From assembly GCF_000006765.1 (NCBI RefSeq), contig NC_002516.2: a stretch of 64,000 nt of DNA. The stretch is one strand, 5' to 3'. This DNA is from Pseudomonas aeruginosa PAO1. Its GTDB lineage: Bacteria; Pseudomonadota; Gammaproteobacteria; Pseudomonadales; Pseudomonadaceae. How positions within the stretch are numbered: the first letter of the stretch is position 1; each line of letters begins with the position of its first letter. Positions 1-64,000 of the stretch are shown here, in pieces. The translations under genes and the position numbers were made by a program. The notes under the pieces are model-generated. The model was not told the origin of the DNA and ran no database searches. It saw only the letters and a list, made by a program, of their open reading frames with translations.

Positions 1-2
1 TT

Positions 3-3000
3 TCCCTGGGCTTGCGGCAGGTCGCGGAACTGCGCCTGGGCGCGCCGGACGACGGCGGACGCCAGCGGGTGCTGCAACTGTTCCGGCAGGACCTGGCGGT
101 TGCGCGCATGCAGCGCTACTCGGGCCTGAGGGTCGCCTGTTACGGCAACATGCCTTTCCACTACCGCTCGTTGCGTCCTTTGGCCGAGTGTTTCGAGGAC
201 AGCCTCCTGAGCCTCGACATCGATGAAGTCATGGCCTGGAAACCGGACGTGATAGCGGTGGCCGACGGCTGGTCGGTGGAGTTCTGGCGCGACTACTGCG
301 ATGCGCACAACGTATTGCTGGTCGGCATGCGCCATGGCTCGGTCACCCGCTACGGATTCGCCGAGGGCACCTACCGCTACGCCGACTATCTGTGCGGCAG
401 CGCATGGGACATCGACGACACCCTGGCTTCCTCGGTGATGCCGCGCAACGGTTTCCTGCTGACCGGCAACGCCTGGTGCGACGAGGTGTTCCGGCTGCCC
501 GCGAGAACCCCGGCGGAGAACGCGCCGACCATCCTCTTCGCCCCCACCTACAACCCCGAGATCAGCGCCGCCGTCCACCTCGGCGAGCGTGTGGTGGCAT
601 TGATCCGCAAGGTCTATCCCGCGTCGCGGATCATCATCAAGCCGCATCCCGCCATCGTCCAGCACGAACATGCGTTCGTCAGCGACAAGGATCTGTTCCG
701 CGACCTCATGAAGCTCTGGCGCGAACAGTCACGCACGGACCCGCTGGTCACTCTGGTGGACGACCCCGAGGCGAGCATCGCGGCCAGCTTCGCCGAAGCC
801 GACATTCTGCTGGCGGACCGTTCTTCGCTGATCTTCGAGTTCATGACGCTCGACCGACCGATCCTGCTGTTCTCCCGCGAACAGCGGATCGCCCGCTGGG
901 CCTACAACCCGGAGGCTCCAGGGAACGCCTGGCGCGATATCGGACTGGAGTTCGCCGACGACGAGCAACTGCTCGACCTGCTGGCCAATGCCTTTACCCG
1001 GCACGCGGAGAGTCGCGATACCCAGGAGAACCGCACGCAGCAGCTGTACGGCCGGTTTCGCGACGGACGCAGCGTCCAGAGGGTCGCCGCAGCGATCGCC
1101 GAGGCGCCGCGCTTGCAGATCGTGCTCGACGCGCGGGCCGCTGCGGATGGCGGGCAGCGCCTGGCCGAACATTATGCGGCCTGCTTCGCCCATCGCCGTA
1201 TCGACCTGATCGCTCCGTCCGGCGCGGCATTGCCGGCCGACGTGCGGCGCTTCGATTCGTGGCGGGCCTGGTGCGACGCGGAGGCTGCCACGCTCGAACG
1301 CAGGGCTTCGGCGGTGCTTCTGGTGGAAGACGACGGCCAGTTGCTGCCGGGCAGCGCGCATCAGGTAAGCGCGCTCCTGCCGGCCATCGCCATGGGCCAG
1401 TTGCGGCATGCCCGGCTGGCGTTGGAGGAGCGCGAGGCCGGGCCCGCTGGCGAAACCGACTGGAGCGCCCGCCGCCTGCACAGGTTGCTCGCGCGCCTGC
1501 AGCCGAAGCCGGCCTGGCGTCTGCTGGCGCCCGCGCTGTTGCGCGAGGAACTGGCCGACCTGCCGGACGAAGCGGAGCAGCCGTTGTGGCTGCGCGCCGT
1601 GGCGGCAGCCGAGGCGCCGGTCGAATGGCCCGTCGGGCAGTTGAACCTGTTCGCCGAAGAGGGACTGTTGCGCCAGGGCGACGTGCATATGCTCTGCGCG
1701 CGCGCTCGGCTGCGCGCGGTTCCTTGCGTGTCGGGCCTGCCGCTGCGCCAGCGCCAGGTCGTCCTGCAGGTCACGCCCTTCGCCAGCCAGCTTTACGACC
1801 GTTTCCCGTTCCAGTTGCGCGTGTGCCTTAACGGCCAGCTCTTCAGCCGCGTGAGCGTCGAGGACGCGCGAGCGAAGTCGCTGGTCCTGCCGTTCCGGGG
1901 TGACGAACGCGGTGGCATGACGATCGAACTGGAGTGCGACGGCAGCTATCCGGCTTTCGAAGGCGTTTCCACGCCGGTCTCCCTGCTGCTCCAGACCGCG
2001 TTCCAGCCGGCGCCGGGAGACTATTGCGCGGCCCTCGCGGCCGGCGCAGCGAGCCCGGAGGCGGGGGAGGACCTCCGCAGCGAATACGAGACCTGGCTGC
2101 ACGGGCGCGAAGTGGAGCCGGCCCGCTACCGTCCCTTCATCGACGCTTTGCGACGCGACTCGCGGATCGAAGTCCTGGTGCTTGCCGAGGAGGCCGAGGA
2201 CGCAGACCTCCAGCGCAGCCTGGCGAGCATCGACGGCCAGGCCTTGCCGGCCTGGCGCACGCGGATACTGGGCAGAGCCCCGGCGTTTGCGCGCAAGGGC
2301 CTGGCGTGGCTGGCCGAGGGTGGTTCCGCCGCCGAGCGGATCAACCTGGCGGCGGCCGCCAGCGACGCCGACTGGCTGATCGTCATCCATGCCGGAGACG
2401 AACTGGCGCGTTCCGCGTTGCTCCTGCTGGCGGAAAAGATCCGTACGGAAACCGCGCTGCTGTGCTGCTACAGCGATGAAGACCATGTGTGCGACGGACG
2501 CTACGAGGCACCGTTGCTGAAGCCCGACTTCAACCTCGACCTTCTGCGCAGCTACCCCTACTGCGGTCGTTCCCTGGCCTTCCAGCGTGCCGCCTTGCTG
2601 GCGCAGGGCGGCTTGCAGGAAGGCTTCGGCGATCTGGCGTTGCAGGACTTCATGTTCCGCCTGGCGGAGCGGGAGGGCCTGGATCGTATCGGCCATCTCG
2701 CCGAGGTCCTCTACCACAGCGCTCGCGCCTTCGGAGAATGGCTGGCGAGCGCCGCCGTGCGCCCGTTCATCGCGAGCGTGGTTGACGAGCACCTGAACCG
2801 CCTCGGGGTTCCGCATCGAATCGAGCCGGGCCGGCTGGCGGTGATTAACCGCATCGCCTACGACTATCCGGGGACGCCGGCAGTGTCCCTGCTGCTTCCC
2901 GTGGGAGACAGCCTGAGCGCTCTCCAGCGCAGCGTGGAAAGCTTCCTGGAGAACACCGACTACCCGTCCTACGAATTGCTGCTGGTCGCCTCCGGCCCGC

Positions 3001-4697
3001 TGGCGCCCGACATGGCCGCCTGGCTGGAGGCGGTCCAGGGACTGGGGAGCGAGCAGATCCGGGTGCTCAGCCCGCAGGCTTCGAGCCTGGCCGGGTGCCT
3101 CAACCTCTGCGTGGCCGAGGCCCGAGGCGAATTCCTCCTGTCGTTGGGGGCGGGGGTCGTGGCCCTTCGTCCGGACTGGTTGCGCGAGTTGCTCAACCAC
3201 GGCCGCCGCCCGGAGGTCGGGGCGGTCGGCGGCAAGCTCCTGGGCCTGGACGGAACGATTCGCGAGGCGGGCCTGGTGCTTGGCCTGGGCGGCACGGCGG
3301 GCCGCGCGTTCGCCGGCGAGGCGGGAGACAGCGCCGGCTACATGCATCGCCTGCTGGTCGTCCAGAATCACACGGCTCTGTCGGCTTCCTGCCTGTTGTT
3401 CAAGCGCTCGCTGCACGACGAACTCGGCGGCTTCGACGAGAACGACTTCGCTCATGGCCACGCCGACGTCGATTTCAGCCTGCGTGCCCGCCAGCTCGGC
3501 TACCTGTCGGTGTGGACGCCCTATGCAATCCTGGCCCAGAACGGAAACGTCGAGCTGCCTTCCGTGGAGGCCGATGAGTCGCTCTACCGGCGCTGGCTAC
3601 CGGCATTGGCGCGGGATCCCGCGTACAACCGCAATCTCAGCCTGGAGGGGGCCGGGTTCGCCCTGGAGCGCCCCGAGGTACCGGCCTGGCAACCGCTGTT
3701 CGGACGGTCGCCGCTGCCGCGGGTCCTGGCGCATCCTGCCGATCCCTACGGTTGTGGCCACTATCGCGTGCGTCAGCCGTTCCGCGCGCTGCACGACGCC
3801 GGCCTGCTGGACGGCATGCTCAGCGAGTCGCTCCTGCAGCCGGTGGCGTTGGAGCGCCTGGAGGTCGACAGCGTGATTCTCCAGCGGCAGATCAGCGAAG
3901 AGCAGTTGCGGGCCATTTCCCGGATGCGGTCGTTCAACCGCGCCTTCCGGGTCTACGAACTGGACGACTATCTGCCCGAGCTGCCGCTGAAGAGCCTGCA
4001 TCGGGCCGAGATGCCCGGCGACATTCGCCAGATCCTCGGTCGTGCCCTGGGCCTGGCGGACCGTTTCGTGGTCTCGACCGAACCGTTGGCGGAGGCATTC
4101 CGGCGCATGCACGGGGACATCCGGGTCGTGCCGAACCGCCTTCCGTTGCCCTGGTGGCGCGACCTTTCCAGTCGGCGCCGGGACGCAGAGCGGCCACGGG
4201 TCGGATGGGCCGGCGGGATCGGCCATGGCGGCGATCTCGAGGTGATCGCCGAGGTCGTGCGCGAGCTGGCGGACGAGGTGGACTGGGTGTTCTTCGGATT
4301 CTGCCCGGATGCCTTGCGTCCCTATGTGCGCGAATACCATCCGGGGGTGGAGATCGAACGCTATCCCGCCTACCTGGCCAGCCTCGACCTTGATCTCGCC
4401 CTGGCGCCGTTGGAGCAGAACCGCTTCAACGAGTGCAAGAGCAACCTGCGCCTCCTGGAGTACGGCGTGCTCGGCTTCCCGGTGATCTGCAGCGACGTGC
4501 TTTGCTATCGCGACAGTCTCCCGGTCACGCGGGTGAAGAACCGTTCCAGGGACTGGCTGGAGGCGATCCGCGCGCACCTGGCCGATGCAGACGCCAACGC
4601 CGCGGCCGGCGCGCAGTTGCGCGAGGCGGTGCGCCGCGACTGGATGCTCGAAGGCGCGCATCTCGAGGCATGGGCGGCAGCCTGGCTGCCGGACTGA
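3..4697 (+). CDS. fgtA: Flagellin glycosyltransferase FgtA (5'-truncated; TagF-like phosphotransferase domain, GT2 domains and a C-terminal GT-B-like domain)
   Basis: Frame is open from the window start. TagB/TagF-like motifs (FAPTY, IKPHP, ADILLADRSSLIFEF..LDRP) and GT2 motifs (YSDED, AVGGKLL..DGTIREAG, DVDFSLR). Lies directly upstream of b-type fliC. Confidence 0.92.
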   Translation, partial: SLGLRQVAELRLGAPDDGGRQRVLQLFRQDLAVARMQRYSGLRVACYGNMPFHYRSLRPLAECFEDSLLSLDIDEVMAWKPDVIAVADGWSVEFWRDYCDAHNVLLVGMRHGSVTRYGFAEGTYRYADYLCGSAWDIDDTLASSVMPRNGFLLTGNAWCDEVFRLPARTPAENAPTILFAPTYNPEISAAVHLGERVVALIRKVYPASRIIIKPHPAIVQHEHAFVSDKDLFRDLMKLWREQSRTDPLVTLVDDPEASIAASFAEADILLADRSSLIFEFMTLDRPILLFSREQRIARWAYNPEAPGNAWRDIGLEFADDEQLLDLLANAFTRHAESRDTQENRTQQLYGRFRDGRSVQRVAAAIAEAPRLQIVLDARAAADGGQRLAEHYAACFAHRRIDLIAPSGAALPADVRRFDSWRAWCDAEAATLERRASAVLLVEDDGQLLPGSAHQVSALLPAIAMGQLRHARLALEEREAGPAGETDWSARRLHRLLARLQPKPAWRLLAPALLREELADLPDEAEQPLWLRAVAAAEAPVEWPVGQLNLFAEEGLLRQGDVHMLCARARLRAVPCVSGLPLRQRQVVLQVTPFASQLYDRFPFQLRVCLNGQLFSRVSVEDARAKSLVLPFRGDERGGMTIELECDGSYPAFEGVSTPVSLLLQTAFQPAPGDYCAALAAGAASPEAGEDLRSEYETWLHGREVEPARYRPFIDALRRDSRIEVLVLAEEAEDADLQRSLASIDGQALPAWRTRILGRAPAFARKGLAWLAEGGSAAERINLAAAASDADWLIVIHAGDELARSALLLLAEKIRTETALLCCYSDEDHVCDGRYEAPLLKPDFNLDLLRSYPYCGRSLAFQRAALLAQGGLQEGFGDLALQDFMFRLAEREGLDRIGHLAEVLYHSARAFGEWLASAAVRPFIASVVDEHLNRLGVPHRIEPGRLAVINRIAYDYPGTPAVSLLLPVGDSLSALQRSVESFLENTDYPSYELLLVASGPLAPDMAAWLEAVQGLGSEQIRVLSPQASSLAGCLNLCVAEARGEFLLSLGAGVVALRPDWLRELLNHGRRPEVGAVGGKLLGLDGTIREAGLVLGLGGTAGRAFAGEAGDSAGYMHRLLVVQNHTALSASCLLFKRSLHDELGGFDENDFAHGHADVDFSLRARQLGYLSVWTPYAILAQNGNVELPSVEADESLYRRWLPALARDPAYNRNLSLEGAGFALERPEVPAWQPLFGRSPLPRVLAHPADPYGCGHYRVRQPFRALHDAGLLDGMLSESLLQPVALERLEVDSVILQRQISEEQLRAISRMRSFNRAFRVYELDDYLPELPLKSLHRAEMPGDIRQILGRALGLADRFVVSTEPLAEAFRRMHGDIRVVPNRLPLPWWRDLSSRRRDAERPRVGWAGGIGHGGDLEVIAEVVRELADEVDWVFFGFCPDALRPYVREYHPGVEIERYPAYLASLDLDLALAPLEQNRFNECKSNLRLLEYGVLGFPVICSDVLCYRDSLPVTRVKNRSRDWLEAIRAHLADADANAAAGAQLREAVRRDWMLEGAHLEAWAAAWLPD

Positions 4698-4717
4698 ATC
4701 CGGGTTTTTCTCGAACG

Positions 4718-4748
4718 AGGCCGGTGGCGCAAGCCATCGGCCTTTTTT
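4718..4748 (+). terminator. Intrinsic terminator after fgtA
   Basis: AGGCCGGTGGC-GCAA-GCCATCGGCCT followed by TTTTT; GNRA loop. Confidence 0.85.
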
Positions 4749-4780
4749 CATGCCCGGCGTGCCCTGTTGCACGGGAGGGC

Positions 4781-4807
4781 TAAAGAAAATCGCCGGGGGG
4801 TCGATGC
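4781..4807 (+). promoter_or_regulatory. Candidate second, upstream sigma28 (FliA) promoter
   Basis: TAAA-N15-GTCGATGC versus consensus TAAA-N15-GCCGATAA; exact spacing, 5/8 in the -10 box. Confidence 0.45.
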
Positions 4808-4936
4808 AATGGGTGTCGGAACTTCCACCCTCTGCCGGACCAACCGGGGGCGGTTCAGGACCGATATTGGCGAGTCCTCTTCGAAGCATGTAACCCACTG
4901 AAGAGGAAGAGAAAAAGAAAATGTTGATTTTTTCTC

Positions 4937-4963
4937 TAAAGCTCCGCCGGGAAACGCCGATAA
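4937..4963 (+). promoter_or_regulatory. sigma28 (FliA) promoter of fliC
   Basis: Perfect TAAA(G)-N15-GCCGATAA about 95 nt upstream of the fliC ATG. Confidence 0.93.
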
Positions 4964-5057
4964 ACACCATGAACGCGAATTCTTGGGGCACCTGAGCAAG
5001 CAGGCCGAGAGATCGCAAGCTCAGGTAACCGAAATAGGTCCTTTGGAGGAAATCACC

Positions 5058-6524
5058 ATGGCCCTTACAGTCAACACGAACATTGCTTCCCTGAACACTC
5101 AGCGCAACCTGAATGCTTCTTCCAACGACCTCAACACCTCGTTGCAGCGTCTGACCACCGGCTACCGCATCAACAGTGCCAAGGACGATGCTGCCGGCCT
5201 GCAGATCTCCAACCGCCTGTCCAACCAGATCAGCGGTCTGAACGTTGCCACCCGCAACGCCAACGACGGCATCTCCCTGGCGCAGACCGCTGAAGGTGCC
5301 CTGCAGCAGTCCACCAATATCCTGCAGCGTATCCGCGACCTGGCCCTGCAATCCGCCAACGGCTCCAACAGCGACGCCGACCGTGCCGCCCTGCAGAAAG
5401 AAGTCGCTGCGCAACAGGCCGAACTGACCCGTATCTCCGATACCACCACCTTCGGTGGCCGCAAGCTGCTCGACGGCTCCTTCGGCACCACCAGCTTCCA
5501 GGTCGGTTCCAACGCCTACGAGACCATTGACATCAGCCTGCAGAATGCCTCTGCCAGCGCCATCGGTTCTTACCAGGTCGGCAGCAACGGCGCGGGTACC
5601 GTCGCCAGCGTAGCGGGCACCGCGACCGCTTCGGGCATCGCCTCGGGCACCGTCAACCTGGTCGGTGGCGGTCAGGTGAAGAACATCGCCATCGCCGCCG
5701 GCGATAGCGCCAAGGCCATCGCCGAGAAGATGGACGGTGCGATCCCGAACCTGTCGGCTCGTGCCCGTACCGTGTTCACCGCTGATGTCAGCGGCGTGAC
5801 CGGTGGTTCGCTGAACTTCGACGTAACCGTTGGCAGCAACACCGTGAGCCTGGCAGGCGTGACCTCCACTCAGGATCTGGCCGACCAACTGAACTCCAAC
5901 TCGTCGAAGCTGGGCATCACTGCCAGCATCAACGACAAGGGTGTACTGACCATCACCTCCGCTACCGGCGAGAACGTCAAGTTCGGTGCGCAGACCGGTA
6001 CCGCTACTGCCGGTCAGGTCGCAGTGAAGGTCCAGGGTTCCGACGGCAAGTTCGAAGCGGCCGCCAAGAACGTGGTAGCTGCCGGTACTGCCGCTACCAC
6101 CACCATCGTGACCGGCTACGTGCAACTGAACTCGCCGACCGCCTACTCGGTCAGCGGTACCGGCACCCAGGCTTCGCAGGTCTTCGGCAACGCCAGCGCC
6201 GCGCAGAAGAGCAGCGTTGCCAGCGTCGACATCTCCACTGCCGACGGCGCCCAGAACGCCATCGCGGTAGTCGATAACGCCCTGGCTGCGATCGACGCCC
6301 AGCGTGCTGACCTCGGTGCTGTTCAGAACCGCTTCAAGAACACTATCGACAACCTGACCAACATCTCGGAAAACGCTACCAACGCTCGTAGCCGCATCAA
6401 GGACACCGACTTCGCTGCCGAAACCGCGGCGCTGTCGAAGAACCAGGTGCTGCAACAGGCCGGTACCGCGATCCTGGCCCAGGCCAACCAGCTGCCGCAG
6501 GCGGTCCTGAGCCTGCTGCGCTAA
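5058..6524 (+). CDS. fliC: b-type flagellin FliC, 488 aa
   Basis: [19 protein letters not shown]-terminus, [15 protein letters not shown]-terminus; GGAGG SD before ATG 5058; 488 aa fits the b type. Confidence 0.99.
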
Positions 6525-6552
6525 GCCCGGGAACGGTCACTCACGCGGTACT

Positions 6553-6582
6553 GGGAGGAAGGGGTGACCCTTCCTCCCTTTT
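6553..6582 (+). terminator. Terminator-like hairpin after fliC
   Basis: GGGAGGAAGGG-GTGA-CCCTTCTCCC followed by TTTTT. Confidence 0.75.
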
Positions 6583-6602
6583 CCCTTTGCGAGGCATGAG
6601 AA

Positions 6603-6974
6603 ATGGACGTCGGAAATATCACTTCCCTTTCTACGTTCAAGACCGGCAGGGCCCCGGAGGCCAGCGGCGATATCTTTGCGCCGCGCAGCGCAGCGGATGG
6701 CAGCGGCAAACCGTTGCCGGAAGTGACGGCTTCCCGGGAGGCCAGCGAATCTCGCGATGACCTGGGGCTCGCCGTCAGCGACATCCAGTCTTTCGTGCAG
6801 AGCGTCAAGCGCAACTTGAACTTCAGCATCGACGACTCCTCTGGCCAGGTCGTGGTCAAGGTGATCGACGGTGACTCGGGCGAAGTCGTGCGGCAAATCC
6901 CTTCCGAAGAAGTACTAAAACTTGCCGCCCGGCTCGACGACGTACACAGTGTCCTGTTCGAAACCCGCGCCTGA
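6603..6974 (+). CDS. flaG: FlaG family flagellar protein
   Basis: 123 aa with LNFSIDDSSGQVVVKVIDGDSGEVVRQIPSEE FlaG motif, between fliC and fliD. Confidence 0.9.
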   Translation: MDVGNITSLSTFKTGRAPEASGDIFAPRSAADGSGKPLPEVTASREASESRDDLGLAVSDIQSFVQSVKRNLNFSIDDSSGQVVVKVIDGDSGEVVRQIPSEEVLKLAARLDDVHSVLFETRA

Positions 6975-6992
6975 CGCGCGGGTTGAACGACT

Positions 6993-7007
6993 TGGCATGG
7001 TGCTTGC
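6993..7007 (+). promoter_or_regulatory. sigma54 -24/-12 promoter of fliD
   Basis: TGGCAT-GGTGC-TTGC (GG-N10-GC). Confidence 0.8.
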
Positions 7008-7059
7008 CCTATCGAAGGGATAGGGCAGTACATGCACGGTTTTTTGACGGAGATGGATT

Positions 7060-8484
7060 ATGGCCGGTATCTCGATAGGAGTAGGCTCGACCGATTACAC
7101 CGATCTGGTGAACAAGATGGTGAACCTGGAGGGCGCGGCTAAGACCAACCAGCTCGCCACCCTGGAGAAGACCACCACTACTCGTCTCACTGCCCTGGGC
7201 CAGTTCAAGAGTGCGATCAGCGCGTTCCAGACGGCGCTCACGGCGCTGAACAGCAATGCTGTGTTCATGGCGCGCACCGCCAAGTCTTCCAACGAAGACA
7301 TTCTCAAGGCGAGCGCCACCCAGAGCGCGGTGGCTGGCACCTACCAGATCCAGGTCAACAGCCTTGCCACCAGCAGCAAGATTGCCCTCCAGGCCATCGC
7401 CGATCCGGCCAATGCCAAGTTCAACAGCGGTACGCTGAACATCTCCGTCGGCGACACCAAGCTGCCGGCGATCACCGTCGACTCCAGCAACAACACGCTG
7501 GCCGGCATGCGTGACGCCATCAATCAGGCCGGCAAGGAAGCGGGCGTCAGCGCCACCATCATTACCGACAACTCCGGCTCGCGTCTGGTGCTGAGCAGCA
7601 CCAAGACCGGCGACGGCAAGGACATCAAGGTCGAGGTCAGCGATGACGGCAGCGGCGGCAATACGTCGCTCAGTCAACTGGCCTTCGATCCCGCGACGGC
7701 TCCCAAGCTCAGCGACGGCGCCGCTGCCGGCTACGTGACCAAGGCGGCAAACGGTGAAATCACCGTCGACGGCCTCAAGCGCAGCATCGCCTCCAACAGC
7801 GTGAGCGACGTCATTGACGGCGTCAGCTTCGACGTGAAAGCCGTCACCGAAGCCGGCAAGCCGATCACCCTGACTGTTTCCCGGGACGATGCCGGGGTGA
7901 AGGACAACGTCAAGAAGTTCGTCGAGGCCTACAACACCCTCACCAAGTTCATCAACGAACAGACCGTGGTGACCAAGGTCGGCGAAGACAAGAATCCGGT
8001 CACTGGTGCTCTGCTCGGCGATGCCTCCGTCCGTGCGCTGGTCAACACCATGCGCAGCGAACTGATCGCCTCCAACGAGAACGGCAGCGTACGCAACCTT
8101 GCCGCCCTCGGAATCACCACGACCAAGGACGGTACGCTGGAGATCGACGAGAAGAAGCTCGACAAGGCGATCAGCGCCGACTTCGAAGGCGTTGCCAGCT
8201 ACTTCACCGGCGATACCGGCCTGGCCAAGCGCCTGGGCGATAAGATGAAGCCCTACACCGACGCCCAGGGGATTCTCGACCAGCGCACCACGACCTTGCA
8301 GAAGACCCTCAGCAACGTCGACACGCAGAAGGCTGATCTGGCCAAGCGGCTGGCGGCGCTGCAGGAGAAACTGACCACTCAGTTCAACCTGCTTTCCGCG
8401 ATGCAGGATGAAATGACCAAGCGTCAGAAGAGCATCACGGACAACCTCGCCAGCCTGCCTTACGGCAGCGGCAAGAAGACCTGA
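7060..8484 (+). CDS. fliD: Flagellar filament cap FliD (HAP2), b-type, 474 aa
   Basis: HAP2 N- and C-terminal motifs; position after flaG. Confidence 0.97.
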   Translation: MAGISIGVGSTDYTDLVNKMVNLEGAAKTNQLATLEKTTTTRLTALGQFKSAISAFQTALTALNSNAVFMARTAKSSNEDILKASATQSAVAGTYQIQVNSLATSSKIALQAIADPANAKFNSGTLNISVGDTKLPAITVDSSNNTLAGMRDAINQAGKEAGVSATIITDNSGSRLVLSSTKTGDGKDIKVEVSDDGSGGNTSLSQLAFDPATAPKLSDGAAAGYVTKAANGEITVDGLKRSIASNSVSDVIDGVSFDVKAVTEAGKPITLTVSRDDAGVKDNVKKFVEAYNTLTKFINEQTVVTKVGEDKNPVTGALLGDASVRALVNTMRSELIASNENGSVRNLAALGITTTKDGTLEIDEKKLDKAISADFEGVASYFTGDTGLAKRLGDKMKPYTDAQGILDQRTTTLQKTLSNVDTQKADLAKRLAALQEKLTTQFNLLSAMQDEMTKRQKSITDNLASLPYGSGKKT

Positions 8485-8545
8485 TTCGCTGGCTGGCGGT
8501 GCGGCCCAAGGCCGTATCGCCGGCAAAAAAACCTCCCGCCCACCG

Positions 8546-8572
8546 TAAAGCTCCCGCGCTCCTTGCCGATAA
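8546..8572 (+). promoter_or_regulatory. Internal sigma28 promoter upstream of fliS
   Basis: Perfect TAAA(G)-N15-GCCGATAA; shares TAAAGCTCC with the fliC promoter. Confidence 0.85.
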
Positions 8573-8605
8573 CTTGGTCATAGCGAAGCCCACTGGGAGC
8601 GGTCC

Positions 8606-8986
8606 ATGTACGCGATGAAAGCGATGAAGCAATACCAGCAGGTCAGCATCGAGGCTCAGGTTTCCGATGCCAACCCGCACCGTCTGATCCAACTGCTCAT
8701 GCAGGGTGGTCTGGAGCGTCTGGCCCAGGCGCGTGGTGCGATGGAGCGGGAGCAGATCCCGGAAAAGGGGATCCTGATCGGCAAGGCCATCGGCATCATC
8801 GGCGGCCTTCGCGAAGCGCTGGACAGCGAGCGTGGTGGCGAGCTAGCCGGCAATCTGGATCGTCTCTACGAGTACATGATCGCTCGTCTGGTCGAGGCCA
8901 ATACCAGCAACGATACCAGCCTGCTAGACGAAGTCAGCGCCCTGTTGTTGGAAGTGAAGTCCGGTTGGGACGGTATTTCGCACTGA
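8606..8986 (+). CDS. fliS: Flagellin export chaperone FliS
   Basis: ANPHRLIQLLMQG and NLDRLYEYM FliS motifs; 126 aa. Confidence 0.95.
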   Translation: MYAMKAMKQYQQVSIEAQVSDANPHRLIQLLMQGGLERLAQARGAMEREQIPEKGILIGKAIGIIGGLREALDSERGGELAGNLDRLYEYMIARLVEANTSNDTSLLDEVSALLLEVKSGWDGISH

Positions 8987-9008
8987 AAGAGATGTAAAGG
9001 GATCGGTT

Positions 9009-9305
9009 ATGAGCCAAGCCACGCAACAACTGGATGAAACCCGACTCGCCCTGGCCGATGCGTTGCAGGCCGGCAACTGGGATGCCATCGGTGAGCTGGA
9101 TCAGGTCTGTCAGGTCAAGATCGACCAGGCCATGCATGATGACGAGCGCGACGAGCAGGCCTTGCGCGTGAGCCTGGAGCAGTTGCTCAGCTTGTACAAC
9201 GATATGCTCAGCGCTTGCCGGCAGCAGCGCGAAGCGATCGGTGCGGAGCTGACCGGTCTGCAGCGTGCGAGTAAAGGCGCCAAGGTCTACCAGATGTTCG
9301 GATAA
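9009..9305 (+). CDS. fleP: FleP (FliT-like) flagellar protein
   Basis: 98-aa helical protein after fliS, at the known fleP position. Confidence 0.8.
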   Translation: MSQATQQLDETRLALADALQAGNWDAIGELDQVCQVKIDQAMHDDERDEQALRVSLEQLLSLYNDMLSACRQQREAIGAELTGLQRASKGAKVYQMFG

Positions 9306-9369
9306 GTTTTTCATGGCTTTGTGCCGTTACTTTGGCGCAAGGCTTTTCGGAAAAATTTACATATCCCCC

Positions 9370-9416
9370 AAAACCCCTGCCAGTACTGCTTTCCATGCGG
9401 TCTGTAGGGGTTTTTT
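9370..9416 (+). terminator. Long hairpin with U-tract after fleP
   Basis: AAAACCCCTGC...GTAGGGGTTTTTT inverted repeat; A-tract on the other side could serve the minus strand. Confidence 0.6.
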
Positions 9417-9452
9417 ATTGCCTCTCCCTGTCGGAAACAGCAAAAAAAACAC

Positions 9453-9491
9453 GCCATAAAATTGACTAATCGTTCACATTTGACTTAACTA
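9453..9491 (+). promoter_or_regulatory. fleQ promoter: TTGACT -35, FleQ-box-like site and CRP/Vfr-like half site
   Basis: GCCATAAAATTGAC (9453-9466) resembles the FleQ consensus GTCaNTAAAtTGAC; TGACT-AATCGT-TCACATTT (9463-9481) has a perfect CRP/Vfr right half-site; TTGACT occurs at 9462 and 9480. Confidence 0.6.
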
Positions 9492-9586
9492 GTGGCCAAA
9501 TGCTGGCTGCTTATTAGAAATAGGCATTAGTCCCAGCCCTCTTTCGGGTCGAGCGAGACCCATTCGATGCAAGGCAGCTGATCAAA

Positions 9587-11059
<1,473 letters not shown>

Positions 11060-11102
11060 CAGGTCGTTTCGCAACGCTTTGATTTTCAAATGAAAAAAAT
11101 TT

Positions 11103-11117
11103 AGGCACGGGTATTGC
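11103..11117 (+). promoter_or_regulatory. sigma54 promoter of fleSR
   Basis: AGGCAC-GGGTA-TTGC (GG-N10-GC). Confidence 0.85.
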
Positions 11118-11171
11118 TATATCTCCGTCGACCGACAGAACCATGACGTCGCGCCGACCGAGAGAAACGCA

Positions 11172-12380
11172 ATGCAACCAGCCCTCAACGCCTTCACCGA
11201 GCAGCCAGCCGATACGGCCGAGGCCACCAGCCGCGCCGGCCTCGAGCAGGCCTTCGCGCTGTTCAACCAGATGTCCAGCCAGCTCAGCGAGTCCTACAGC
11301 CTGCTGGAGGAGCGCGTTACCGAGCTGAAAGGGCAACTGGCCCTGGTCAGCGCGCAGCGCATGGAGGAGCTGGCGGAAAAGGAGCGCCTGGCGAACCGCT
11401 TGCAGAGCCTGCTCGACCTGCTTCCCGGCGGCGTCATCGTCATCGATGCCCATGGCGTGGTCCGCGAGGCCAACCCGGCGGCCCTGGGCCTGCTTGGCGA
11501 GCCGTTGGTGGGCATGCTCTGGCGTGAGGTGATCGCCCGCTGCTTCGCTCCGCGCGAGGATGACGGTCACGAGATTTCCCTGCGCGACGGACGTCGCCTG
11601 TCCATCGCCACCCGCTCGCTGAATGGCGAACCGGGGCAACTGATCCTGCTCAACGACCTCACCGATACCCGCCGTCTCCAGGAGCAACTGGCGCGCCACG
11701 AGCGCCTGTCGGCGCTGGGGCGGATGGTCGCCTCGCTGGCCCACCAGATCCGCACGCCGTTGTCAGCGGCGTTGCTCTATGCCGGGCACCTCAGCGAGCA
11801 GGCGCTGCCGACCGACCAGCAGCAACGCTTCGCCGGGCGCCTGAAGGAGCGCCTGCACGAACTGGAGCATCAGGTACGCGACATGCTGGTGTTCGCCCGC
11901 GGCGAGCTGCCGCTGACCGACCGGGTGGCGCCGAAGGCGCTGTTCGACAGCCTGCGCGCGGCGGCCGAAGTCCATGTCCAGGGGCTCCAGGTGCGTTGGC
12001 AGTGCGAGGCGCGCGGCGGCGAGCTGCTGTGCAATCGCGACACCCTGGTGGGCACCGTGCTCAACCTGGTGGAGAACGCGATCCAGGCCTGCGGGCCCGA
12101 ACTGCGCCTGAAGGTGCATCTCTATGCCCGCGCCGACAGCCTGCGCCTCAGCGTCAGCGACAACGGACCGGGTATGGACCCGGCGACCCTGGCGCGCCTG
12201 GGCGAACCCTTCTTCACCACCAAGACCACCGGTACCGGGCTCGGCCTGGCGGTGGTCAAGGCCGTGGCGCGCGCCCACCAGGGGCAATTGCAGTTGCGCT
12301 CTCGGCCGGGGCGCGGCACCTGCGCCACCTTGATCCTGCCGCTGATTCCGGCGGCGCCTCTTTCTGCGATTCAGGAGTAA
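11172..12380 (+). CDS. fleS: Cytoplasmic PAS sensor histidine kinase FleS
   Basis: 402 aa; LAHQIRTPL H-box, NLVENA N-box, DNGPG and GTGLGL G-boxes. Confidence 0.98.
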   Translation: MQPALNAFTEQPADTAEATSRAGLEQAFALFNQMSSQLSESYSLLEERVTELKGQLALVSAQRMEELAEKERLANRLQSLLDLLPGGVIVIDAHGVVREANPAALGLLGEPLVGMLWREVIARCFAPREDDGHEISLRDGRRLSIATRSLNGEPGQLILLNDLTDTRRLQEQLARHERLSALGRMVASLAHQIRTPLSAALLYAGHLSEQALPTDQQQRFAGRLKERLHELEHQVRDMLVFARGELPLTDRVAPKALFDSLRAAAEVHVQGLQVRWQCEARGGELLCNRDTLVGTVLNLVENAIQACGPELRLKVHLYARADSLRLSVSDNGPGMDPATLARLGEPFFTTKTTGTGLGLAVVKAVARAHQGQLQLRSRPGRGTCATLILPLIPAAPLSAIQE

Positions 12381-12384
12381 CCCC

Positions 12385-13806
<1,422 letters not shown>

Positions 13807-13824
13807 GTGCTCGCCATGTTCCCC

Positions 13825-13848
13825 AGGCCCGCCTCGTGCGGGCCTTTT
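13825..13848 (+). terminator. Terminator-like hairpin after fleR
   Basis: AGGCCCGC-CTCGT-GCGGGCCT-TTT. Confidence 0.65.
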
Positions 13849-13977
13849 GCGTCCGCCGCCGGTCGTCGCCCGGGGCTGTTCGAGCGTGCGCGCCTGCCGA
13901 TAACCGGAGCAGGGACGGACCCTGCAGCGGTCGCGGGCATTGGCGGCGAACGCCGATGCCGGGCCTTGGGGCCGACT

Positions 13978-13992
13978 TGGCACCCTTGTTGC
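13978..13992 (+). promoter_or_regulatory. sigma54 promoter of fliEFGHIJ
   Basis: TGGCAC-CCTTG-TTGC (GG-N10-GC). Confidence 0.88.
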
Positions 13993-14019
13993 TAACTCCT
14001 CTGCAAAGTGCCGGGCGGC

Positions 14020-14033
14020 GTCAAAAAAGCCGC
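14020..14033 (+). promoter_or_regulatory. FleQ-box-like site in the fliE leader
   Basis: GTCAAAAAAGCCGC downstream of the sigma54 promoter; FleQ is known to bind leader regions of some flagellar promoters. Confidence 0.5.
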
Positions 14034-14052
14034 GGCTGTTGGAGGAAGAGTC

Positions 14053-14382
14053 ATGAGTCAGGGTGTCGAGTTCAATCGTCTGATGCTGGAAATGCGTTCC
14101 ATGCAAATGGAAGCCATGGCCAAGGCCAAACCGGTTCAGGCGCCGGCCGAAGTGGGGGCGCCGAGCTTTTCGGAAATGCTCTCCCAGGCCGTGGACAAGG
14201 TGAACGAGACCCAGCAGGCCTCCACCGCGATGGCCAACGCCTTCGAGGTCGGCCAGAGCGGCGTCGACCTGACCGACGTGATGATCGCCAGCCAGAAGGC
14301 CAGCGTGTCGTTCCAGGCCATGACCCAGGTGCGCAACAAGCTGGTCCAGGCCTACCAAGACATCATGCAGATGCCGGTCTGA
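14053..14382 (+). CDS. fliE: Hook-basal body protein FliE, 109 aa
   Basis: GGAGG SD then ATG 14053; [34 protein letters not shown]. Confidence 0.97.
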
Positions 14383-14404
14383 GCGGCGCGAGGATAACTA
14401 GTTC

Positions 14405-16201
14405 ATGGCCGATGCACTGATCGACAGCCAGGTTCCCGCCAAGAGCGGCGGTGCCGGGATGCTGAAGAAATCCTTCCCGGGACTGTCGTTCCTCGACAAC
14501 CTTTCCGAGATGACCATGCTGCGCCAGATCGGCCTGCTGGTCGGTCTCGCCGCCAGCGTGGCGATCGGCTTCGCCGTCGTGCTCTGGTCCCAGCAGCCGG
14601 ACTACAAGCCGCTCTATGGCAGCCTCAACGGGGTCGACGCGAACCGTGTGGTGGAAGCGCTGACCGCGGCGGACATTCCCTACAAGGTCGAACCCAACTC
14701 CGGCGCGCTGCTGGTCAAGGCCGACGACCTCGGCCGGGCACGCATGAAGGTGGCCTCCGCCGGCGTGGCGCCGACCGACAACAACGTCGGTTTCGAGATC
14801 CTCGACAAGGAACAGGCGCTGGGCACCAGCCAGTTCATGGAAGCCACCAACTACCGCCGCGGCCTGGAAGGCGAGCTGGCGCGCACCGTGTCGAGCCTGA
14901 ACAACGTCAAGGCCGCCCGCGTGCACCTGGCGATCCCGAAGAGTTCGGTGTTCGTCCGCGACGACCGCAAGCCCAGCGCCTCGGTGCTGGTCGAGCTGTA
15001 TCCGGGGCGCAGCCTGGAGCCGAGCCAGGTGATGGCGATCGTCAACCTGGTCGCCACCAGTGTGCCGGAGCTGGACAAGTCGCAGGTCACCGTGGTCGAC
15101 CAGAAGGGCAACCTGCTCTCCGACCAGCAGGAACTCTCCGAGCTGACCATGGCCGGCAAGCAGTTCGACTTCACCCGGCGCATGGAAGGCCTGCTCACCC
15201 AGCGCGTGCACAATATCCTGCAACCGGTGCTGGGCAACGGTCGCTACAAGGCCGAGGTGTCCGCCGACGTTGACTTCAGCGCGGTCGAGTCGACCTCGGA
15301 GATGTACAACCCGGACCAGCCGGCCCTGCGCAGCGAGCAACGCAACAACGAGGAACGGCAGAATTCGTCCGGCCCGCAGGGCGTGCCGGGGGCGCTGTCG
15401 AACCAGCCCCCGGGCCCGGCCAGCGCGCCGCAGCAGGCCACCGCCAGCGCGCCGGCCGACTACGTCGCGCCGGGCCAGCCGCTGAAGGACGCCAACGGCC
15501 AGACCATCATCGATCCGAAGACCGGCAAGCCGGAGCTGGCGCCGTACCCGACCGACAAGCGCGACCAGACCACCCGCAACTACGAACTGGACCGCTCGAT
15601 CAGCTACACCAAGCAGCAGCAGGGGCGCTTGCGCCGACTGTCGGTGGCGGTGGTGCTGGACGACCAGATGAAGGTCGACGCGAAGACCGGCGAGGTCAGC
15701 CACCAGCCCTGGAGCGCCGACGAACTGGCGCGCTTCACCCGCCTGGTACAGGATTCGGTGGGCTACGACGCCAGCCGCGGCGACAGCGTCAGCGTGATCA
15801 ACGCGCCGTTCGCCCCGGCCCAGGCCGAAGAGATCGACAGCATTCCGTTCTACTCGCAGCCGTGGTTCTGGGACATCGTCAAGCAGGTGCTCGGCGTGCT
15901 GTTCATCCTGGTCCTGGTGTTCGGTGTGCTGCGTCCGGTGCTGAGCAACATCACCGGCGGCGGCAAGGGCAAGTCGCTGGCCGGCGGCGGCGGTCGCGAC
16001 GGCGACCTGGCGCTGGGCGAGAGTGGCCTGGAAGGCTCGCTGGCCGACGACCGGGTGAGCATCGGCGGGCCGTCGAGCATCCTCCTGCCGAGCCCCACGG
16101 AGGGGTATGATGCGCAATTGAACGCGATCAAGAACCTGGTCGCACAGGACCCGGGCCGCGTCGCCCAGGTCGTGAAAGAGTGGATCAACGCCGATGAGTA
16201 A
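14405..16201 (+). CDS. fliF: MS-ring protein FliF
   Basis: 598 aa; two TM segments, ALEGELARTI-like motif, ARVHLAIPK. Confidence 0.98.
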   Translation: MADALIDSQVPAKSGGAGMLKKSFPGLSFLDNLSEMTMLRQIGLLVGLAASVAIGFAVVLWSQQPDYKPLYGSLNGVDANRVVEALTAADIPYKVEPNSGALLVKADDLGRARMKVASAGVAPTDNNVGFEILDKEQALGTSQFMEATNYRRGLEGELARTVSSLNNVKAARVHLAIPKSSVFVRDDRKPSASVLVELYPGRSLEPSQVMAIVNLVATSVPELDKSQVTVVDQKGNLLSDQQELSELTMAGKQFDFTRRMEGLLTQRVHNILQPVLGNGRYKAEVSADVDFSAVESTSEMYNPDQPALRSEQRNNEERQNSSGPQGVPGALSNQPPGPASAPQQATASAPADYVAPGQPLKDANGQTIIDPKTGKPELAPYPTDKRDQTTRNYELDRSISYTKQQQGRLRRLSVAVVLDDQMKVDAKTGEVSHQPWSADELARFTRLVQDSVGYDASRGDSVSVINAPFAPAQAEEIDSIPFYSQPWFWDIVKQVLGVLFILVLVFGVLRPVLSNITGGGKGKSLAGGGGRDGDLALGESGLEGSLADDRVSIGGPSSILLPSPTEGYDAQLNAIKNLVAQDPGRVAQVVKEWINADE

Positions 16202-16206
16202 GCGCC

Positions 16207-17223
16207 ATGAGTGAGAATCGTCTCGCCGCCAAACTGACCAAGGTCGACAAGGCCGCCATCCTGCTCCTGTCGCTCGGCGAGACCGACGCGGCGCAGGTGC
16301 TGCGGCACATGGGACCGAAAGAGGTGCAGCGGGTCGGCGTGGCCATGGCGTCGATGCGCAACGTGCATCGCGAACAGGTCGAGCAGGTGATGGGCGAGTT
16401 CGTCGAAGTGGTCGGCGACCAGACCAGCCTCGGCGTCGGTGCCGACGGCTACATCCGCAAGATGCTCACCCAGGCCCTCGGCGAGGACAAGGCCAACAAC
16501 CTGATCGACCGCATCCTCCTCGGCGGCAGCACCAGCGGCCTGGACAGCCTGAAGTGGATGGAGCCGCGTGCCGTGGCCGACGTGATCCGTTACGAACACC
16601 CGCAGATCCAGGCCATCGTGGTCGCCTACCTCGATCCCGACCAGGCCGCCGAGGTGCTCAGCCATTTCGACCACAAGGTGCGCCTGGATATCGTCCTGCG
16701 CGTCTCCTCGCTGAACACCGTGCAGCCCTCGGCGCTGAAGGAACTCAACCTGATCCTGGAGAAGCAGTTCGCCGGCAATTCCAACGCCACCCGCACCACC
16801 ATGGGCGGGGTCAAGCGCGCGGCGGACATCATGAACTACCTCGACAGCTCCATCGAAGGCCAGCTGATGGATTCGATCCGCGAGGTCGACGAAGACCTGT
16901 CCGGACAGATCGAGGACCTGATGTTCGTCTTCGACAACCTCGCCGACGTCGACGACCGCGGCATCCAGGCGCTGCTCCGGGAAGTCTCCTCGGACGTACT
17001 GGTGCTGGCGCTCAAGGGCTCCGACGAGGCGATCCGCGAGAAGGTCTTCAAGAACATGTCCAAGCGTGCCGCCGAGCTGCTGCGCGACGACCTGGAGGCC
17101 AAGGGGCCGGTACGGGTCAGCGAAGTGGAAGGTGCGCAGAAGGAAATCCTCACCATTGCCCGGCGCATGGCCGAGTCCGGCGATATCGTGCTGGGCGGCA
17201 AGGGTGGCGAGGAGATGATCTGA
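16207..17223 (+). CDS. fliG: Motor switch protein FliG
   Basis: 338 aa; KAAILLLSLGE, EHPQ and MFVFDNL motifs. Confidence 0.98.
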   Translation: MSENRLAAKLTKVDKAAILLLSLGETDAAQVLRHMGPKEVQRVGVAMASMRNVHREQVEQVMGEFVEVVGDQTSLGVGADGYIRKMLTQALGEDKANNLIDRILLGGSTSGLDSLKWMEPRAVADVIRYEHPQIQAIVVAYLDPDQAAEVLSHFDHKVRLDIVLRVSSLNTVQPSALKELNLILEKQFAGNSNATRTTMGGVKRAADIMNYLDSSIEGQLMDSIREVDEDLSGQIEDLMFVFDNLADVDDRGIQALLREVSSDVLVLALKGSDEAIREKVFKNMSKRAAELLRDDLEAKGPVRVSEVEGAQKEILTIARRMAESGDIVLGGKGGEEMI

Positions 17224-17224
17224 G

Positions 17225-18031
17225 GTGGTCCCCCACGACAAGGACAAAGACAATCCCAGCGAACTGATCCGCGGCAAGGACGTGGCGGCCTTCGGCCTCT
17301 GGTCGTTGCCGAGCTTCGACGAGCCGCGCGACGAGCCGGCCGTTGCCGCGCCGCAGGTGCCCGCGGTCGCCGAACCCGCGCCGGCGCCGCCGGCAGTGGA
17401 AGAGGTCGAGCTGGAGACCGTCAAGCCGCCGACGCTGGAGGAGATCGAGGCGATCCGCCAGGACGCCTACAACGAAGGCTTCGCCACCGGCGAGCGCGAC
17501 GGTTTCCACGCCGGCCAGTTGAAGGCGCGGCAGGAAGCCGAGGAGGCGCTGAAGGAGCGTCTGCAAAGTCTCGAGCGTCTGATGACGCAGCTTCTGGAAC
17601 CCATCGCCGAGCAGGACGCCCTGATCGAGCAGGGCATGGTCAACCTGGTCAACCACGTTGCCCGCCAAGTGATCCAGCGCGAACTGCACATGGACTCCAG
17701 CCATGTCCGCCAGGTCCTGCGCGAGGCTCTGAAGCTGCTGCCGATGGGCGCGGCGAACATCCGTATCCATGTCAACCCGCAGGACTTCGAGCGGGTCAAG
17801 GCGCTGCGCGAGCGCCACGAAGAGAGCTGGCGGATTCTCGAGGACGATTCGTTGCTGCCCGGCGGCTGCCGCATCGAGACCGAGCACAGTCGCATCGACG
17901 CGACCATCGAGACGCGCCTGGCGCAGGCAGTGAAGCAACTGTTCGAGCAACAGCGCGAACAGGCGACCCATCCGCTGGCCAGCGACATCCGGATCGACCT
18001 CGACGCCCCCGGAGACGTCGATGCGCCTTGA
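17225..18031 (+). CDS. fliH: Flagellar assembly protein FliH
   Basis: 268 aa, GTG start; GxxxG repeats ([17 protein letters not shown]), GGCRIET. Confidence 0.95.
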
Positions 18032-19376
18032 GCGAACCAGTTTCGCCAGGCGCCTGGAGGGCTACACCGAGGCTGTCTCGCTGCCGGCGCAGCCGGTGGT
18101 CGAGGGCCGCCTGCTGCGCATGGTCGGCCTGACCCTCGAAGCCGAAGGCTTGCAGGCCGCGGTCGGCAGCCGCTGCAACGTGATCAACGAAAGCGGCTAC
18201 CACCCGGTGCAGGTGGAGGCCGAAGTGATGGGCTTTTCCGGTAGCAAGGTGTACCTGATGCCGGTCGGCAGCCTCGCCGGCATCGCGCCCGGCGCGCGGG
18301 TCGTGCCGCTGCCGGACACCGGGCGCCTGCCGATGGGCATGTCGATGCTCGGCCGCGTGCTCGACGGCGCCGGCCGCGCCCTCGACGGCAAGGGCGGGAT
18401 GCGCGCCGAAGACTGGGTGCCGATGGACGGCCCGACGATCAACCCGCTCAAGCGCCACCCGATCAGCGAACCTCTCGACGTCGGCATCCGCTCGATCAAT
18501 GGCCTGCTCACGGTCGGCCGCGGCCAGCGCCTCGGCCTGTTCGCCGGTACCGGGGTGGGCAAGTCGGTGCTGCTGGGGATGATGACCCGCTTCACCAGGG
18601 CCGACATCATCGTCGTCGGTCTGATCGGCGAGCGGGGCCGCGAGGTGAAGGAGTTCATCGACGAGATCCTCGGCGAGGAAGGCCTCAAGCGCTCCGTGGT
18701 GGTCGCCTCGCCGGCCGACGACGCGCCGCTGATGCGCCTGCGTGCCGCGCAATACTGCACGCGGATCGCCGAGTATTTCCGCGACAAGGGCAAGAACGTA
18801 TTGCTGCTGATGGACTCGCTGACCCGCTACGCCCAGGCCCAGCGCGAGATCGCCCTGGCCATCGGCGAGCCACCGGCGACCAAGGGGTATCCGCCATCGG
18901 TGTTCGCCAAGCTGCCGAAGCTGGTGGAACGCGCCGGCAATGCCGAAGCCGGTGGCGGCTCGATCACCGCGTTCTACACCGTGCTCTCCGAGGGCGACGA
19001 CCAGCAGGACCCGATCGCCGACGCCGCTCGCGGCGTGCTCGACGGGCACTTCGTATTGTCCCGGCGGCTGGCCGAGGAAGGCCACTATCCGGCCATCGAT
19101 ATCGAAGCTTCGATCAGCCGGGTGATGCCGCAGGTGGTCGAGGCCGAGCACCTGCGCGACGCCCAGCGCTTCAAGCAGCTCTGGTCGCGCTACCAGCAGA
19201 GTCGCGACCTGATCAGCGTCGGTGCCTACGTGGCCGGCGGCGATCCCGAGACCGACCTGGCCATCGCGCGCTTCCCGGTCATGCGCCAGTTCCTGCGCCA
19301 GGGCCTTGACGAAAGCGAAAGCCTGGCGGAAAGCCGTGCGCGGCTGGCGAGCCTGCTCGCCGGCGGGCAGGCCTGA
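18021..19376 (+). CDS. fliI: Flagellar export ATPase FliI
   Basis: 451 aa; AGTGVGKS Walker [13 protein letters not shown]. Confidence 0.98.
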
Positions 19377-19389
19377 GGCGCGCTGAGGC

Positions 19390-19833
19390 ATGGAGAAGCG
19401 CGCGGCGCGGCTGGCGCCGGTGGTGGACATGGCCAGCAAGGCCGAGCGGGATGCCGCGACCCAGCTGGGCAGGTGCCAGCAGCAATTGCTCGCGGCACAG
19501 CAGAAGCTGGCGGAGCTGGAGCGCTACCGCAACGACTACCAGCAGCAATGGATCAGCCAGGGCCAGAAGGGCGTCAGCGGCCAGTGGCTGATGAACTACC
19601 AGCGCTTCCTCTCGCAACTGGAGACCGCCGTCGCCCAGCAGGCCAACAGCGTGACCTGGCACCGCGAGGCGGTGGACAAGGCGCGGCTCAACTGGCAGGA
19701 GAGATACGCCCGCCTGGAAGGGCTGCGCAAGCTGGTCGAGCGCTACCTGGAAGAGGCGCGCCAGGCCGAGGACAAGCGCGAGCAGAAACAGCTCGACGAA
19801 CTCGCCCAGCGTACCCGCCGCCAGGACGACTGA
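19390..19833 (+). CDS. fliJ: Flagellar export protein FliJ
   Basis: 147-aa coiled coil ending EQKQLDE, after fliI. Confidence 0.95.
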   Translation: MEKRAARLAPVVDMASKAERDAATQLGRCQQQLLAAQQKLAELERYRNDYQQQWISQGQKGVSGQWLMNYQRFLSQLETAVAQQANSVTWHREAVDKARLNWQERYARLEGLRKLVERYLEEARQAEDKREQKQLDELAQRTRRQDD

Positions 19834-19837
19834 CGAC

Positions 19838-20551
19838 TCAGAAGAACGGACGCGACGCCTTCAGCATGAATGTGGTGTCGCAGTAGCTGTTGTGTCCCGA
19901 GTAGGCGCTGCAATCGCTGCCGGTCAGGCTGGTGCCGCTGTAGGACAGGTTCAGGTCGATGCCCAGCCAGGGCCGCGAGAGGTTCACCGACCAGTCGTTG
20001 AAGACGCTCACGTAGCCCCCGCCGCTGAGGCTCGCCGGGTTGTCCAGGCGATGGTTGCCGTACTTCAGGGTGACGTCGAAACCGAACGGCGGGTTGACCC
20101 CGAGGTCGGCGAACAGGGTGGTGTCGTTGCGCCCCGGGTCGCTGCTCAGGGCCGCGCCGAGCCGGCTGCCGAAGATCGACAGGCCGCCGTAGAGTTCGGC
20201 TGCGTCGTTGGCCGGCTGCTCCGGGCGGCTGTAGCGGATCAGGCCCATTTCGTAGCCCAGGCGGTTGTTCAGCGGGCGCTTGAAGCCGGCGTAGGAGTCG
20301 ATCTCGGTGGGCTTGCCGGGGTCGAGGTTGGAGGTCCAGTTGCCGATGTACCAGCCACTTTCGTGGCTTAGGTCGAGGCCGCCGTGGAAACTGCCGGAAC
20401 TGCCCGGGGTGACCAGGCCCTGGGCCATGCTGCGGGTCGGACTGGTGGCCAGCTTGAGTTCGAAATCGCCCAGGTCGCGGGCCATCACCTGGGCCAGGGC
20501 CGAGGAACTGGCGAGCAGGGCACAGGTGAGCACGAGCAGGTGCTTGAGCAT
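19838..20551 (-). CDS. TorF-family putative outer-membrane porin
   Basis: ATG 20551 gives a Sec signal (MLKHLLVLTCALLASSSALA); HESGWYIGNW and EIDSYAGF motifs; C-terminal Phe. Confidence 0.75.
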   Translation of the reverse strand: MLKHLLVLTCALLASSSALAQVMARDLGDFELKLATSPTRSMAQGLVTPGSSGSFHGGLDLSHESGWYIGNWTSNLDPGKPTEIDSYAGFKRPLNNRLGYEMGLIRYSRPEQPANDAAELYGGLSIFGSRLGAALSSDPGRNDTTLFADLGVNPPFGFDVTLKYGNHRLDNPASLSGGGYVSVFNDWSVNLSRPWLGIDLNLSYSGTSLTGSDCSAYSGHNSYCDTTFMLKASRPFF

Positions 20552-20749
20552 GGTTCTCCCCTGGTAATGCGGACAACGGCGCTGCGCCGGTCTTCCCGCA
20601 CGACGCCAACGGCAAGGCCGCGGCATGGGGCCGGGCGAGGTCGGGCAGGTCGGAAGGGCAGGAAGAGCGGCGAGCTAGAGCGCCACGGACCATCTTAACC
20701 AAGGTTCGGGCGGCTGACCGACCGCTCGTCAGGGCCGGCCGATCAATTG

Positions 20750-21946
20750 TTACCGCAGGCTTTCCGCGAGGCTGGCCAGGCGAATCACTTCCACCCGGTT
20801 GCGACCGCTGCTCTTGGCCCGGTAGAGAGCCTGGTCGGCGGCGCTGTAGAGCTGCTCGTAGCTGGCCTGGCCGCCTCCGTCGAGGCTGGCCACGCCGAAG
20901 CTGGCGGTCAGGCAGAGCACGCCGTCCTGCGTCGCCAGCGGGGTACCTTCGAGGCGTTCGCGGAGTTTTTCCGCAAGGCTGCGAGCCTGCTGCTCGGCGG
21001 TGTCGGGCAGGAGCAGGAGGAATTCTTCCCCGCCCAGGCGCGCCACGCTGTCGCTGCTACGGGTATTGCCGCGCAGCAGGTTGGCGGCATGGCGGATGAC
21101 CTCGTCGCCGAAGGGGTGCCCATAGCGGTCGTTGATGTACTTGAAGTGATCCAGGTCGACCATCAGCAGGCTCAGCGGCTGCGGTTGGCGAGCGATGCGC
21201 GCGAGCTCCATGAGCACCAACTGGTCGAACTCGCGACGATTGAACAGGCCGGTCAGGGGGTCGTGACCGGCCAGGTACTCCAACTGGCGATTCTTCTCCT
21301 CCAGCTCCTGCCGCTGCAACTCCAGCTTGCGTTGCTGGCGCAGGTTGCGCACGTGGCCGTGCCAGAGGATCAGCGACAGCAGCAGGCCGAGGCCGAACGC
21401 GGTGAGGCCGTTGGCCTGGTTCGACAGGCGCAGTTGCGGGTCGGCCTGGGCGTGGTCCATCGCCACCTCGAAGGCCAGCATCGCCAGACCGTAGAAGGGC
21501 ACCGCGTAGGCCGGGCGGATCAGGATGAACATGGCGCAGGCGAAACAGGCCAGCAGCAGCGGCGTGATGTTGCTGGTGATGCGCTGGTCGATGCAGGCGA
21601 TGGCGACGCCGAAGCCTATGATCCCTGCGCCGCCCAGCAGGATCAGCAGGCGCATGCGCCACAGCTTGGGCGGCTGGCGGCGCAGCCATAGCGCGAGCAG
21701 GCCGATGCCGCCGAAGAGCAGGGCCATGGCGCCATGGGCGTACATGATTTCCTGGCGCCAGAGCTGATGGCCGAGGTCCGGGCGGAAGTCCTTGAGGGAA
21801 AACACCAGGATGTGGATCAGGTTGAAGGGGACGGTCAGCAGCGCGAGGTGGGTCAGACGCGAGAGATTCTCCAGGGCGATGGGAAGGGCCAGGGACGAAT
21901 TCACCTCGATGGCGTGCTGGATCGATTCGAGCGTCGTTCTGGCCAC
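20750..21946 (-). CDS. roeA: Membrane diguanylate cyclase RoeA
   Basis: 398 aa; multiple TM helices, RLGGEEF active site, RSSD I-site. Confidence 0.88.
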   Translation of the reverse strand: MARTTLESIQHAIEVNSSLALPIALENLSRLTHLALLTVPFNLIHILVFSLKDFRPDLGHQLWRQEIMYAHGAMALLFGGIGLLALWLRRQPPKLWRMRLLILLGGAGIIGFGVAIACIDQRITSNITPLLLACFACAMFILIRPAYAVPFYGLAMLAFEVAMDHAQADPQLRLSNQANGLTAFGLGLLLSLILWHGHVRNLRQQRKLELQRQELEEKNRQLEYLAGHDPLTGLFNRREFDQLVLMELARIARQPQPLSLLMVDLDHFKYINDRYGHPFGDEVIRHAANLLRGNTRSSDSVARLGGEEFLLLLPDTAEQQARSLAEKLRERLEGTPLATQDGVLCLTASFGVASLDGGGQASYEQLYSAADQALYRAKSSGRNRVEVIRLASLAESLR

Positions 21947-22062
21947 GTTCTGCGGGTCCGCATGGGCGCTGTGCCATCACAGCATAGCAGCGTCGCGACG
22001 GCCGCCCTATCCGGCTTTCCGGGCCGGTCGTCCGGTTTGCACGGGCGTACCTGGCGCCGCTT

Positions 22063-23220
22063 TCATTCCGGCAGCCGCCTGGCCAGCAGCAGTGCGACCA
22101 GGCCCAGCAGGCTCCAGTACGCGGCCAGCGGCCAGGGACGGTCGAACGGTAGCAGGGTGGACGCGCCCAGTCCGAGGCCGATCAGCAGGTAGTAGGCGAG
22201 CCCGAACAGGGCTCCGGCGCGTCCCCGGCAATCGTCGTAGGCGTGCAGCGCCGGACCCAGCAGGTTGGGAATCGCCACGCCGAAGCCGATGAAGATCGGC
22301 AGGGCTGGCAGCGCCCAGTACAGGCCTTCGGCGTATCCGACGGCGGCCAACAGCGTCTGCGCTGTCGCGCCGGCGGCCGCCAGCGCTAGGCCCAGGCGTA
22401 CCCGGCGAGCGCTGTTCCAGGTGCGCGGCAGGCGTCGGTTGAGCAAGGCGCCGAGGCTCCCGGCAATGGCGATGGCCAGGCCGATCCAGCCGAAGCCCAG
22501 GCCGGGCAGGTCGCCGACCATGAACGGCCCGGCGGCGTAGAAGGAGAACACCAGCACATTGAGCACCGCCACCAGCAGTGCGCGCGTTTGTAGCGGGCGG
22601 TCGGCCAGGACCCGTCGGAAGATCGCCAGGGTCGCGGGCTCGGGCGTGCCCGCCAGCAGCGGACGGGTTTCCGGCCAGGCCGGGACGACCAGCGCCGCCA
22701 GCGAGGCGAGCAGCACCGCCAGGGTGGCGAACACCGCCGGGTGCCCGCCGAGGTCGGCCAGCCACTGGCCGCCGAGGGGGCCGACTGCCGGCGACCAGGC
22801 CAGCACCGCGCCGAGCGTGACGAAATAGCTCATCAACGCCGGGCCTTGCAGCACATCGCGCAGGCTGGCCTGCACCGTCACCGAGCAGGTCGCCAGGCCG
22901 AGGCCCTGGACCAGGCGACAGGCAAGCAGGTAGGAATAGTCGGTACTGGCCCAGGCACCGAAGGTCGCCAGGGCCGCCAGGCCGAGCCCGCCGAGCAGAG
23001 CCGGGCGCCGGCCGAGGCGGTCGGCCAGCCAGCCCCAGAGCCAGATGCCGGGGGCGAAACCGACGAAGAACAGCGCCATGGTCCACTGGCTGGTAGCGTC
23101 GTCCAGTCGCCAGTGGCTGGCCAGGGCCGGCAGCGCGGGGGAAAGGATGGTTTCGGCGACTTGCGGCAGGGCTAGCAGGGCGAGCACCAGCAGCAGGGGA
23201 GGGCGAGGACGGTCAGGCAT
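22063..23220 (-). CDS. Bcr/CflA-like MFS efflux transporter
   Basis: About 12 TM helices; LADRLGRRP MFS motif A; divergent from an AraC gene. Confidence 0.88.
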   Translation of the reverse strand: MPDRPRPPLLLVLALLALPQVAETILSPALPALASHWRLDDATSQWTMALFFVGFAPGIWLWGWLADRLGRRPALLGGLGLAALATFGAWASTDYSYLLACRLVQGLGLATCSVTVQASLRDVLQGPALMSYFVTLGAVLAWSPAVGPLGGQWLADLGGHPAVFATLAVLLASLAALVVPAWPETRPLLAGTPEPATLAIFRRVLADRPLQTRALLVAVLNVLVFSFYAAGPFMVGDLPGLGFGWIGLAIAIAGSLGALLNRRLPRTWNSARRVRLGLALAAAGATAQTLLAAVGYAEGLYWALPALPIFIGFGVAIPNLLGPALHAYDDCRGRAGALFGLAYYLLIGLGLGASTLLPFDRPWPLAAYWSLLGLVALLLARRLPE

Positions 23221-23309
23221 GATGGCTCCGGAAAAAAGAGCCAAGCCTAGGCCGCCTGCGCCTGGCAGAATGCTGCGGTCAGGACGGAAAACATCGCGAA
23301 GAGGACAAG

Positions 23310-24089
23310 GTGCCGCGCTATCCCTACGAACGGGTCGAGGATCCCGATCTCGCCCGCTGCCCGGTGGTCGGCCTCGAGGTCGACAGCACCGGCCACCGCA
23401 GCGACTGGCATTGCCACCGGCGCGCGCAGTTGCTGTACATGGCGGCCGGTAGCGTCACGCTGTATTTCGCCGAGCGCATTTGCCAATTGACGCCGCTCCA
23501 GGCCGCCTGGCTGCCGGCCGGCGTGCCGCATCGCACGGTCCTGCACGGGCGCTTCGCCTACCGTAGCCTGTACTTCGAACCCTCGGCGTTCGCCGAGCTG
23601 CCGGACAGCGTCCAGGTCCTCGAAGTCGGGCCGCTAATGCGCGAACTGATCCTGCGCATGACCGGCTGGGCAGCCGACTTGCAATTGGAAGGGCCGCACC
23701 TGACGCTGTTGCGCGCACTGTTCGATGAACTGGCGAGCGCGCCGGCACACGCCGCGAGCCTGCCGATGCCGCGCGATGCGCGGGCGCTGAAGGTGGCTGA
23801 GGCGCTGCTGGCGCAACCCGCGCTGGACTGGAGCATCGAGGCATGGGGACGTGAGGTCGGCGCCAGCGGGCGGACCCTGGCGCGTCTGTTCACCGAGCAG
23901 ACCGGCCTGGGTTTCTCCCGCTGGCGAACCCAGGCGCGCTTGTTCGAAGCGCGGAGGCGCCTGGCCGAAGGCCGCTCGGTGACCGAGGTCGCCCACGCCC
24001 TGGGCTACGCCAGCGACAGCGCGTTCATCGCCATGTACCGGCGGGTCTGCGGGCAGTCGCCGGGGCGCGCCCTGCGTGGCCTCGAATGA
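23310..24089 (+). CDS. AraC-family regulator with cupin domain
   Basis: WHCHRRAQLLY cupin; C-terminal VAHALGYASDSAFIAMYRR HTH. Confidence 0.92.
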   Translation: MPRYPYERVEDPDLARCPVVGLEVDSTGHRSDWHCHRRAQLLYMAAGSVTLYFAERICQLTPLQAAWLPAGVPHRTVLHGRFAYRSLYFEPSAFAELPDSVQVLEVGPLMRELILRMTGWAADLQLEGPHLTLLRALFDELASAPAHAASLPMPRDARALKVAEALLAQPALDWSIEAWGREVGASGRTLARLFTEQTGLGFSRWRTQARLFEARRRLAEGRSVTEVAHALGYASDSAFIAMYRRVCGQSPGRALRGLE

Positions 24090-24093
24090 GCGC

Positions 24094-24804
24094 TCAGAAG
24101 CGTTCGTGGAGGCCGAGGTAGCGCCATTCGCCGAGCGGTAGCCTGGCCAGCGACAGCGCGCCGATGCGCAGGCGGCGGATGCTCCGCACTTCCAGCCCCT
24201 CCCTTTCGCACATGAAGCGCAACTGGCCGGGCAGCACGTCTTTGAGGGCGAAGCGCAGGTGGCTTTCGTTCTGCCAACTGACCTTGCACGGCGATAGCCT
24301 GCGGCCCTGGTAGGCGAGGCCGTGGCGCAGGCGCTCGAGGCCGCCGGCGGCCAGGTCGCCGGCGACCTCGACCAGGTATTCCTGCTCCAGCCGTGCACCG
24401 TCGTCCACCAGCTTGCGCAGTACGCCGTGCTGCTGGCTGAACACCACCAGCCCCGAAGCCTCGCTGTCCAGCGCAAGGGTGGGACGCTGGCGGGCGAAGT
24501 GTTTTTTCAGCGCTCGCAAGGGACTGGGGTCATCGCTCCAGCGCCGCCCCGCAGCGAGCAGGCCTTCGAAATCGTCGTGGCGCCAGCCGGCCGGCTTGTG
24601 CAACAGCAGGGTGGCCGGTTCGATCGTTTCCGCGCGGGCGCCCGGCAGCAGCTCCACGCGCTGGTCGAGCACCTTGAACTGTGGCTCCTCGATCACTTCG
24701 CCGTCGACGCTGACCCAGCCGCCCTCGATGTACAGCTCGGCTTCGCGGCGCGAGCAGGCGGTGAGTTCGGCGAGGCGTTTGGACAGGCGGATCGGGTCGG
24801 TCAT
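24094..24804 (-). CDS. RsuA/RluF-family rRNA pseudouridine synthase with S4 domain
   Basis: IRLSKRLAE...CSRREAELYI S4 motif; LALDSEASGL catalytic region; EQEYLVEV; IRRLRIG. Confidence 0.85.
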   Translation of the reverse strand: MTDPIRLSKRLAELTACSRREAELYIEGGWVSVDGEVIEEPQFKVLDQRVELLPGARAETIEPATLLLHKPAGWRHDDFEGLLAAGRRWSDDPSPLRALKKHFARQRPTLALDSEASGLVVFSQQHGVLRKLVDDGARLEQEYLVEVAGDLAAGGLERLRHGLAYQGRRLSPCKVSWQNESHLRFALKDVLPGQLRFMCEREGLEVRSIRRLRIGALSLARLPLGEWRYLGLHERF

Positions 24805-24916
24805 GGCGAGGCTACTGGAATGAAAGACCGCCAGTTTACTCGTTGTGGCGATGGGCGCCGAGGAATGATTCGGCGCCCGCTCGGTCCCAACTTAAGGAAC
24901 CGGAGAGGAGACCCTC

Positions 24917-25540
24917 ATGCAGTCACGCCTGATCGATGGCCTGGAATGGGACCTGGACGAGGATGGCAGCGGCGGCCTGTGCAACGTCCATGGCGACAAG
25001 GTCCATCTGCGCCAGGGCGACATGGACGGCGCCTGCGGGCCCTACTGCCTGGTCATGGCGATGCTGGTCCGCGGCCAACTGCGCCGGCGCCAGGCCAAGG
25101 GCCTGGAGCGGGTCGACAGTCGCAGTCGCTACGGGCGCCTGATGAAGGCGCTGGACCAGCACGGCCCGCTGCTGCGCGTCGGCACCACCGGCGTCGACCT
25201 GCTGGAGCTGCTGGCCGAGATCAACGATACCGAGCATTTCGCCCTCAAGGGCGAGGGGCGCAGGTTGGTCCGGCACACCCGCGAATACCTGGAGGCCGGC
25301 TTTCCGGTAGTGCTCGGTTTCCACGGCCGCAAGGGCAGCGATATCCGCCACTGGGGCCTGGCCATCGGCATGAGCGAGCGCGCCTTCCTGCTCCTCGACC
25401 CGGCCCACGACCTGCCGCGCGGGCAGGCCTGGAACGCGGTGATCACCAGCGAGGCGCACGGTTCCCGGTTCGGCTATCGCTATATCAATGCCAAGGGCAC
25501 CTGGGCGGTGACCCTCAAGGAAATGGTCGCCTTGCTTTGA
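24917..25540 (+). CDS. Hypothetical protein, C39-like cysteine peptidase fold
   Basis: 207 aa with GAGGAG SD; Q..D..CG..CL.M, HW.LAIG and LLDP motifs. Confidence 0.7.
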   Translation: MQSRLIDGLEWDLDEDGSGGLCNVHGDKVHLRQGDMDGACGPYCLVMAMLVRGQLRRRQAKGLERVDSRSRYGRLMKALDQHGPLLRVGTTGVDLLELLAEINDTEHFALKGEGRRLVRHTREYLEAGFPVVLGFHGRKGSDIRHWGLAIGMSERAFLLLDPAHDLPRGQAWNAVITSEAHGSRFGYRYINAKGTWAVTLKEMVALL

Positions 25541-25632
25541 GGGGCGGGTTTGTTACAGCCCGTGTGCGGACTGCCAGGCGCGGCGGATCTGCGACTAGAG
25601 TGGTGTTTTTCGCTTGGGGAAGGAGAGAACGC

Positions 25633-26781
25633 ATGCCGGGCCTGTCTTTGAATGCCATCCTGCTGAGCGCCGTCGCGCTGCTCGCTCCGTCGGTCGAGGC
25701 GGTGGACGCCGGTCGCCACGACAGCGAGCTGGGCGCCGTCGAGGTCACCCCGGTGGTTGGTGGTCTGGCCTATCCCTGGGCCGTCGCCTTCCTGCCGGAC
25801 AACCAGGGCATATTGGTCACCGAGCGGCCCGGCAGCTTGCGTTTCGTCAGTCCCGAGGGACAGTTGTCGGCGCCGCTGGAAGGCGTACCCAGGGTCTTCG
25901 CCAGCGGCCAGGGGGGACTGCTCGACGTCGCCTTGTCGCCGGGGTTCGCCGAGGACCGGCTGGTCTACCTGACCTATGCCGAGGCCGGCGAGGACGGCCG
26001 CGCCGGAACGGCGGCGGGACGTGGCCGGTTATCGGCGGACAAGCGACGGCTGGAGGGCTTCCACGTGATCTTCCGGCAGTTGCCGAAGCTTTCCAGCGGC
26101 CATCACTTCGGCTCGCGCCTGGTCTTCGACGGCAAGGGCCACCTGTTCATCGCCCTCGGCGAGAACAACCAGCGCAGCACCTCGCAGGACCTGGACAAGT
26201 TGCAGGGCAAGATCGTCCGCCTGTATCCGGACGGCGGCGTTCCCAAGGACAATCCCTTCGTCGGCCGTGCCGACGCGCGGCCCGAGATCTGGAGCTATGG
26301 CCACCGCAACCAGCAGGGCGCCGCGCTGAATCCCTGGACCGGCCGGCTCTGGACCCACGAGCACGGCCCGCGCGGCGGCGACGAGATCAACATACCCCAG
26401 GCCGGCGGGAACTACGGCTGGCCGCTGGCGACCCATGGAATCAACTACACCCTGCTGCCGATCCCCGAAGCCAGGGGCAAGGCCGTCGAAGGTACCGAGG
26501 CGCCGCACCATGTCTGGGAGAAGTCGCCGGCGATCAGCGGCATGGCGTTCTACGATGCGCAGCGCTTCCCGGCCTGGCAGCATAATTTGTTCATCGGCGC
26601 GCTGGCGACGCAGGAACTGATCCGCCTGCAACTGGATGGCGACCGGATCGTCCACGAAGAGCGCCTGCTGGGCGATCTCGGGGTGCGCATCCGCGACGTG
26701 CGGCAGGGCCCGGACGGCTATCTCTACCTGCTCACCGACCAGAAGGACGGGCAATTGCTGCGCCTGGGGTTGGCGCGCTAG
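25633..26781 (+). CDS. PQQ-dependent aldose sugar dehydrogenase (YliI/GSDH family)
   Basis: 382 aa from ATG 25633; signal peptide; GQGGLLDV, HFGSRL, WSYGHRNQQG, EHGPRGGDEIN. Confidence 0.9.
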   Translation: MPGLSLNAILLSAVALLAPSVEAVDAGRHDSELGAVEVTPVVGGLAYPWAVAFLPDNQGILVTERPGSLRFVSPEGQLSAPLEGVPRVFASGQGGLLDVALSPGFAEDRLVYLTYAEAGEDGRAGTAAGRGRLSADKRRLEGFHVIFRQLPKLSSGHHFGSRLVFDGKGHLFIALGENNQRSTSQDLDKLQGKIVRLYPDGGVPKDNPFVGRADARPEIWSYGHRNQQGAALNPWTGRLWTHEHGPRGGDEINIPQAGGNYGWPLATHGINYTLLPIPEARGKAVEGTEAPHHVWEKSPAISGMAFYDAQRFPAWQHNLFIGALATQELIRLQLDGDRIVHEERLLGDLGVRIRDVRQGPDGYLYLLTDQKDGQLLRLGLAR

Positions 26782-26784
26782 CCT

Positions 26785-27006
26785 TCAGCCTTGGTTGCGC
26801 TTGAGCTGGACGTAGAGCGCCTCGACCTTTTCCCGGGCCCAGGGCGTCTTGCGCAGGAAGGCGAGGCTGGACTTGATGCTCGGGTCGTTCCTGAAACAAC
26901 GAATGTCGACCCGTTTGCCAAGCTCCGCCCAGCCGTGGTGGGCGACCAGTTCGGTGAGCAGTTTTTCCAGGGTGACGCCGTGCAGTGGATCGGGATGGCC
27001 AGGCAT
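26785..27006 (-). CDS. VF530/DUF2132 family small putative DNA-binding protein
   Basis: 73 aa; [13 protein letters not shown]...GW.EL...[24 protein letters not shown] signature. Confidence 0.88.
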
Positions 27007-27106
27007 GAAGGGCTCGGGATTCAGGCAATGAAAAAGGGGATGGAGCGTGGCACATCTGCGTGCCGGCCTGCCATCCCCTTCGTAGTCCCCGGCGAGGGGC
27101 GGGCGA

Positions 27107-27298
27107 TCAGCGCTTCTTGCTGATGGTGATCTGCCGCGACGGGCCGTAGACCTGGCCGCTGACGCCCTTGGCGATCTTCTGGATCTCGCCGCCGGCCTGG
27201 AGGAAGGCGGCGACCTGCGCTTCGATGGACTCGCGGGTTTCGACCGCGGGAGCCGGCTTGGCGGCTTTCGGCGCGACGGTTTTCTTCATGATGGCCAT
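27107..27298 (-). CDS. Small SutA-like protein, 63 aa
   Basis: [21 protein letters not shown] aligns without gaps to the SutA core as I recall it (RDALAKAMEEFLSRGGKVQEI); promoter found just upstream. Confidence 0.75.
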
Positions 27299-27335
27299 AT
27301 CCGGGGACCTGTCTCTGCATTAAATATGGCCGTTC

Positions 27336-27364
27336 ATTATAACCGAAGCGGCGTTTTATTTCAT
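27336..27364 (-). promoter_or_regulatory. sigma70-type promoter for the SutA-like gene
   Basis: Minus strand ATGAAA-N17-TATAAT; predicted start near 27330. Confidence 0.7.
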
Positions 27365-27770
27365 CTTGAATATTGTCGATCAGATTTCGGACGTAACCTG
27401 CTGTTTTCTATAAAGTCCGTTAGGCAATACCCGAGCGAGGCGCTGCGGCATTGGCGATCCGGCGGTGAACTGCTCGAGGTCTCCGCGGCTGGATGTTCCG
27501 CCGACCCCGGGCGACGCAGGATACCGCCAGGTGGATAACTCCCTTCGCGCATCCCGGCATGAATTCCAATGTTTGCATTAGTTGATGCGAGAAAGTTCTC
27601 CGGGCCTCTATCTCACCTATATCGAGAATAATGAAAAGTTCACGATTAGTTATCGGCTAAGTTGCCCGGATATATACGTCGATATCATCGCGCTGCCGGC
27701 CGGGGCATGCATCGCCTCGCTGCGTTCCCGGTGCTAACCTGCGGAACCCCAGCCGCCGAGCGAGCGCCGC

Positions 27771-29537
27771 ATGCCAGCCATTCTCTCCTCCCGCCAACGT
27801 ATCGCCCTGCGCCTGGCCTGGCGCTTCATGGCGCCTTACCGCTGGCGCATGCTCGGGGCCCTGGTGGCGTTGCTGTTCACCGCGGCGATCACCCTGTCCC
27901 TGGGCCAGGGCATCCGCCTGCTGGTGGACCAGGGGTTCCTCACCGCCTCGCCCGAATTGCTCAATCGCTACATCCTGCTGTTCTTCGTGCTGGTGCTCGG
28001 CCTGGCCGTGGGCACCTTCGTGCGCTTCTACCTGGTGTCCTGGATCGGCGAGCGCTTCGTCGCCGATATCCGCAAGCGCGTGTTCGACCACCTGATCGAG
28101 TTGCATCCCGGTTTCTACGAAACCAACCGTAGCTCCGAGATCCAGTCGCGCCTGACCGCCGACACTACGCTGCTGCAGACGGTGATCGGTTCCTCGCTGT
28201 CGATGGCCCTGCGCAATGCCCTGATGCTGGTCGGCGGGGTGCTGCTGATGTTCGTCACCAACGCCAAGCTGACCAGCATCGTGGTGCTGGCGTTGCCGCT
28301 GGTGATCGCCCCGATCCTGCTGTTCGGCCGCCGCGTGCGCAGCCTGTCGCGGGAAAGCCAGGACCGGGTGGCCGACGTCGGCAGCTACGTCGGCGAAACC
28401 CTCGGCCAGATCAAGACCGTGCAGGCCTACAACCACCAGGCGCAGGATCGCCAGCGCTTCGCCGGCACCGTCGAACGCGCCTTCGACACCGCGCGCAAGC
28501 GCATCGCCCAGCGCGCCTGGCTGATCACCGTGGTGATCGTGCTGGTGCTCGGCGCAGTCGGCATCATGCTCTGGGTCGGCGGCCGCGACGTGATCGCCGG
28601 CAGCATCTCGGCCGGCGAACTGGCCGCGTTCGTCTTCTACAGCCTGATCGTCGGCATGGCCTTCGGCACCCTCAGCGAGGTGATCGGCGAATTGCAGCGC
28701 GCTGCCGGCGCCGCAGAGCGCATCGCCGAGCTGCTCAGGGCGCGCAGCGAGATCCGCCCGCCAGCGCAACCACGCAAGCTGGCGGCGCGGGTGAGCGGGA
28801 GGATCGAATTGCAGGCGGTGCGCTTCGCCTATCCGACCCGTCCCGAACACTGGGCCATCGACGACATCAGCCTGGCCGTCGAACCGGGGGAAACCCTGGC
28901 CCTGGTCGGACCTTCCGGTGCCGGCAAGTCGACCCTGTTCGATCTGCTCCTGCGTTTCTTCGATCCGCAGCAGGGACGGCTGCTGCTGGACGGACAGCCG
29001 ATCGTCGAACTGGACCCGGCCGACTTGCGCCGCAGCTTTGCCCTGGTGTCGCAGAACCCCGCGCTGTTCTTCGGCAGCGTCGAGGAAAACATCCGCTACG
29101 GCCGTCCGCATGCCAGCGCCGCCGAGGTCGAGGCCGCAGCGCGTGCCGCGCATGCCCACGAGTTCATCCTGGGTCTGCCGCAGGGCTACGCCACCCACCT
29201 GGGCGAGGGCGGCATCGGCCTGTCCGGCGGCCAGCGCCAGCGCCTGGCGATCGCCCGGGCGTTGCTGGTAGACGCGCCGGTGCTGCTGCTCGACGAGGCG
29301 ACCAGCGCCCTGGATGCGGAAAGCGAGCACCTGATCCAGCAGGCCCTGCCAGGCCTGATGAGCGGACGTACCACCCTGGTGATCGCCCATCGCCTGGCCA
29401 CGGTACAGAGCGCCGACCGCATCGCGGTGATCGACCAGGGGCGGCTGGTGGCCATTGGTAGCCATGCCCGGCTGATCGCCGAGAACCCGCTCTATGCGCG
29501 CCTGGCGGAACTGCAGTTCGCTGCCGGCGGACGCTAG
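27771..29537 (+). CDS. ABC exporter, fused TMD-NBD (MsbA-like)
   Basis: 588 aa; GPSGAGKST, LSGGQRQR, LLLDEATSALD. Confidence 0.95.
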   Translation: MPAILSSRQRIALRLAWRFMAPYRWRMLGALVALLFTAAITLSLGQGIRLLVDQGFLTASPELLNRYILLFFVLVLGLAVGTFVRFYLVSWIGERFVADIRKRVFDHLIELHPGFYETNRSSEIQSRLTADTTLLQTVIGSSLSMALRNALMLVGGVLLMFVTNAKLTSIVVLALPLVIAPILLFGRRVRSLSRESQDRVADVGSYVGETLGQIKTVQAYNHQAQDRQRFAGTVERAFDTARKRIAQRAWLITVVIVLVLGAVGIMLWVGGRDVIAGSISAGELAAFVFYSLIVGMAFGTLSEVIGELQRAAGAAERIAELLRARSEIRPPAQPRKLAARVSGRIELQAVRFAYPTRPEHWAIDDISLAVEPGETLALVGPSGAGKSTLFDLLLRFFDPQQGRLLLDGQPIVELDPADLRRSFALVSQNPALFFGSVEENIRYGRPHASAAEVEAAARAAHAHEFILGLPQGYATHLGEGGIGLSGGQRQRLAIARALLVDAPVLLLDEATSALDAESEHLIQQALPGLMSGRTTLVIAHRLATVQSADRIAVIDQGRLVAIGSHARLIAENPLYARLAELQFAAGGR

Positions 29538-29539
29538 CT

Positions 29540-29875
29540 TCAGAGCGGCTTGTCGATGCCCGCGTACTGCTTGTCCAGCTCGTCGATACGCTGCGCGTAG
29601 GCGCGGGAGAGGCAGTCGGTGTCGCCACCGCAGCGCCGGCGCTCGCGCAGCCAGTCCTGCTGCCGGTCCTGCATGGCGCCGCGGCCGCCCATGGCGAACA
29701 GGCCGCGGAGGAAGCGGTACTTGACGCTCATCTCGACGTCCTTGTCGTTCAGCGCCCGGTTCGCGCAGATGGCCTTTTCGTCCGCTCGCTCAGCCTTTTC
29801 GCAATCGAAGCTGGCCGCTTCGGCCAGGGGCGCCAGCAGGAGTCCGCCGAGGGCGAGGAATGCCAGGTGCTTCAT
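29540..29875 (-). CDS. LprI-family lysozyme-inhibitor-like secreted protein
   Basis: Signal peptide followed by ASFDCEKA...AIC and QQDWLRERRRCGGDTDCL...Y..RI. Confidence 0.82.
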   Translation of the reverse strand: MKHLAFLALGGLLLAPLAEAASFDCEKAERADEKAICANRALNDKDVEMSVKYRFLRGLFAMGGRGAMQDRQQDWLRERRRCGGDTDCLSRAYAQRIDELDKQYAGIDKPL

Positions 29876-29978
29876 GCCGTTCTCCGTTTCGCCTGGTTGC
29901 TTGCGAATCTTCGACGCCCGCGACGGCGCTGGGTTCAGCGGGGAGCGCGCGGCGGCCGGGCGGGCCGCTCCGGCGCGG

Positions 29979-32303
29979 TCAGTGCGAAAGGATCAGGGCC
30001 TTCTGCTCGGGGATGACGGTGCGCTCCCGAGGGGCGTCCGCGCGTTCCGCTTCCTCGGTTTCGGGGCGGTTGGCGAACAGGCTTTTCAGGGTGCTCAGCA
30101 GCGGCTGTTCCTTCGCCGCTTCGGCGACCTGGCTGCGGCTTTCCACGGGTTCCGGGTTGGCCGCCGTGACCACGTGGAAGTCGCTGATCTCGATGATCCC
30201 GCGGCCCTCGGCGAGCAAGTGGAAGGAGAAGGCCTTGCGCGCTTCCGGGTTGTCGAAGGTGAAGCTCATGTCCAGCGGCTTGCCTTTGAGCAGGCGCGGG
30301 ATGTCCGGTACCGGTATGGGAACGTCGCGTTCGAACTCCTTGGTCTTCAGCGTCACCCGGGCGCCGTTGCGGTCCATCTGCAAGGCGCGGATCTTCAGGG
30401 TGACCGTGGTCCTGCTGTTCTTCGGCATCTCCAGGTATTGCGCGCCGATCAGGTTGTCGGTCCAGTCGTTGTGGGTTTCCGGCTTCAGGCGGATGCGTTC
30501 GTGGGTGGCGAACTGGAACTCCTGGCCCAACTGGCCGGCCTGTTGCACGGAGTGGTCGAGGACGGCGGCGCGCTGGCTGACCAGGCGTGCCTGGCGACCG
30601 CTGAAGCGACCGAGGAACTCGGCTTCGTCGGCGATGAAGCCCTCGCTGCGGTAGCGCCGGCAGACCTGCTGGAAATCGCATTCGACGAAGGTGTCCTTGC
30701 CGTCGTGGTGACGCAGCATGCCGTTGGTGTAGGACATCATTTCGCGGCCGCTGGCGTAGTCGCGGAACAGCGAGCGCCCGGAAATCCCCGCCGGCACGCG
30801 GTAGCCGAAATAGTCGAGGACGGACGCGGCGAGGTCGACGTGGCCGTAGACGCCGCTCTTGATCGGCGGCAGCGCCGCCTGTTCCGGTGCCAGTACCAGG
30901 TTGAAGCCCCAGGCCGAGGCGAGGCGCACCTGGTCGACACCGTGGGATTCGTCGGAAGTGAGCACCACCAGGGTGTCGCGCAACACGCCCTGTTTCTCCA
31001 GGTCGGCGAGGAAGGCGTCGATCGCGTCGTCGAGATAGGCCACCGCGGCCTGCTTGGCGCTCGGGTAGCGGGCCAGGTAGTCGGCAGGCGCCGAGTAGGG
31101 CTGGTGGGTGCCGACGGTGAGCAGGGTCAGCATCCAGGGTTTCTTCTGCTGGCGCAGCTGCTTCACGTAGGTCGCGGCGCCCTCGAAGAAGGCCTTGTCG
31201 TCCATGCCCCAGGGAAACTCCAGGTAGGACGTGTTGCGGAACCAGTCGCGCCCGAGGGTCTTGTCGAAGCCCATCTGCGGCATGACCTTGTCCTTGGCCA
31301 TGAAGCGCAGGCCGGCACCCTGCAGGAAGTGCGTGCTGAAACCGTGCTGGCGCAGCTGGGCGGGCAAGCACTCCCTGGCCCGGGCCGGGTTGTTCAGCAG
31401 CTCGACGCCCTTCGGCGTGCCCGAGTCGAGCTTGCTGTAGTCGCCGCAGAGCATGGCGTAGAGGCCGCGGATGGTCTGGTGGCTGTGCAGCACGTAGTCC
31501 GGGGTGGTCATCGCCCGTTCGGCCCAGCCACTCAGCCTGGGCATCGGCGCTTCGTGGTAGCTGCTGTTGATGGCGGCGCGGTTGGCGGCGATATACGCGC
31601 CGGGGATTCCCTCCATGGCCACGATCAGGACGTTGCGCGCGCGCCCTCCGCCGGCCAGCAGCGGCGTTCCGGAAAGGTCGAGCTGGTTGAGCCCGGCGAC
31701 GTCCGGCGGGGTGTCCGGACGGTCGTCGGCGAGCCAGTCTTCGACCGCCAGTTGGCCACTGCTGAGCGCGCTGGCCAGCAGCTTGTGCGGCAGGTTGTAC
31801 TGCTGCCATTGGTCGGCATCGCTCGGACGCAGGTATTGCAGGCCGACATGCGCCGCCAGGAACGCCGCCGGCAGCGCGTAGGCATAGCGCGGCAGGCGCG
31901 GACCGCGGCGACGCCAGAGCAGCACGCAAAGCAATGTCGCGCCACCGAGGCCGAGCGCCAGTGGCAGGTGGGCGAGGCCGCCGCCCTGGGTGGAGCTGCT
32001 GACGAACTGCGGATCCAGCAGGTACTTGAGGTCGGAAGGTTCCGGCATGCGCCCGACCGCTGCGACCAGTTCGGCATTGCCGATCAGGAACAGGCACCAG
32101 AGCAGCATGACCGGGAGCGCGAACCACAGGGAGCGTCGATGCAGGAGCAGCACCAGCAGGCTGCCGAGGGCCAGGTCCGAGAGATAGCCGAACGGCGTCG
32201 ACCAGCCGAGCCAGTAGCGGCCGGCGAGGGGAACGACCAGGAACAGCGCGGCCAGCGCCAGAAGCGAGCCGCAAGATGAGAGCCAACGGCTGAGTGGACG
32301 CAC
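29979..32303 (-). CDS. Membrane-anchored LtaS/sulfatase (alkaline phosphatase superfamily) protein
   Basis: 774 aa, GTG start after AGGAG; about 5 N-terminal TM helices; MEG, QT, GTHQPY and SDESHG metal/nucleophile motifs. Confidence 0.85.
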   Translation of the reverse strand: MRPLSRWLSSCGSLLALAALFLVVPLAGRYWLGWSTPFGYLSDLALGSLLVLLLHRRSLWFALPVMLLWCLFLIGNAELVAAVGRMPEPSDLKYLLDPQFVSSSTQGGGLAHLPLALGLGGATLLCVLLWRRRGPRLPRYAYALPAAFLAAHVGLQYLRPSDADQWQQYNLPHKLLASALSSGQLAVEDWLADDRPDTPPDVAGLNQLDLSGTPLLAGGGRARNVLIVAMEGIPGAYIAANRAAINSSYHEAPMPRLSGWAERAMTTPDYVLHSHQTIRGLYAMLCGDYSKLDSGTPKGVELLNNPARARECLPAQLRQHGFSTHFLQGAGLRFMAKDKVMPQMGFDKTLGRDWFRNTSYLEFPWGMDDKAFFEGAATYVKQLRQQKKPWMLTLLTVGTHQPYSAPADYLARYPSAKQAAVAYLDDAIDAFLADLEKQGVLRDTLVVLTSDESHGVDQVRLASAWGFNLVLAPEQAALPPIKSGVYGHVDLAASVLDYFGYRVPAGISGRSLFRDYASGREMMSYTNGMLRHHDGKDTFVECDFQQVCRRYRSEGFIADEAEFLGRFSGRQARLVSQRAAVLDHSVQQAGQLGQEFQFATHERIRLKPETHNDWTDNLIGAQYLEMPKNSRTTVTLKIRALQMDRNGARVTLKTKEFERDVPIPVPDIPRLLKGKPLDMSFTFDNPEARKAFSFHLLAEGRGIIEISDFHVVTAANPEPVESRSQVAEAAKEQPLLSTLKSLFANRPETEEAERADAPRERTVIPEQKALILSH

Positions 32304-32557
32304 AGGAGCTCCTGATGAGCGGCAGCGAGAATCCTTGATAAGGATGTTCCAAAAAAGTCTTTAGGGTTCACGATTTTGAAACATCGTTGTGCTTACTGCC
32401 AGTAGACAGTCGGCATTTGGGAAATGTCCGCGTGGTTCAGGATGTTTCGGCGCGAATGGCCGGCAAGGCGATGAGCGGCGTCGGCGTACCGGCAAAAACT
32501 TCCGCCCGCATGCGTGGCGCCCGGTAGAATGCCGCCCCTTCGACAGGGGGAGACAAC

Positions 32558-33397
32558 ATGGCGGTCATCGGGCGTTTCAATTCACTGCAGGTGGTCAAGC
32601 ACACGGAGTTCGGGCTCTATCTCGACGGTACCCAGCACGGCGAGATCCTCCTGCCCAAGCGCTATGTGCCGAAGGACCAGCCCAGCGAAGTGGGCGACTG
32701 GCTCAACGTGTTCATCTACCTGGACAGCGACGACCGCCTGATCGCCACCACTCAGACGCCCAAGGTCCAGGTCGGCGGTTTCGCCAGCCTGAAGGTCGTG
32801 GAGATCAACCGGATCGGCCTGTTCCTCGACTGGGGCCTGCCCAAGGACCTGCTGCTGCCGCATTCGGAAGAAAAGCGTCCGTTGCAGGTCGGCGACTACT
32901 GCGTGGTCTACGTCTACCTGGACAAGCGCACCAACCGCATCACCGCCACCGCACGCCTGGACCGCCAGTTGGACAACCTGCCGCCACGCTACAGCGTCGG
33001 CCAGGCGGTCGACCTGCTGGTGGTGGAGCGTACCGAGATGGGCTTCAAGGCGATCATCGAGGGCAAGCACTGGGGCCTGATCCACAAGAACGAGGCGTTC
33101 AAGTTCCTCCGCAGCGGCATGCGCGAACAGGGCTACATCAAGGAATTGCGCGCGGACGGCAAGATCGCCCTTAGCCTGCAGCCGGTCGGCGCCGAGGCCG
33201 CCGTCGAGCTGAGCCAGCAGATTCTCGCCCGGCTGCTGGAGGCCGGCGGCAGCCTGCCGCTCAGCGACAAGAGTTCGCCGGAAGATATCCACCGGCTCTT
33301 CGGGGTCAGCAAGGGGACCTTCAAGAAGGCCATCGGCGGCCTCTACAAGAAAGGCCTGATCCTGATCCATCCGGAACGCATCGAACTGCCGCGCTGA
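32558..33397 (+). CDS. cvfB: CvfB-family S1 RNA-binding protein
   Basis: 279 aa; GLFLDWGLPKDLL, SKGTFKKAIGGLYKK. Confidence 0.88.
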   Translation: MAVIGRFNSLQVVKHTEFGLYLDGTQHGEILLPKRYVPKDQPSEVGDWLNVFIYLDSDDRLIATTQTPKVQVGGFASLKVVEINRIGLFLDWGLPKDLLLPHSEEKRPLQVGDYCVVYVYLDKRTNRITATARLDRQLDNLPPRYSVGQAVDLLVVERTEMGFKAIIEGKHWGLIHKNEAFKFLRSGMREQGYIKELRADGKIALSLQPVGAEAAVELSQQILARLLEAGGSLPLSDKSSPEDIHRLFGVSKGTFKKAIGGLYKKGLILIHPERIELPR

Positions 33398-33406
33398 GGT
33401 TTCCGC

Positions 33407-33781
33407 TCAGGGCTGGAGGAACGGGGCGAAGTCCAGGCCAGCGCCGCCGGGGCGGACGTCGCGCAGGCGCTTGCCGGGGTCCGCGCTCAGCTCCAGGCTG
33501 AGGGTCGGCCGGCGGGCGTTCTTGTCGCGCAGTTCCAGGCTGTCCTGCTGCTGGCGAAGGAAACCGGTGGGCACCTTCAGGTGCTCCACTGCATCGCCGG
33601 CCGGGTTCGCCAGCAGCAGGTTGAGGAACTTGCCGGCCTTCAGTTGGCTGAGCGGAATATCGAACCACCAGACGTTCTTGCTCTTGTTGAAGCGGGCGAG
33701 CAGGGTGTTGCCGGCATCCAGCACGGACATGCCCAAGGCCTGGTTGAGCTGTGCGATGGCTGCCGCTTTATCGAGTTTCAT
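33407..33781 (-). CDS. Hypothetical protein, 124 aa
   Basis: AGGA SD and typical codon usage; no family recognised. Confidence 0.7.
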   Translation of the reverse strand: MKLDKAAAIAQLNQALGMSVLDAGNTLLARFNKSKNVWWFDIPLSQLKAGKFLNLLLANPAGDAVEHLKVPTGFLRQQQDSLELRDKNARRPTLSLELSADPGKRLRDVRPGGAGLDFAPFLQP

Positions 33782-33887
33782 GGAGTTTCCTGACGGGCCG
33801 CGCCGGCCGGGATGGCGGGCGGGTAGCCGGATATTCTAGCAGCCGGAGGGACGCCGCAGGACCTGCGCGGTGCGCAGGCCCCGCCGC

Positions 33888-34442
33888 TCAGACCATCCGC
33901 CGGAACTGCCGCCAGCGTTGCTGCCAGCCCAGCAGCAGCGGAGAGACCGCGGGGCCGGTGCCGGCGTCCTGCAGGCGCGGGTGGTGGCTGACCACGTTGA
34001 CCAGGATCGGCTCCTGGGCGTTCTTCACATCGACGAAGAACAGGTGCTGCCCCTGGTGCAGGCGTTCTTCGAAGGGACGGAAGGCGCGGTTGGTGCGCTG
34101 CAGGCCGAAGAAGCTGCCTTCCCACAGGCAGAACGCGCAGAGCATGGCGCCGAGGAAGATCACCGGAATCCAGCCGGCGGCGGTTTCCGTCCAGCCGCTG
34201 GCATAGGCGAAGGCCACGGCGACGATGGCCAGGACGAGGCCGACCAGCAGGCCGACACGGCCGGAGCGGACCACATCCTTCTTCATGAACGGAGAGACTT
34301 CGTGCAGATGGCGCTGGCCGGTCTCCGCGTCCTTTTCGCTGAGGACGTGGATCTGCTCGGTGGCGATGCCGCTGGCTTCCAGTTCGGCTTCGAGCCGTTC
34401 CAGCTCGTCGAGGTTGTCGCTGATGTAGTAATGCCGGTTCAT
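33888..34442 (-). CDS. Hypothetical membrane protein, 184 aa
   Basis: GGGAGG SD then MNRHYYISDNLDEL; two TM helices. Confidence 0.75.
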   Translation of the reverse strand: MNRHYYISDNLDELERLEAELEASGIATEQIHVLSEKDAETGQRHLHEVSPFMKKDVVRSGRVGLLVGLVLAIVAVAFAYASGWTETAAGWIPVIFLGAMLCAFCLWEGSFFGLQRTNRAFRPFEERLHQGQHLFFVDVKNAQEPILVNVVSHHPRLQDAGTGPAVSPLLLGWQQRWRQFRRMV

Positions 34443-34716
34443 GGCATGCCTCCCATCGTCTGACGGCCTGTTCCTTGGGCGAACAGGCAAAGGTCGATAC
34501 CCCCTGTCGGTGAATCCCGGAGCACCCGCAAGCGGCAGGTCGGCCGGGATTGTCGGTTTCTTGCGCAGCATTCAGTCTAGCATCCGCGGCAGCGGCGGCC
34601 GGTACGCCGGTCTGCTGGCTTCTTCCTTCAACATAGGCCGGAAGCGGGGTAGTGGCGGGGCCGGGCGATGGACGGGCCAGGTACGGGTGGGCCGTACGCA
34701 GCCCGCGAGCGCAGGA

Positions 34717-35223
34717 TTACTCGGCGGGAACGATGATGGCGACGCGGCGGTTCTCGCTGCGGCCGGCGCGGGTCTTGTTATCGGCCACGGGCTTGCTCAT
34801 GCCAAGGCCGCGGACCTCGATGTTGGCCGCCGGCATGCCGGCTTCGCGGAATACCGCGGCCACCGATTCGGCGCGCCGTTCGGAGAGCTTTTGATTGTAG
34901 CCTTCGTCGCCGTAGTTGTCGGTGTGGCCTTCCAGGCGGACCTTGTCGATGTCTACCGCGAGCAGGGCGCGGGCGATCTTGGTCAGGGTGTTGCGGCTGT
35001 CGGGATTGAGACGGTCGAGATTGTTGCCGAACAGCACCTTGCTCGACATGCCGAACTCCCAGCCTTCGTCGCGGAGTTCGAAGCCCTGCTCCTGGAGCAC
35101 GGCGATCTGCTCGGCGCTCAGGCCGGTCTGCGGCGGCTTGGTCTGGCAACCGGCCAGGCCCAGCACAAGGCTGAACAGGGCGAGGGCGAGCAATCTACTT
35201 GGGTGGAGCCTCTGGGGTAGCAC
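34717..35223 (-). CDS. yfiB: OmpA-like outer-membrane lipoprotein YfiB
   Basis: LAGC lipobox; EGHTD, NQKLSERRA, NRRVAI OmpA motifs. Confidence 0.96.
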   Translation of the reverse strand: MLPQRLHPSRLLALALFSLVLGLAGCQTKPPQTGLSAEQIAVLQEQGFELRDEGWEFGMSSKVLFGNNLDRLNPDSRNTLTKIARALLAVDIDKVRLEGHTDNYGDEGYNQKLSERRAESVAAVFREAGMPAANIEVRGLGMSKPVADNKTRAGRSENRRVAIIVPAE

Positions 35224-36502
35224 TGTCTATCTCCTTTTCTTCCTGAAGGATGCGGGGGTCGTTGAGTTCCGCCAGGCGCCGGCTGCCGCGGGCCTGGCGC
35301 TTGGCGATGTACATCGCCATGTCGGCGTCGTGGAGCAGCGCCGCCGGGGTATCCGCATGCTCGGGATAGAGGGCGATGCCGATGGTCAGTGAGGTACTCA
35401 CAGTGCTGCCGTCGCTGAGCCGGATCGGCGCCTGCATGCTGGCGATGATGTTGTCGGCGATGCGCAGGGCGTCGGCGCCGGACGCCAGCGGTGCGAGCAG
35501 GACGGCGAATTCGTCGCCGCCCAGGCGCGCCACCAGGTCGCTTTCGCGCAACTGCCCACGGATGCGCATGGCGATGTTGACCAGCACGGTGTCGCCGGCG
35601 GCATGGCCGAGGCGGTCGTTGATCTCCTTGAAGCGGTCGCTGTCGATGAACAGCACCGCCAATTGCTCGCGATGCTCGTTGGCATCGCGCAGCGCCCGGC
35701 TCAGGCGGCCTTCGAAGAAGGCGCGGTTGGGCAGGCTGGTCAGGCTGTCGTGGTGGGCCTGGTGCGCCAGCGAGGCGTTCTCGTCCTGCAGGCGCGCCTG
35801 CCAGGATTCGAGTTCGTCGAGCAGGGCGTTGAAGTCCTCGCCCAGTTGGCTCAGCTCGGCGATGCCGGCTTCCGGTACGCGCTTCTCGAAATCCCGTTCG
35901 CGGCGCACGGTATGCGCGACCTTCGCCAGTTGGTCGAGCGGGCCGACGATACCGCGTACCAGCCGCCGCGACAGGTAGAAGGCGCCCAGGGCGGTAAGCA
36001 GCAGGCACAGGACCATGCCGGCGAAACCGGTGAGCAGGAAGCGCAGCAGGCTGCCGCCGGAGCCCTTCACCTCCACCGAACCGATCTTCTGGCCGTCGTG
36101 CAGGATCGGTTGTTCGGTCGGCGCGCTGAGCAGCCAGTGCGCCAGTTGCTGTTCCAGCAGGTGCAGCGGCCCGGTGCTTTCCCGATGCCAACTGGCCAGG
36201 GTCTGTCCCTGGCGGTCGTAGACGATGGCGCTGGAGACCTCTTCGCTGGAGGCGATCAGCGCCAGGGACTCCTCGGCGGCCTGGGCATCGCCGAAGACCA
36301 CCGCGGCCTCGACGGTATAGCTGATGGAACGGGCGATCAGTTGCTGGTTGGGGTCGGCATAGGCGCGCAGGGTCAGCAGGCCGACCAGGGTCACCGCCAG
36401 CCCGGCGGTGAATACCGCGACCAGCGCCACGCCCAGGTGCGCGCGATAGAGCACCCGGCGCAGCGATGGATTGGAACCCGTATAGCGACGACGACGGTTC
36501 AT
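35195..36502 (-). CDS. tpbB: Diguanylate cyclase YfiN (TpbB), 435 aa
   Basis: TM-PAS-like-TM-HAMP-GGDEF architecture; RLGGDEF; start overlaps the yfiR stop (TGATG). Confidence 0.96.
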   Translation of the reverse strand: MNRRRRYTGSNPSLRRVLYRAHLGVALVAVFTAGLAVTLVGLLTLRAYADPNQQLIARSISYTVEAAVVFGDAQAAEESLALIASSEEVSSAIVYDRQGQTLASWHRESTGPLHLLEQQLAHWLLSAPTEQPILHDGQKIGSVEVKGSGGSLLRFLLTGFAGMVLCLLLTALGAFYLSRRLVRGIVGPLDQLAKVAHTVRRERDFEKRVPEAGIAELSQLGEDFNALLDELESWQARLQDENASLAHQAHHDSLTSLPNRAFFEGRLSRALRDANEHREQLAVLFIDSDRFKEINDRLGHAAGDTVLVNIAMRIRGQLRESDLVARLGGDEFAVLLAPLASGADALRIADNIIASMQAPIRLSDGSTVSTSLTIGIALYPEHADTPAALLHDADMAMYIAKRQARGSRRLAELNDPRILQEEKEIDSATPEAPPK

Positions 36503-37074
36503 CACGGAGTGGCCTGCCGCCTTGCCAGTTTCAATACGCTCGGGTGCACGCGTACGCCGCTGCGGGCGATGGAGTCGAGATTGGCCTCGAAGGTGATGCG
36601 CGGGCCGCCGACGTTGAGGCAGAACATGCTGCCGACGCTGCATTCGGTGCCGCGCTCGCTGATGGACAGCACCGGATGCCCGGCCAGGCTGCGGAACACC
36701 TGCTGGCGCTCGCGCTCGTCGACCACTCCGAGGTAGATCACGTTGCAGAGCGTGCCGAGGTCCGGGTTGTCCACCGCGCGGCGTTCCGCATGCACGCGCC
36801 TGCCATTGGCCTGCACCATGCCGCGGAGCAGGCCGTCGGCGTACTCGGTCGGTCCGACCACGCAGAGTTGCAGGACCGCCGGCTCCTTCGGCCAGCGCAC
36901 GTAGCTGAATATGCCCAGCAGAACCTGGCTGACCGCATTGCTGCGTTGCTCGATCGACGTCCGTGCGTCGTCCGCCCACAGGCCTCCGCCGCCCAGGCAG
37001 GAAACCGCCAGGACCAGGCAGGCCAGGGTGCGCCTGTAGAGGTCGAGGGGCTGCAAGGTGGGCAACGAAGGCAA
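36502..37074 (-). CDS. yfiR: Periplasmic repressor YfiR, 190 aa (TTG start)
   Basis: LLGIFSYVRWP, LSISERGTECSVGSMFCL, VHPSVLKLARR. Confidence 0.95.
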   Translation of the reverse strand: MPSLPTLQPLDLYRRTLACLVLAVSCLGGGGLWADDARTSIEQRSNAVSQVLLGIFSYVRWPKEPAVLQLCVVGPTEYADGLLRGMVQANGRRVHAERRAVDNPDLGTLCNVIYLGVVDERERQQVFRSLAGHPVLSISERGTECSVGSMFCLNVGGPRITFEANLDSIARSGVRVHPSVLKLARRQATP

Positions 37075-37283
37075 AAAGGTTTCCTCCAGGAAAACGTAGC
37101 GGGGTGGCACGACTGGCCAGTGTAGTCGGTGTGCGGCGAATATTACCGGATGTGCCGGGAAAGAAAGCCGTTCGGTGTCAAATCAATGGCGCAATTGCCG
37201 GAGATGGAAGCGCTTTGCGTCTTGTCCTGTCTGGTTTTCTGGCTGAGCATGTAGGGCGTTACTGACCTTTATCAGGGGGCGGC

Positions 37284-37822
37284 ATGATCCGGGAAATCCT
37301 CAAGATGGGTGACGAGCGCCTGTTGCGTATCGCGCAGCCGGTGCCGTCCGAACTGTTCGGCAGCGAGGAGCTGCAACGGCTGATCGACGACATGTTCGAA
37401 ACCATGCATCACGTCGGCGGGGTAGGGCTGGCCGCGCCGCAGATCGGCGTCGACCTGCAGCTGGTGATCTTCGGTTTCGAGCGCAGCGAGCGCTATCCGG
37501 ACGCCCCGGCCGTGCCGCCGACCATCCTGCTGAACCCGCGGGTCACCCCGCTGGACGACGAGATGGAAGAGGGTTGGGAAGGCTGCCTGTCGGTGCCGGG
37601 GTTGCGCGGCGCGGTATCGCGCCATCGGCGCATCCGCTACCAGGGCCTGGACCCGCAGGACAGCCGATCGACCGCAGCGTCGAAGGGTTCCATGCGCGGG
37701 TGGTGCAGCACGAGTGCGACCACCTGATCGGCCGCCTGTATCCCTCGCGAATCACCGACTTCAGCAAGTTCGGCTTCACCGAGGTGCTGTTCCCCGACCT
37801 GGACCCCGCCGCGGACGATTGA
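37284..37822 (+). pseudogene. def: Second peptide deformylase, frameshifted by one missing base near 37657-37659
   Basis: Motifs [10 protein letters not shown] and EGCLS are in ORF 37284-37727; QHECDHL is in another frame (37574-37822). Adding one G restores a 179-aa protein. Confidence 0.85.
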
Positions 37823-37855
37823 GCGGTTGCGCCTGCGGCTCTGCTCCGGCCTGGC

Positions 37856-37987
37856 TCAGCTCCGCGATGGGGTGCCGAGCGGCGCCGCCGGAGCGTGTTT
37901 TTTCGCTCGTTTCGCCAGGCGTTTCTCCTGGGCGGTTTTCAGCGGTTTCCTACGAGTTTCCTTCTTCGCGTTCAGTCCCTTGCTCAT
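37856..37987 (-). CDS. Small basic protein, 43 aa, below the ORF-track cutoff
   Basis: GGAGGTG SD 8 nt before ATG; MSKGLNAKKETRRKPLKTAQEKRLAKRAKKHAPAAPLGTPSRS. Confidence 0.72.
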   Translation of the reverse strand: MSKGLNAKKETRRKPLKTAQEKRLAKRAKKHAPAAPLGTPSRS

Positions 37988-38119
37988 GGCGTTCACCTCC
38001 CCAGGCAGCACCTGCGTGGCGCGCCGGATGGCCGATGGCGTCCGCGGCGCCGGACGGCGGCGGACGCTTCCAGCATAATGCGTGGCGCAGCGCCCGGCGC
38101 GGGCGGCGATCGACGGCGC

Positions 38120-38440
38120 TCAGCGCAACTGGCGTTGTGCGGTGATTTCCGGCAGGTCCTGGCGGCGCAGATAGACCAGTAGCGGCTCGCCGATGTTCAG
38201 TCGTTCGTTGATGTTCTGTTCCAGCAGGATCTGCAACTGCTCGCGGCCCAGGCGCATGACGTCGTCGCGTACCGAACTCCAGACGAACTCGCTGGTGGGC
38301 GTGATGCTGTCGTCGGCTACGTCCATGCCGAAGGAGTCTTCGCTGAAACGCACGATGTAGCGGCCGGTCTTGCGGTTGAAACCGACGAACCCCTTGAGGG
38401 CATCGGCGGCCTGGCAGATGTCGGTGGATGTGATGCTCAT
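38120..38440 (-). CDS. DUF2025-family protein, 106 aa
   Basis: GGAGG SD; GFVGFNRKTGRYIVRFSEDSFGMDV motif. Confidence 0.8.
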   Translation of the reverse strand: MSITSTDICQAADALKGFVGFNRKTGRYIVRFSEDSFGMDVADDSITPTSEFVWSSVRDDVMRLGREQLQILLEQNINERLNIGEPLLVYLRRQDLPEITAQRQLR

Positions 38441-38670
38441 GCGGAACCTCCCTGAACGTTCCTGTTTCTCTGGGCGCACGCATGATCGGCGGCGCCCCCG
38501 TTCTGCGGCGGGGGTCGCTGGTGCCGAGCGGGGTATTCTGCCAGTTGCCGCCGCCCGGGGAAGAGGGGGGATCGCGAACGGTAGTGGGACGGATTGTCGC
38601 GACCTTGGTTAAACCGCCGCCACGCGCTAGGCTCGGGGTTCGCAGCCGACCGAGTGGAGAACAGCGCCAG

Positions 38671-40167
38671 ATGCCAGGGGCCGTGGATTTCAAGGAGCGG
38701 ATATCCCGCCAGCGTCCGCATGACAGGGAAACCTACGGACATGCCGGGAATACCGATCTGCAAGACATCGTCTACCAGTTGGAAAGCGACCGCGGGCGCA
38801 TCGTCAATTCCGCCGCCGTGCGTCGCTTGCAGCAGAAGACCCAGGTCTTCCCGCTGGAGCGCAACGCGGCGGTGCGCAGCCGCCTGACCCATTCCCTGGA
38901 AGTGCAGCAGACCGGGCGTTTCATCGTCCGCACGCTGTTCCGCCAACTGGGCCCGCGTGCCGCGGAGGTCGGCCTGGACGGGCTGGAAGGCGCGCTGGAA
39001 AGCCTGGTGGAAATGGCCTGCCTGATGCACGACGTCGGCAATCCGCCGTTCGGTCATTTCGGCGAGTACGCCATCAACGACTGGTTCGAACGCAACCTCG
39101 ACGCCCTGTTCGAGCGCCGCATACCGCCGGGCCAGGGCGACGGCCTGTTGCAGCAGCGCATGCTCACCGACCTCAAGCACTTCGAAGGCAACGCCCAGGC
39201 CATCCGCCTGGTGGTGAAGCTGCTGCGCCTGAACCTCACCTACACGCAGACCGCCGGCCTGCTCAAGTACGTGCGCCCGGCCTACGAGCCGAAGCCGGAC
39301 AAGGCGGCGGCGAACCACTACCTGAACAAGAAGCCGGGCTTCTATCTTTCCGAGGAAGCCTTCGTCGACGAACTGCGCCGAGTCCTCGGCATGCGCCCGG
39401 GCACTCGCCACCCTGTGGCCTACATCATGGAAGCGGCCGACGATATCTCCTATTGCCTGGCCGATATCGAAGACTCGGTGGAAAAAGGCATCCTCGACAT
39501 CCGTCAATTGGCGGATCTGCTGGTGAAGAAGTTTGCCGTCCACCATTCGCCGGACGCGCCGATTCCCGGCGACGCGGACAACATGAGCTTCCAGCGGATG
39601 GTCGACTACTCGCTGGAAAAGGCCGAGCGGGAGCCGATCAACAAGGTCAGCGAATTCTTCATCCGCCTGCGGGTGAAAATGATCCACCCGCTGGTCCAGC
39701 ACGCCGCCCAGCAGTTCATCGACAACTTCGAAGCGGTTCATGCCGGCACCCTCGGCCGCGCGCTGATGGAGGACGGCAGCCTGCCGCACGCCATCGTCCA
39801 GACGTTCAAGGACGTGGCCATGGAATGGGTGTTCTGCCATCCGGAGGTGGAAACCCTGGAATTGCAGGGCTACCGCATCATTCAGGGGTTGCTGGATTTC
39901 TACGCGCCGCTGCTGCGCCTGCCGGCCGAGGAGTTCCAGGCCCTCGCCGAAGGTCGCCAGGCCGCCGCGCCGCATCCGCAACTGCTGGTTCGGCGCCTGC
40001 CGAGCCAGCAGATCAAGGCTTACCTGGAGGCCATGAAAGGTGTGGCGGAGGACCCGTTGCAGCGGCAGTGGGAGTTCTACCACCGCTGCCGCATGCTCCA
40101 GGATTTCGTCAGCGGCATGACCGACCAGCATGCCCAGGACGAATACCGCGCGTTGTCCGCGCTGTAA
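38671..40167 (+). CDS. dgt: dGTP triphosphohydrolase, 498 aa
   Basis: RRLQQKTQVF, RSRLTHSLEV, MHDVGNPPFGH HD motif, EAADDISY, DFVSGMTD. Confidence 0.96.
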   Translation: MPGAVDFKERISRQRPHDRETYGHAGNTDLQDIVYQLESDRGRIVNSAAVRRLQQKTQVFPLERNAAVRSRLTHSLEVQQTGRFIVRTLFRQLGPRAAEVGLDGLEGALESLVEMACLMHDVGNPPFGHFGEYAINDWFERNLDALFERRIPPGQGDGLLQQRMLTDLKHFEGNAQAIRLVVKLLRLNLTYTQTAGLLKYVRPAYEPKPDKAAANHYLNKKPGFYLSEEAFVDELRRVLGMRPGTRHPVAYIMEAADDISYCLADIEDSVEKGILDIRQLADLLVKKFAVHHSPDAPIPGDADNMSFQRMVDYSLEKAEREPINKVSEFFIRLRVKMIHPLVQHAAQQFIDNFEAVHAGTLGRALMEDGSLPHAIVQTFKDVAMEWVFCHPEVETLELQGYRIIQGLLDFYAPLLRLPAEEFQALAEGRQAAAPHPQLLVRRLPSQQIKAYLEAMKGVAEDPLQRQWEFYHRCRMLQDFVSGMTDQHAQDEYRALSAL

Positions 40168-40180
40168 GCGGAGGAGCGAG

Positions 40181-40933
40181 ATGCGCGCTGTCGTCGAACT
40201 GCTCGCCGGCGCCCGCCGCCTGGTGATCTTCACGGGCGCCGGGGTGTCGGCGGAAAGCGGGATTCCCACCTTCCGCGATGCCCTTGGCGGTCTCTGGGCG
40301 CGCTACGATCCGGCGGCCCTGGCCACGCCCGCGGCCTTCGCCGACGATCCCGCGCTGGTCTGGGGCTGGTACGAGTGGCGCCGCCTGAAGGTGCTGGGTG
40401 TCCAGCCGAATCCCGCGCACCGGGCGATTGCCGCATTGAGCGGACGAATCGCCAACACCCGGCTGGTCACCCAGAACGTCGACGACCTGCATGAACGCGC
40501 CGGCAGCCGCGACGTCCTTCACCTGCATGGCAGCCTGCACGCGCCGCGTTGCGCAACCTGCGCGGCAGCCTACCGGGACGCCTTGCCCGATTCGGTCGAG
40601 CCGGAAGAGGGACGACGGATCGAGCCGCCGCGTTGTCCGGCCTGCGGCGGACAGGTCCGGCCGGGCGTGGTCTGGTTCGGCGAGGCGCTGCCCGAGGCGG
40701 CGCTGCGCGAGGCTTTCGCCGCGGCCTGCGAGTGCGACCTGTTGCTCAGCGTCGGCACTTCCGGCGTGGTGCAGCCGGCGGCGCGGATACCCGGACTGGC
40801 GCTGGAGCACGGTGCCAGCGTCGTGCATGTGAACCCGCAACCGGTGCGCACCCGCCATCCGCGCGAACACTGTCTCGTCGGTCCGGCTGGCGAGGTGCTG
40901 CCCGAACTGTTGCGCCGGGCGTTTCCCGGCTGA
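40181..40933 (+). CDS. cobB: NAD-dependent protein deacylase (class III sirtuin), 250 aa
   Basis: GAGVSAESGIPTFR, TQNVDDLHERAG, HGS, Zn cysteines, RPGVVWFGE. Confidence 0.93.
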   Translation: MRAVVELLAGARRLVIFTGAGVSAESGIPTFRDALGGLWARYDPAALATPAAFADDPALVWGWYEWRRLKVLGVQPNPAHRAIAALSGRIANTRLVTQNVDDLHERAGSRDVLHLHGSLHAPRCATCAAAYRDALPDSVEPEEGRRIEPPRCPACGGQVRPGVVWFGEALPEAALREAFAAACECDLLLSVGTSGVVQPAARIPGLALEHGASVVHVNPQPVRTRHPREHCLVGPAGEVLPELLRRAFPG

Positions 40934-40939
40934 GGCGGC

Positions 40940-41527
40940 TCAGCCCTGGGACGAGCCGAAGAGGATCACCGCGGAACCGATCAGGATCAGCAGCCAGTAG
41001 AGCGCGCCGAGCACGATGAACAGCAGGTTGTAGCCCGAATAGCCGGCGTTGCCCGTGCCCTGCGGGTCGCCGCTGGCGAGGTTGGCCTGGCGCTGGATGT
41101 TGCGCATCGGGATCAGCGGCGTGAGCAGCAGCAGGAGCGAGGGCAGCGAGTAGGGCTCCAGCGCGGGGACCACGTCGGTGAGATGGCTGATCAGGTTCGC
41201 CGCGACCGTCAGCAGCACCGCCCAGGTCGCATCCTCGCTCGGGCTCCATAGTGCCTGGCGCTCTTCCGGCAGGGCCTGGTGGATCCGCCGGGCGAGGGCG
41301 TGGAAAAAGAAGATGCCGAAGATCGCCCGCCATACCGGGCTGATCCGCCGCTCCATCTGCGGTTGCTGGGCCTTCCAGTGCTTGTACATCCAGTACACGC
41401 CGTACAGCCCCAGGGTGACGAGGAAGAGCACGCTCATCTTGCCCAGGGAAGTGACGAAGAAATGCGCCCGCTTCGCGCCGCGGGTTTCCACCAGGGGCGC
41501 TTCCGGGGTCTTGTAGACGTTTTCCAT
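40940..41527 (-). CDS. Hypothetical membrane protein, 195 aa
   Basis: ENVYKTPEAPL N-terminal motif; LGLYGVYWMYKHW; about 4 TM helices. Confidence 0.75.
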   Translation of the reverse strand: MENVYKTPEAPLVETRGAKRAHFFVTSLGKMSVLFLVTLGLYGVYWMYKHWKAQQPQMERRISPVWRAIFGIFFFHALARRIHQALPEERQALWSPSEDATWAVLLTVAANLISHLTDVVPALEPYSLPSLLLLLTPLIPMRNIQRQANLASGDPQGTGNAGYSGYNLLFIVLGALYWLLILIGSAVILFGSSQG

Positions 41528-41620
41528 AACTGATCCGGCAGTCCTTGAGAAAAACCGCCATTTTGCCTTCCGCCGCTCCGTCAGGCCAGCGGCCAGGGGC
41601 GTGCCGCCCCGGCCGTCCGA

Positions 41621-42610
<990 letters not shown>

Positions 42611-42690
42611 GGAAATACTCCTGCAGATCGGGAAAACGCTTGCCGGCAATGCGCTCGGCGGCACGGAGCGATTACTCTAGATCACCCGAG

Positions 42691-42707
42691 ATTGAATGTG
42701 GCTCAAT
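42691..42707. promoter_or_regulatory. LTTR recognition box between the AKR and LysR genes
   Basis: ATTGA-N7-TCAAT perfect dyad containing T-N11-A. Confidence 0.7.
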
Positions 42708-42744
42708 GCTGCATTGACCTCCGAGAACTGCCAGGAGCCCTGGA

Positions 42745-43656
42745 ATGCCGGCTTTCACCCGTTCCGAACTCGCCGACCTGAACGTCTTCATGACCATCGT
42801 CCGGCGCCGCAGCTTCCGTCACTCAGCCCAGGAGCTGGGTGTCAGTACCTCGGCGCTGAGCCACAGCATGCGCAATCTCGAGGCGCGGCTCGGGGTGAAG
42901 CTGCTTAACCGTACCAGCCGTTCGGTGGTGCCGACCGATGCCGGTAGCGCGCTGGCGGCCAAGCTGGAGGATGGTTTCCAGGTGATCGGCGAGGCGCTCG
43001 GCGAGCTCGATGCCTATCGCACCTCGCCGGTGGGCCGGCTGCGCCTGAACGTGCCGCGCGATGCCTCGCGGCTGCTGCTGGGGCCGGTCCTCAGGCGCTT
43101 CACCGAGGCGTATCCGGACCTGCAACTGGAACTTTCGGTGGAGGACCGCATGGTCGACATCGTCGCCGACGGCTACGACGCCGGCATCCGTTACGGCGGC
43201 ACGGTGCCCCAGGACATGGTCGCGGTGCCATTGACCGGGGAGCTGCGCTGGGTGGTGGCCGCGTCGCCCGATTACCTGGCGCGCCACGGCGTGCCCCAGC
43301 GGCCGGACGACCTGTTGCGGCACGCCTGCATCCGCATGCGCCTGGGCGACAACTCGTTCTACAAATGGGAACTGGGCGACGGCGAGCGGATGGTCGAGGT
43401 CGACGTGCCCGGCCCCTTCAGCGTCAACGAAAGCAATACGGCGGTTGCCGCGGCCCTGGACGGTGTCGGCCTGGCCTACTGCCTGGAGGTGGGAATCGCC
43501 GAGGAGCTGCGTAGCGGCCGGCTGCAACTGGTATTGCCGGACTGGACCTCGATGGGCGCGCCGTTCTGCCTCTACTATCCGAGCCGACGCCAGCCGCAAC
43601 CCGGCTTGCGCCAACTGATGGAAATGATCCGCGGCGACTGGCTGGGACGTGCCTGA
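42745..43656 (+). CDS. LysR-family regulator, 303 aa
   Basis: [33 protein letters not shown]; divergent from the AKR gene. Confidence 0.95.
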
Positions 43657-43690
43657 ATCGACCTCCCGCCACATCTTGCAAGGAGCCCCC

Positions 43691-44098
43691 ATGCTTACCG
43701 GTCTCAATCACCTGACCCTGGCGGTCGCCGACCTGCCGGCCAGCATCGCCTTCTACCGCGATCTTCTCGGCTTTCGCCTGGAAGCGCGCTGGGACCAGGG
43801 CGCCTATCTCGAACTGGGTTCGCTGTGGCTGTGCCTGTCCCGGGAGCCGCAGTACGGCGGGCCGGCCGCGGACTACACGCACTACGCCTTCGGCATCGCC
43901 GCCGCGGATTTCGCCCGCTTCGCCGCGCAGCTGCGCGCGCATGGCGTGCGCGAATGGAAGCAGAACCGCAGCGAGGGCGATTCGTTCTACTTCCTCGACC
44001 CGGACGGCCATCGCCTGGAGGCCCACGTCGGCGACCTGCGCAGCCGGCTCGCGGCGTGCCGGCAAGCGCCCTATGCGGGAATGCGTTTCGCCGACTAG
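43691..44098 (+). CDS. fosA: Fosfomycin resistance glutathione transferase FosA, 135 aa
   Basis: [43 protein letters not shown]. Confidence 0.98.
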
Positions 44099-45072
44099 GC
44101 CTTGGCCTTGCCGGAAGCTACGGACGCCACGGCCGGGCCGGCGAGGCGCTTCAGCAGGCGCGGGCGGTTGGTCTCCAGCGCGCCGCCGCGTCCCCGCAGG
44201 CCGTCCCACAGGCCCCAGCCCAGGCAGCGCAGCTTGAGCAGCTTGTCGCGTTCGAGCAGGAGCACCGCGAGGCCCTGGGTCAGGGTCGGCAGGTTCGCCA
44301 GCAGGGCCAGCGGCGAGGACCGGGCGTAGCGGCGCAGGACCAGCAGGCCGTTGCGCGCCAGGTAGTAGCGGCGCAGCGGGGCGTGGTTCATCGCGCTGAG
44401 GCTGAGACCGCCGAGGCGGCGGGTCTTGCGCGTGCCGATGCGGTGCTCGAGGACCAGCCGCGGGTCGACGTACAGGGGCACGTCCAGCGCCTGGGCGCGC
44501 AGGCTGTATTCGGTGTCCACGTGGTCGATGAACAGTTCCTCGTCGAAGTGGCCGAGGCGCTGGTAGGCCTCGCGGGTCAGCAGGCAGCCGGAGGAGATCA
44601 GGAACGAGGTGCGCTGCGGGGTCGTCAGGCCGTCCAGAGACAATTGCCTGAGCGTCAGTCCGTCGAGATGGATGGCCGGCAGGAAGCGCCGGTCACCCCG
44701 GTCGAAGATCCGTGGGCCGAGCAGGCAGGCCTGACCGTTGCGCGCCTGCAGGTTGCGCCACTGGGCGGCGAGGAAGGCGCCGCCGGGACGGGAGTCCTGG
44801 TCGAGCAGCAGCACACCCTGCACGCCACGCCGGAATAGCGCGTCGAGTCCCTGGTTGAAGGCGCCGGCGATGCCCTGCCGGTTGCCGTGGTGCAGCACGG
44901 CGATGCCTTGCCCGCGCAGCCGGGCATTGCGCTGCGGATCGCTGTGCGGTGAGTTGTCGACGGCAAGGAAGCGCAGTTGCGGAAACGCCGCCGCCAGTTC
45001 GCCAAGGTGTTCCAGGTCGTCGTCGCCAGGATTGAACAGTACCACCAGCACGCCCATGTCTATCCGGTCCAT
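44095..45072 (-). CDS. rhlC: Rhamnosyltransferase 2, RhlC, 325 aa
   Basis: [40 protein letters not shown]. Confidence 0.97.
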
Positions 45073-46328
45073 GATCGTTCTTCTCCCGTAGGTCGAAGTT
45101 GCCAGGCCAGGACCAGCCCGGCCAGAACGAGAAGGGCGCCGGCGAGGAATGGCGCGCCGGCCAGGGGCAGCGGCGCGAGCGGACCGCTGCCCCAGTGGAA
45201 CAGGCCGCTCATCAGCGGCGGACCGACGATCGCGGCGAGGCTCATCAGGCTGCTCAGCACGCCCTGCAACTCGCCCTGGCGGTCGACCGGCACGCGGGCC
45301 GAGAGCAGCCCCTGCATGGCCGGGGTGGCGAGGCTGCCGAGCGCGAAGGGCAGCAGCGCGCAGACCAGCCAGAATGACGAGTCGACCAGGGCGAACAGCA
45401 GCAGGCCGCAGCCTTGCAGGGCGAGGCCCAGGCGCAGCAGGCGGGCGTCGTCCAGGCGCCGCTTGCAGAGGTTCACGCCGAGGGTCTGGGCGAGCACCGC
45501 GAGCACGCCGTAGAGGGCCAGCGAGTAGCCGATCCAGGCGCTGCTCCAGTGAAACTTCTCGATCACGAAGAACGGCCAGACCACCATCACCGCCTGCAAG
45601 CCGAGGAATACCAGGGCAAGCACCGCCAGCAGGCGTCCGACCCCCGGTTGCCGAGCCAGGCCGCTGATCGAGCGCAAGGCATTCATCCGCCTCGGGTCCA
45701 GGCGGCGGCGTCGCGTCGGGGGCAGGGTTTCCTCGAGGAACAGGCCGGCGAGCAGGGCGTTGAGCAGGCACAGGCCGGCGGCCAGCAACAGCGGCAGCGT
45801 CGTGCCGTGCACCGCCAGCAGCCCACCGAGGGCGGGGCCGAGGATCATGCCCAGGGCGAGGCCGGCGTACAGCCAGCCGAAGTGCCGGGTGCGCTGCCCG
45901 TGCGTGCCGAGGTCAGCCGCGCAGGCCATCGCGGTGGCCACGCTGGCGCCGGTGAGCCCGGCCAGCGCGCGACCGAGGAACAGCATCCAGAGGCTGTCGG
46001 CCAGCGCCAGCAGCAGATAGCTGAGGGCGAAGCCGAGCATCGCCAGGACCAGGACGGGGCGGCGTCCGAAGCGGTCGCTGAGGCTGCCGAGGACCGGCGA
46101 AAAGAACAATTGCAGCAGCGCGAAGGTCATCACCAGGGCGGCGCCCCAGGTGGCCGCGTCGCGGACCGCCAGCGGCGCCACGCTGCCGATCAGCGTCGGC
46201 AGCAGGGGCACGATCAGGCCGACGCCAGCGGCATCCAGCAGGCAGGTGAGGAACAGCAGAGGCAGGACGCGTTTCGCGCCGGGACCGTGTTCCCGCGTGG
46301 CGGAGGGGCAGAGGCTGGTCGTGGACAC
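45060..46328 (-). CDS. TetA-like MFS transporter co-transcribed with rhlC, 422 aa (GTG start)
   Basis: GSLSDRFGRRPVL motif A; 3' end overlaps the rhlC start. Confidence 0.92.
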   Translation of the reverse strand: MSTTSLCPSATREHGPGAKRVLPLLFLTCLLDAAGVGLIVPLLPTLIGSVAPLAVRDAATWGAALVMTFALLQLFFSPVLGSLSDRFGRRPVLVLAMLGFALSYLLLALADSLWMLFLGRALAGLTGASVATAMACAADLGTHGQRTRHFGWLYAGLALGMILGPALGGLLAVHGTTLPLLLAAGLCLLNALLAGLFLEETLPPTRRRRLDPRRMNALRSISGLARQPGVGRLLAVLALVFLGLQAVMVVWPFFVIEKFHWSSAWIGYSLALYGVLAVLAQTLGVNLCKRRLDDARLLRLGLALQGCGLLLFALVDSSFWLVCALLPFALGSLATPAMQGLLSARVPVDRQGELQGVLSSLMSLAAIVGPPLMSGLFHWGSGPLAPLPLAGAPFLAGALLVLAGLVLAWQLRPTGEERSWTG

Positions 46329-46390
46329 GCCAGGATCCTCCCGGCGAACACAGGAAATCCTGATCTTGGGACGCCAGCGAGGGCAAGGGA

Positions 46391-46410
46391 AACTACCGGA
46401 ATTCACAGGT
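46391..46410 (-). promoter_or_regulatory. las/rhl box upstream of the MFS-rhlC operon
   Basis: Minus strand ACCTGTGAATTCCGGTAGTT fits CT-N12-AG and matches the rhlA box as I recall it (TCCTGTGAAATCTGGCAGTT) at 16/20. Confidence 0.85.
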
Positions 46411-46550
46411 TCGACGAACGGTCGCGGCAACGCCGGCGGGCGGCGTGATGTCATAATGATGCGACCCGTGCGCCAGTCGGGTATCCTTGCCGGCCTCTCA
46501 ACGTTGTTTCCTAACGATATTTTCCTCCTGTCGCGAGCAAAGGGATTTCA

Positions 46551-47330
46551 ATGACGCCCAGAAAAGGAAAGCTACCTGCCGTGCTCGCCTGCATGGCATC
46601 GCTGGCGGGCTGCAACATCAACCCGGCGAACCAGGGCTAGGTGTCGTCCTGGTTCTCCATGCGCGCCGGCGATCCGCCCAGTTTCGTCACCGGCGTGGTC
46701 GGCTTCGAGAACACCGGCAGCAACGACCCGTCCACCCGCCTGACCCTGCGTTTCCGCGATCCCGCCTCCAAGACCCATGCGGCCCACGTCACCACCTCGT
46801 CGTACTCCGAGCTGTTCAGCCTCGCACTGACGCCGCGCTACTACGAGCTTTACGAGTTCGAGGTGAGGTACCTGTCCTATACCGTCACCCGCGAGACCGG
46901 TGCGTACGAGGAGCGCTGCGAGGCCAACGGCGAGGCGCTGGAGAAGACGGTCCAGAAAAGGAAGCGCAGCGTCACCCACACGGCGGTGAACGTGGAGTCC
47001 AACTGTCGTTCTACGCCGCTGACCAAGACCGACTACTACTACGAGACCTATACCTCCAAGCCGTTCTCCGCGCCGTTCCGTGCCGAGAGCTTCGCCACCA
47101 ACTACATCGGCGACTTCCGCGTGCAGTGCAGCTACAAGGAGAAGAAGGGCAAGACCCTCGTCGACAGCTGCCGTCTCAACTACGGCGCCGTCAGCCGCGA
47201 TCGGGTGGACGCCTGGGTGGCGCAGATGAACGAGGCAGACAAGGACAAGCGCGAGCCGCTGCCGCCGGTACGCCAGCAGGCGGTCGACACGAAGAAGGCC
47301 GGCAAGCTCATCCATTCGGTATTTCGCTGA
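46551..47330 (+). pseudogene. Putative lipoprotein interrupted by an in-frame TAG at 46638-46640
   Basis: ATG 46551 encodes MTPRKGKLPAVLACMASLAG-C (LAGC lipobox) then NINPANQG*, in the same frame as the 229-aa ORF 46641-47330. Confidence 0.75.
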
Positions 47331-47339
47331 GGCGCTCGC

Positions 47340-47690
47340 TCAAAGAGCGCCGGCGATCGCGCGCCAGGTGTCGGCGTATCGCCATCGCAGCCAGGCGACC
47401 AGGCAGCGCTCGTGCCAGCGTCGCAGGGCGCTGCTCCTTTGCCGCGCCAGGCGTCGCTCGATGGCCTCTTCCAGCCAGGCCTTGTCGAAGGCGGTCCATA
47501 CCGCCGGAGCGGGGCTGAGCAGGTTGCCGTGGCAGACCGGCGCCACCTCCTCGAAGAACAACCGTTCCAGCAACGCCGGGTCGACGCCCTTTATCCGCCG
47601 GGCGATATCCTCGGGCTCCAGGAGAGTGTCGACGAAGGCGTCGGATAGCGCGTGGCGCAGTCGTCGGCGTTGGCTCGGGTCAAGGGCCAT
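47340..47690 (-). CDS. Small hypothetical protein (DUF7079-like), 116 aa
   Basis: ALSDAFVDT and LFFEEVAPVCHGNLL...WTAFD motifs. Confidence 0.7.
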   Translation of the reverse strand: MALDPSQRRRLRHALSDAFVDTLLEPEDIARRIKGVDPALLERLFFEEVAPVCHGNLLSPAPAVWTAFDKAWLEEAIERRLARQRSSALRRWHERCLVAWLRWRYADTWRAIAGAL

Positions 47691-47756
47691 GGCAGGTATG
47701 GGTCCGCAGGCTGGTGCGCAGGCAGCATAACCCGCCACGGCCAGTGCGGAGAGGCG

Positions 47757-48170
47757 TCAGGCCCGACGGGGACGCCAGGAGCGACGACGGAGGGGCTGGC
47801 GCTGGCGGCCGAACCAGCGCCAGCGGTTGCGCCGTAGCGCCTCGTGGCACTCGTCGCGCAGCCAGGCTGGCAGCAGGCGCAGCCAGCGCAGGTGACGCCA
47901 GGGGCCCGGCAACAGGCGCAGCACCTCGAGCAGGGCATCGTTGTCGTCGCAGGCGTAGGCGCCGTCGACGAACAGCCAGGTATCGAAATGATCGGGTGCC
48001 AGCCCGAACCAATCGAGAATCGCCAGGCCTTCGGCGGACTGCGCGGCAAGCAGCTTCAGCCGGTGGTCGGCGCGGCGTGCCAGGAAACCGCTCCAGAGCG
48101 TGCAGAAGCGGCAGTGCTGGTCGTACAACACGACCTTGTCGCCGGGCTGGAGGTACGGCGGCAGTGACAT
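47757..48170 (-). CDS. DCC-family thiol-disulfide oxidoreductase
   Basis: YDQHCRFC (DxxCxxC) and RNRWRWFGR; the start could extend about 35 codons upstream. Confidence 0.82.
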   Translation of the reverse strand: MSLPPYLQPGDKVVLYDQHCRFCTLWSGFLARRADHRLKLLAAQSAEGLAILDWFGLAPDHFDTWLFVDGAYACDDNDALLEVLRLLPGPWRHLRWLRLLPAWLRDECHEALRRNRWRWFGRQRQPLRRRSWRPRRA

Positions 48171-48426
48171 GAGGGGGCCCCCTTGGGTTCGGCTTTGTGC
48201 GCAAGCCCGGAACCGTAACGGCGGGAAGGGAGGACGACTAGTCGGTGTGCTGTCAGAGTTTTCTTTCTGTGCGGTCATCGATTCGTCTTTCGCCGGACGG
48301 CGTCGGGCAACGCGCCATTCCTCTTCCTGAAGGACGATGCTGCGCCAGGCCGGTTTAAGTTCGATGACGCCGGGACGAACGGGAGATGTCCCCGTCCGTG
48401 GGGCACGGACGGGGCGCGGCGGGGAA

Positions 48427-49302
48427 TCAGCGGGCGAACGCTTCGAGAAGGGTCTTGGCGGCCAGCTTGCCAAGGTTGTTGGAGGCCAGCGGGCTGTCGC
48501 CGGTGAGCAGCTTGCGGTCGCGGTGGACCTGGCCGGTGATGCCCTTGTTGAGGATCTTCACCCCGAGCTTCTGCAGGTTCTCGCCCACCAGCCAGGGCAG
48601 GGGACCGGGCATGTAGCCGATCTCCAGGTTGGCGCCGGTGTCCAGGGCGTCGGGGAACACGCAGATCTCGTAGCCCTTGAACGGGTAGTCCTCCGGCTTC
48701 TCCTCGACCGCCGGTGCCAGCAGGCAGGCCGGACCGTGGCAAAGGGTGATGATGTAGCGGTCCTTGGCGAGGAAGGCATTGAGCAGCCGTTTCACCTCCC
48801 GGCTGTGCGGAATGCCCGCCAGCACGCCGTGGCCGCCGGGAACGAACACCGCGGCGTACGGCGAGTCGTCGGCGACGGCCTGCTCCAGGAGGTCGGCGAG
48901 CTTCCGCGGCGCTTTCAGCTTGGGCAGGTACTTCGCGTAGATGCTCTTCACCGCCTCGTCCTCACCGGGCATCGCCCACATCTCCAGCTTCACCGGGTTG
49001 CCGGAGAGCGTGGCGACATCGAACTCGAAGCCGGCCTTGTCCAGGTGGTACATCGGCAGGAGCATTTCCACCGGGTGGTTGCCGGTGGAGAACATGCTGG
49101 CGTTCTGCATCAGGATGTAGCGTTCGTCGGTACCGATCATCAGCACCTTCTTGCCGCCCTTGTACGGGGTCGGGTAGTCGGCGCCGTCGAAGTCGGTCTT
49201 TGCCGAGGTGTACTGGCTCAGGGAATAGGGCGAGGGAAAGAACGCGTTGTGCTCGGCGGGGTCGGGCGTCGGGGTTCTGCTGGTATCGCGCTCGTTGCTC
49301 AT
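48427..49302 (-). CDS. hchA: Hsp31 / glyoxalase III (DJ-1/PfpI family), 291 aa
   Basis: [47 protein letters not shown]. Confidence 0.95.
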
Positions 49303-49368
49303 GGCTCGTTCCTTTCTGCGTGATGGAGGTCGTACCAAGACGATAGGCGGGGTCGCCGGCCGGCGAAA

Positions 49369-49417
49369 TAGGGGAAATCCCCTAACCCACGATCGGTCGC
49401 CTGAGGGTTTTCCCCTA
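49369..49417. promoter_or_regulatory. Two related 16-bp dyads between hchA and the LuxR gene
   Basis: TAGGGGA-AA-TCCCCTA (49369-49384) and TGAGGGTTTTCCCCTA (49402-49417), 33 bp apart. Confidence 0.65.
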
Positions 49418-49473
49418 TGGGCTTTTGCCGGCAAGCCGGGGATCATGCGGAAAAAGCCAGGAATGCCCGCGCC

Positions 49474-50205
49474 ATGACCGACTACGCCAGCCTTCTCTTC
49501 GACAGCGTCGCCCGGCTGCGCAAGGCCGCTACCACCGAGGCGGTCTGCCGCGAGATGGTGGAGTTCGCCGCACGCCTGGGCTTCGACCGGGTGATCGTCT
49601 GCAGCCTGTTCCCCCGCCCCGACGAGGACGAACTGATCGACGAGCTGTTCTTCGTCCATGGCGACTGGGCCGAAGGGCGCAGCGCCCAGGAGCGCGACGC
49701 CTATCTTCTGCACTGTCCGGTCACCCGGCACATCCTCGAACTGGACGAGCCGTTCTTCTGGTCGAAGAGCCCCTCGGAGGATCCCGAGCGCATGACCTAC
49801 CGCATCGTCCGTGGGGTCCGCGACCTCGGCCAGGTCAATGGCATGCAGGTGCCGGTGTTCGGCCGCAACGGCCTGGAGGGCGCGGTGTCTTTCGCCGGCG
49901 AGCGGCTGGACCTGAATGCCGGTTGCAAGCTCGCCGCCCAGGCCTTCTGCCCGATCCTGTTCTTCGCCCTGAAGCGCCTGCGCGGCCCTGTGTCGGCGGG
50001 CGATGCGCAAGCGCTCAGCGAGCGCGAGCGGGAAGTCCTGCAATGGATCGCCCTGGGCAAGCAGCAGGCGGAGGTGGCGGCGATCCTGATGATTTCCGAG
50101 CGCACCGTGGAGAATCACCTGCGTGCCGCCCGCCGCCGTCTCGGCGCGGCGTCCACCGCCCAGGCGGTGGCGCGGGCGCTGCGCCTGGGCGATATCGAGG
50201 TCTGA
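49474..50205 (+). CDS. LuxR-family solo regulator, 243 aa
   Basis: Autoinducer-binding-type N-domain plus [16 protein letters not shown]...[12 protein letters not shown]; no luxI nearby. Confidence 0.9.
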
Positions 50206-50211
50206 GCGGCC

Positions 50212-51228
50212 TCAGGGAGCTGACGTGAGGACGATCTTGCCGATGTGCTGGCCGGAGTCCATCAGTTCGTGGGCCTGGCGCGCCTGTTCCAGGGGGAAGG
50301 TGCGGAACACCTGCGGCCGGACAGTGCCGGCGCGCACGTGCGGCCAGACCTGGCGCTCCAGTTCGGCGATGATCGCGCCTTTCTCGTCGTGGCTCCGCGA
50401 GCGCAGGGTCGAGCCAAGATGGACCAGGCGCTTGCTCAGCATCGGGAACAGGTCGACTTCGGCGGCCTTGCCCTTGATCACGCCGATCTGCACGATCCGT
50501 CCGTTCATCGCCGCCGCCTGGTAGTTCCGCGTCACATAGTCGCCGGCAACGATATCGACGATCACATCGACCCCGCGACCTTCGGTGCCGCGCAGCACTT
50601 CCTCGACGAAATCCTGCTCGGTGTAGTCGATCGCCACGTCGGCGCCGAGGCGCAGGCTGGCCTCGCGCTGGGCCTCGCTGGAGATCGTGGTGAAGATTTT
50701 CGCCGCGCCGAAGGCCTTGCCCAGCATGGTCGCGGCGGTGCCGATGCCGGAGGCGCCACCGTGGACCAGCAGCGTCTCGCCGGCCTTGAAGCCACCGCGC
50801 TGGAACAGGTTGACCCAGACGGTCATGAAGGTTTCCGGCAGCGCCGCCGCTTCCTCCATGCCCAGGCCGTCGGGCAGGTGCAGGGTGGTGCGCTCGTCGG
50901 CCACCGCGAACTGCGCGTAGCCGCCGCCGGGAATCAACGCCATCACCGCCTCGCCGACGGCGAAGCGGCTGACCTCGCTGCCGACCGCCCGCACCGTGCC
51001 GGCGATCTCCAGGCCGGGAATGTCCGAGGCGCCGGGTGGCGGGTCGTACACGCCCTTGCGCTGAAGCACGTCGGGACCGTTGACGCCGGCGGCGCGGACT
51101 TCGACCAGGACCTCGCGCGGGCCGGGCGTCGGCAGCGGCCGGCTGGTCGCCACCAGTACCTCGGGGCCGCCGGGCCGGGCGATCTCGATGGCGGTCATTC
51201 GTTCGGGAAATCGGTTCGTACTGCTCAT
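50212..51228 (-). CDS. NAD(P)H:quinone oxidoreductase (zeta-crystallin/PIG3 family), 338 aa
   Basis: GVNGPDVLQRKG.Y, PETFMTVW, VHGGASGIG, GSTLRSR. Confidence 0.93.
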   Translation of the reverse strand: MSSTNRFPERMTAIEIARPGGPEVLVATSRPLPTPGPREVLVEVRAAGVNGPDVLQRKGVYDPPPGASDIPGLEIAGTVRAVGSEVSRFAVGEAVMALIPGGGYAQFAVADERTTLHLPDGLGMEEAAALPETFMTVWVNLFQRGGFKAGETLLVHGGASGIGTAATMLGKAFGAAKIFTTISSEAQREASLRLGADVAIDYTEQDFVEEVLRGTEGRGVDVIVDIVAGDYVTRNYQAAAMNGRIVQIGVIKGKAAEVDLFPMLSKRLVHLGSTLRSRSHDEKGAIIAELERQVWPHVRAGTVRPQVFRTFPLEQARQAHELMDSGQHIGKIVLTSAP

Positions 51229-51313
51229 CGCATGCTCCTGGGAAAATGGTTCGGACCTGGTTCGCATGGTAAGCAGCGCGGATGCCGTGGTCGCGCAGCG
51301 CTTTTTCATTAGA

Positions 51314-51333
51314 CTGATGCGAAAATGCATCAG
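51314..51333. promoter_or_regulatory. Palindrome between the quinone oxidoreductase and LysR genes
   Basis: CTGATGC-GAAAAT-GCATCAG, perfect 7-bp arms. Confidence 0.55.
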
Positions 51334-51343
51334 GAAAACCGCC

Positions 51344-52219
51344 ATGAATTGGGACGACACCCGCGTCTTCCTCGCGCTCTGCCGCGAGCACACCCTGCGC
51401 GGCGCCGCCCGCGCGCTTCACGTCGACCAGGCCACGGTGGGCCGGCGGCTGGCGTCGCTGGAGGCGGCGCTGGGCTCGACCCTGTTCCTGCGCACCTCGT
51501 CCGGCTACCTGCTGACCCCGGCCGGCGAGGCGGCCTTCGAACTGGCCGAGAAGATGGAGCGCTCGGCCCTGGAGTTGCTACGGCGGACCCGCGGGATGGA
51601 CCACCGACTGTCCGGCGAGGTGCGGTTGTCCACCACCGACTCCCTGGCCGTCGACTTCGTGCTACCCGCCCTGGCCCGCCTGCACCTTGAACACCCGGAT
51701 ATCCGCGTGCTGCTCGACAGCGCTTCGGCCGTGGTCGACCTGCCCAAGCGCGAGACCGACATCGCGATTCGCACCCTGCGGCCGGAAAATCCCGATTTGA
51801 TCCTGAGAAAACTCGCCAGTTGGCCCATGGGCCTGTTCGCTTCCGCGGACTACCTGCGGCGCAACGGCGTGCCGGTGCCCGGCGAGCGTTTCCGCGGCCA
51901 CGACCTGGTGATGTACGAACCCTATTGGCACAGCCAGCGCGAACTGACCCTGGGCGGCGAGCCGATCCGCGACGGCCGGGTGGTCATCGCGGTGAATTCC
52001 AACATGATGGTGCGCCAGGCCCTGGCGCGCGGCCTGGGGCTCTGCGAGCTGCCGCTGTACATGGGCGAGCGCGACGGACTGGTGCGGGTCTGGCCGCAGC
52101 GCGAGCGACGCCGGCCATACGAGGTGTGGATGGTTACCCACAAGGACCTGCGCCACACCGCGCGGGTCCGCGCGGTGATCGAGCGGTTGGTGGAGGCGTT
52201 CGCCGAAGCGCCGGCCTGA
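51344..52219 (+). CDS. LysR-family regulator, 291 aa
   Basis: MNWDDTRVFLAL...TLRGAARALHVDQATVGRR HTH. Confidence 0.95.
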   Translation: MNWDDTRVFLALCREHTLRGAARALHVDQATVGRRLASLEAALGSTLFLRTSSGYLLTPAGEAAFELAEKMERSALELLRRTRGMDHRLSGEVRLSTTDSLAVDFVLPALARLHLEHPDIRVLLDSASAVVDLPKRETDIAIRTLRPENPDLILRKLASWPMGLFASADYLRRNGVPVPGERFRGHDLVMYEPYWHSQRELTLGGEPIRDGRVVIAVNSNMMVRQALARGLGLCELPLYMGERDGLVRVWPQRERRRPYEVWMVTHKDLRHTARVRAVIERLVEAFAEAPA

Positions 52220-52309
52220 GCCTGCAACGCCGGCGCCGGGTTCCGGTCGAATGCGGCGGCGCGCCGCGGAATCGCGCATCATAGGCGCCATCAGATCGAG
52301 GAGATTTCC

Positions 52310-53158
52310 ATGGCAATCCCAAGCATCCCGCGTTTGGCCGTACTGACGCTCGGGCTGGCGCTCGCAGCGGCCGCCAGTGCCGCCGACGAGGCGCAACTGG
52401 TCGAGGCGATCAACGCCTACCGTGGCCAGGTGCAGTCCTGCGGCGGGCAGGCCAGCGGCGAACTGCCGCCGCTGGCCGCCGACCCGCGCCTGGCCTTGCC
52501 GGTGAATGCCGCTGGCGACCTGCAGCAGGCGATGGCACAGGCCGCCTACCCGATGGTCAACGTGCAGTCGATCAGCCTTTCCGGGCCGCGCGATGCCGGC
52601 GCGGCGATGAAGGCGCTGCAGGAAAGCTTCTGTCGCGTGGTGCTCGACCCGCAGTTCGTCGACGTCGGCGTCAGCCGCCAGGACCGCGACTGGCGCATCG
52701 TCCTCGCCCGGCCATTGCTGCGCGGTGGCATGGGCGATTGGCAGGCGGAAGGGCAGAAGCTCCTGGAACGGATCAATGCCGCCCGCGGGCAAGCCCGCCA
52801 GTGCGGTGGCAAACCTTACGCAGCGGCCCAGCCGCTGGCCTGGAACGCCACCCTTGGCGGCGCCGCCGAAGCGCATTCGCGGGCGATGGCCAACGGCAAT
52901 TTCTTCGACCACCTCGACCGCGACGGCCGCACCCCCGGCGACCGCGCCGAGCTGGCCGGCTACAGCGGCGGGCTGGTCGGCGAAAACATCGCCGCCGGCC
53001 AGGACGGGGTGGACAAGGTGGTCGACGGCTGGCTGGCCAGCCCGGGCCACTGCGCCAACCTGATGAATCCCGGCTACCGCGAGCTGGGCGCGGCCTACGC
53101 CACCGATCCGAAGAGCGACGCGGGAATCTACTGGACGGCCATGTTCGGTTCGCCCTGA
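52310..53158 (+). CDS. Secreted tandem CAP/SCP-domain protein
   Basis: Signal peptide; AAEAHSRAMA, GENIA, GWLASPGHCANLM; the N-terminal half is a degenerate second CAP domain. Confidence 0.88.
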   Translation: MAIPSIPRLAVLTLGLALAAAASAADEAQLVEAINAYRGQVQSCGGQASGELPPLAADPRLALPVNAAGDLQQAMAQAAYPMVNVQSISLSGPRDAGAAMKALQESFCRVVLDPQFVDVGVSRQDRDWRIVLARPLLRGGMGDWQAEGQKLLERINAARGQARQCGGKPYAAAQPLAWNATLGGAAEAHSRAMANGNFFDHLDRDGRTPGDRAELAGYSGGLVGENIAAGQDGVDKVVDGWLASPGHCANLMNPGYRELGAAYATDPKSDAGIYWTAMFGSP

Positions 53159-53202
53159 AGTCCTCCGCGCCCGGAGCTGACGACGGGCTGGGCGCCTTCC
53201 GC

Positions 53203-53234
53203 AAACGAAAAACCCGGCGCCATGGCGCCGGGTT
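53203..53234 (-). terminator. Intrinsic terminator of allE
   Basis: Perfect 24-nt palindrome AACCCGGCGCCATGGCGCCGGGTT with a U-tract on the minus strand. Confidence 0.8.
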
Positions 53235-53255
53235 CCCTTTCAGCCTGTCCCGCCC

Positions 53256-54092
53256 TCAATGCGGCGCATTGAGAGTCAGGCGCATGTGCCGGTTGACGTC
53301 CTTGTACAGCAGGTAGCGGAAGCGCCCCGGGCCGCCCGAATAGCAGGCCTGCGGGCAGAAGGCGCGCAGCCACATGAAGTCGCCGGCCTCCACCTCGACC
53401 CAGTCCTGGTTCAGGCGGTACACCGCCTTGCCTTCCAGCACGTACAGGCCGTGCTCCATCACGTGGGTCTCGGCGAAGGGGATCACGCCGCCCGGCTCGA
53501 AGTTGACGATGTTGACGTGCATGTCGTGGCGCATGTCGCTCATGTCGACGAAGCGGGTGGTGCTCCAGCGGCCTTCGGTGTCCGGCATCACCAGCGGCTG
53601 GATGTCCTGCTCGTTGGTGACGAAGGCTTCCGGCAGCGGTACGCCGTCGACCTTCTGGTAGTGCTTGCGGATCCAGTGGAAGCGGGTGTGCTGGCCGGTG
53701 GTATTGCGCACCTTGTAGTCGGCGCCCGGCGGAATGAAGGCGTAGCCGCCCGGCTGCATGGCGTGGACCTGGCCCTGCAGGGTCAGGCTCAGCTCGCCTT
53801 CGACGACGAACAGCACGGCCTCGGCGTTGGGATCCTGCTCCGGTTTGTCGCTGCCACCGTTGGGCGCCAGTTCGACGATGTACTGCGAGAAGGTCTCGGC
53901 GAAGCCGGACAGCGGGCGGGCGATCACCCACATGCGCATGTTGTCCCAGAACGGCAGGTGGCTGGTGACGATATCGCGCATCACCCCCTTGGGAATCACG
54001 GCATAGGCTTCGGTGAACATCGCCCGGTCGGTGAGCAGCTCGGTCTGTGCCGGGTGCCCGCCGTGCGGCGCGTAGTAGCTGGACTTGGACAT
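53256..54092 (-). CDS. allE: (S)-ureidoglycine aminohydrolase, bicupin
   Basis: 278 aa; ETFSQYIVE, HDMHVNIVNFEPG, ETHVMEHGLYVLEG, YLLYKDVNR. Confidence 0.9.
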   Translation of the reverse strand: MSKSSYYAPHGGHPAQTELLTDRAMFTEAYAVIPKGVMRDIVTSHLPFWDNMRMWVIARPLSGFAETFSQYIVELAPNGGSDKPEQDPNAEAVLFVVEGELSLTLQGQVHAMQPGGYAFIPPGADYKVRNTTGQHTRFHWIRKHYQKVDGVPLPEAFVTNEQDIQPLVMPDTEGRWSTTRFVDMSDMRHDMHVNIVNFEPGGVIPFAETHVMEHGLYVLEGKAVYRLNQDWVEVEAGDFMWLRAFCPQACYSGGPGRFRYLLYKDVNRHMRLTLNAPH

Positions 54093-54228
54093 GGAGCGTT
54101 TCCTCGTTGTTGTCTTGCTGCCGGCTCACGCGCCGCCGGAGCGAAACGGGCGGGCGCGAGCCGTTGCTGACGGCAACGATATCCAGCGCCTGTCGCATGC
54201 ACAAATTAAATGTTGGAATCCAGTATAT

Positions 54229-55131
54229 TCATTTTTCGAATGCGGGCCGGCTCCGGGTATCTTCCGCCAGCACCCGCGACAGCACGCGCGCCAGCGCCTT
54301 CACCATCGGATCCGCCGCCGGCCGGTGCAGCAGCGCCACTTCGAACACGTCCACCGCCGGCAGCCCGACGTTCTTCGGCAGCACCGCGTGGCCTGCGCTC
54401 ACCGCGCGCAGCGGCAGCAGGCCGATGCCCATGCCGTCGGCGATGGCCGATTGCAGACCGCTGAGGCTGGAACTGGTGAAGCTGATGTGCCAGCGCCGGC
54501 CGACCGCTTCCAGGGCGGCGATCATCTCGTCGCGGTAGACCCCGCGCGGCGGGAAGGTGACGATGGGCAGCGGGTCGAGGTCGATGCAGGGGTTCCTGGC
54601 GCTGTCCACCCAGCATGTCTTTTCCGGCCAGCAGGCCAGTGCCTCGCGGCTGGCGCGTCGCTGCTTGAGCAGCACCAGGTCCAGTTCGCCGCGGTCGTAG
54701 CTGGCGCTGAGGTCGCGGCTCATGCCGCTGGTGACTTCCAGCTTGACCTGTGGATAACGCCGGTTGAAGGCCGCCAGTCGCTCGGTGGTACGGCCGGCGG
54801 CGAAGTCGTCCGGCACGCCGATACGTACCGTCAGCGCCACCGTGGCGCCGGATAGCGCCTCGGCCAGTTCGTCGTTCAGTGCCAGCAGGCGGCGGGCATA
54901 GCCGAGCAGCGTATCGCCGGCGTCGGTCGGCAACACGTCGCGGTTGCCGCGCTCCAGCAGGCGGTGTCCGGCCATTTCCTCCAAGCGGCGAACCTTCTGG
55001 CTGACGGTCGACTGGGTCGAGTGCAGGCGCGCGGCGGCAGTGGTGAAGCTGCCGCAGTCGGCCACCGTGACGATGGCGCGGAGCAGGTCGAGGTCGAACA
55101 GGCGGCTATTCGATTTTTCACTGTCGCTCAT
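54229..55131 (-). CDS. LysR-family regulator, about 300 aa
   Basis: FDLDLLRAIVTVADCGSFTTAAARLHSTQSTVSQKVRRLE. Confidence 0.93.
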   Translation of the reverse strand: MSDSEKSNSRLFDLDLLRAIVTVADCGSFTTAAARLHSTQSTVSQKVRRLEEMAGHRLLERGNRDVLPTDAGDTLLGYARRLLALNDELAEALSGATVALTVRIGVPDDFAAGRTTERLAAFNRRYPQVKLEVTSGMSRDLSASYDRGELDLVLLKQRRASREALACWPEKTCWVDSARNPCIDLDPLPIVTFPPRGVYRDEMIAALEAVGRRWHISFTSSSLSGLQSAIADGMGIGLLPLRAVSAGHAVLPKNVGLPAVDVFEVALLHRPAADPMVKALARVLSRVLAEDTRSRPAFEK

Positions 55132-55296
55132 GGTCGTATCGCATTTTCGAATGTCGTCGCCGCTTTTAGCAGGCCGTGCCGTCAGCGGCAACCGCTCAGC
55201 GTCGACGCAGCGTGCCCAGCGGTCGACCAATGCGCTGGAAGCGGCGGGAAACCCGCCAGGCGGTCATGCATGCGCCAGGAACAGGACCGCGGAGCG

Positions 55297-56013
55297 CTAC
55301 TCGGGCACCTCGACGTTGACCTGTAGCGCGTCGTGGCGCCAGTACTCCAGGTCGCAGTCGATCAGGCGGCCCGCCTGGTCGCGGTTGACCCGCACGATCT
55401 GCAGCGCCGGGCTGCCCACCGAAACCCGCAGCGGCCCGGCGGCTTCCGCCGGGAGGATGGTCGGGACCATCTCGAAGCGCACCCGGCCGTAGCGGATGCC
55501 GTAGTGGTTGGCGTAGAGATCGGTCAGCGAGCGAGTCAGGTCGAAGCGCTCGATGCCGGGAAAGTAGGCGGGATTCAGGTAGTGCTCGACGTACAGCACC
55601 AGCCGCCCGTCGACCCGCCGCGCCCGGCGGATCTGGAACACCCGCGACAGCGCCGGCAGCTCCAGGCGCTGGCAGATGTCGACGCTGGCCGGGATCATCG
55701 CCGCGCCGAGCACCTCGGTCTCCGGCACCCGGCCCTGGTCGGCGACCATCGCGTGGAAGTGGCTGCGCACCAGCGGGTTGTACAGCAGCCGCTGCGGCGA
55801 GACGAACCAGCCGCGGCGTTCCTCGCGGTAGATCAGGCCCTGGTCCTCCAACTGGCCGAGCGCCTCGCGCAGGGTGATGCGGGTGGTCGAGAACAGCTCG
55901 CTCAATTGCCGTTCGCTGGGCAGCTTGCTGCCGCGCGCGAGCAGGCCGCGCTCGATCTGCTCGCGCAGGGACTGGTAGATCACCGTCAGGGGGCGGGACG
56001 GCTCGTCGCGCAT
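55297..56013 (-). CDS. GntR/HutC-family regulator with UTRA domain (PhnR-like)
   Basis: KLPSERQLSELFSTTRITLREAL wHTH; UTRA domain ending DCDLEYWRHD. Confidence 0.92.
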   Translation of the reverse strand: MRDEPSRPLTVIYQSLREQIERGLLARGSKLPSERQLSELFSTTRITLREALGQLEDQGLIYREERRGWFVSPQRLLYNPLVRSHFHAMVADQGRVPETEVLGAAMIPASVDICQRLELPALSRVFQIRRARRVDGRLVLYVEHYLNPAYFPGIERFDLTRSLTDLYANHYGIRYGRVRFEMVPTILPAEAAGPLRVSVGSPALQIVRVNRDQAGRLIDCDLEYWRHDALQVNVEVPE

Positions 56014-56094
56014 ATCGACGCTTCTCCGCTGGGGCTCCGGGGGGCTACAGGGTAATGCTTCCGGGCCGCCGGCGGTATAGCGCGGCGCGCCTTC

Positions 56095-56748
56095 TCAGCG
56101 CCATTCCAGCACTGGCCAGCCGGCCTCGCGGGCGTGCCCGAGCAGCGCCGGGTCGGGGTTCACCGTGTGCGGTCGGTCGACCCGCGAGAGCAGCGGCAGG
56201 TCGTTGCGCGAGTCGGAATAGAAGGTCGCGCCGGCCAGCGTCTCGCCCTCCTGGGCCAGCCAGGCGTCGAGGCGACGGACCTTGCCCTCGCGGTAGGTGA
56301 GGGTGCCGCGGGTGCGCCCGGTGTAGAGGCCGTCGCGCTCCTCGAGGTCGATCGCCAGCACCTCGTCCACCCCCAGCCGGCGGCCGATGGCGCTGACCAG
56401 GAAGTGCGCCGAGGCGGAGATGATCAGCAGGCGGTCGCCGGCCTGGCGGTGGCGTTCCAGGCAGCGCAGGGCGTCGGCGTGGATGCGCGGCGCTATGATC
56501 CGCGCGACGAAATCCTCGACGGCGCCGGCGATCTCCGCCGGGGTGCGGCCGGCGATGGGCGCCAGGCTGAAGTCCATGTAGTCCTCCATGGCCAGCCGGC
56601 CCTCGGCATAGAGTTCCATGAGGCGGCGTTCCTGGTGCAGGAAGGCGGTCTTCTCGACCCAGCCCAGTTCGGTCATGTAGCGCCCCCAGAGGGTCGCGCA
56701 GTCGCCGTCGATCAGGGTGTCGTCGAGGTCGAAGAGGGCAAGTGGCAT
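56095..56748 (-). CDS. HAD-IB (SerB-like) phosphatase, 217 aa
   Basis: FDLDDTL motif I, IISAS motif II, GK motif III, YSDSRNDLPLL motif IV. Confidence 0.92.
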   Translation of the reverse strand: MPLALFDLDDTLIDGDCATLWGRYMTELGWVEKTAFLHQERRLMELYAEGRLAMEDYMDFSLAPIAGRTPAEIAGAVEDFVARIIAPRIHADALRCLERHRQAGDRLLIISASAHFLVSAIGRRLGVDEVLAIDLEERDGLYTGRTRGTLTYREGKVRRLDAWLAQEGETLAGATFYSDSRNDLPLLSRVDRPHTVNPDPALLGHAREAGWPVLEWR

Positions 56749-56815
56749 AGGCGGTTCCTTGTTCGCTAGGGATTGGCCCGGCACGCCTGGCGCCGGGCGG
56801 TGGTTCGGCGAGGTT

Positions 56816-58150
56816 TCAACGCGGCTTGCCGGCCGCCAGCAGCGGCCCGCTGGCATGCGCCTTCGGTTCGACGCGGCACGCGCCTGGCCGGCTGTTCCAG
56901 AACGGCACCAGCAGCAGGCTGGCGAGCAGCGCGGTGGCGGTGAACACGAAGAACACCGTGAGGGTGTCGAAGTAGCCCGGCAGCAGGCCGCCGAGGATCG
57001 CCCCGACCGAGCCGCAGCCGTTGACGAAGCCGGTGGCGGTACCGGCTGCTTCGCTGGTACCGAAGTCGATGGCGGCGGCGCCGCTGATCATCGAGTCCGG
57101 CCCGTAGAGGGTGACGCCCATCATGAACAGCAGGCTGACCACCAGGTACAGGCTGCCGCTCTGCATCGCCGGGACGAACAGCGCCAGGCTCAGGGTCAGC
57201 GCCGCCAGGCTGAGCACGCAGGCCGGCATGCGGCGGGCGCCGAACAGCTTGTCCGAGGCCAGGCCGATGAGGATCGGCCCGGCCAGCCCGGCGACCTCGA
57301 AGGCCGAAGGCACGATGGCCGAGGCGACCTTGCCGATCTCCGGCATGCGTTCGTAGATGATCACCGGGCCCCAGAGCAGGATCGCGTAGCGCGCCGGCTT
57401 GAGCAGGAAGTAGGCGATGCCGAGGACCAGCACGTGGGGATTCCTGAGCGCCTTCAGCAGGGCGCCGGAATGGCTCGGCCGGGGCGCGTTGGCGGGGGGC
57501 GCGGCCTCGGCCTCCACGGGCGGCAGGCCGACGTCCTGCGGACGGTTGCGCTGGAGGAAGAAGAACAGCACGGCCACCGCCAGCACCACTCCCGCCGAGG
57601 ACAGGAAGGCCATGCGCCAGTCATGCGTCAACCGGTAGGCGCACCAGCCGGCGAACGGCGTCGCCACCAGCCCGCCGAAGGCGTAGCAGGTACTCCACAG
57701 GCCGAGCACGCGGCCTCGCTCGTAGGTGGCGAAGAAGGCGCCGATGTTCTTGCACAGCCCCGACCAGCCGGTGGACTGCGCCAGGCCCTGGACCACCATG
57801 CAGGCGGCGAAGATCGGCAGGGTGGCGAAGGTACCCATCATCAGCGCCGCCAGCGCCGAGGTGAGCAAACCGCCGAGCACCACCACGCGGGTGCCGAAGC
57901 GGTCGGCGAACACCCCCCACATGAACTGGCCCACGGCGTAGGCGGCCAGGTAGAGGGCATCGAGATCGGCCATGGCGCTCTTGTCGAGCTCGAAGGAGGG
58001 GTCTTCGGCGATGCCGAGCTTGGCCACCGAGAAGGCCTTGCGGGTGAAGTAGAAGGCGGCGTAGGCCAGCCAGGTGATGACGAAGATCTGGATGCGCCAG
58101 CGCTGGAGCGATTGCCAGCCACGGTGCAGGGTACCGTTGTGGTTGTTCAT
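56816..58150 (-). CDS. OPA-family (GlpT/UhpT-like) MFS antiporter, 444 aa
   Basis: AFYFTRKAFSVAK, YAVGQF, QSTGWSG...W, ERGRVLGLWSTCYAFGG, GFVNGCGSVG. Confidence 0.9.
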   Translation of the reverse strand: MNNHNGTLHRGWQSLQRWRIQIFVITWLAYAAFYFTRKAFSVAKLGIAEDPSFELDKSAMADLDALYLAAYAVGQFMWGVFADRFGTRVVVLGGLLTSALAALMMGTFATLPIFAACMVVQGLAQSTGWSGLCKNIGAFFATYERGRVLGLWSTCYAFGGLVATPFAGWCAYRLTHDWRMAFLSSAGVVLAVAVLFFFLQRNRPQDVGLPPVEAEAAPPANAPRPSHSGALLKALRNPHVLVLGIAYFLLKPARYAILLWGPVIIYERMPEIGKVASAIVPSAFEVAGLAGPILIGLASDKLFGARRMPACVLSLAALTLSLALFVPAMQSGSLYLVVSLLFMMGVTLYGPDSMISGAAAIDFGTSEAAGTATGFVNGCGSVGAILGGLLPGYFDTLTVFFVFTATALLASLLLVPFWNSRPGACRVEPKAHASGPLLAAGKPR

Positions 58151-58162
58151 GTGGGTCCCTAT

Positions 58163-58534
58163 GGGTCTAGACAGTGCGGGGAGGTTGTTCTTGTTGTGCT
58201 GCTGCAAAGCTGTCCGGATGCATGGTCTAGGCCAGATGCCTTTCCCATGACTTTTTTCGTGCGCAAGGTTGGCTGTCGACGCGCTCCTGCTCGGTCCTGC
58301 CGAGGCTGAGATGGATTGTGAAGGCTTGGTGGCGGTGCGTGGCGCCGATCCGGTCAGGCTGGGCCGGCTGGCGAAGGTCAATCTAGCACCGGGTATTTTT
58401 ATGGTCTAGACCAAAAGCGGGGCGAAACGATTCGATTTTTTCGAGGGATTGCCTGGGATTGGTGCATTTTCTTGTCCTGGCGGCACCTTTTGGCGGGACT
58501 TTTCTACGTATTTTCAAGAAATTGGAATAGACCA
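58163..58534. promoter_or_regulatory. Four TGGTCTAGACCA-type GntR/HutC operators
   Basis: 58163 GGGTCTAGACAG (9/12), 58223 TGGTCTAGGCCA (11/12), 58402 TGGTCTAGACCA (12/12), 58523 TGGAATAGACCA (10/12). Confidence 0.8.
58380..58408 (-). promoter_or_regulatory. Predicted sigma70-type promoter of the OPA transporter operon
   Basis: Minus strand TAGACC-N17-TAGATT with extended TGn; the -35 lies inside the perfect operator. Confidence 0.55.
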
Positions 58535-58643
58535 GATTTTCGATGATACGCCAGCGCCTCTGGTGCGCCGTGCGCCGCCGCTGGATGGCCGCGTGTCGCG
58601 GCGCTCGGCTAGACTGCGGGACCTCGCGCCGGATCGGACCGCC

Positions 58644-59546
58644 ATGCTGAGAAACGTCACCGACCTAGACCTGCGTCTGTTGCGCATCTTCGCCTGCGTG
58701 GTGAAGTGCGGCGGTTTCACCGCGGCCCAGGCCGAGCTGAACATGAGCCAGTCGAACATCAGCATGCACATCGCCAGCCTGGAGAAGCGCCTCGGCTACC
58801 GGCTCTGCGAGCGCGGCAAGGGCGGTTTCCGACTGACCGCCAAGGGTCGCCGGGTGCTGGAGGCTTCGCGAACGATGTTCGACGCCATCGGCCTATTTCG
58901 CGACCAGGCGCAGGCGTTGTCCGGACGTTTGGTCGGGGAGCTGTACCTGGGCCTCGCGGACAATCTCGCGACCTTGCCCCAGGCCCGTTTCGGCGATGCG
59001 CTGGCGCGCTTCCAGCGGCGCGACCAGGATGTCCAACTGAACCTTTTCGTCAATTCGCCCACCGAGCTGGAACTGGCGGTGATCGAAGGCGAGCTGGACC
59101 TGGCGATCTCCTATTTCAGCCGTTCGCGGCCGAGCCTCGAATACCGCCCGCTGTATCGCGAAGAGATCGGCGTGTTCTGCGGCGATCGCCATCCGCTGTT
59201 CGCCGAGGCGCAGCCGACCCTGGAGCGGATCGCCGCCTGTGACTGGGTGATGCACGGCTTTCTGCCGGAAAACCTGGTCCTGCCGCTACGCCCGTCGCGC
59301 AGCCGCGCCACCGCCTACCACATGGAAGCGGTCGCCCATGCCGTGCTGGCCGGCACCCACCTGGGCTACCTGCCGACCCATTACGCCGAAGCCTGGATCG
59401 AGCGTGGGCGGATGCGCGCGCTGTTGCCGGAGCGGCTGAGCTACCCGGTGGAGCACAGCATGATCGTCTATGCCGGGCGCCCCCTCAGCGAAGCCGCCCG
59501 CGCCTTCATCGACGACCTGCTGCAGGTCCACGGCCTGGCGTCCTGA
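58644..59546 (+). CDS. LysR-family regulator, 300 aa
   Basis: DLDLRLLRIF...GGFTAAQAELNMSQSNISMHIASLEKRLG. Confidence 0.95.
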   Translation: MLRNVTDLDLRLLRIFACVVKCGGFTAAQAELNMSQSNISMHIASLEKRLGYRLCERGKGGFRLTAKGRRVLEASRTMFDAIGLFRDQAQALSGRLVGELYLGLADNLATLPQARFGDALARFQRRDQDVQLNLFVNSPTELELAVIEGELDLAISYFSRSRPSLEYRPLYREEIGVFCGDRHPLFAEAQPTLERIAACDWVMHGFLPENLVLPLRPSRSRATAYHMEAVAHAVLAGTHLGYLPTHYAEAWIERGRMRALLPERLSYPVEHSMIVYAGRPLSEAARAFIDDLLQVHGLAS

Positions 59547-59550
59547 GCGC

Positions 59551-60732
59551 TCAGGCGAGAGTCCCGGCCACCGCCTGGCGGTAGATGCGCGCATAATCCC
59601 GGGCATCGAGCGGCAGGGCGTTGGTCGCCGAGGACGACAGGTCGGCCAGCGCCTGCTCGCCCACCCATTGCGCGTCCTCGCCATCCAGGCCGAGGGCGGC
59701 GAGGTTCGCCGGGATGCCGATGCGCGCGCGCAGTTCGAGGATCCACGCCAGCAGGCCGTCGAAGCTCGCTTCGTCGAGTTCCAGGTAGCGCGCCAGGCGC
59801 GCGGCGTCGGCTTCTATCGCCGGGCGGTTGGCCAGCAGAACGTAGGGCAGCAGCACGGCGTTCAGCAGGCCGTGGTGCAGGTGATGGCGAGCGCCCAGCG
59901 GGTGGGCCAGGGCGTGGACCCCGCCAAGCCCCTTCTGGAATGCCACCGCGGCGCTGGCCGAGGCTACCAGCATGCCTTCCCGGGCGGCGAGGTCGTTGCC
60001 GTCGCGCACGGCGTTTTCCAGGTGCTGCCTGACCAGGCGCACGCCTTCCAGGGCGATGCCCGCCGACATCGGATGGTAGAGCGGCGAGAACAGCGCCTCC
60101 AGGTGATGGGTGAGGGCGTCCATGCCGGTGGCGGCGCTCAGCGCCGGCGGCAACCCGCGGGTCAGGCGCGGGTCGAGGAATACGCAGGCGGCCAGCAGCT
60201 CGCGATGGCCGACCACCCGCTTGATGCCCAGTTGTGTGTCGGTCAGCACCGCCTCGCGTCCCAGTTCCGAGCCGGTGCCGGCGGTCGTGGGCAGCGCCAG
60301 CAGCGGCGGCAGGCCGAGCGGCGGGTAGTCGGCGAGGGTCGGATAGCTGCGCAGCGTCTGTGTCCATTCGAAGCGTTCGAGTCCGTGCGGATCGCGGCTG
60401 AGCAGGGCGATTCCCTTGGCCGCGTCGAGGGCGCTGCCGCCGCCGAGGGCGATCAGCGCGTCATGCCCGCCAGCCTCGAAGCGCCTGGCGCCGCCCTGGA
60501 CTTCAGCGAGGCTGGGGTTGCTCGACAGTTCGTGGAACAGGTCATGGTCGATGCCGGCGCGTTCCAGGCATTCGCGCACCAGGCGCAGGGGCTCCAGGGC
60601 GCGCATGCCGGGATCGGTGACCAGCAGGGGCCGGCGTGCGCCCGCCAGCGCGCAACGCCTCGGCAGTTGTTCCAGGGCGCCGACGCCGCAGAGGATATCG
60701 GTGGGGTAGTTCCAGTAATGCAGGTCGCTCAT
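59551..60732 (-). CDS. Iron-containing alcohol dehydrogenase, 393 aa
   Basis: GGGSALDAAK, PTTAGTGSE, GMDALTHHLE, HALAH and HHG metal ligands. Confidence 0.95.
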   Translation of the reverse strand: MSDLHYWNYPTDILCGVGALEQLPRRCALAGARRPLLVTDPGMRALEPLRLVRECLERAGIDHDLFHELSSNPSLAEVQGGARRFEAGGHDALIALGGGSALDAAKGIALLSRDPHGLERFEWTQTLRSYPTLADYPPLGLPPLLALPTTAGTGSELGREAVLTDTQLGIKRVVGHRELLAACVFLDPRLTRGLPPALSAATGMDALTHHLEALFSPLYHPMSAGIALEGVRLVRQHLENAVRDGNDLAAREGMLVASASAAVAFQKGLGGVHALAHPLGARHHLHHGLLNAVLLPYVLLANRPAIEADAARLARYLELDEASFDGLLAWILELRARIGIPANLAALGLDGEDAQWVGEQALADLSSSATNALPLDARDYARIYRQAVAGTLA

Positions 60733-60833
60733 GGCGATGCTCCGTGAAAGCAGGATGAGCCGGGCCCCGCCGGGCGCGAAGCCAGCGTGCGGGAACAACC
60801 GGAGGAGGCGCCGGAACGGCCGGCGCGTGCGGG

Positions 60834-62324
60834 TCAGTCCGCCGGCGGAGCGGCGAAGCTGAGGCTGGTGGCGATGCGCCGATGCGGCTTGGCGATGACC
60901 ATGTAGAGCAGGCCGAACGCGGCCAGCGCGGAGAACACCACGACCACCGCCCAGACCTGGAACCAGGGCGCGTCGGGCGGGGCGAGGCTGGCCCGCGGCC
61001 AGGCGACGTTGAGCGCCTCGAACGACAGCCAGGCGACTGCCAGGACGTTCACCGCCAGCCCCGCGCGCCCCAGGCGCAAGGCGCCCTTGTCCGGGTCCCA
61101 GCGGCCGACGAGGCGGGCCCAGAGAGCGCAGGCGGCGACGATCAGGAAGACCACGAAGAAACCGCCGCTGCCGAACGCGATCAGCGTGCCGACCGCCGTG
61201 GCGTTCAGCCCCAGGGCCAGGCCGAGGCTGGCCAGCAGCGTGCTGCAGACCATCGCCGCCATCGGCACCTTGCGCCGGTCGACCCGGCGCAGCAGGGCGG
61301 AGCCGGGCAGGATGGCGTCGCGCGCCATGCCGAAGATCGCCCGGCCGATGTAGGTCTGCACCGACACCACGCAGGCGACGAAGGCGATCAGCACCACTGC
61401 GACGAAGGGCCGCTCGGCCCAGGCGCCGAAGGCGTCCACCACCGCCGGGGTGACCGGGTCGACCACCTGGCCGCTGACCACCGCGCCGATGTCCTGGTAG
61501 GACAGGGTCACGGCGAAGGCGGTGAGCATCACGGTGAATCCCACCACCAGCATCGAGCGCAGGATCGCCCGGGGAGTGGAGACGCGGGCATCGGTGGTTT
61601 CCTCGGAAATCTGCGAGCAGGCGTCGAAGCCGAGGAAAGCCCAGCCGCCCACCGCCAGCGCGGTCAGCACGCCGTCCAGGTAGGAACCGTCCGCATCGCC
61701 TGTGCCGCCCGGGCCGCTGAACAGCAGATCGAGCGGATGGTTGCGGAAGAACAGCAGCAACAGCACGCCGATACCGATGGAGGCGATGGCCTCGGCGACG
61801 ATCCCGGCATTGACGAAGTACTTCAACGGGTTGATCCCCAGCAGGTTCACCGCCAGTCCCAGCGCCAGCAGCAGCGCGCCGCAGAGCACCTGGCCGTTGG
61901 CCGACGGCGGCGCGCCGGTCGCCAGCAGGCCGAGCCAGAAGCCACCGAGGTAGGCCACGGTAGTCAGCGAGGCCAGCGCCGAAGCCAGGTAGAGGAAGCC
62001 GGTGAACCAGGCCAGGCGGTCGCCCACCAGGCGCCGCACCCACTGGTAGCAGCCGCCGGCCAGCGGAAACTGCGAGGACAGCTCGGCGTAGACCAGCGCC
62101 ACGCCGAACTGCAGCAGCAGGCACAGCGGCACCACCCAGACCCAGGAGGGGCCCATGCTCATGGCGCCGAGGGACATCACCGAGTAGATGCCCACCACCG
62201 GCGAGATGGTAGCGAAGCCGACGGAAAAGGACGACCACAGGCTCAGCCCGCGCTCCAGTTCCTGGCGATAGCCGTGGGCCGCCAGCAGGCGTTCGTCGCG
62301 GGAGGTATCGCGGAGATCAGTCAT
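60834..62324 (-). CDS. APC-family amino acid/amine permease, 496 aa
   Basis: GYRQELERGLSLWSSFSVGF, AELSSQFPLAGG.Y.W, GFDACSQISEET. Confidence 0.95.
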   Translation of the reverse strand: MTDLRDTSRDERLLAAHGYRQELERGLSLWSSFSVGFATISPVVGIYSVMSLGAMSMGPSWVWVVPLCLLLQFGVALVYAELSSQFPLAGGCYQWVRRLVGDRLAWFTGFLYLASALASLTTVAYLGGFWLGLLATGAPPSANGQVLCGALLLALGLAVNLLGINPLKYFVNAGIVAEAIASIGIGVLLLLFFRNHPLDLLFSGPGGTGDADGSYLDGVLTALAVGGWAFLGFDACSQISEETTDARVSTPRAILRSMLVVGFTVMLTAFAVTLSYQDIGAVVSGQVVDPVTPAVVDAFGAWAERPFVAVVLIAFVACVVSVQTYIGRAIFGMARDAILPGSALLRRVDRRKVPMAAMVCSTLLASLGLALGLNATAVGTLIAFGSGGFFVVFLIVAACALWARLVGRWDPDKGALRLGRAGLAVNVLAVAWLSFEALNVAWPRASLAPPDAPWFQVWAVVVVFSALAAFGLLYMVIAKPHRRIATSLSFAAPPAD

Positions 62325-62477
62325 GGCGGTCTCCGGGCGAGCGCTGCGGGGAAGGGGAAAGGCGGATGCCACCGATGCGATGGGTGAGCATGGAGAGTCC
62401 TCGTCGGCTATTGGAATTGTTATGGCCGCTTCCGGGACGAGCGAAAGCGTGGCAGACGCAGGTTAGGCGGATTACCT

Positions 62478-62526
62478 ATCAGGATGAATTCATATTCGAT
62501 TGGGCTGGCATCAGGAAAACCTGATG
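62478..62526. promoter_or_regulatory. Dyad pair upstream of the APC permease operon
   Basis: CATCAGG-AAAA-CCTGATG (62509-62526) plus a degenerate copy ATCAGGATGAATTCAT (62478-62493), 32 bp away. Confidence 0.55.
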
Positions 62527-62545
62527 TATGGCCAGGCCCCGAGAA

Positions 62546-62572
62546 GGCCGGCTCCTGCGAAGGGAGCCGGCC
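62546..62572 (-). terminator. toxA terminator hairpin
   Basis: GGCCGGCTCC-N7-GGAGCCGGCC, 10-bp stem immediately after the toxA stop. Confidence 0.75.
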
Positions 62573-62583
62573 GGTCGCGGCAG

Positions 62584-64000
62584 TTACTTCAGGTCCTCGC
62601 GCGGCGGTTTGCCGGGCTGGCTGGCGTAGTCCGGCAGGGCGCTGATCGCCTGTTCCTTGTCGGGGATGCTGGACGGGTCGAGGTCGCCGCCGACGTTGCG
62701 CGGGTCGGTGGGGATCGCCGAGGGAATCACCACGGTGCGCTCGGCCAGCGGCCAGCCGAGAATGGTCTCCAGGCGCCCGCCTTCCTCCTCGGGGCCGGTG
62801 ATGGCGTCCAGGCGCAGCGGCAGCGGATGGCCGATCAGCCGTTCGACCTCGCCCGCCGCCTCCGGCGCGGCCAGGGTCAGGCCGGTGCGGTAGAAGCCCG
62901 GCAGACTCGAGCGCGGCACATAGACCCGCAGCAGGGCACCGTTGCGGATCCGGCCGCGCGCGTCGGGTTCCTGGTCCTGGGCGTAGCCGTAGGCCAGCGC
63001 CGGATCGCCGGCGATATAGAAACCGCGCCAGATCGCGTCGAGGTCCTGGCTGCGCGCGCGCACCCCGCCGAAGACGATGCTTTGCGCCGCTTCGAGGAAG
63101 GTGCCGTGGTAGCCGACGAACACATAGCCGCGCTCCTCCAGTTGGCGGTGCGCCTGGAGCAGCCGCTCCACCGTCCAGTTCTGCGTGCCGCGGGTGCTGA
63201 AGCTGATGTCGCCGCCGTCGCCGAGGAACTCCGCGCCAGTGGGATAGTTGCGCTCCAGCAGGGCGTCGCCGCTGTCCGCCGGGCCCGCGCATTCACCGGC
63301 GGCGACCGGGCAGGTCAGGCTCACCACGTCGGCGCTGGCCGCGCCGGCCTCGTCGTTGCCTGTGCCCTGCCGGACGAAGCGCTCGCTCTCGGCGGCGGCC
63401 AGGGTCAGGGCCAGACGGGCCTGCTCCGGCTGCTCGCGGATCGCTTCGCCCAGGTCGCCGCCGCTGCCGGGGCTGGCCAGGGCGTTGCGGATCACCTGGT
63501 CGACCTGGTTCCACGACAGCCGCGCCGCCAGGTAGAGGGCGACCAGCCGCTGCACCGGATAGCCGCACTGCTCCAGTTGTTCCCAGCCGCGCGGCTGGCG
63601 ATGACGGGTGAAGGTCTCCAGCGGCAGGTGGCAGGCCTGGTGCGCGGTCAGCGCGGCCAGGCTGCCGCCCTCGGGGAAATGCAGGCGATGACTGATGACC
63701 GTGGGCTTGATGTCCAGGTCATGCTTCGCCGGGTTGCCGGCGAGCACCCGGTAGATCTTGCCTTCCCAGGTATCGTCGAGGTTGCAGCGCTGCTGGGCGA
63801 GGTAGTTGTAGACCCCGTCCAGCGGGTCGAGCAGGCACAACACCTTGCCGCTGGCCCATTCGCTCCAGCGCTTTTCCCGGCGCGGCTGGGCCTGGGCCAT
63901 GACCACGCTGACCCCGGCATGGCTGATGGCGAGCGTCGGCTGCATCTCGTTGCTCTCGTGCGCCCTGACGAAGAAGGTGGCATCGCGCGCCAGCTTCGCC
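62584..64000 (-). CDS. toxA: Exotoxin A, eEF2 ADP-ribosyltransferase (5'-truncated)
   Basis: Frame open to the window end (AKLARDATFFVRAHESNEMQPTL); furin site RHRQPRG, YHGT, RLETILGW catalytic Glu, C-terminal REDLK. Confidence 0.99.
   Translation of the reverse strand, partial: AKLARDATFFVRAHESNEMQPTLAISHAGVSVVMAQAQPRREKRWSEWASGKVLCLLDPLDGVYNYLAQQRCNLDDTWEGKIYRVLAGNPAKHDLDIKPTVISHRLHFPEGGSLAALTAHQACHLPLETFTRHRQPRGWEQLEQCGYPVQRLVALYLAARLSWNQVDQVIRNALASPGSGGDLGEAIREQPEQARLALTLAAAESERFVRQGTGNDEAGAASADVVSLTCPVAAGECAGPADSGDALLERNYPTGAEFLGDGGDISFSTRGTQNWTVERLLQAHRQLEERGYVFVGYHGTFLEAAQSIVFGGVRARSQDLDAIWRGFYIAGDPALAYGYAQDQEPDARGRIRNGALLRVYVPRSSLPGFYRTGLTLAAPEAAGEVERLIGHPLPLRLDAITGPEEEGGRLETILGWPLAERTVVIPSAIPTDPRNVGGDLDPSSIPDKEQAISALPDYASQPGKPPREDLK

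Follow-up and report, generated by a model that had tools for sequence, protein, structure and literature searches.

The Pseudomonas aeruginosa 'sRNA' PA1112.1 as the predicted mRNA of a small basic protein with a SutA-type RNA polymerase-binding domain

The transcript catalogued as the non-coding RNA PA1112.1 of Pseudomonas aeruginosa PAO1 appears, judged by comparative sequence analysis, to be the mRNA of a conserved 63-residue protein with a SutA-type RNA polymerase (RNAP)-binding domain (SutA-RBD). The gene lies in a 64,000-nt stretch of contig NC_002516.2, hereafter called the window. Its product is a member of the PFL_1563 family (NF058628), whose name carries no function. This family is already named in NCBIfam and is labelled through Pfam in UniProt, and the existence of the gene was already known; the new elements are the connection with the 'sRNA' and a mechanistic prediction. 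In the literature we found no functional study of the PFL_1563 family, no report of a P. aeruginosa SutA paralogue and no link to PA1112.1.

The 300-nt transcript and its reading frame

The ORF occupies 27107..27298 on the minus strand, stop codon included, and encodes a 63-aa protein. The first-pass annotation had placed a SutA-like small protein with its own promoter in the interval 27107-27364 and had left the strand unstated. The interval does hold the feature, and the strand is corrected here to minus. The features of the locus are as follows:

27359..27364, minus strand: weak -35-like hexamer (ATGAAA), with a 17-nt spacer to the -10 hexamer; poorly conserved in orthologous loci
27336..27341, minus strand: perfect -10 hexamer (TATAAT), from the promoter scan
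about 27327..27330, minus strand: predicted transcription start, placed from the -10 hexamer
27299..27330, minus strand: 5' UTR, about 31 nt long; GGCC is conserved at the 5' end
27310..27307, minus strand: Shine-Dalgarno (SD)-like AGGT, 8 nt before the first ATG
27107..27298, minus strand: coding sequence for 63 aa, stop codon included, identified by its ORF, Pfam and NCBIfam matches and a selection signature
27289, minus strand: alternative start (M4), which would give 60 aa
27248..27298, minus strand: basic Lys/Ala/Pro-rich N-tail, residues 1-17, from the charge count
27152..27247, minus strand: SutA-RBD domain, residues 18-49, from the Pfam match
27197..27235, minus strand: predicted helix, residues 22-34 (AlphaFold2), followed by GGEIQKI, the counterpart of SutA strand 81-84
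27110..27151, minus strand: C-tail, residues 50-63, with the family motif [KR][HQ]I[TS][LI]xKK (family alignments)
27031..27079, minus strand: intrinsic terminator, a long GC-rich hairpin (27079..27036) and then UUUUU (27035..27031), from the minimum free energy (MFE) structure

The promoter is the sole sigma-70-like site in 26700..27800, where 0.3 sites are expected in shuffled sequences. Its -10 hexamer agrees with the perfect TATAAT and the start near 27330 that had been proposed earlier, and the hairpin before the T-run of the terminator has a dG of -26 kcal/mol. With the start taken near 27329, the span from promoter to terminator is about 299 nt. We conclude that the locus is very probably a monocistronic mRNA of ~300 nt, with a leader of 31 nt and an ORF of 63 codons between its own sigma-70-type promoter and an intrinsic terminator.

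Only the -10 part of the promoter is conserved among orthologous loci. Most of them carry a -10-like hexamer (TACAAT, TACGAT or CATAAT) 31-37 nt 5' of the start codon, and a scan with the generic sigma-70 consensus reached 9/12 matches in only 6/78 orthologous upstream regions. A crude terminator scan found a strong hairpin followed by a T-run in only 3/78 loci; thus, the terminator is specific to the P. aeruginosa group. In the upstream regions of the fluorescens group (L020-L080), a conserved box, AATTGTCAAG, lies 11 nt 5' of the -10 hexamer. It may serve as an operator, conceivably one for a LysR regulator like BsrA. The conserved TTGTCAAG box of the same group was considered as a -35 element and ruled out, as its position is that of the spacer.

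M1 and M4 are both candidate starts. In P. aeruginosa, codons 1 and 4 are each ATG; of the two, the mendocina group keeps just the first (MATLRVK) and other species just the second (MRVK). Both starts are used in the source annotations, which give proteins of 63 aa (P0001) and 60 aa (P0002). The 8-nt spacing of AGGT in P. aeruginosa favours M1; the spacing of the SD-like element is variable among orthologues.

The layout of the window identifies the locus with a previously detected RNA. In intergenic region 645 of PAO1, Gonzalez et al. (2008; PMC2375449) detected an RNA of 300 nt on Northern blots. This region has 989 bp and is flanked by genes of 1149 and 1767 bp that both run in the '>' direction. 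The RNA ran antisense in direction to these genes and was present in both exponential and stationary phase (PMC2375449). In the window, a GSDH-family gene of 1149 bp (25633..26781) and an ABC transporter gene of 1767 bp (27771..29537) enclose a gap of 989 bp (26782..27770). Because all three lengths match exactly, we identify the small gene with the region-645 RNA locus, PA1112.1. The predicted transcript of ~299 nt agrees with the 300-nt Northern band (PMC2375449), and the earlier mention of a roughly 300-nt 'sRNA' of this name over the interval was correct.

The 989-bp 'intergenic region' of the 2008 study also contains a gene for a VF530-family DNA-binding protein of 73 aa (PF09905, 116 bits; 26785..27006, minus strand), which went unrecognised at the time. 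The gene begins 25 nt beyond the terminator, and its far end is 3 nt short of the convergent GSDH gene. This neighbour was considered as a functional partner of the small protein and rejected, since it is at this site only in P. aeruginosa and P. paraeruginosa.

The small ORF is very probably protein-coding, by the comparative evidence. Pairwise dN/dS over 72 distinct core coding sequences has a median of 0.14 and a maximum of 0.45, indicating purifying selection on the frame. Variable sites number 22, 14 and 43 at codon positions 1, 2 and 3, respectively (44 codons). With third positions varying at 43 of the 44 codons, there is little RNA-level constraint. The GC3 of the frame is 0.91, and that of neighbouring genes is 0.80-0.90. 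Related loci were found in species-representative genomes (at least 528); the best 80, almost exclusively from Pseudomonas sensu lato, have the ORF intact without exception. A trans-acting non-coding sRNA should have no conserved, selected ORF, so neither this nor the dN/dS value fits such a class, and both bear out the earlier suggestion that the transcript is probably an mRNA.

Searches for conserved RNA features were negative. No relevant Rfam family was found on 25000..30000, and RNAalifold returned no consensus pairs in 16 orthologous leaders. The latter result also ruled out a pairing of the 5' end with the start codon (GGCCAU...AUGGCC). When the 300-nt transcript is folded to its MFE structure, GGUCCCCGG next to the SD element (27301..27309, minus strand) pairs with CCGGGGACU in the 3' UTR (27080..27088, minus strand), which could be chance or a translational control element. 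A CCCCGG stretch in the leader is a P. aeruginosa-specific insertion.

PA1112.1 has nevertheless been handled as RNA in the literature. The 2021 mSystems paper on BsrA termed it a non-coding sRNA without an assigned function (PMC8407307), and a 2026 paper still lists it as a non-coding RNA. Its promoter region is the strongest BsrA peak in ChIP-seq, and in vitro binding of BsrA to the promoter requires a T-N11-A box (PMC8407307). A PA1112.1 promoter fragment is active in E. coli, and BsrA represses it (PMC8407307 and its preprint). This LysR-type repressor is the only regulator on record for PA1112.1 (PMC8407307). PA1112.1 is absent from the Grad-seq supplement, and this analysis found no specific tie of the small gene to dormancy.

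Relationship to SutA and the PFL_1563 family

The SutA similarity of the small protein is far beyond chance by profile statistics. Residues 18-49 match profile positions 3-34 of the 35 in Pfam PF20661 (SutA-RBD) with 57.8 bits (E 6.6e-16; gathering cut-off 29.3 bits). Authentic SutA, represented by chain G of PDB 7F0R, scores 48.7 bits on the same profile, below the small protein. In a profile-profile comparison of 44 short-family with 20 SutA proteins (hhalign; 92.2% probability, E 5.9e-7), residues 23-49 align with SutA 65-91 without gaps, at an offset of 42. The first-pass annotation had aligned the core to the SutA helix, also without gaps, and had proposed an HMM search with the SutA domain; the register is the same, and the PF20661 match answers the search. 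The core, the basic Ala/Pro-rich N-tail and the KKR end that it had read are all exact in the 63-aa translation.

Pairwise searches gave no such signal. BLASTP against SutA and phmmer against the PDB found no SutA similarity for the small protein, and a PDB search with the short-family profile also missed SutA. The likeness is therefore one that, at the level of sequence, appears detectable by profiles only, and the homologous stretch that it covers is about 27-32 residues.

Equivalog models separate the two proteins. The small protein scores 92.1 bits on NCBIfam NF058628, 'PFL_1563 family small protein' (positions 1-51 of 51; equivalog cut-off 60 bits), on which SutA fails with only 18.3 bits. 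On the SutA equivalog NF041490 (cut-off 145 bits), SutA scores 166.2 bits and the small protein has no hit at E<=1. Both proteins are encoded in the same genomes, examples being LS44, AOB-7, SH1-B, P. xionganensis, P. dryadis and E. mendocina, and we infer from this that they are paralogues with separate roles.

With SutA (PA14_69770; NF041490; PDB 7F0R, 7XL3, 7XL4) the small protein shares the PF20661 domain, in which an amphipathic helix leads through a GG turn into a short strand. AlphaFold2 predicts one helix (residues 22-34, pLDDT about 85) and coil for the remainder, so that the modelled architecture, one helix between flexible tails, is as in SutA. The SutA RNAP-binding domain comprises residues 57-90 (He et al. 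2022, PMC9300723). Ten of its residues are each needed for binding to the beta protrusion, namely K60, R64, L67, M71, F74, L75, G78, G79, V81 and I84 (PMC9300723). Their counterparts in the small protein are, in the same order, A18, R22, I25, V29, F32, L33, G36, G37, I39 and I42. Nine of the ten are kept or conservatively replaced, the exception being K60, which is replaced by A18.

Among 44 family members, F32, G36 and G37 never vary and L33 hardly does; positions 25, 39 and 42 (SutA L67, V81 and I84) are always aliphatic. Position 29 (SutA M71) is most often Thr (19/44) and otherwise V, I or M. Position 22 (SutA R64) is S or R, Ser accounting for about half of the members, and A predominates at position 18.

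Outside the core the two proteins differ. The small protein is without the acidic N-terminal domain of SutA, the long Asp/Glu-rich segment that characterises NF041490 proteins being absent, and it is without the ELPS(V/I)EAK wedge-loop motif. The N-tail has a median net charge of +4 (range 0 to +5) in the 44 family members and about -20 in SutA, so the acidic SutA tail is indeed replaced by a basic one, as had been read from the sequence earlier. Its median length is about 16 residues in the family (17 in the PAO1 protein) and about 57 in SutA, and the pI of the whole protein is 10.3 for the small protein and 4.1 for SutA.

The family has motifs that are absent from SutA: a Lys cluster and PxPAVET (KPxPAVET) ahead of the helix, GVSGQ after the strand, and the end [KR][HQ]ITLGKK. 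The C-tail reads GVSGQ...QITISKK in the small protein and NVVADPPKKPDSKYGSRPI in SutA, and the invariant SutA C-tail DPPKKPDSKYGSRPI is not found in the small protein when the SutA and short-family alignments are compared. The YGPSRQI of its C-tail resembles the SutA C-terminus YGSRPI (loosely, YGxSRxI); hhalign does not align them. Because the family has its own conserved motifs, the protein may do more than, or something other than, occupy a site. The ubiquity and conservation of the basic tail likewise argue, at the sequence level, more for an active role than for competition of a passive kind.

In 1.8 billion cluster representatives, the profile search returned 329 hits at E<=1e-3. Of the best-scoring 150, almost all are proteins of 55-70 aa with basic N-tails; unrelated repeat proteins and mis-called or chimeric ORFs are also among them, so that the true family clusters must number fewer than 329. 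Outside Pseudomonas, the named members are from Marinomonas and the Cellvibrionaceae, and a search for phage homologues found none. Distant members mostly pass NF058628, with one borderline at 59.1 bits. Four metagenomic proteins (P0094, P0188, P0166 and P0174) have long histone-H1-like Lys/Ala/Pro N-extensions, with net charges of +9 to +20, on the same SutA-RBD-like core.

Two giant proteins, P0107 (1534 aa) and P0148 (903 aa), match the short-family profile 8-9 times. P0107 was rejected as a family member: it carries unrelated 34-residue helical repeats containing AQFVLAAFLNNGGK (AAFLNNGG), and the likeness is probably convergent. These matches are a caution against matching by motif only. 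A metagenome-assembled contig labelled 'uncultured Caulobacter sp.' (L002) carries the locus at 98-100% identity to P. aeruginosa, together with the VF530 and GSDH genes, and is probably a binning contaminant.

In 76 of the 80 loci, the small gene is divergently paired, at a distance of 240-340 bp, with a CvfB-family gene whose product has two S1_2 domains and a CvfB winged helix. The CvfB-family gene of the window (32558..33397, plus strand) lies about 5.2 kb off, beyond the ABC transporter gene and a large ORF. An ancestral pair of small gene and cvfB was probably split by an insertion in P. aeruginosa, as the gene order suggests. In Marinomonas (L084, 2576..4183), the small gene is 128 nt 3' of a pair encoding an ECF sigma factor and a ChrR-like anti-sigma factor, and in marine Tara contigs (L081-L083, 1512..7936) it lies between rubrerythrin/DUF3501 and AhpC/AhpF-like genes. 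These arrangements hint, if weakly, that the gene of distant members lies in an oxidative-stress neighbourhood.

Possible action on RNA polymerase

What is known of SutA suggests how the small protein may act. SutA is anchored in a hydrophobic groove of the beta protrusion (beta1) (PMC9300723); the first-pass annotation had named the beta lobe as its contact, which was a mistake. [quoted passage not shown] SutA without its N-tail inhibits transcription dose-dependently in vitro, and the authors of that study noted that some homologues are without the N-tail (Bergkessel et al., 10.1101/423384). Engineered N-tail-less SutA is the closest functional analogue of the small protein, consisting of the RNAP-binding domain and C-tail and no acidic activating tail. 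It is an artificial truncation, however, whereas the natural protein has a conserved basic tail and motifs of its own, and its effect may differ.

On these grounds the small protein probably binds RNAP at the SutA site. Its helix and strand would dock in the hydrophobic groove of the beta protrusion, as those of SutA do. Without the ~55-residue acidic N-domain of SutA, it would not activate transcription in the manner of SutA. Occupation of the site would exclude SutA, damp initiation, or both, as N-tail-less SutA does in vitro. Since the protein combines an RNAP-binding domain with a basic tail, and N-tail-less SutA inhibits, a competitor or damper is the simplest prediction. This accords with the earlier suggestion of a second RNAP modulator that could compete with or oppose SutA during dormancy; the inhibition seen with N-tail-less SutA lends plausibility to the competing or opposing part. 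By this analogy, a competitive or inhibitory net effect on transcription is somewhat favoured. The complete reading, docking at the SutA site followed by competition or damping, is in our judgement the best explanation overall, at roughly even chances.

A bolder version makes the PFL_1563 proteins a widespread sister class of SutA with inverted charge, which would dock in the same groove and place a basic tail at the beta1/beta2 gap. The two would then form a matched opposing pair in pseudomonads, with PA1112.1 as the mRNA of the antagonist. We put this forward tentatively, as a reading with rather less than an even chance.

The main rival keeps the docking site and reverses the logic: the basic tail would touch either an acidic element of sigma or nucleic acid, be it fork DNA or the non-template strand close to the beta1/beta2 gap, and the protein would stabilise or re-tune open complexes in a promoter-specific manner, independently of SutA. 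Such a factor would be closer to CarD and RbpA than to an anti-SutA. CarD and RbpA are small factors anchored at or close to the beta protrusion (beta1) or sigma, with basic segments that reach promoter DNA; the likeness is an analogy only, with no relationship in sequence or fold, and these factors belong to other phyla. Almost every member has a basic N-tail, in which a Lys cluster 6-10 residues ahead of the helix is conserved, and some distant members, one of which weakly matches an H1-like DNA-binding family, have H1-like K/A/P tails with charges of +13 to +20 that would suit contact with nucleic acid. The many clusters at 50% identity and the family's own conserved motifs point to an autonomous function. 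In addition, the N-terminal end of the SutA helix faces the protrusion/lobe gap that leads to the cleft (PMC9300723). The same structural work argues on the other side, because the main cleft is positively charged before DNA is loaded and would repel a basic tail (PMC9300723), and in Pseudomonas the tail is only about 13-19 residues long. We regard this alternative as unlikely, though by a smaller measure than those that follow. A SutA-RBD-like helix re-used for another partner (the ribosome, nucleoid DNA or a CvfB-type S1 RNA-binding protein), in a protein that is no RNAP factor, would fit the confinement of the SutA homology to about 30 residues, two polar SutA contacts that are not conserved family-wide, and the invariant motifs GVSGQ and ET(S), which SutA does not have. 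The same short motif also matches unrelated repeat proteins, and the divergent pairing with the cvfB-family gene could point to such a partner; divergent gene pairing is, however, weak evidence of physical partnership. Against a change of partner, all six hydrophobic and both glycine positions of the interface are retained, four of them invariant (L33 nearly so), and the PF20661 score exceeds that of authentic SutA. Moreover, the range of the family (Pseudomonas, Marinomonas, Cellvibrionaceae) appears to overlap the orders reported for SutA (Pseudomonadales, Alteromonadales). We consider another partner improbable.

Less probable still, and in our view very improbable, is action of PA1112.1 as a regulatory RNA, whether purely non-coding or as a dual-function RNA with base-pairing beside the ORF. 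The annotation as ncRNA and the treatment as an sRNA in the 2008, 2021 and 2026 papers speak for it, as does an RNA level high enough to be seen on a Northern blot; the MFE fold is a little more stable than those of shuffled sequences (z -2.24), and the possible pairing of the SD region with the 3' UTR could be of use to such an RNA. The sRNA label, however, rests only on size and intergenic position, with no target or Hfq dependence reported in these papers. The ORF takes up 192 of the about 299 nt and bears a protein-level signature of selection, and the transcript has neither an Rfam match nor a conserved 5' structure. SgrS/SgrT and PhrS are likewise transcripts that were catalogued first as sRNA and later found to have a conserved ORF; in contrast to these, PA1112.1 probably does not combine two functions and is an mRNA only.

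Regulation appears to differ between the two paralogues: the small gene is repressed by BsrA, and SutA expression has been studied with mutants in regulators of the flagellar cascade, starvation (RpoS, Lrp) and quorum sensing.

The results correct the annotation of PA1112.1, which regulon and transcriptome papers of 2021 and even 2026 still handled as a non-coding RNA. For the BsrA regulon, the conclusion that BsrA 'controls an sRNA' probably becomes that it controls a putative RNAP-binding protein. Within its domain family SutA alone has been characterised, and it serves as a model for transcription during slow growth; its small paralogue is a candidate competitor at the same site and a ready-made test of the model in which an acidic tail wedges the lobe. 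If the PFL_1563 proteins do oppose SutA, a metabolic LysR regulator, BsrA, would be linked directly to the tuning of RNAP, and this could help to explain why the effect of SutA is confined to certain growth states.

Follow-up and report, generated by a model that had tools for sequence, protein, structure and literature searches.

Four conserved PhnR-type boxes precede a transporter, phosphatase and regulator operon of Pseudomonas aeruginosa PAO1 that is probably of the 2AEP uptake type

The PA1144-PA1143-PA1142 operon of Pseudomonas aeruginosa PAO1, which encodes an MFS transporter of the organophosphate:Pi antiporter type, a HAD-IB family phosphatase and a PhnR-like GntR/HutC regulator, is probably a substrate-inducible uptake operon of the 2-aminoethylphosphonate (2AEP) type, and its upstream region carries four conserved boxes of the kind present at PhnR-regulated promoters. 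Every part of the operon comes from a known family, and the combination of these parts is undescribed. The first-pass annotation of the window (the whole stretch of 64 kb that was analysed) had described the locus as an uncharacterised regulon with no assigned substrate. Its gene calls, its boxes and their positions stood, and the type of effector it proposed is plausible, but its verdict on the state of knowledge has to be revised: at the family level the transporter belongs with AepP, the regulator is PhnR-like and PA1143 has been studied as a phosphatase, and the published binding motif of PA3249 is the same box, with the boxes at PA1144 already present in a published scan of the PAO1 genome (PMC8041468).

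The three genes are co-oriented on the minus strand, and profile matches agree with all three calls. The first gene, PA1144 (56816..58150, an open reading frame whose coordinates match the PA1144 CDS in supplementary file 11 of PMC8041468), matches PF07690 at 165 bits; its best NCBIfam model is TIGR00881 at 210 bits, followed by UhpC and GlpT, and while it falls under each model's own subfamily cutoff, TIGR00881 included, all of the best models belong to the organophosphate:Pi antiporter family. Its relatives of solved structure are SLC37 transporters and GlpT. The second gene, PA1143 (56095..56748, 217 aa), matches PF12710 at 132 bits, TIGR01490 at 173 bits (cutoff 98.3) and TIGR01488 at 139 bits (cutoff 45), and the motifs DLDDT, SAS, K and SDSRND are visible in its alignment to 3FVV, an uncharacterised protein that is its closest solved structure. 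PA1143 scores 228.9 bits against the Pseudomonas histidinol-phosphatase model NF052360, below the cutoff of 280; it is 58% identical to PA3255. The third gene, PA1142 (55297..56013, 238 aa), encodes the regulator, with a GntR domain (PF00392, 68.2 bits, cutoff 27) and a UTRA domain (PF07702, 133 bits, cutoff 23.8).

The transporter gives the operon its likely substrate class. Genetic work has established AepP as the 2AEP permease of P. putida BIRD-1 (Murphy et al. 2021, PMC8316502), and P. aeruginosa PA14 carries an aepP homologue (Murphy et al. 2022, PMC9311074). PA1144 is 71-77% identical to MFS genes that adjoin 2AEP-catabolic genes at 20 Pseudomonas loci, 18 of which have the order phnW-MFS-phnX; the other two have an aminophosphonate oxidoreductase only, accompanied in one of them by a phn-type LysR gene. 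All of these neighbours score above their cutoffs (PhnW 556, PhnX 326, aminophosphonate oxidoreductase TIGR03329 806 and phn LysR 399 bits). The MFS genes linked to HAD-IB genes, PA1144 included, form a clade of their own, in which a HAD-IB gene comes after every transporter gene, and phnW or phnX after none; 4 fixed differences, all conservative, separate this clade from that of the 2AEP clusters, with 212 of 404 alignment columns invariant. No PhnWX, PhnWAY or other 2AEP-catabolic genes stand next to the MFS gene in this genome or anywhere in the HAD-linked clade, and phnW and phnX are absent from the operon and from the 64-kb window. On sequence grounds we place PA1144 in the AepP family, and gene context suggests that it may be orthologous to AepP of BIRD-1; at the level of this family, the likely substrate is 2AEP or a closely similar 2-aminoethyl-phosphate compound.

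The regulator leads in the same direction. PA1142 scores 286.3 bits against the PhnR model TIGR03337 and its paralogue PA3249 scores 284.5, both narrowly under the cutoff of 296.75, and PA1142 agrees with Salmonella and Vibrio PhnR at every DNA-contact position and throughout the putative phosph(on)ate pocket; by these matches it is PhnR-like. Its UTRA domain aligns over its full length to the NagR and DasR structures. The base-reading Arg38 and Arg48 of NagR align to Arg35 and Arg45 of PA1142, and the ligand-phosphate residues Arg133, Arg135 and Ser165 to Arg130, Arg132 and Ser162, which are invariant across PhnR relatives. Retention of this phosphate-binding set makes a phosph(on)ate-bearing effector plausible, in keeping with the phosphorylated effector that had been proposed for the UTRA domain.

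Upstream of the operon, between 58163 and 58534, lie four copies of the palindrome TGGTCTAGACCA with 0, 1, 2 and 3 mismatches. The perfect copy, O1 (58402..58413), overlaps a -35-like TAGACC and is listed as a matrix match at PAO1 1236401-1236414 (PMC8041468, supplementary file 11). O2 (58223..58234, 1 mismatch; PAO1 1236222-1236235 in the same list) lies in the leader, with its centre 78 nt upstream of the ATG. O3 (58163..58174, 3 mismatches), which reads CTGTCTAGACCC on the operon strand, stands directly upstream of the ribosome-binding site. O4 (58523..58534, 2 mismatches; listed at PAO1 1236522-1236535) reads TGGTCTATTCCA on the operon strand and lies about 155 nt upstream of the presumed transcription start. 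The layout is as the first-pass annotation had drawn it, with one box over the -35, two in the leader of about 220 nt and one farther upstream. At up to 1 mismatch the window holds exactly 2 matches to the 12-mer, against 0.02 expected, and both fall in the intergenic region upstream of PA1144; at up to 2 mismatches there are 8 matches, against 0.83 expected, of which 3 lie there. Up to 3 mismatches give 38 matches, and 4 of them within 400 bp corresponds to p~0.06 by count alone, so that the weakest copy, O3, is supported by conservation rather than by statistics. The window is strongly depleted of the tetramer CTAG (26 occurrences versus about 194 expected from base composition), yet 6 of the 26 fall in 58150-58700.

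Conservation is clear for all four boxes. When the region is aligned with that of P. paraeruginosa, Pseudomonas sp. BN417 and Pseudomonas sp. CR3202, O1 to O4 are each conservation islands amid diverged flanks, and the O3 block CACTGTCTAG together with the downstream ATAGGGACCC is identical in all four species. O4 is invariant despite differing upstream genes, and since it is kept also in genomes that lack the divergent LysR gene, it is uncertain whether it serves that gene. The boxes have the core GTCTAGAC or a closely related one, and are HutC-type operators, as had been claimed; the palindromic GT-N-TA-N-AC pattern of this subfamily was reportedly described by Rigali et al. in 2002. Boxes of this type also occur in the Salmonella phn intergenic regions (TGGTCTATACCA and TGGTATAGGCCA, between phnW and phnR and before phnS), in those of Vibrio (TGGTCTACACCA and TGGTACAGACCA, at phnW and phnS2), and in the PA3249-type loci of P. 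aeruginosa, P. citronellolis, S. stutzeri and Halomonas.

The TAGACC inside O1 is followed, after a 17-nt spacer, by the extended -10-like element TGcTAGATT (58380..58388, minus strand), whose TG and TAGATT positions are invariant in the four species. A strict sigma-70 scan (at least 9 of 12) does not call this site, which matches 8 of 12 positions and has the extended -10 in addition; we take it as the putative operon promoter, with transcription probably starting near 58373. The PA3250 promoter has a similar TAGATTGG, followed by a box. The leader is unstructured, with no riboswitch found in it, and it contains a CA-rich AACAAGAACAAC (58184..58195, minus strand), invariant in the four species, that is a candidate Hfq/Crc catabolite-repression motif and may be bound by these proteins; a similar CA-rich motif adjoins the ribosome-binding site in the P. 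citronellolis and P. delhiensis loci. Neither a Pho box nor a sigma-54 promoter was found in the PA1144 regulatory region. Together with the CA-rich motif, the missing Pho box suggests that carbon status rather than phosphate starvation controls the operon. In P. putida, aepP-dependent growth depends on CbrAB (PMC9311074).

In the mechanism that we favor, PA1144 would import 2AEP or a very close 2-aminoethyl-phosph(on)ate analogue, with internal phosphate exchanged out. Without substrate, dimers of a PhnR-type HutC repressor (PA1142, PA3249 or both) would occupy the four PhnR boxes, O1 over the -35 blocking RNA polymerase, and the two leader boxes, O2 and O3, together with the upstream O4 adding cooperative or road-block repression, perhaps with looping. 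Binding of a phosph(on)ate effector to the UTRA domain would then release the repressor, and the position of the regulator gene at the end of the operon would make the circuit autoregulated. PhnW/PhnX, whose genes lie elsewhere in the genome, would take over any true phosphonate, and PA1143 would hydrolyse a phosphate-ester congener, at best guess phosphoethanolamine-like amino-alcohol phosphates, freeing Pi for the antiport. Among the points against this explanation, PA1142 and PA1144 score below the cutoffs of TIGR03337 and TIGR00881, the strict scan does not call the promoter, the phosphatase has no obvious job in phosphonate catabolism, and the PA14 aepP homologue was not differentially transcribed in the NtrBC transcriptome (PMC9311074).

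The identity of the protein on the boxes is where the strongest alternative arises. HT-SELEX, a measure of binding in vitro, gave PA3249 the 14-mer YTGGTCTAGACCAR in two replicates, which the boxes at PA1144 match, and gave PA0032 the motif CTGGTCTAGACCAG and PA1142 the motif GCCCA-N5-7-TGGGC, which is unlike the box (PMC8041468). No GCCCA-N5-7-TGGGC site occurs in 58100-58700, even with 1 mismatch, and the boxes may therefore be read by PA1142, by PA3249 or by both. Moreover, P. guariconensis/putida-type loci carry one perfect box before the MFS-HAD pair with no GntR gene within 6 kb, so a regulator encoded elsewhere can serve the box; no box was found at the MFS-HAD loci of P. citronellolis and P. 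delhiensis. PA3249, or a regulator of the same specificity encoded elsewhere, could thus be the main reader of the boxes, with PA1142 regulating other genes through its own GCCCA-N5-7-TGGGC specificity, which we regard as a real possibility though an unlikely one. Set against it, PA1142 and PA3249 are 74% identical and share the recognition helix TTRITLREAL, the wing YREERRGWFV and the guanine-reading arginines, whereas the PA1142 motif, with three spacings and 2293 genome matches, suggests low specificity or the independent binding of half-sites, and TGGGC, its half-site, is one base away from TGGTC, that of the box. In addition, the four-box architecture occurs only where the GntR gene is encoded in cis, and loci without one carry one box. 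Binding of the boxes by the cis-encoded PA1142 is uncertain, and their occupant in vivo would probably be one or both of the two paralogues.

A second alternative makes the first-pass model specific and concerns the substrate. Because the HAD-linked MFS genes form their own clade, always with a HAD-IB gene behind them and never with phnW/phnX, the transported compound may be an ester and not 2AEP: the transporter would import a phosphate monoester such as phosphoethanolamine or phosphoserine, PA1143 would dephosphorylate it in the cytoplasm, and the ester would be the inducer. Phosphates of 2-amino alcohols are substrates of HAD-IB relatives, and the named models nearest to PA1143 are histidinol-phosphatase and phosphoserine phosphatase. 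PA1143 has phosphatase activity with all four HAD motifs and a side histidinol-phosphatase activity, and when over-expressed it rescues a histidinol-phosphatase mutant, with no growth role from its native promoter (PMC12220765). The published PAO1 scan also places the same box upstream of the phospholipase C gene plcN, at a distance of 186 bp, and the paralogous module has a phosphodiesterase-family gene beside its HAD-IB gene. On the other hand, only the 4 conservative fixed positions separate the transporter from the 2AEP-cluster clade, and the pocket-aligned residues of the regulator are invariant with the genuine PhnR of Salmonella and Vibrio; we hold import of an ester in place of 2AEP to be rather improbable. 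A wider and similarly speculative reading embraces both substrates. The PhnR box, which the published scan also places at plcN and the C-P lyase operon (PMC8041468), could define a small undescribed P. aeruginosa regulon that scavenges 2-aminoethyl-phosph(on)ate head groups from the phospholipids and phosphonolipids of hosts or protozoa, with PA1142 and PA3249 cross-talking in response to the same effector and controlling PA1144-PA1143, PA3250-PA3255 and possibly plcN and the C-P lyase operon. If so, the missing cytoplasmic phosphatases of the phosphoethanolamine type would be these HAD-IB enzymes, through which an antiporter built for phosphonates could also feed on the ester.

An amino-sugar regulon of the NagR/DasR type, with the boxes as dre sites and an operon that would handle sugar phosphates like GlcNAc-6-P or GlcN-6-P, is very improbable, even though the palindromic dre site of the NagR-DNA structure has exactly this 12-mer as its core and NagR and DasR are the closest solved structures to PA1142. 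PA1142 has low identity to NagR (63 bits across an alignment of 219 residues) and carries Thr164 where NagR has the sugar-stacking Tyr167 and Arg66 where it has the wing Gly69, no amino-sugar genes were found nearby, the HT-SELEX motif of the P. aeruginosa NagR (PA3757) is unrelated to the box, and PhnR is the best family match; what the operon shares with that regulon is the box core and the phosphate-binding arginines. That the palindromes are a chance or restriction-site-related oddity with no regulatory role, as the p~0.06 at up to 3 mismatches might by itself allow, is the least credible reading of all and is already contradicted by the conservation of all four boxes inside diverged flanks in four species, by the excess at up to 1 mismatch and by the presence of the box in five genera, at PhnR loci both paralogous and orthologous.

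Compared with known systems, the operon is an undescribed arrangement of familiar parts. With NagR (YvoA) of Bacillus subtilis and DasR of Streptomyces, PA1142 shares the HutC subfamily, the identical 12-mer core and the conserved guanine-reading and ligand-phosphate arginines, but their effector is an amino-sugar phosphate, their regulon comprises GlcNAc and chitin genes, and their sugar-stacking residues and wing glycine are not kept in PA1142. PA3249 heads a second transporter and HAD-IB module in the same genome, PA3250-PA3255, with a regulator 74% and a HAD-IB enzyme 58% identical to those of the PA1142 operon and with the same box; it differs in having an ABC transporter with a PF13343 binding protein, a phosphodiesterase-family enzyme, and a divergently oriented regulator gene with a box at its own ribosome-binding site. 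The likeness to AepP lies in the 71-77% identity of PA1144 to the MFS proteins of phnW-MFS-phnX and LysR-MFS-oxidoreductase clusters, in the lack of visible phosphate control at either promoter (no Pho box at PA1144, Pi-insensitive AepP; PMC8316502, PMC9311074) and in a plausible carbon-status layer in both (the CA motif at PA1144, CbrAB for AepP), whereas PA1144 belongs to the separate HAD-linked clade and neighbours a HAD-IB phosphatase and a GntR/HutC repressor, where AepP neighbours PhnW/PhnX and the LysR activator AepR. The PhnR proteins of Salmonella enterica and Vibrio share with PA1142 the GntR and UTRA architecture, 42-46% identity, invariant DNA-contact and pocket-aligned residues, and TGGT-N-TA-N-ACCA boxes at the regulated promoters. 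PA1142 differs from them in lying 10 bits below the TIGR03337 cutoff, in an operon that holds an AepP-type MFS antiporter and lacks phnW/phnX, where known PhnR regulates an ABC system (the phnSTUV / phnWX 2AEP genes), and in having four boxes at PA1144 where known PhnR loci have one per promoter.

The operon comprises three minus-strand genes: PA1144 (56816-58150, 444 aa), which encodes an AepP-type MFS protein; PA1143 (56095-56748, 217 aa), encoding a HAD-IB protein; and PA1142 (55297-56013, 238 aa), encoding a PhnR-like GntR+UTRA protein. RefSeq gives them the generic product names "MFS transporter", "HAD family hydrolase" and "UTRA domain-containing protein", respectively. The MFS protein shares 98% identity with a P. 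aeruginosa cluster representative. Window positions correspond to PAO1 positions minus 1,178,000, with gene lengths and spacing in agreement with the supplement of a published HT-SELEX atlas, which places PA1144 at 1234816-1236150 (minus), PA1145 at 1236644-1237546 (plus) and a box at 1236401-1236414 (PMC8041468). The genes between the operon and toxA encode a LysR protein (58644-59546), an iron-containing alcohol dehydrogenase (59551-60714) and an APC-family permease (60834-62372). Because toxA runs off the window end, the window includes its 3' part (62587-64000, minus strand), about 4 kb from the operon; this frame matched the three exotoxin A Pfam domains (binding, in part; targeting; catalytic). 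The location of the operon a few kb from this gene appears to be incidental.

A palindrome search of the window located TGGTCTAGACCA at four sites upstream of PA1144, in agreement with the first-pass annotation: a perfect copy (O1, 58402-58413) and copies with one (O2, 58223-58234), two (O4, 58523-58534) and three mismatches (O3, 58163-58174). Allowing at most one mismatch, the 64-kb window holds two matches, both in this upstream region, against 0.02 expected. By count alone, the cluster at up to three mismatches reaches p~0.06, so the weaker copies need further support. This comes from aligning the regulatory region to those of P. paraeruginosa, Pseudomonas sp. BN417 and sp. CR3202, where each of the four boxes stands out as an identity island amid diverged sequence. 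The window strongly avoids the tetranucleotide CTAG, with 26 copies in all; even so, six of these fall within 58150-58700. Two CTAGAC half-sites, at 58609-58614 (35 nt ahead of the start codon of PA1145) and at 58665-58670 (within its first codons), could be weak extra half-boxes or chance occurrences. Palindromes with two mismatches also occur inside the PA1142 coding sequence (55458-55469 and 55884-55895), with near-matches in three orthologues (loci L001-L003), and probably reflect conserved codons rather than operators.

The perfect copy had been placed over the -35 of an extended -10 promoter, a proposal that draws its support from conservation. On the operon strand, TAGACC inside O1 is followed by a 17-nt spacer and TGcTAGATT (58380-58388), whose TG and TAGATT bases do not vary among the four aligned species, and a similar -10-like element, TAGATTGG, lies alongside boxes at the paralogous module described below. 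A strict sigma-70 scan, on the other hand, reports no promoter here, the putative one scoring 8/12 plus the extended -10. If this promoter is real, transcription would start near 58373; relative to this start, O1 would sit around -35, O2 around +145, O3 around +205 (just ahead of the ribosome-binding site) and O4 around -155. Two boxes would then lie in the leader of about 220 nt, as had been claimed. A role for O4 as an operator of the divergent LysR gene PA1145 was considered and rejected, because O4 is conserved also in genomes where that LysR is absent; the box fits better as part of the control region of PA1144.

Within the operon regulatory region we detected neither a Pho box (at up to four mismatches) nor a sigma-54 promoter (at up to two mismatches). 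A riboswitch or attenuator in the leader was rejected, as Rfam returned nothing relevant and folding was no better than that of shuffled sequences (z = +1.7). The leader also contains a hairpin, CTCGG-cagga-CCGAG, followed by a GAG-AGGAG block (58281-58305, minus), which is conserved in the four species, has no start codon after it and no Rfam match. Between O2 and O3 lies a CA-rich sequence, AACAAGAACAAC (58184-58195, minus), invariant in the four species, and a similar CA-rich motif adjoins the ribosome-binding site in the P. citronellolis and P. delhiensis loci. AACAAGAACAAC resembles the Hfq/Crc target motif established in studies of catabolite repression in Pseudomonas, and is a candidate target. 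Such a motif would fit the reported CbrAB dependence of aepP-dependent growth (PMC9311074).

The regulator itself resembles those of phosphonate systems. PA1142 scores 286.3 bits against TIGR03337 (PhnR, "phosphonate utilization transcriptional regulator"; cutoff 296.75), followed by PhnF at 117 bits. Its homologues at 72-77% identity form a paralogue family encoded divergently from an operon in P. citronellolis, S. stutzeri and P. aeruginosa, which comprises a PF13343 binding protein, a phosphodiesterase-family protein of ~268 aa, two permeases, an ATPase and a second HAD-IB protein. In P. aeruginosa (2447-8717 of locus L034; the module is seen also at L030-L033 and L042), it is recognised as PA3249 / PA3250-PA3255 from its neighbours minCDE, rluA and prc and from the atlas coordinates; PA1142 is 74% identical to PA3249, and PA1143 58% to PA3255. 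The box is common to the PA3249-PA3250-type intergenic regions of P. aeruginosa, P. citronellolis, S. stutzeri and Halomonas, and boxes of the same type occur at the genuine phnR loci of Salmonella (TGGTCTATACCA between phnW and phnR, TGGTATAGGCCA ahead of phnS) and Vibrio (TGGTCTACACCA and TGGTACAGACCA), which makes this a family-wide PhnR box. Among plasmid records, a Halomonas PhnR-like locus combines the ABC and phosphodiesterase module with boxes and has no HAD gene, and a Roseomonas PhnR-like gene offered no informative gene context.

Published binding data agree with this picture for PA3249, and conflict with it for PA1142. The HT-SELEX motif of PA3249 is YTGGTCTAGACCAR (two replicates), PA0032 yielded the same motif, and in EMSA PA3249 binds a phnC/amrZ intergenic fragment that carries such a box (PMC8041468). 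For PA1142, the same study reported GCCCA-N5-7-TGGGC, in three spacings and with 2293 genome matches (PMC8041468). This motif has no site in 58100-58700 at up to one mismatch, and its divergence and absence constitute the main evidence against the claim that the cis-encoded GntR protein binds the boxes. In favor of the claim, PA1142 and PA3249 have identical recognition helices (TTRITLREAL) and wings (YREERRGWFV). In the NagR-DNA structure, Arg38 and Arg48 read two guanines (PMC4333415); they align to Arg35 and Arg45, which are invariant in PA1142, in PA3249 orthologues and in Salmonella and Vibrio PhnR. The four-box layout, moreover, occurs only at loci with the GntR gene inside the operon. 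Variable spacing and a half-site one base off the box half-site make the PA1142 SELEX result look like independent half-site binding. We conclude that the boxes are occupied by PA1142, PA3249 or both, with cross-talk between the two likely. The conflict between the atlas motif for PA1142 and comparative genomics matters to users of the atlas.

NagR holds its ligand phosphate through Thr90, Arg133, Arg135 and Ser165-Tyr167. In the alignment, the counterparts of the two arginines and the serine are Arg130, Arg132 and Ser162, all three unchanged throughout the PhnR relatives, and the sugar-stacking Tyr167 aligns to Thr164. Retention of the phosphate-pocket residues with the change of Tyr167 to Thr164 fits a small non-sugar phosph(on)ate ligand. 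The pocket stretches of PA1142 and PA3249 are nearly identical, so that the two regulators probably sense the same or very similar molecules.

The transporter points to 2-aminoethylphosphonate (2AEP). Phosphate-insensitive growth of P. putida BIRD-1 on 2AEP, whether as nitrogen or as carbon source, requires AepP, a GlpT-related organophosphate:Pi antiporter whose gene lies with those for PhnWX, PhnWAY or other catabolic functions (PMC8316502). P. aeruginosa PA14 is stated to have its own aepP and phnWX homologues (PMC9311074). Our link between PA1144 and AepP is drawn from gene context and these published statements, the comparison covering MFS sequences other than the BIRD-1 protein. Scanning one genome per species gave 28 Pseudomonas-type loci, and a tree of the MFS proteins splits into two clades, A and B, with the P. 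hunanensis sequence (L028, the 29th in the tree; LysR-MFS-oxidoreductase) basal to both. Clade A holds 20 loci, 18 of them with the order phnW-MFS-phnX, many of which also carry the aminophosphonate oxidoreductase and phn-type LysR genes; in the remaining two (L012 and L021) only an aminophosphonate oxidoreductase stands beside the MFS gene, L012 also having a phn-type LysR. These neighbouring genes score above curated cutoffs (PhnW 556 bits, phosphonatase PhnX 326, TIGR03329 806, phn_lysR 399). One record titled Gordonia sp. IEGM753 (L006), an actinobacterial label, shows a typical P. fluorescens-group phnW-MFS-phnX locus, with PhnW and PhnX 90-91% identical to those of Pseudomonas, and this assembly is probably mislabelled or contaminated.

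In clade B (nine sequences including the window), the HAD-IB gene always directly follows the MFS gene. At loci of the P. guariconensis/P. putida group (L004, L005, L008 and L036-L039), a QhpR-like AraC-family gene precedes the MFS-HAD pair; loci of this type have no GntR gene within 6 kb, and a single perfect box lies between the AraC and MFS genes. The two clades share 71-77% identity and have only four fixed differences over 404 columns, all conservative (V286L, T365S, G370A and T373A). A comparison aimed at a specificity shift between the clades yielded only these four differences, three of which cluster at residues 365-373. AepP-type transporters thus have two gene contexts, one with PhnW/PhnX and a LysR activator, and one with a HAD-IB phosphatase and a PhnR-type repressor.

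No reaction of the PhnW/PhnX route calls for a phosphatase. PA1143 belongs to the HAD-IB enzymes and retains every catalytic motif; it scores 229 bits against the Pseudomonas histidinol-phosphatase model, below the cutoff of 280, and its only close solved structure, 3FVV, is uncharacterised. Phosphatase activity has been shown for PA1143, which when over-expressed rescues a histidinol-phosphatase mutant and from its native promoter has no growth role, and the same study calls its dominant role unknown (PMC12220765). On one reading, PA1143 would act on ester congeners with the 2-aminoethyl-phosphate skeleton common to histidinol phosphate and phosphoserine, freeing Pi for antiport, with phosphoethanolamine as the simplest candidate substrate. 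On the other, the whole HAD-linked MFS clade would have shifted to such phosphate esters.

As a proxy for a genome-wide box scan, we used the published PAO1 scan with an equivalent CTGGTCTAGACCAG PWM (PMC8041468, supplementary file 11). The boxes it lists include ones upstream of plcN (by 186 bp), phnC (46 bp), the GntR gene PA2802 (103 bp) and PA0539 (13 bp) (PMC8041468), a lead toward a wider regulon. The uptake of phosphonates and phospho-head-groups may be linked to two paralogous repressors with one common box.

Taken together, the analysis gives three generically named P. aeruginosa genes a probable class of substrate and a specific scheme of regulation. The first-pass annotation had called the system uncharacterised, which goes too far for an AepP-family transporter (PMC8316502), a PhnR-like regulator and a studied phosphatase (PMC12220765): the AepP family has been known since 2021, when the box also appeared as the SELEX motif of PA3249 and the genome scan of that study listed the PA1144 sites, and PA1143 was described as a phosphatase in 2025. 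In the literature searched, we found no prior description of the operon as a whole, of its arrangement of four boxes, of its paralogous twin or of the PA1142 specificity conflict. Compared with AepP loci elsewhere, this operon lacks phnW/phnX neighbours, and PA1142, falling narrowly under the TIGR03337 cutoff, stays outside the PhnR equivalog in the strict sense. In its proposed working the operon resembles a PhnR-controlled 2AEP uptake operon in which an AepP-type transporter replaces the ABC system.
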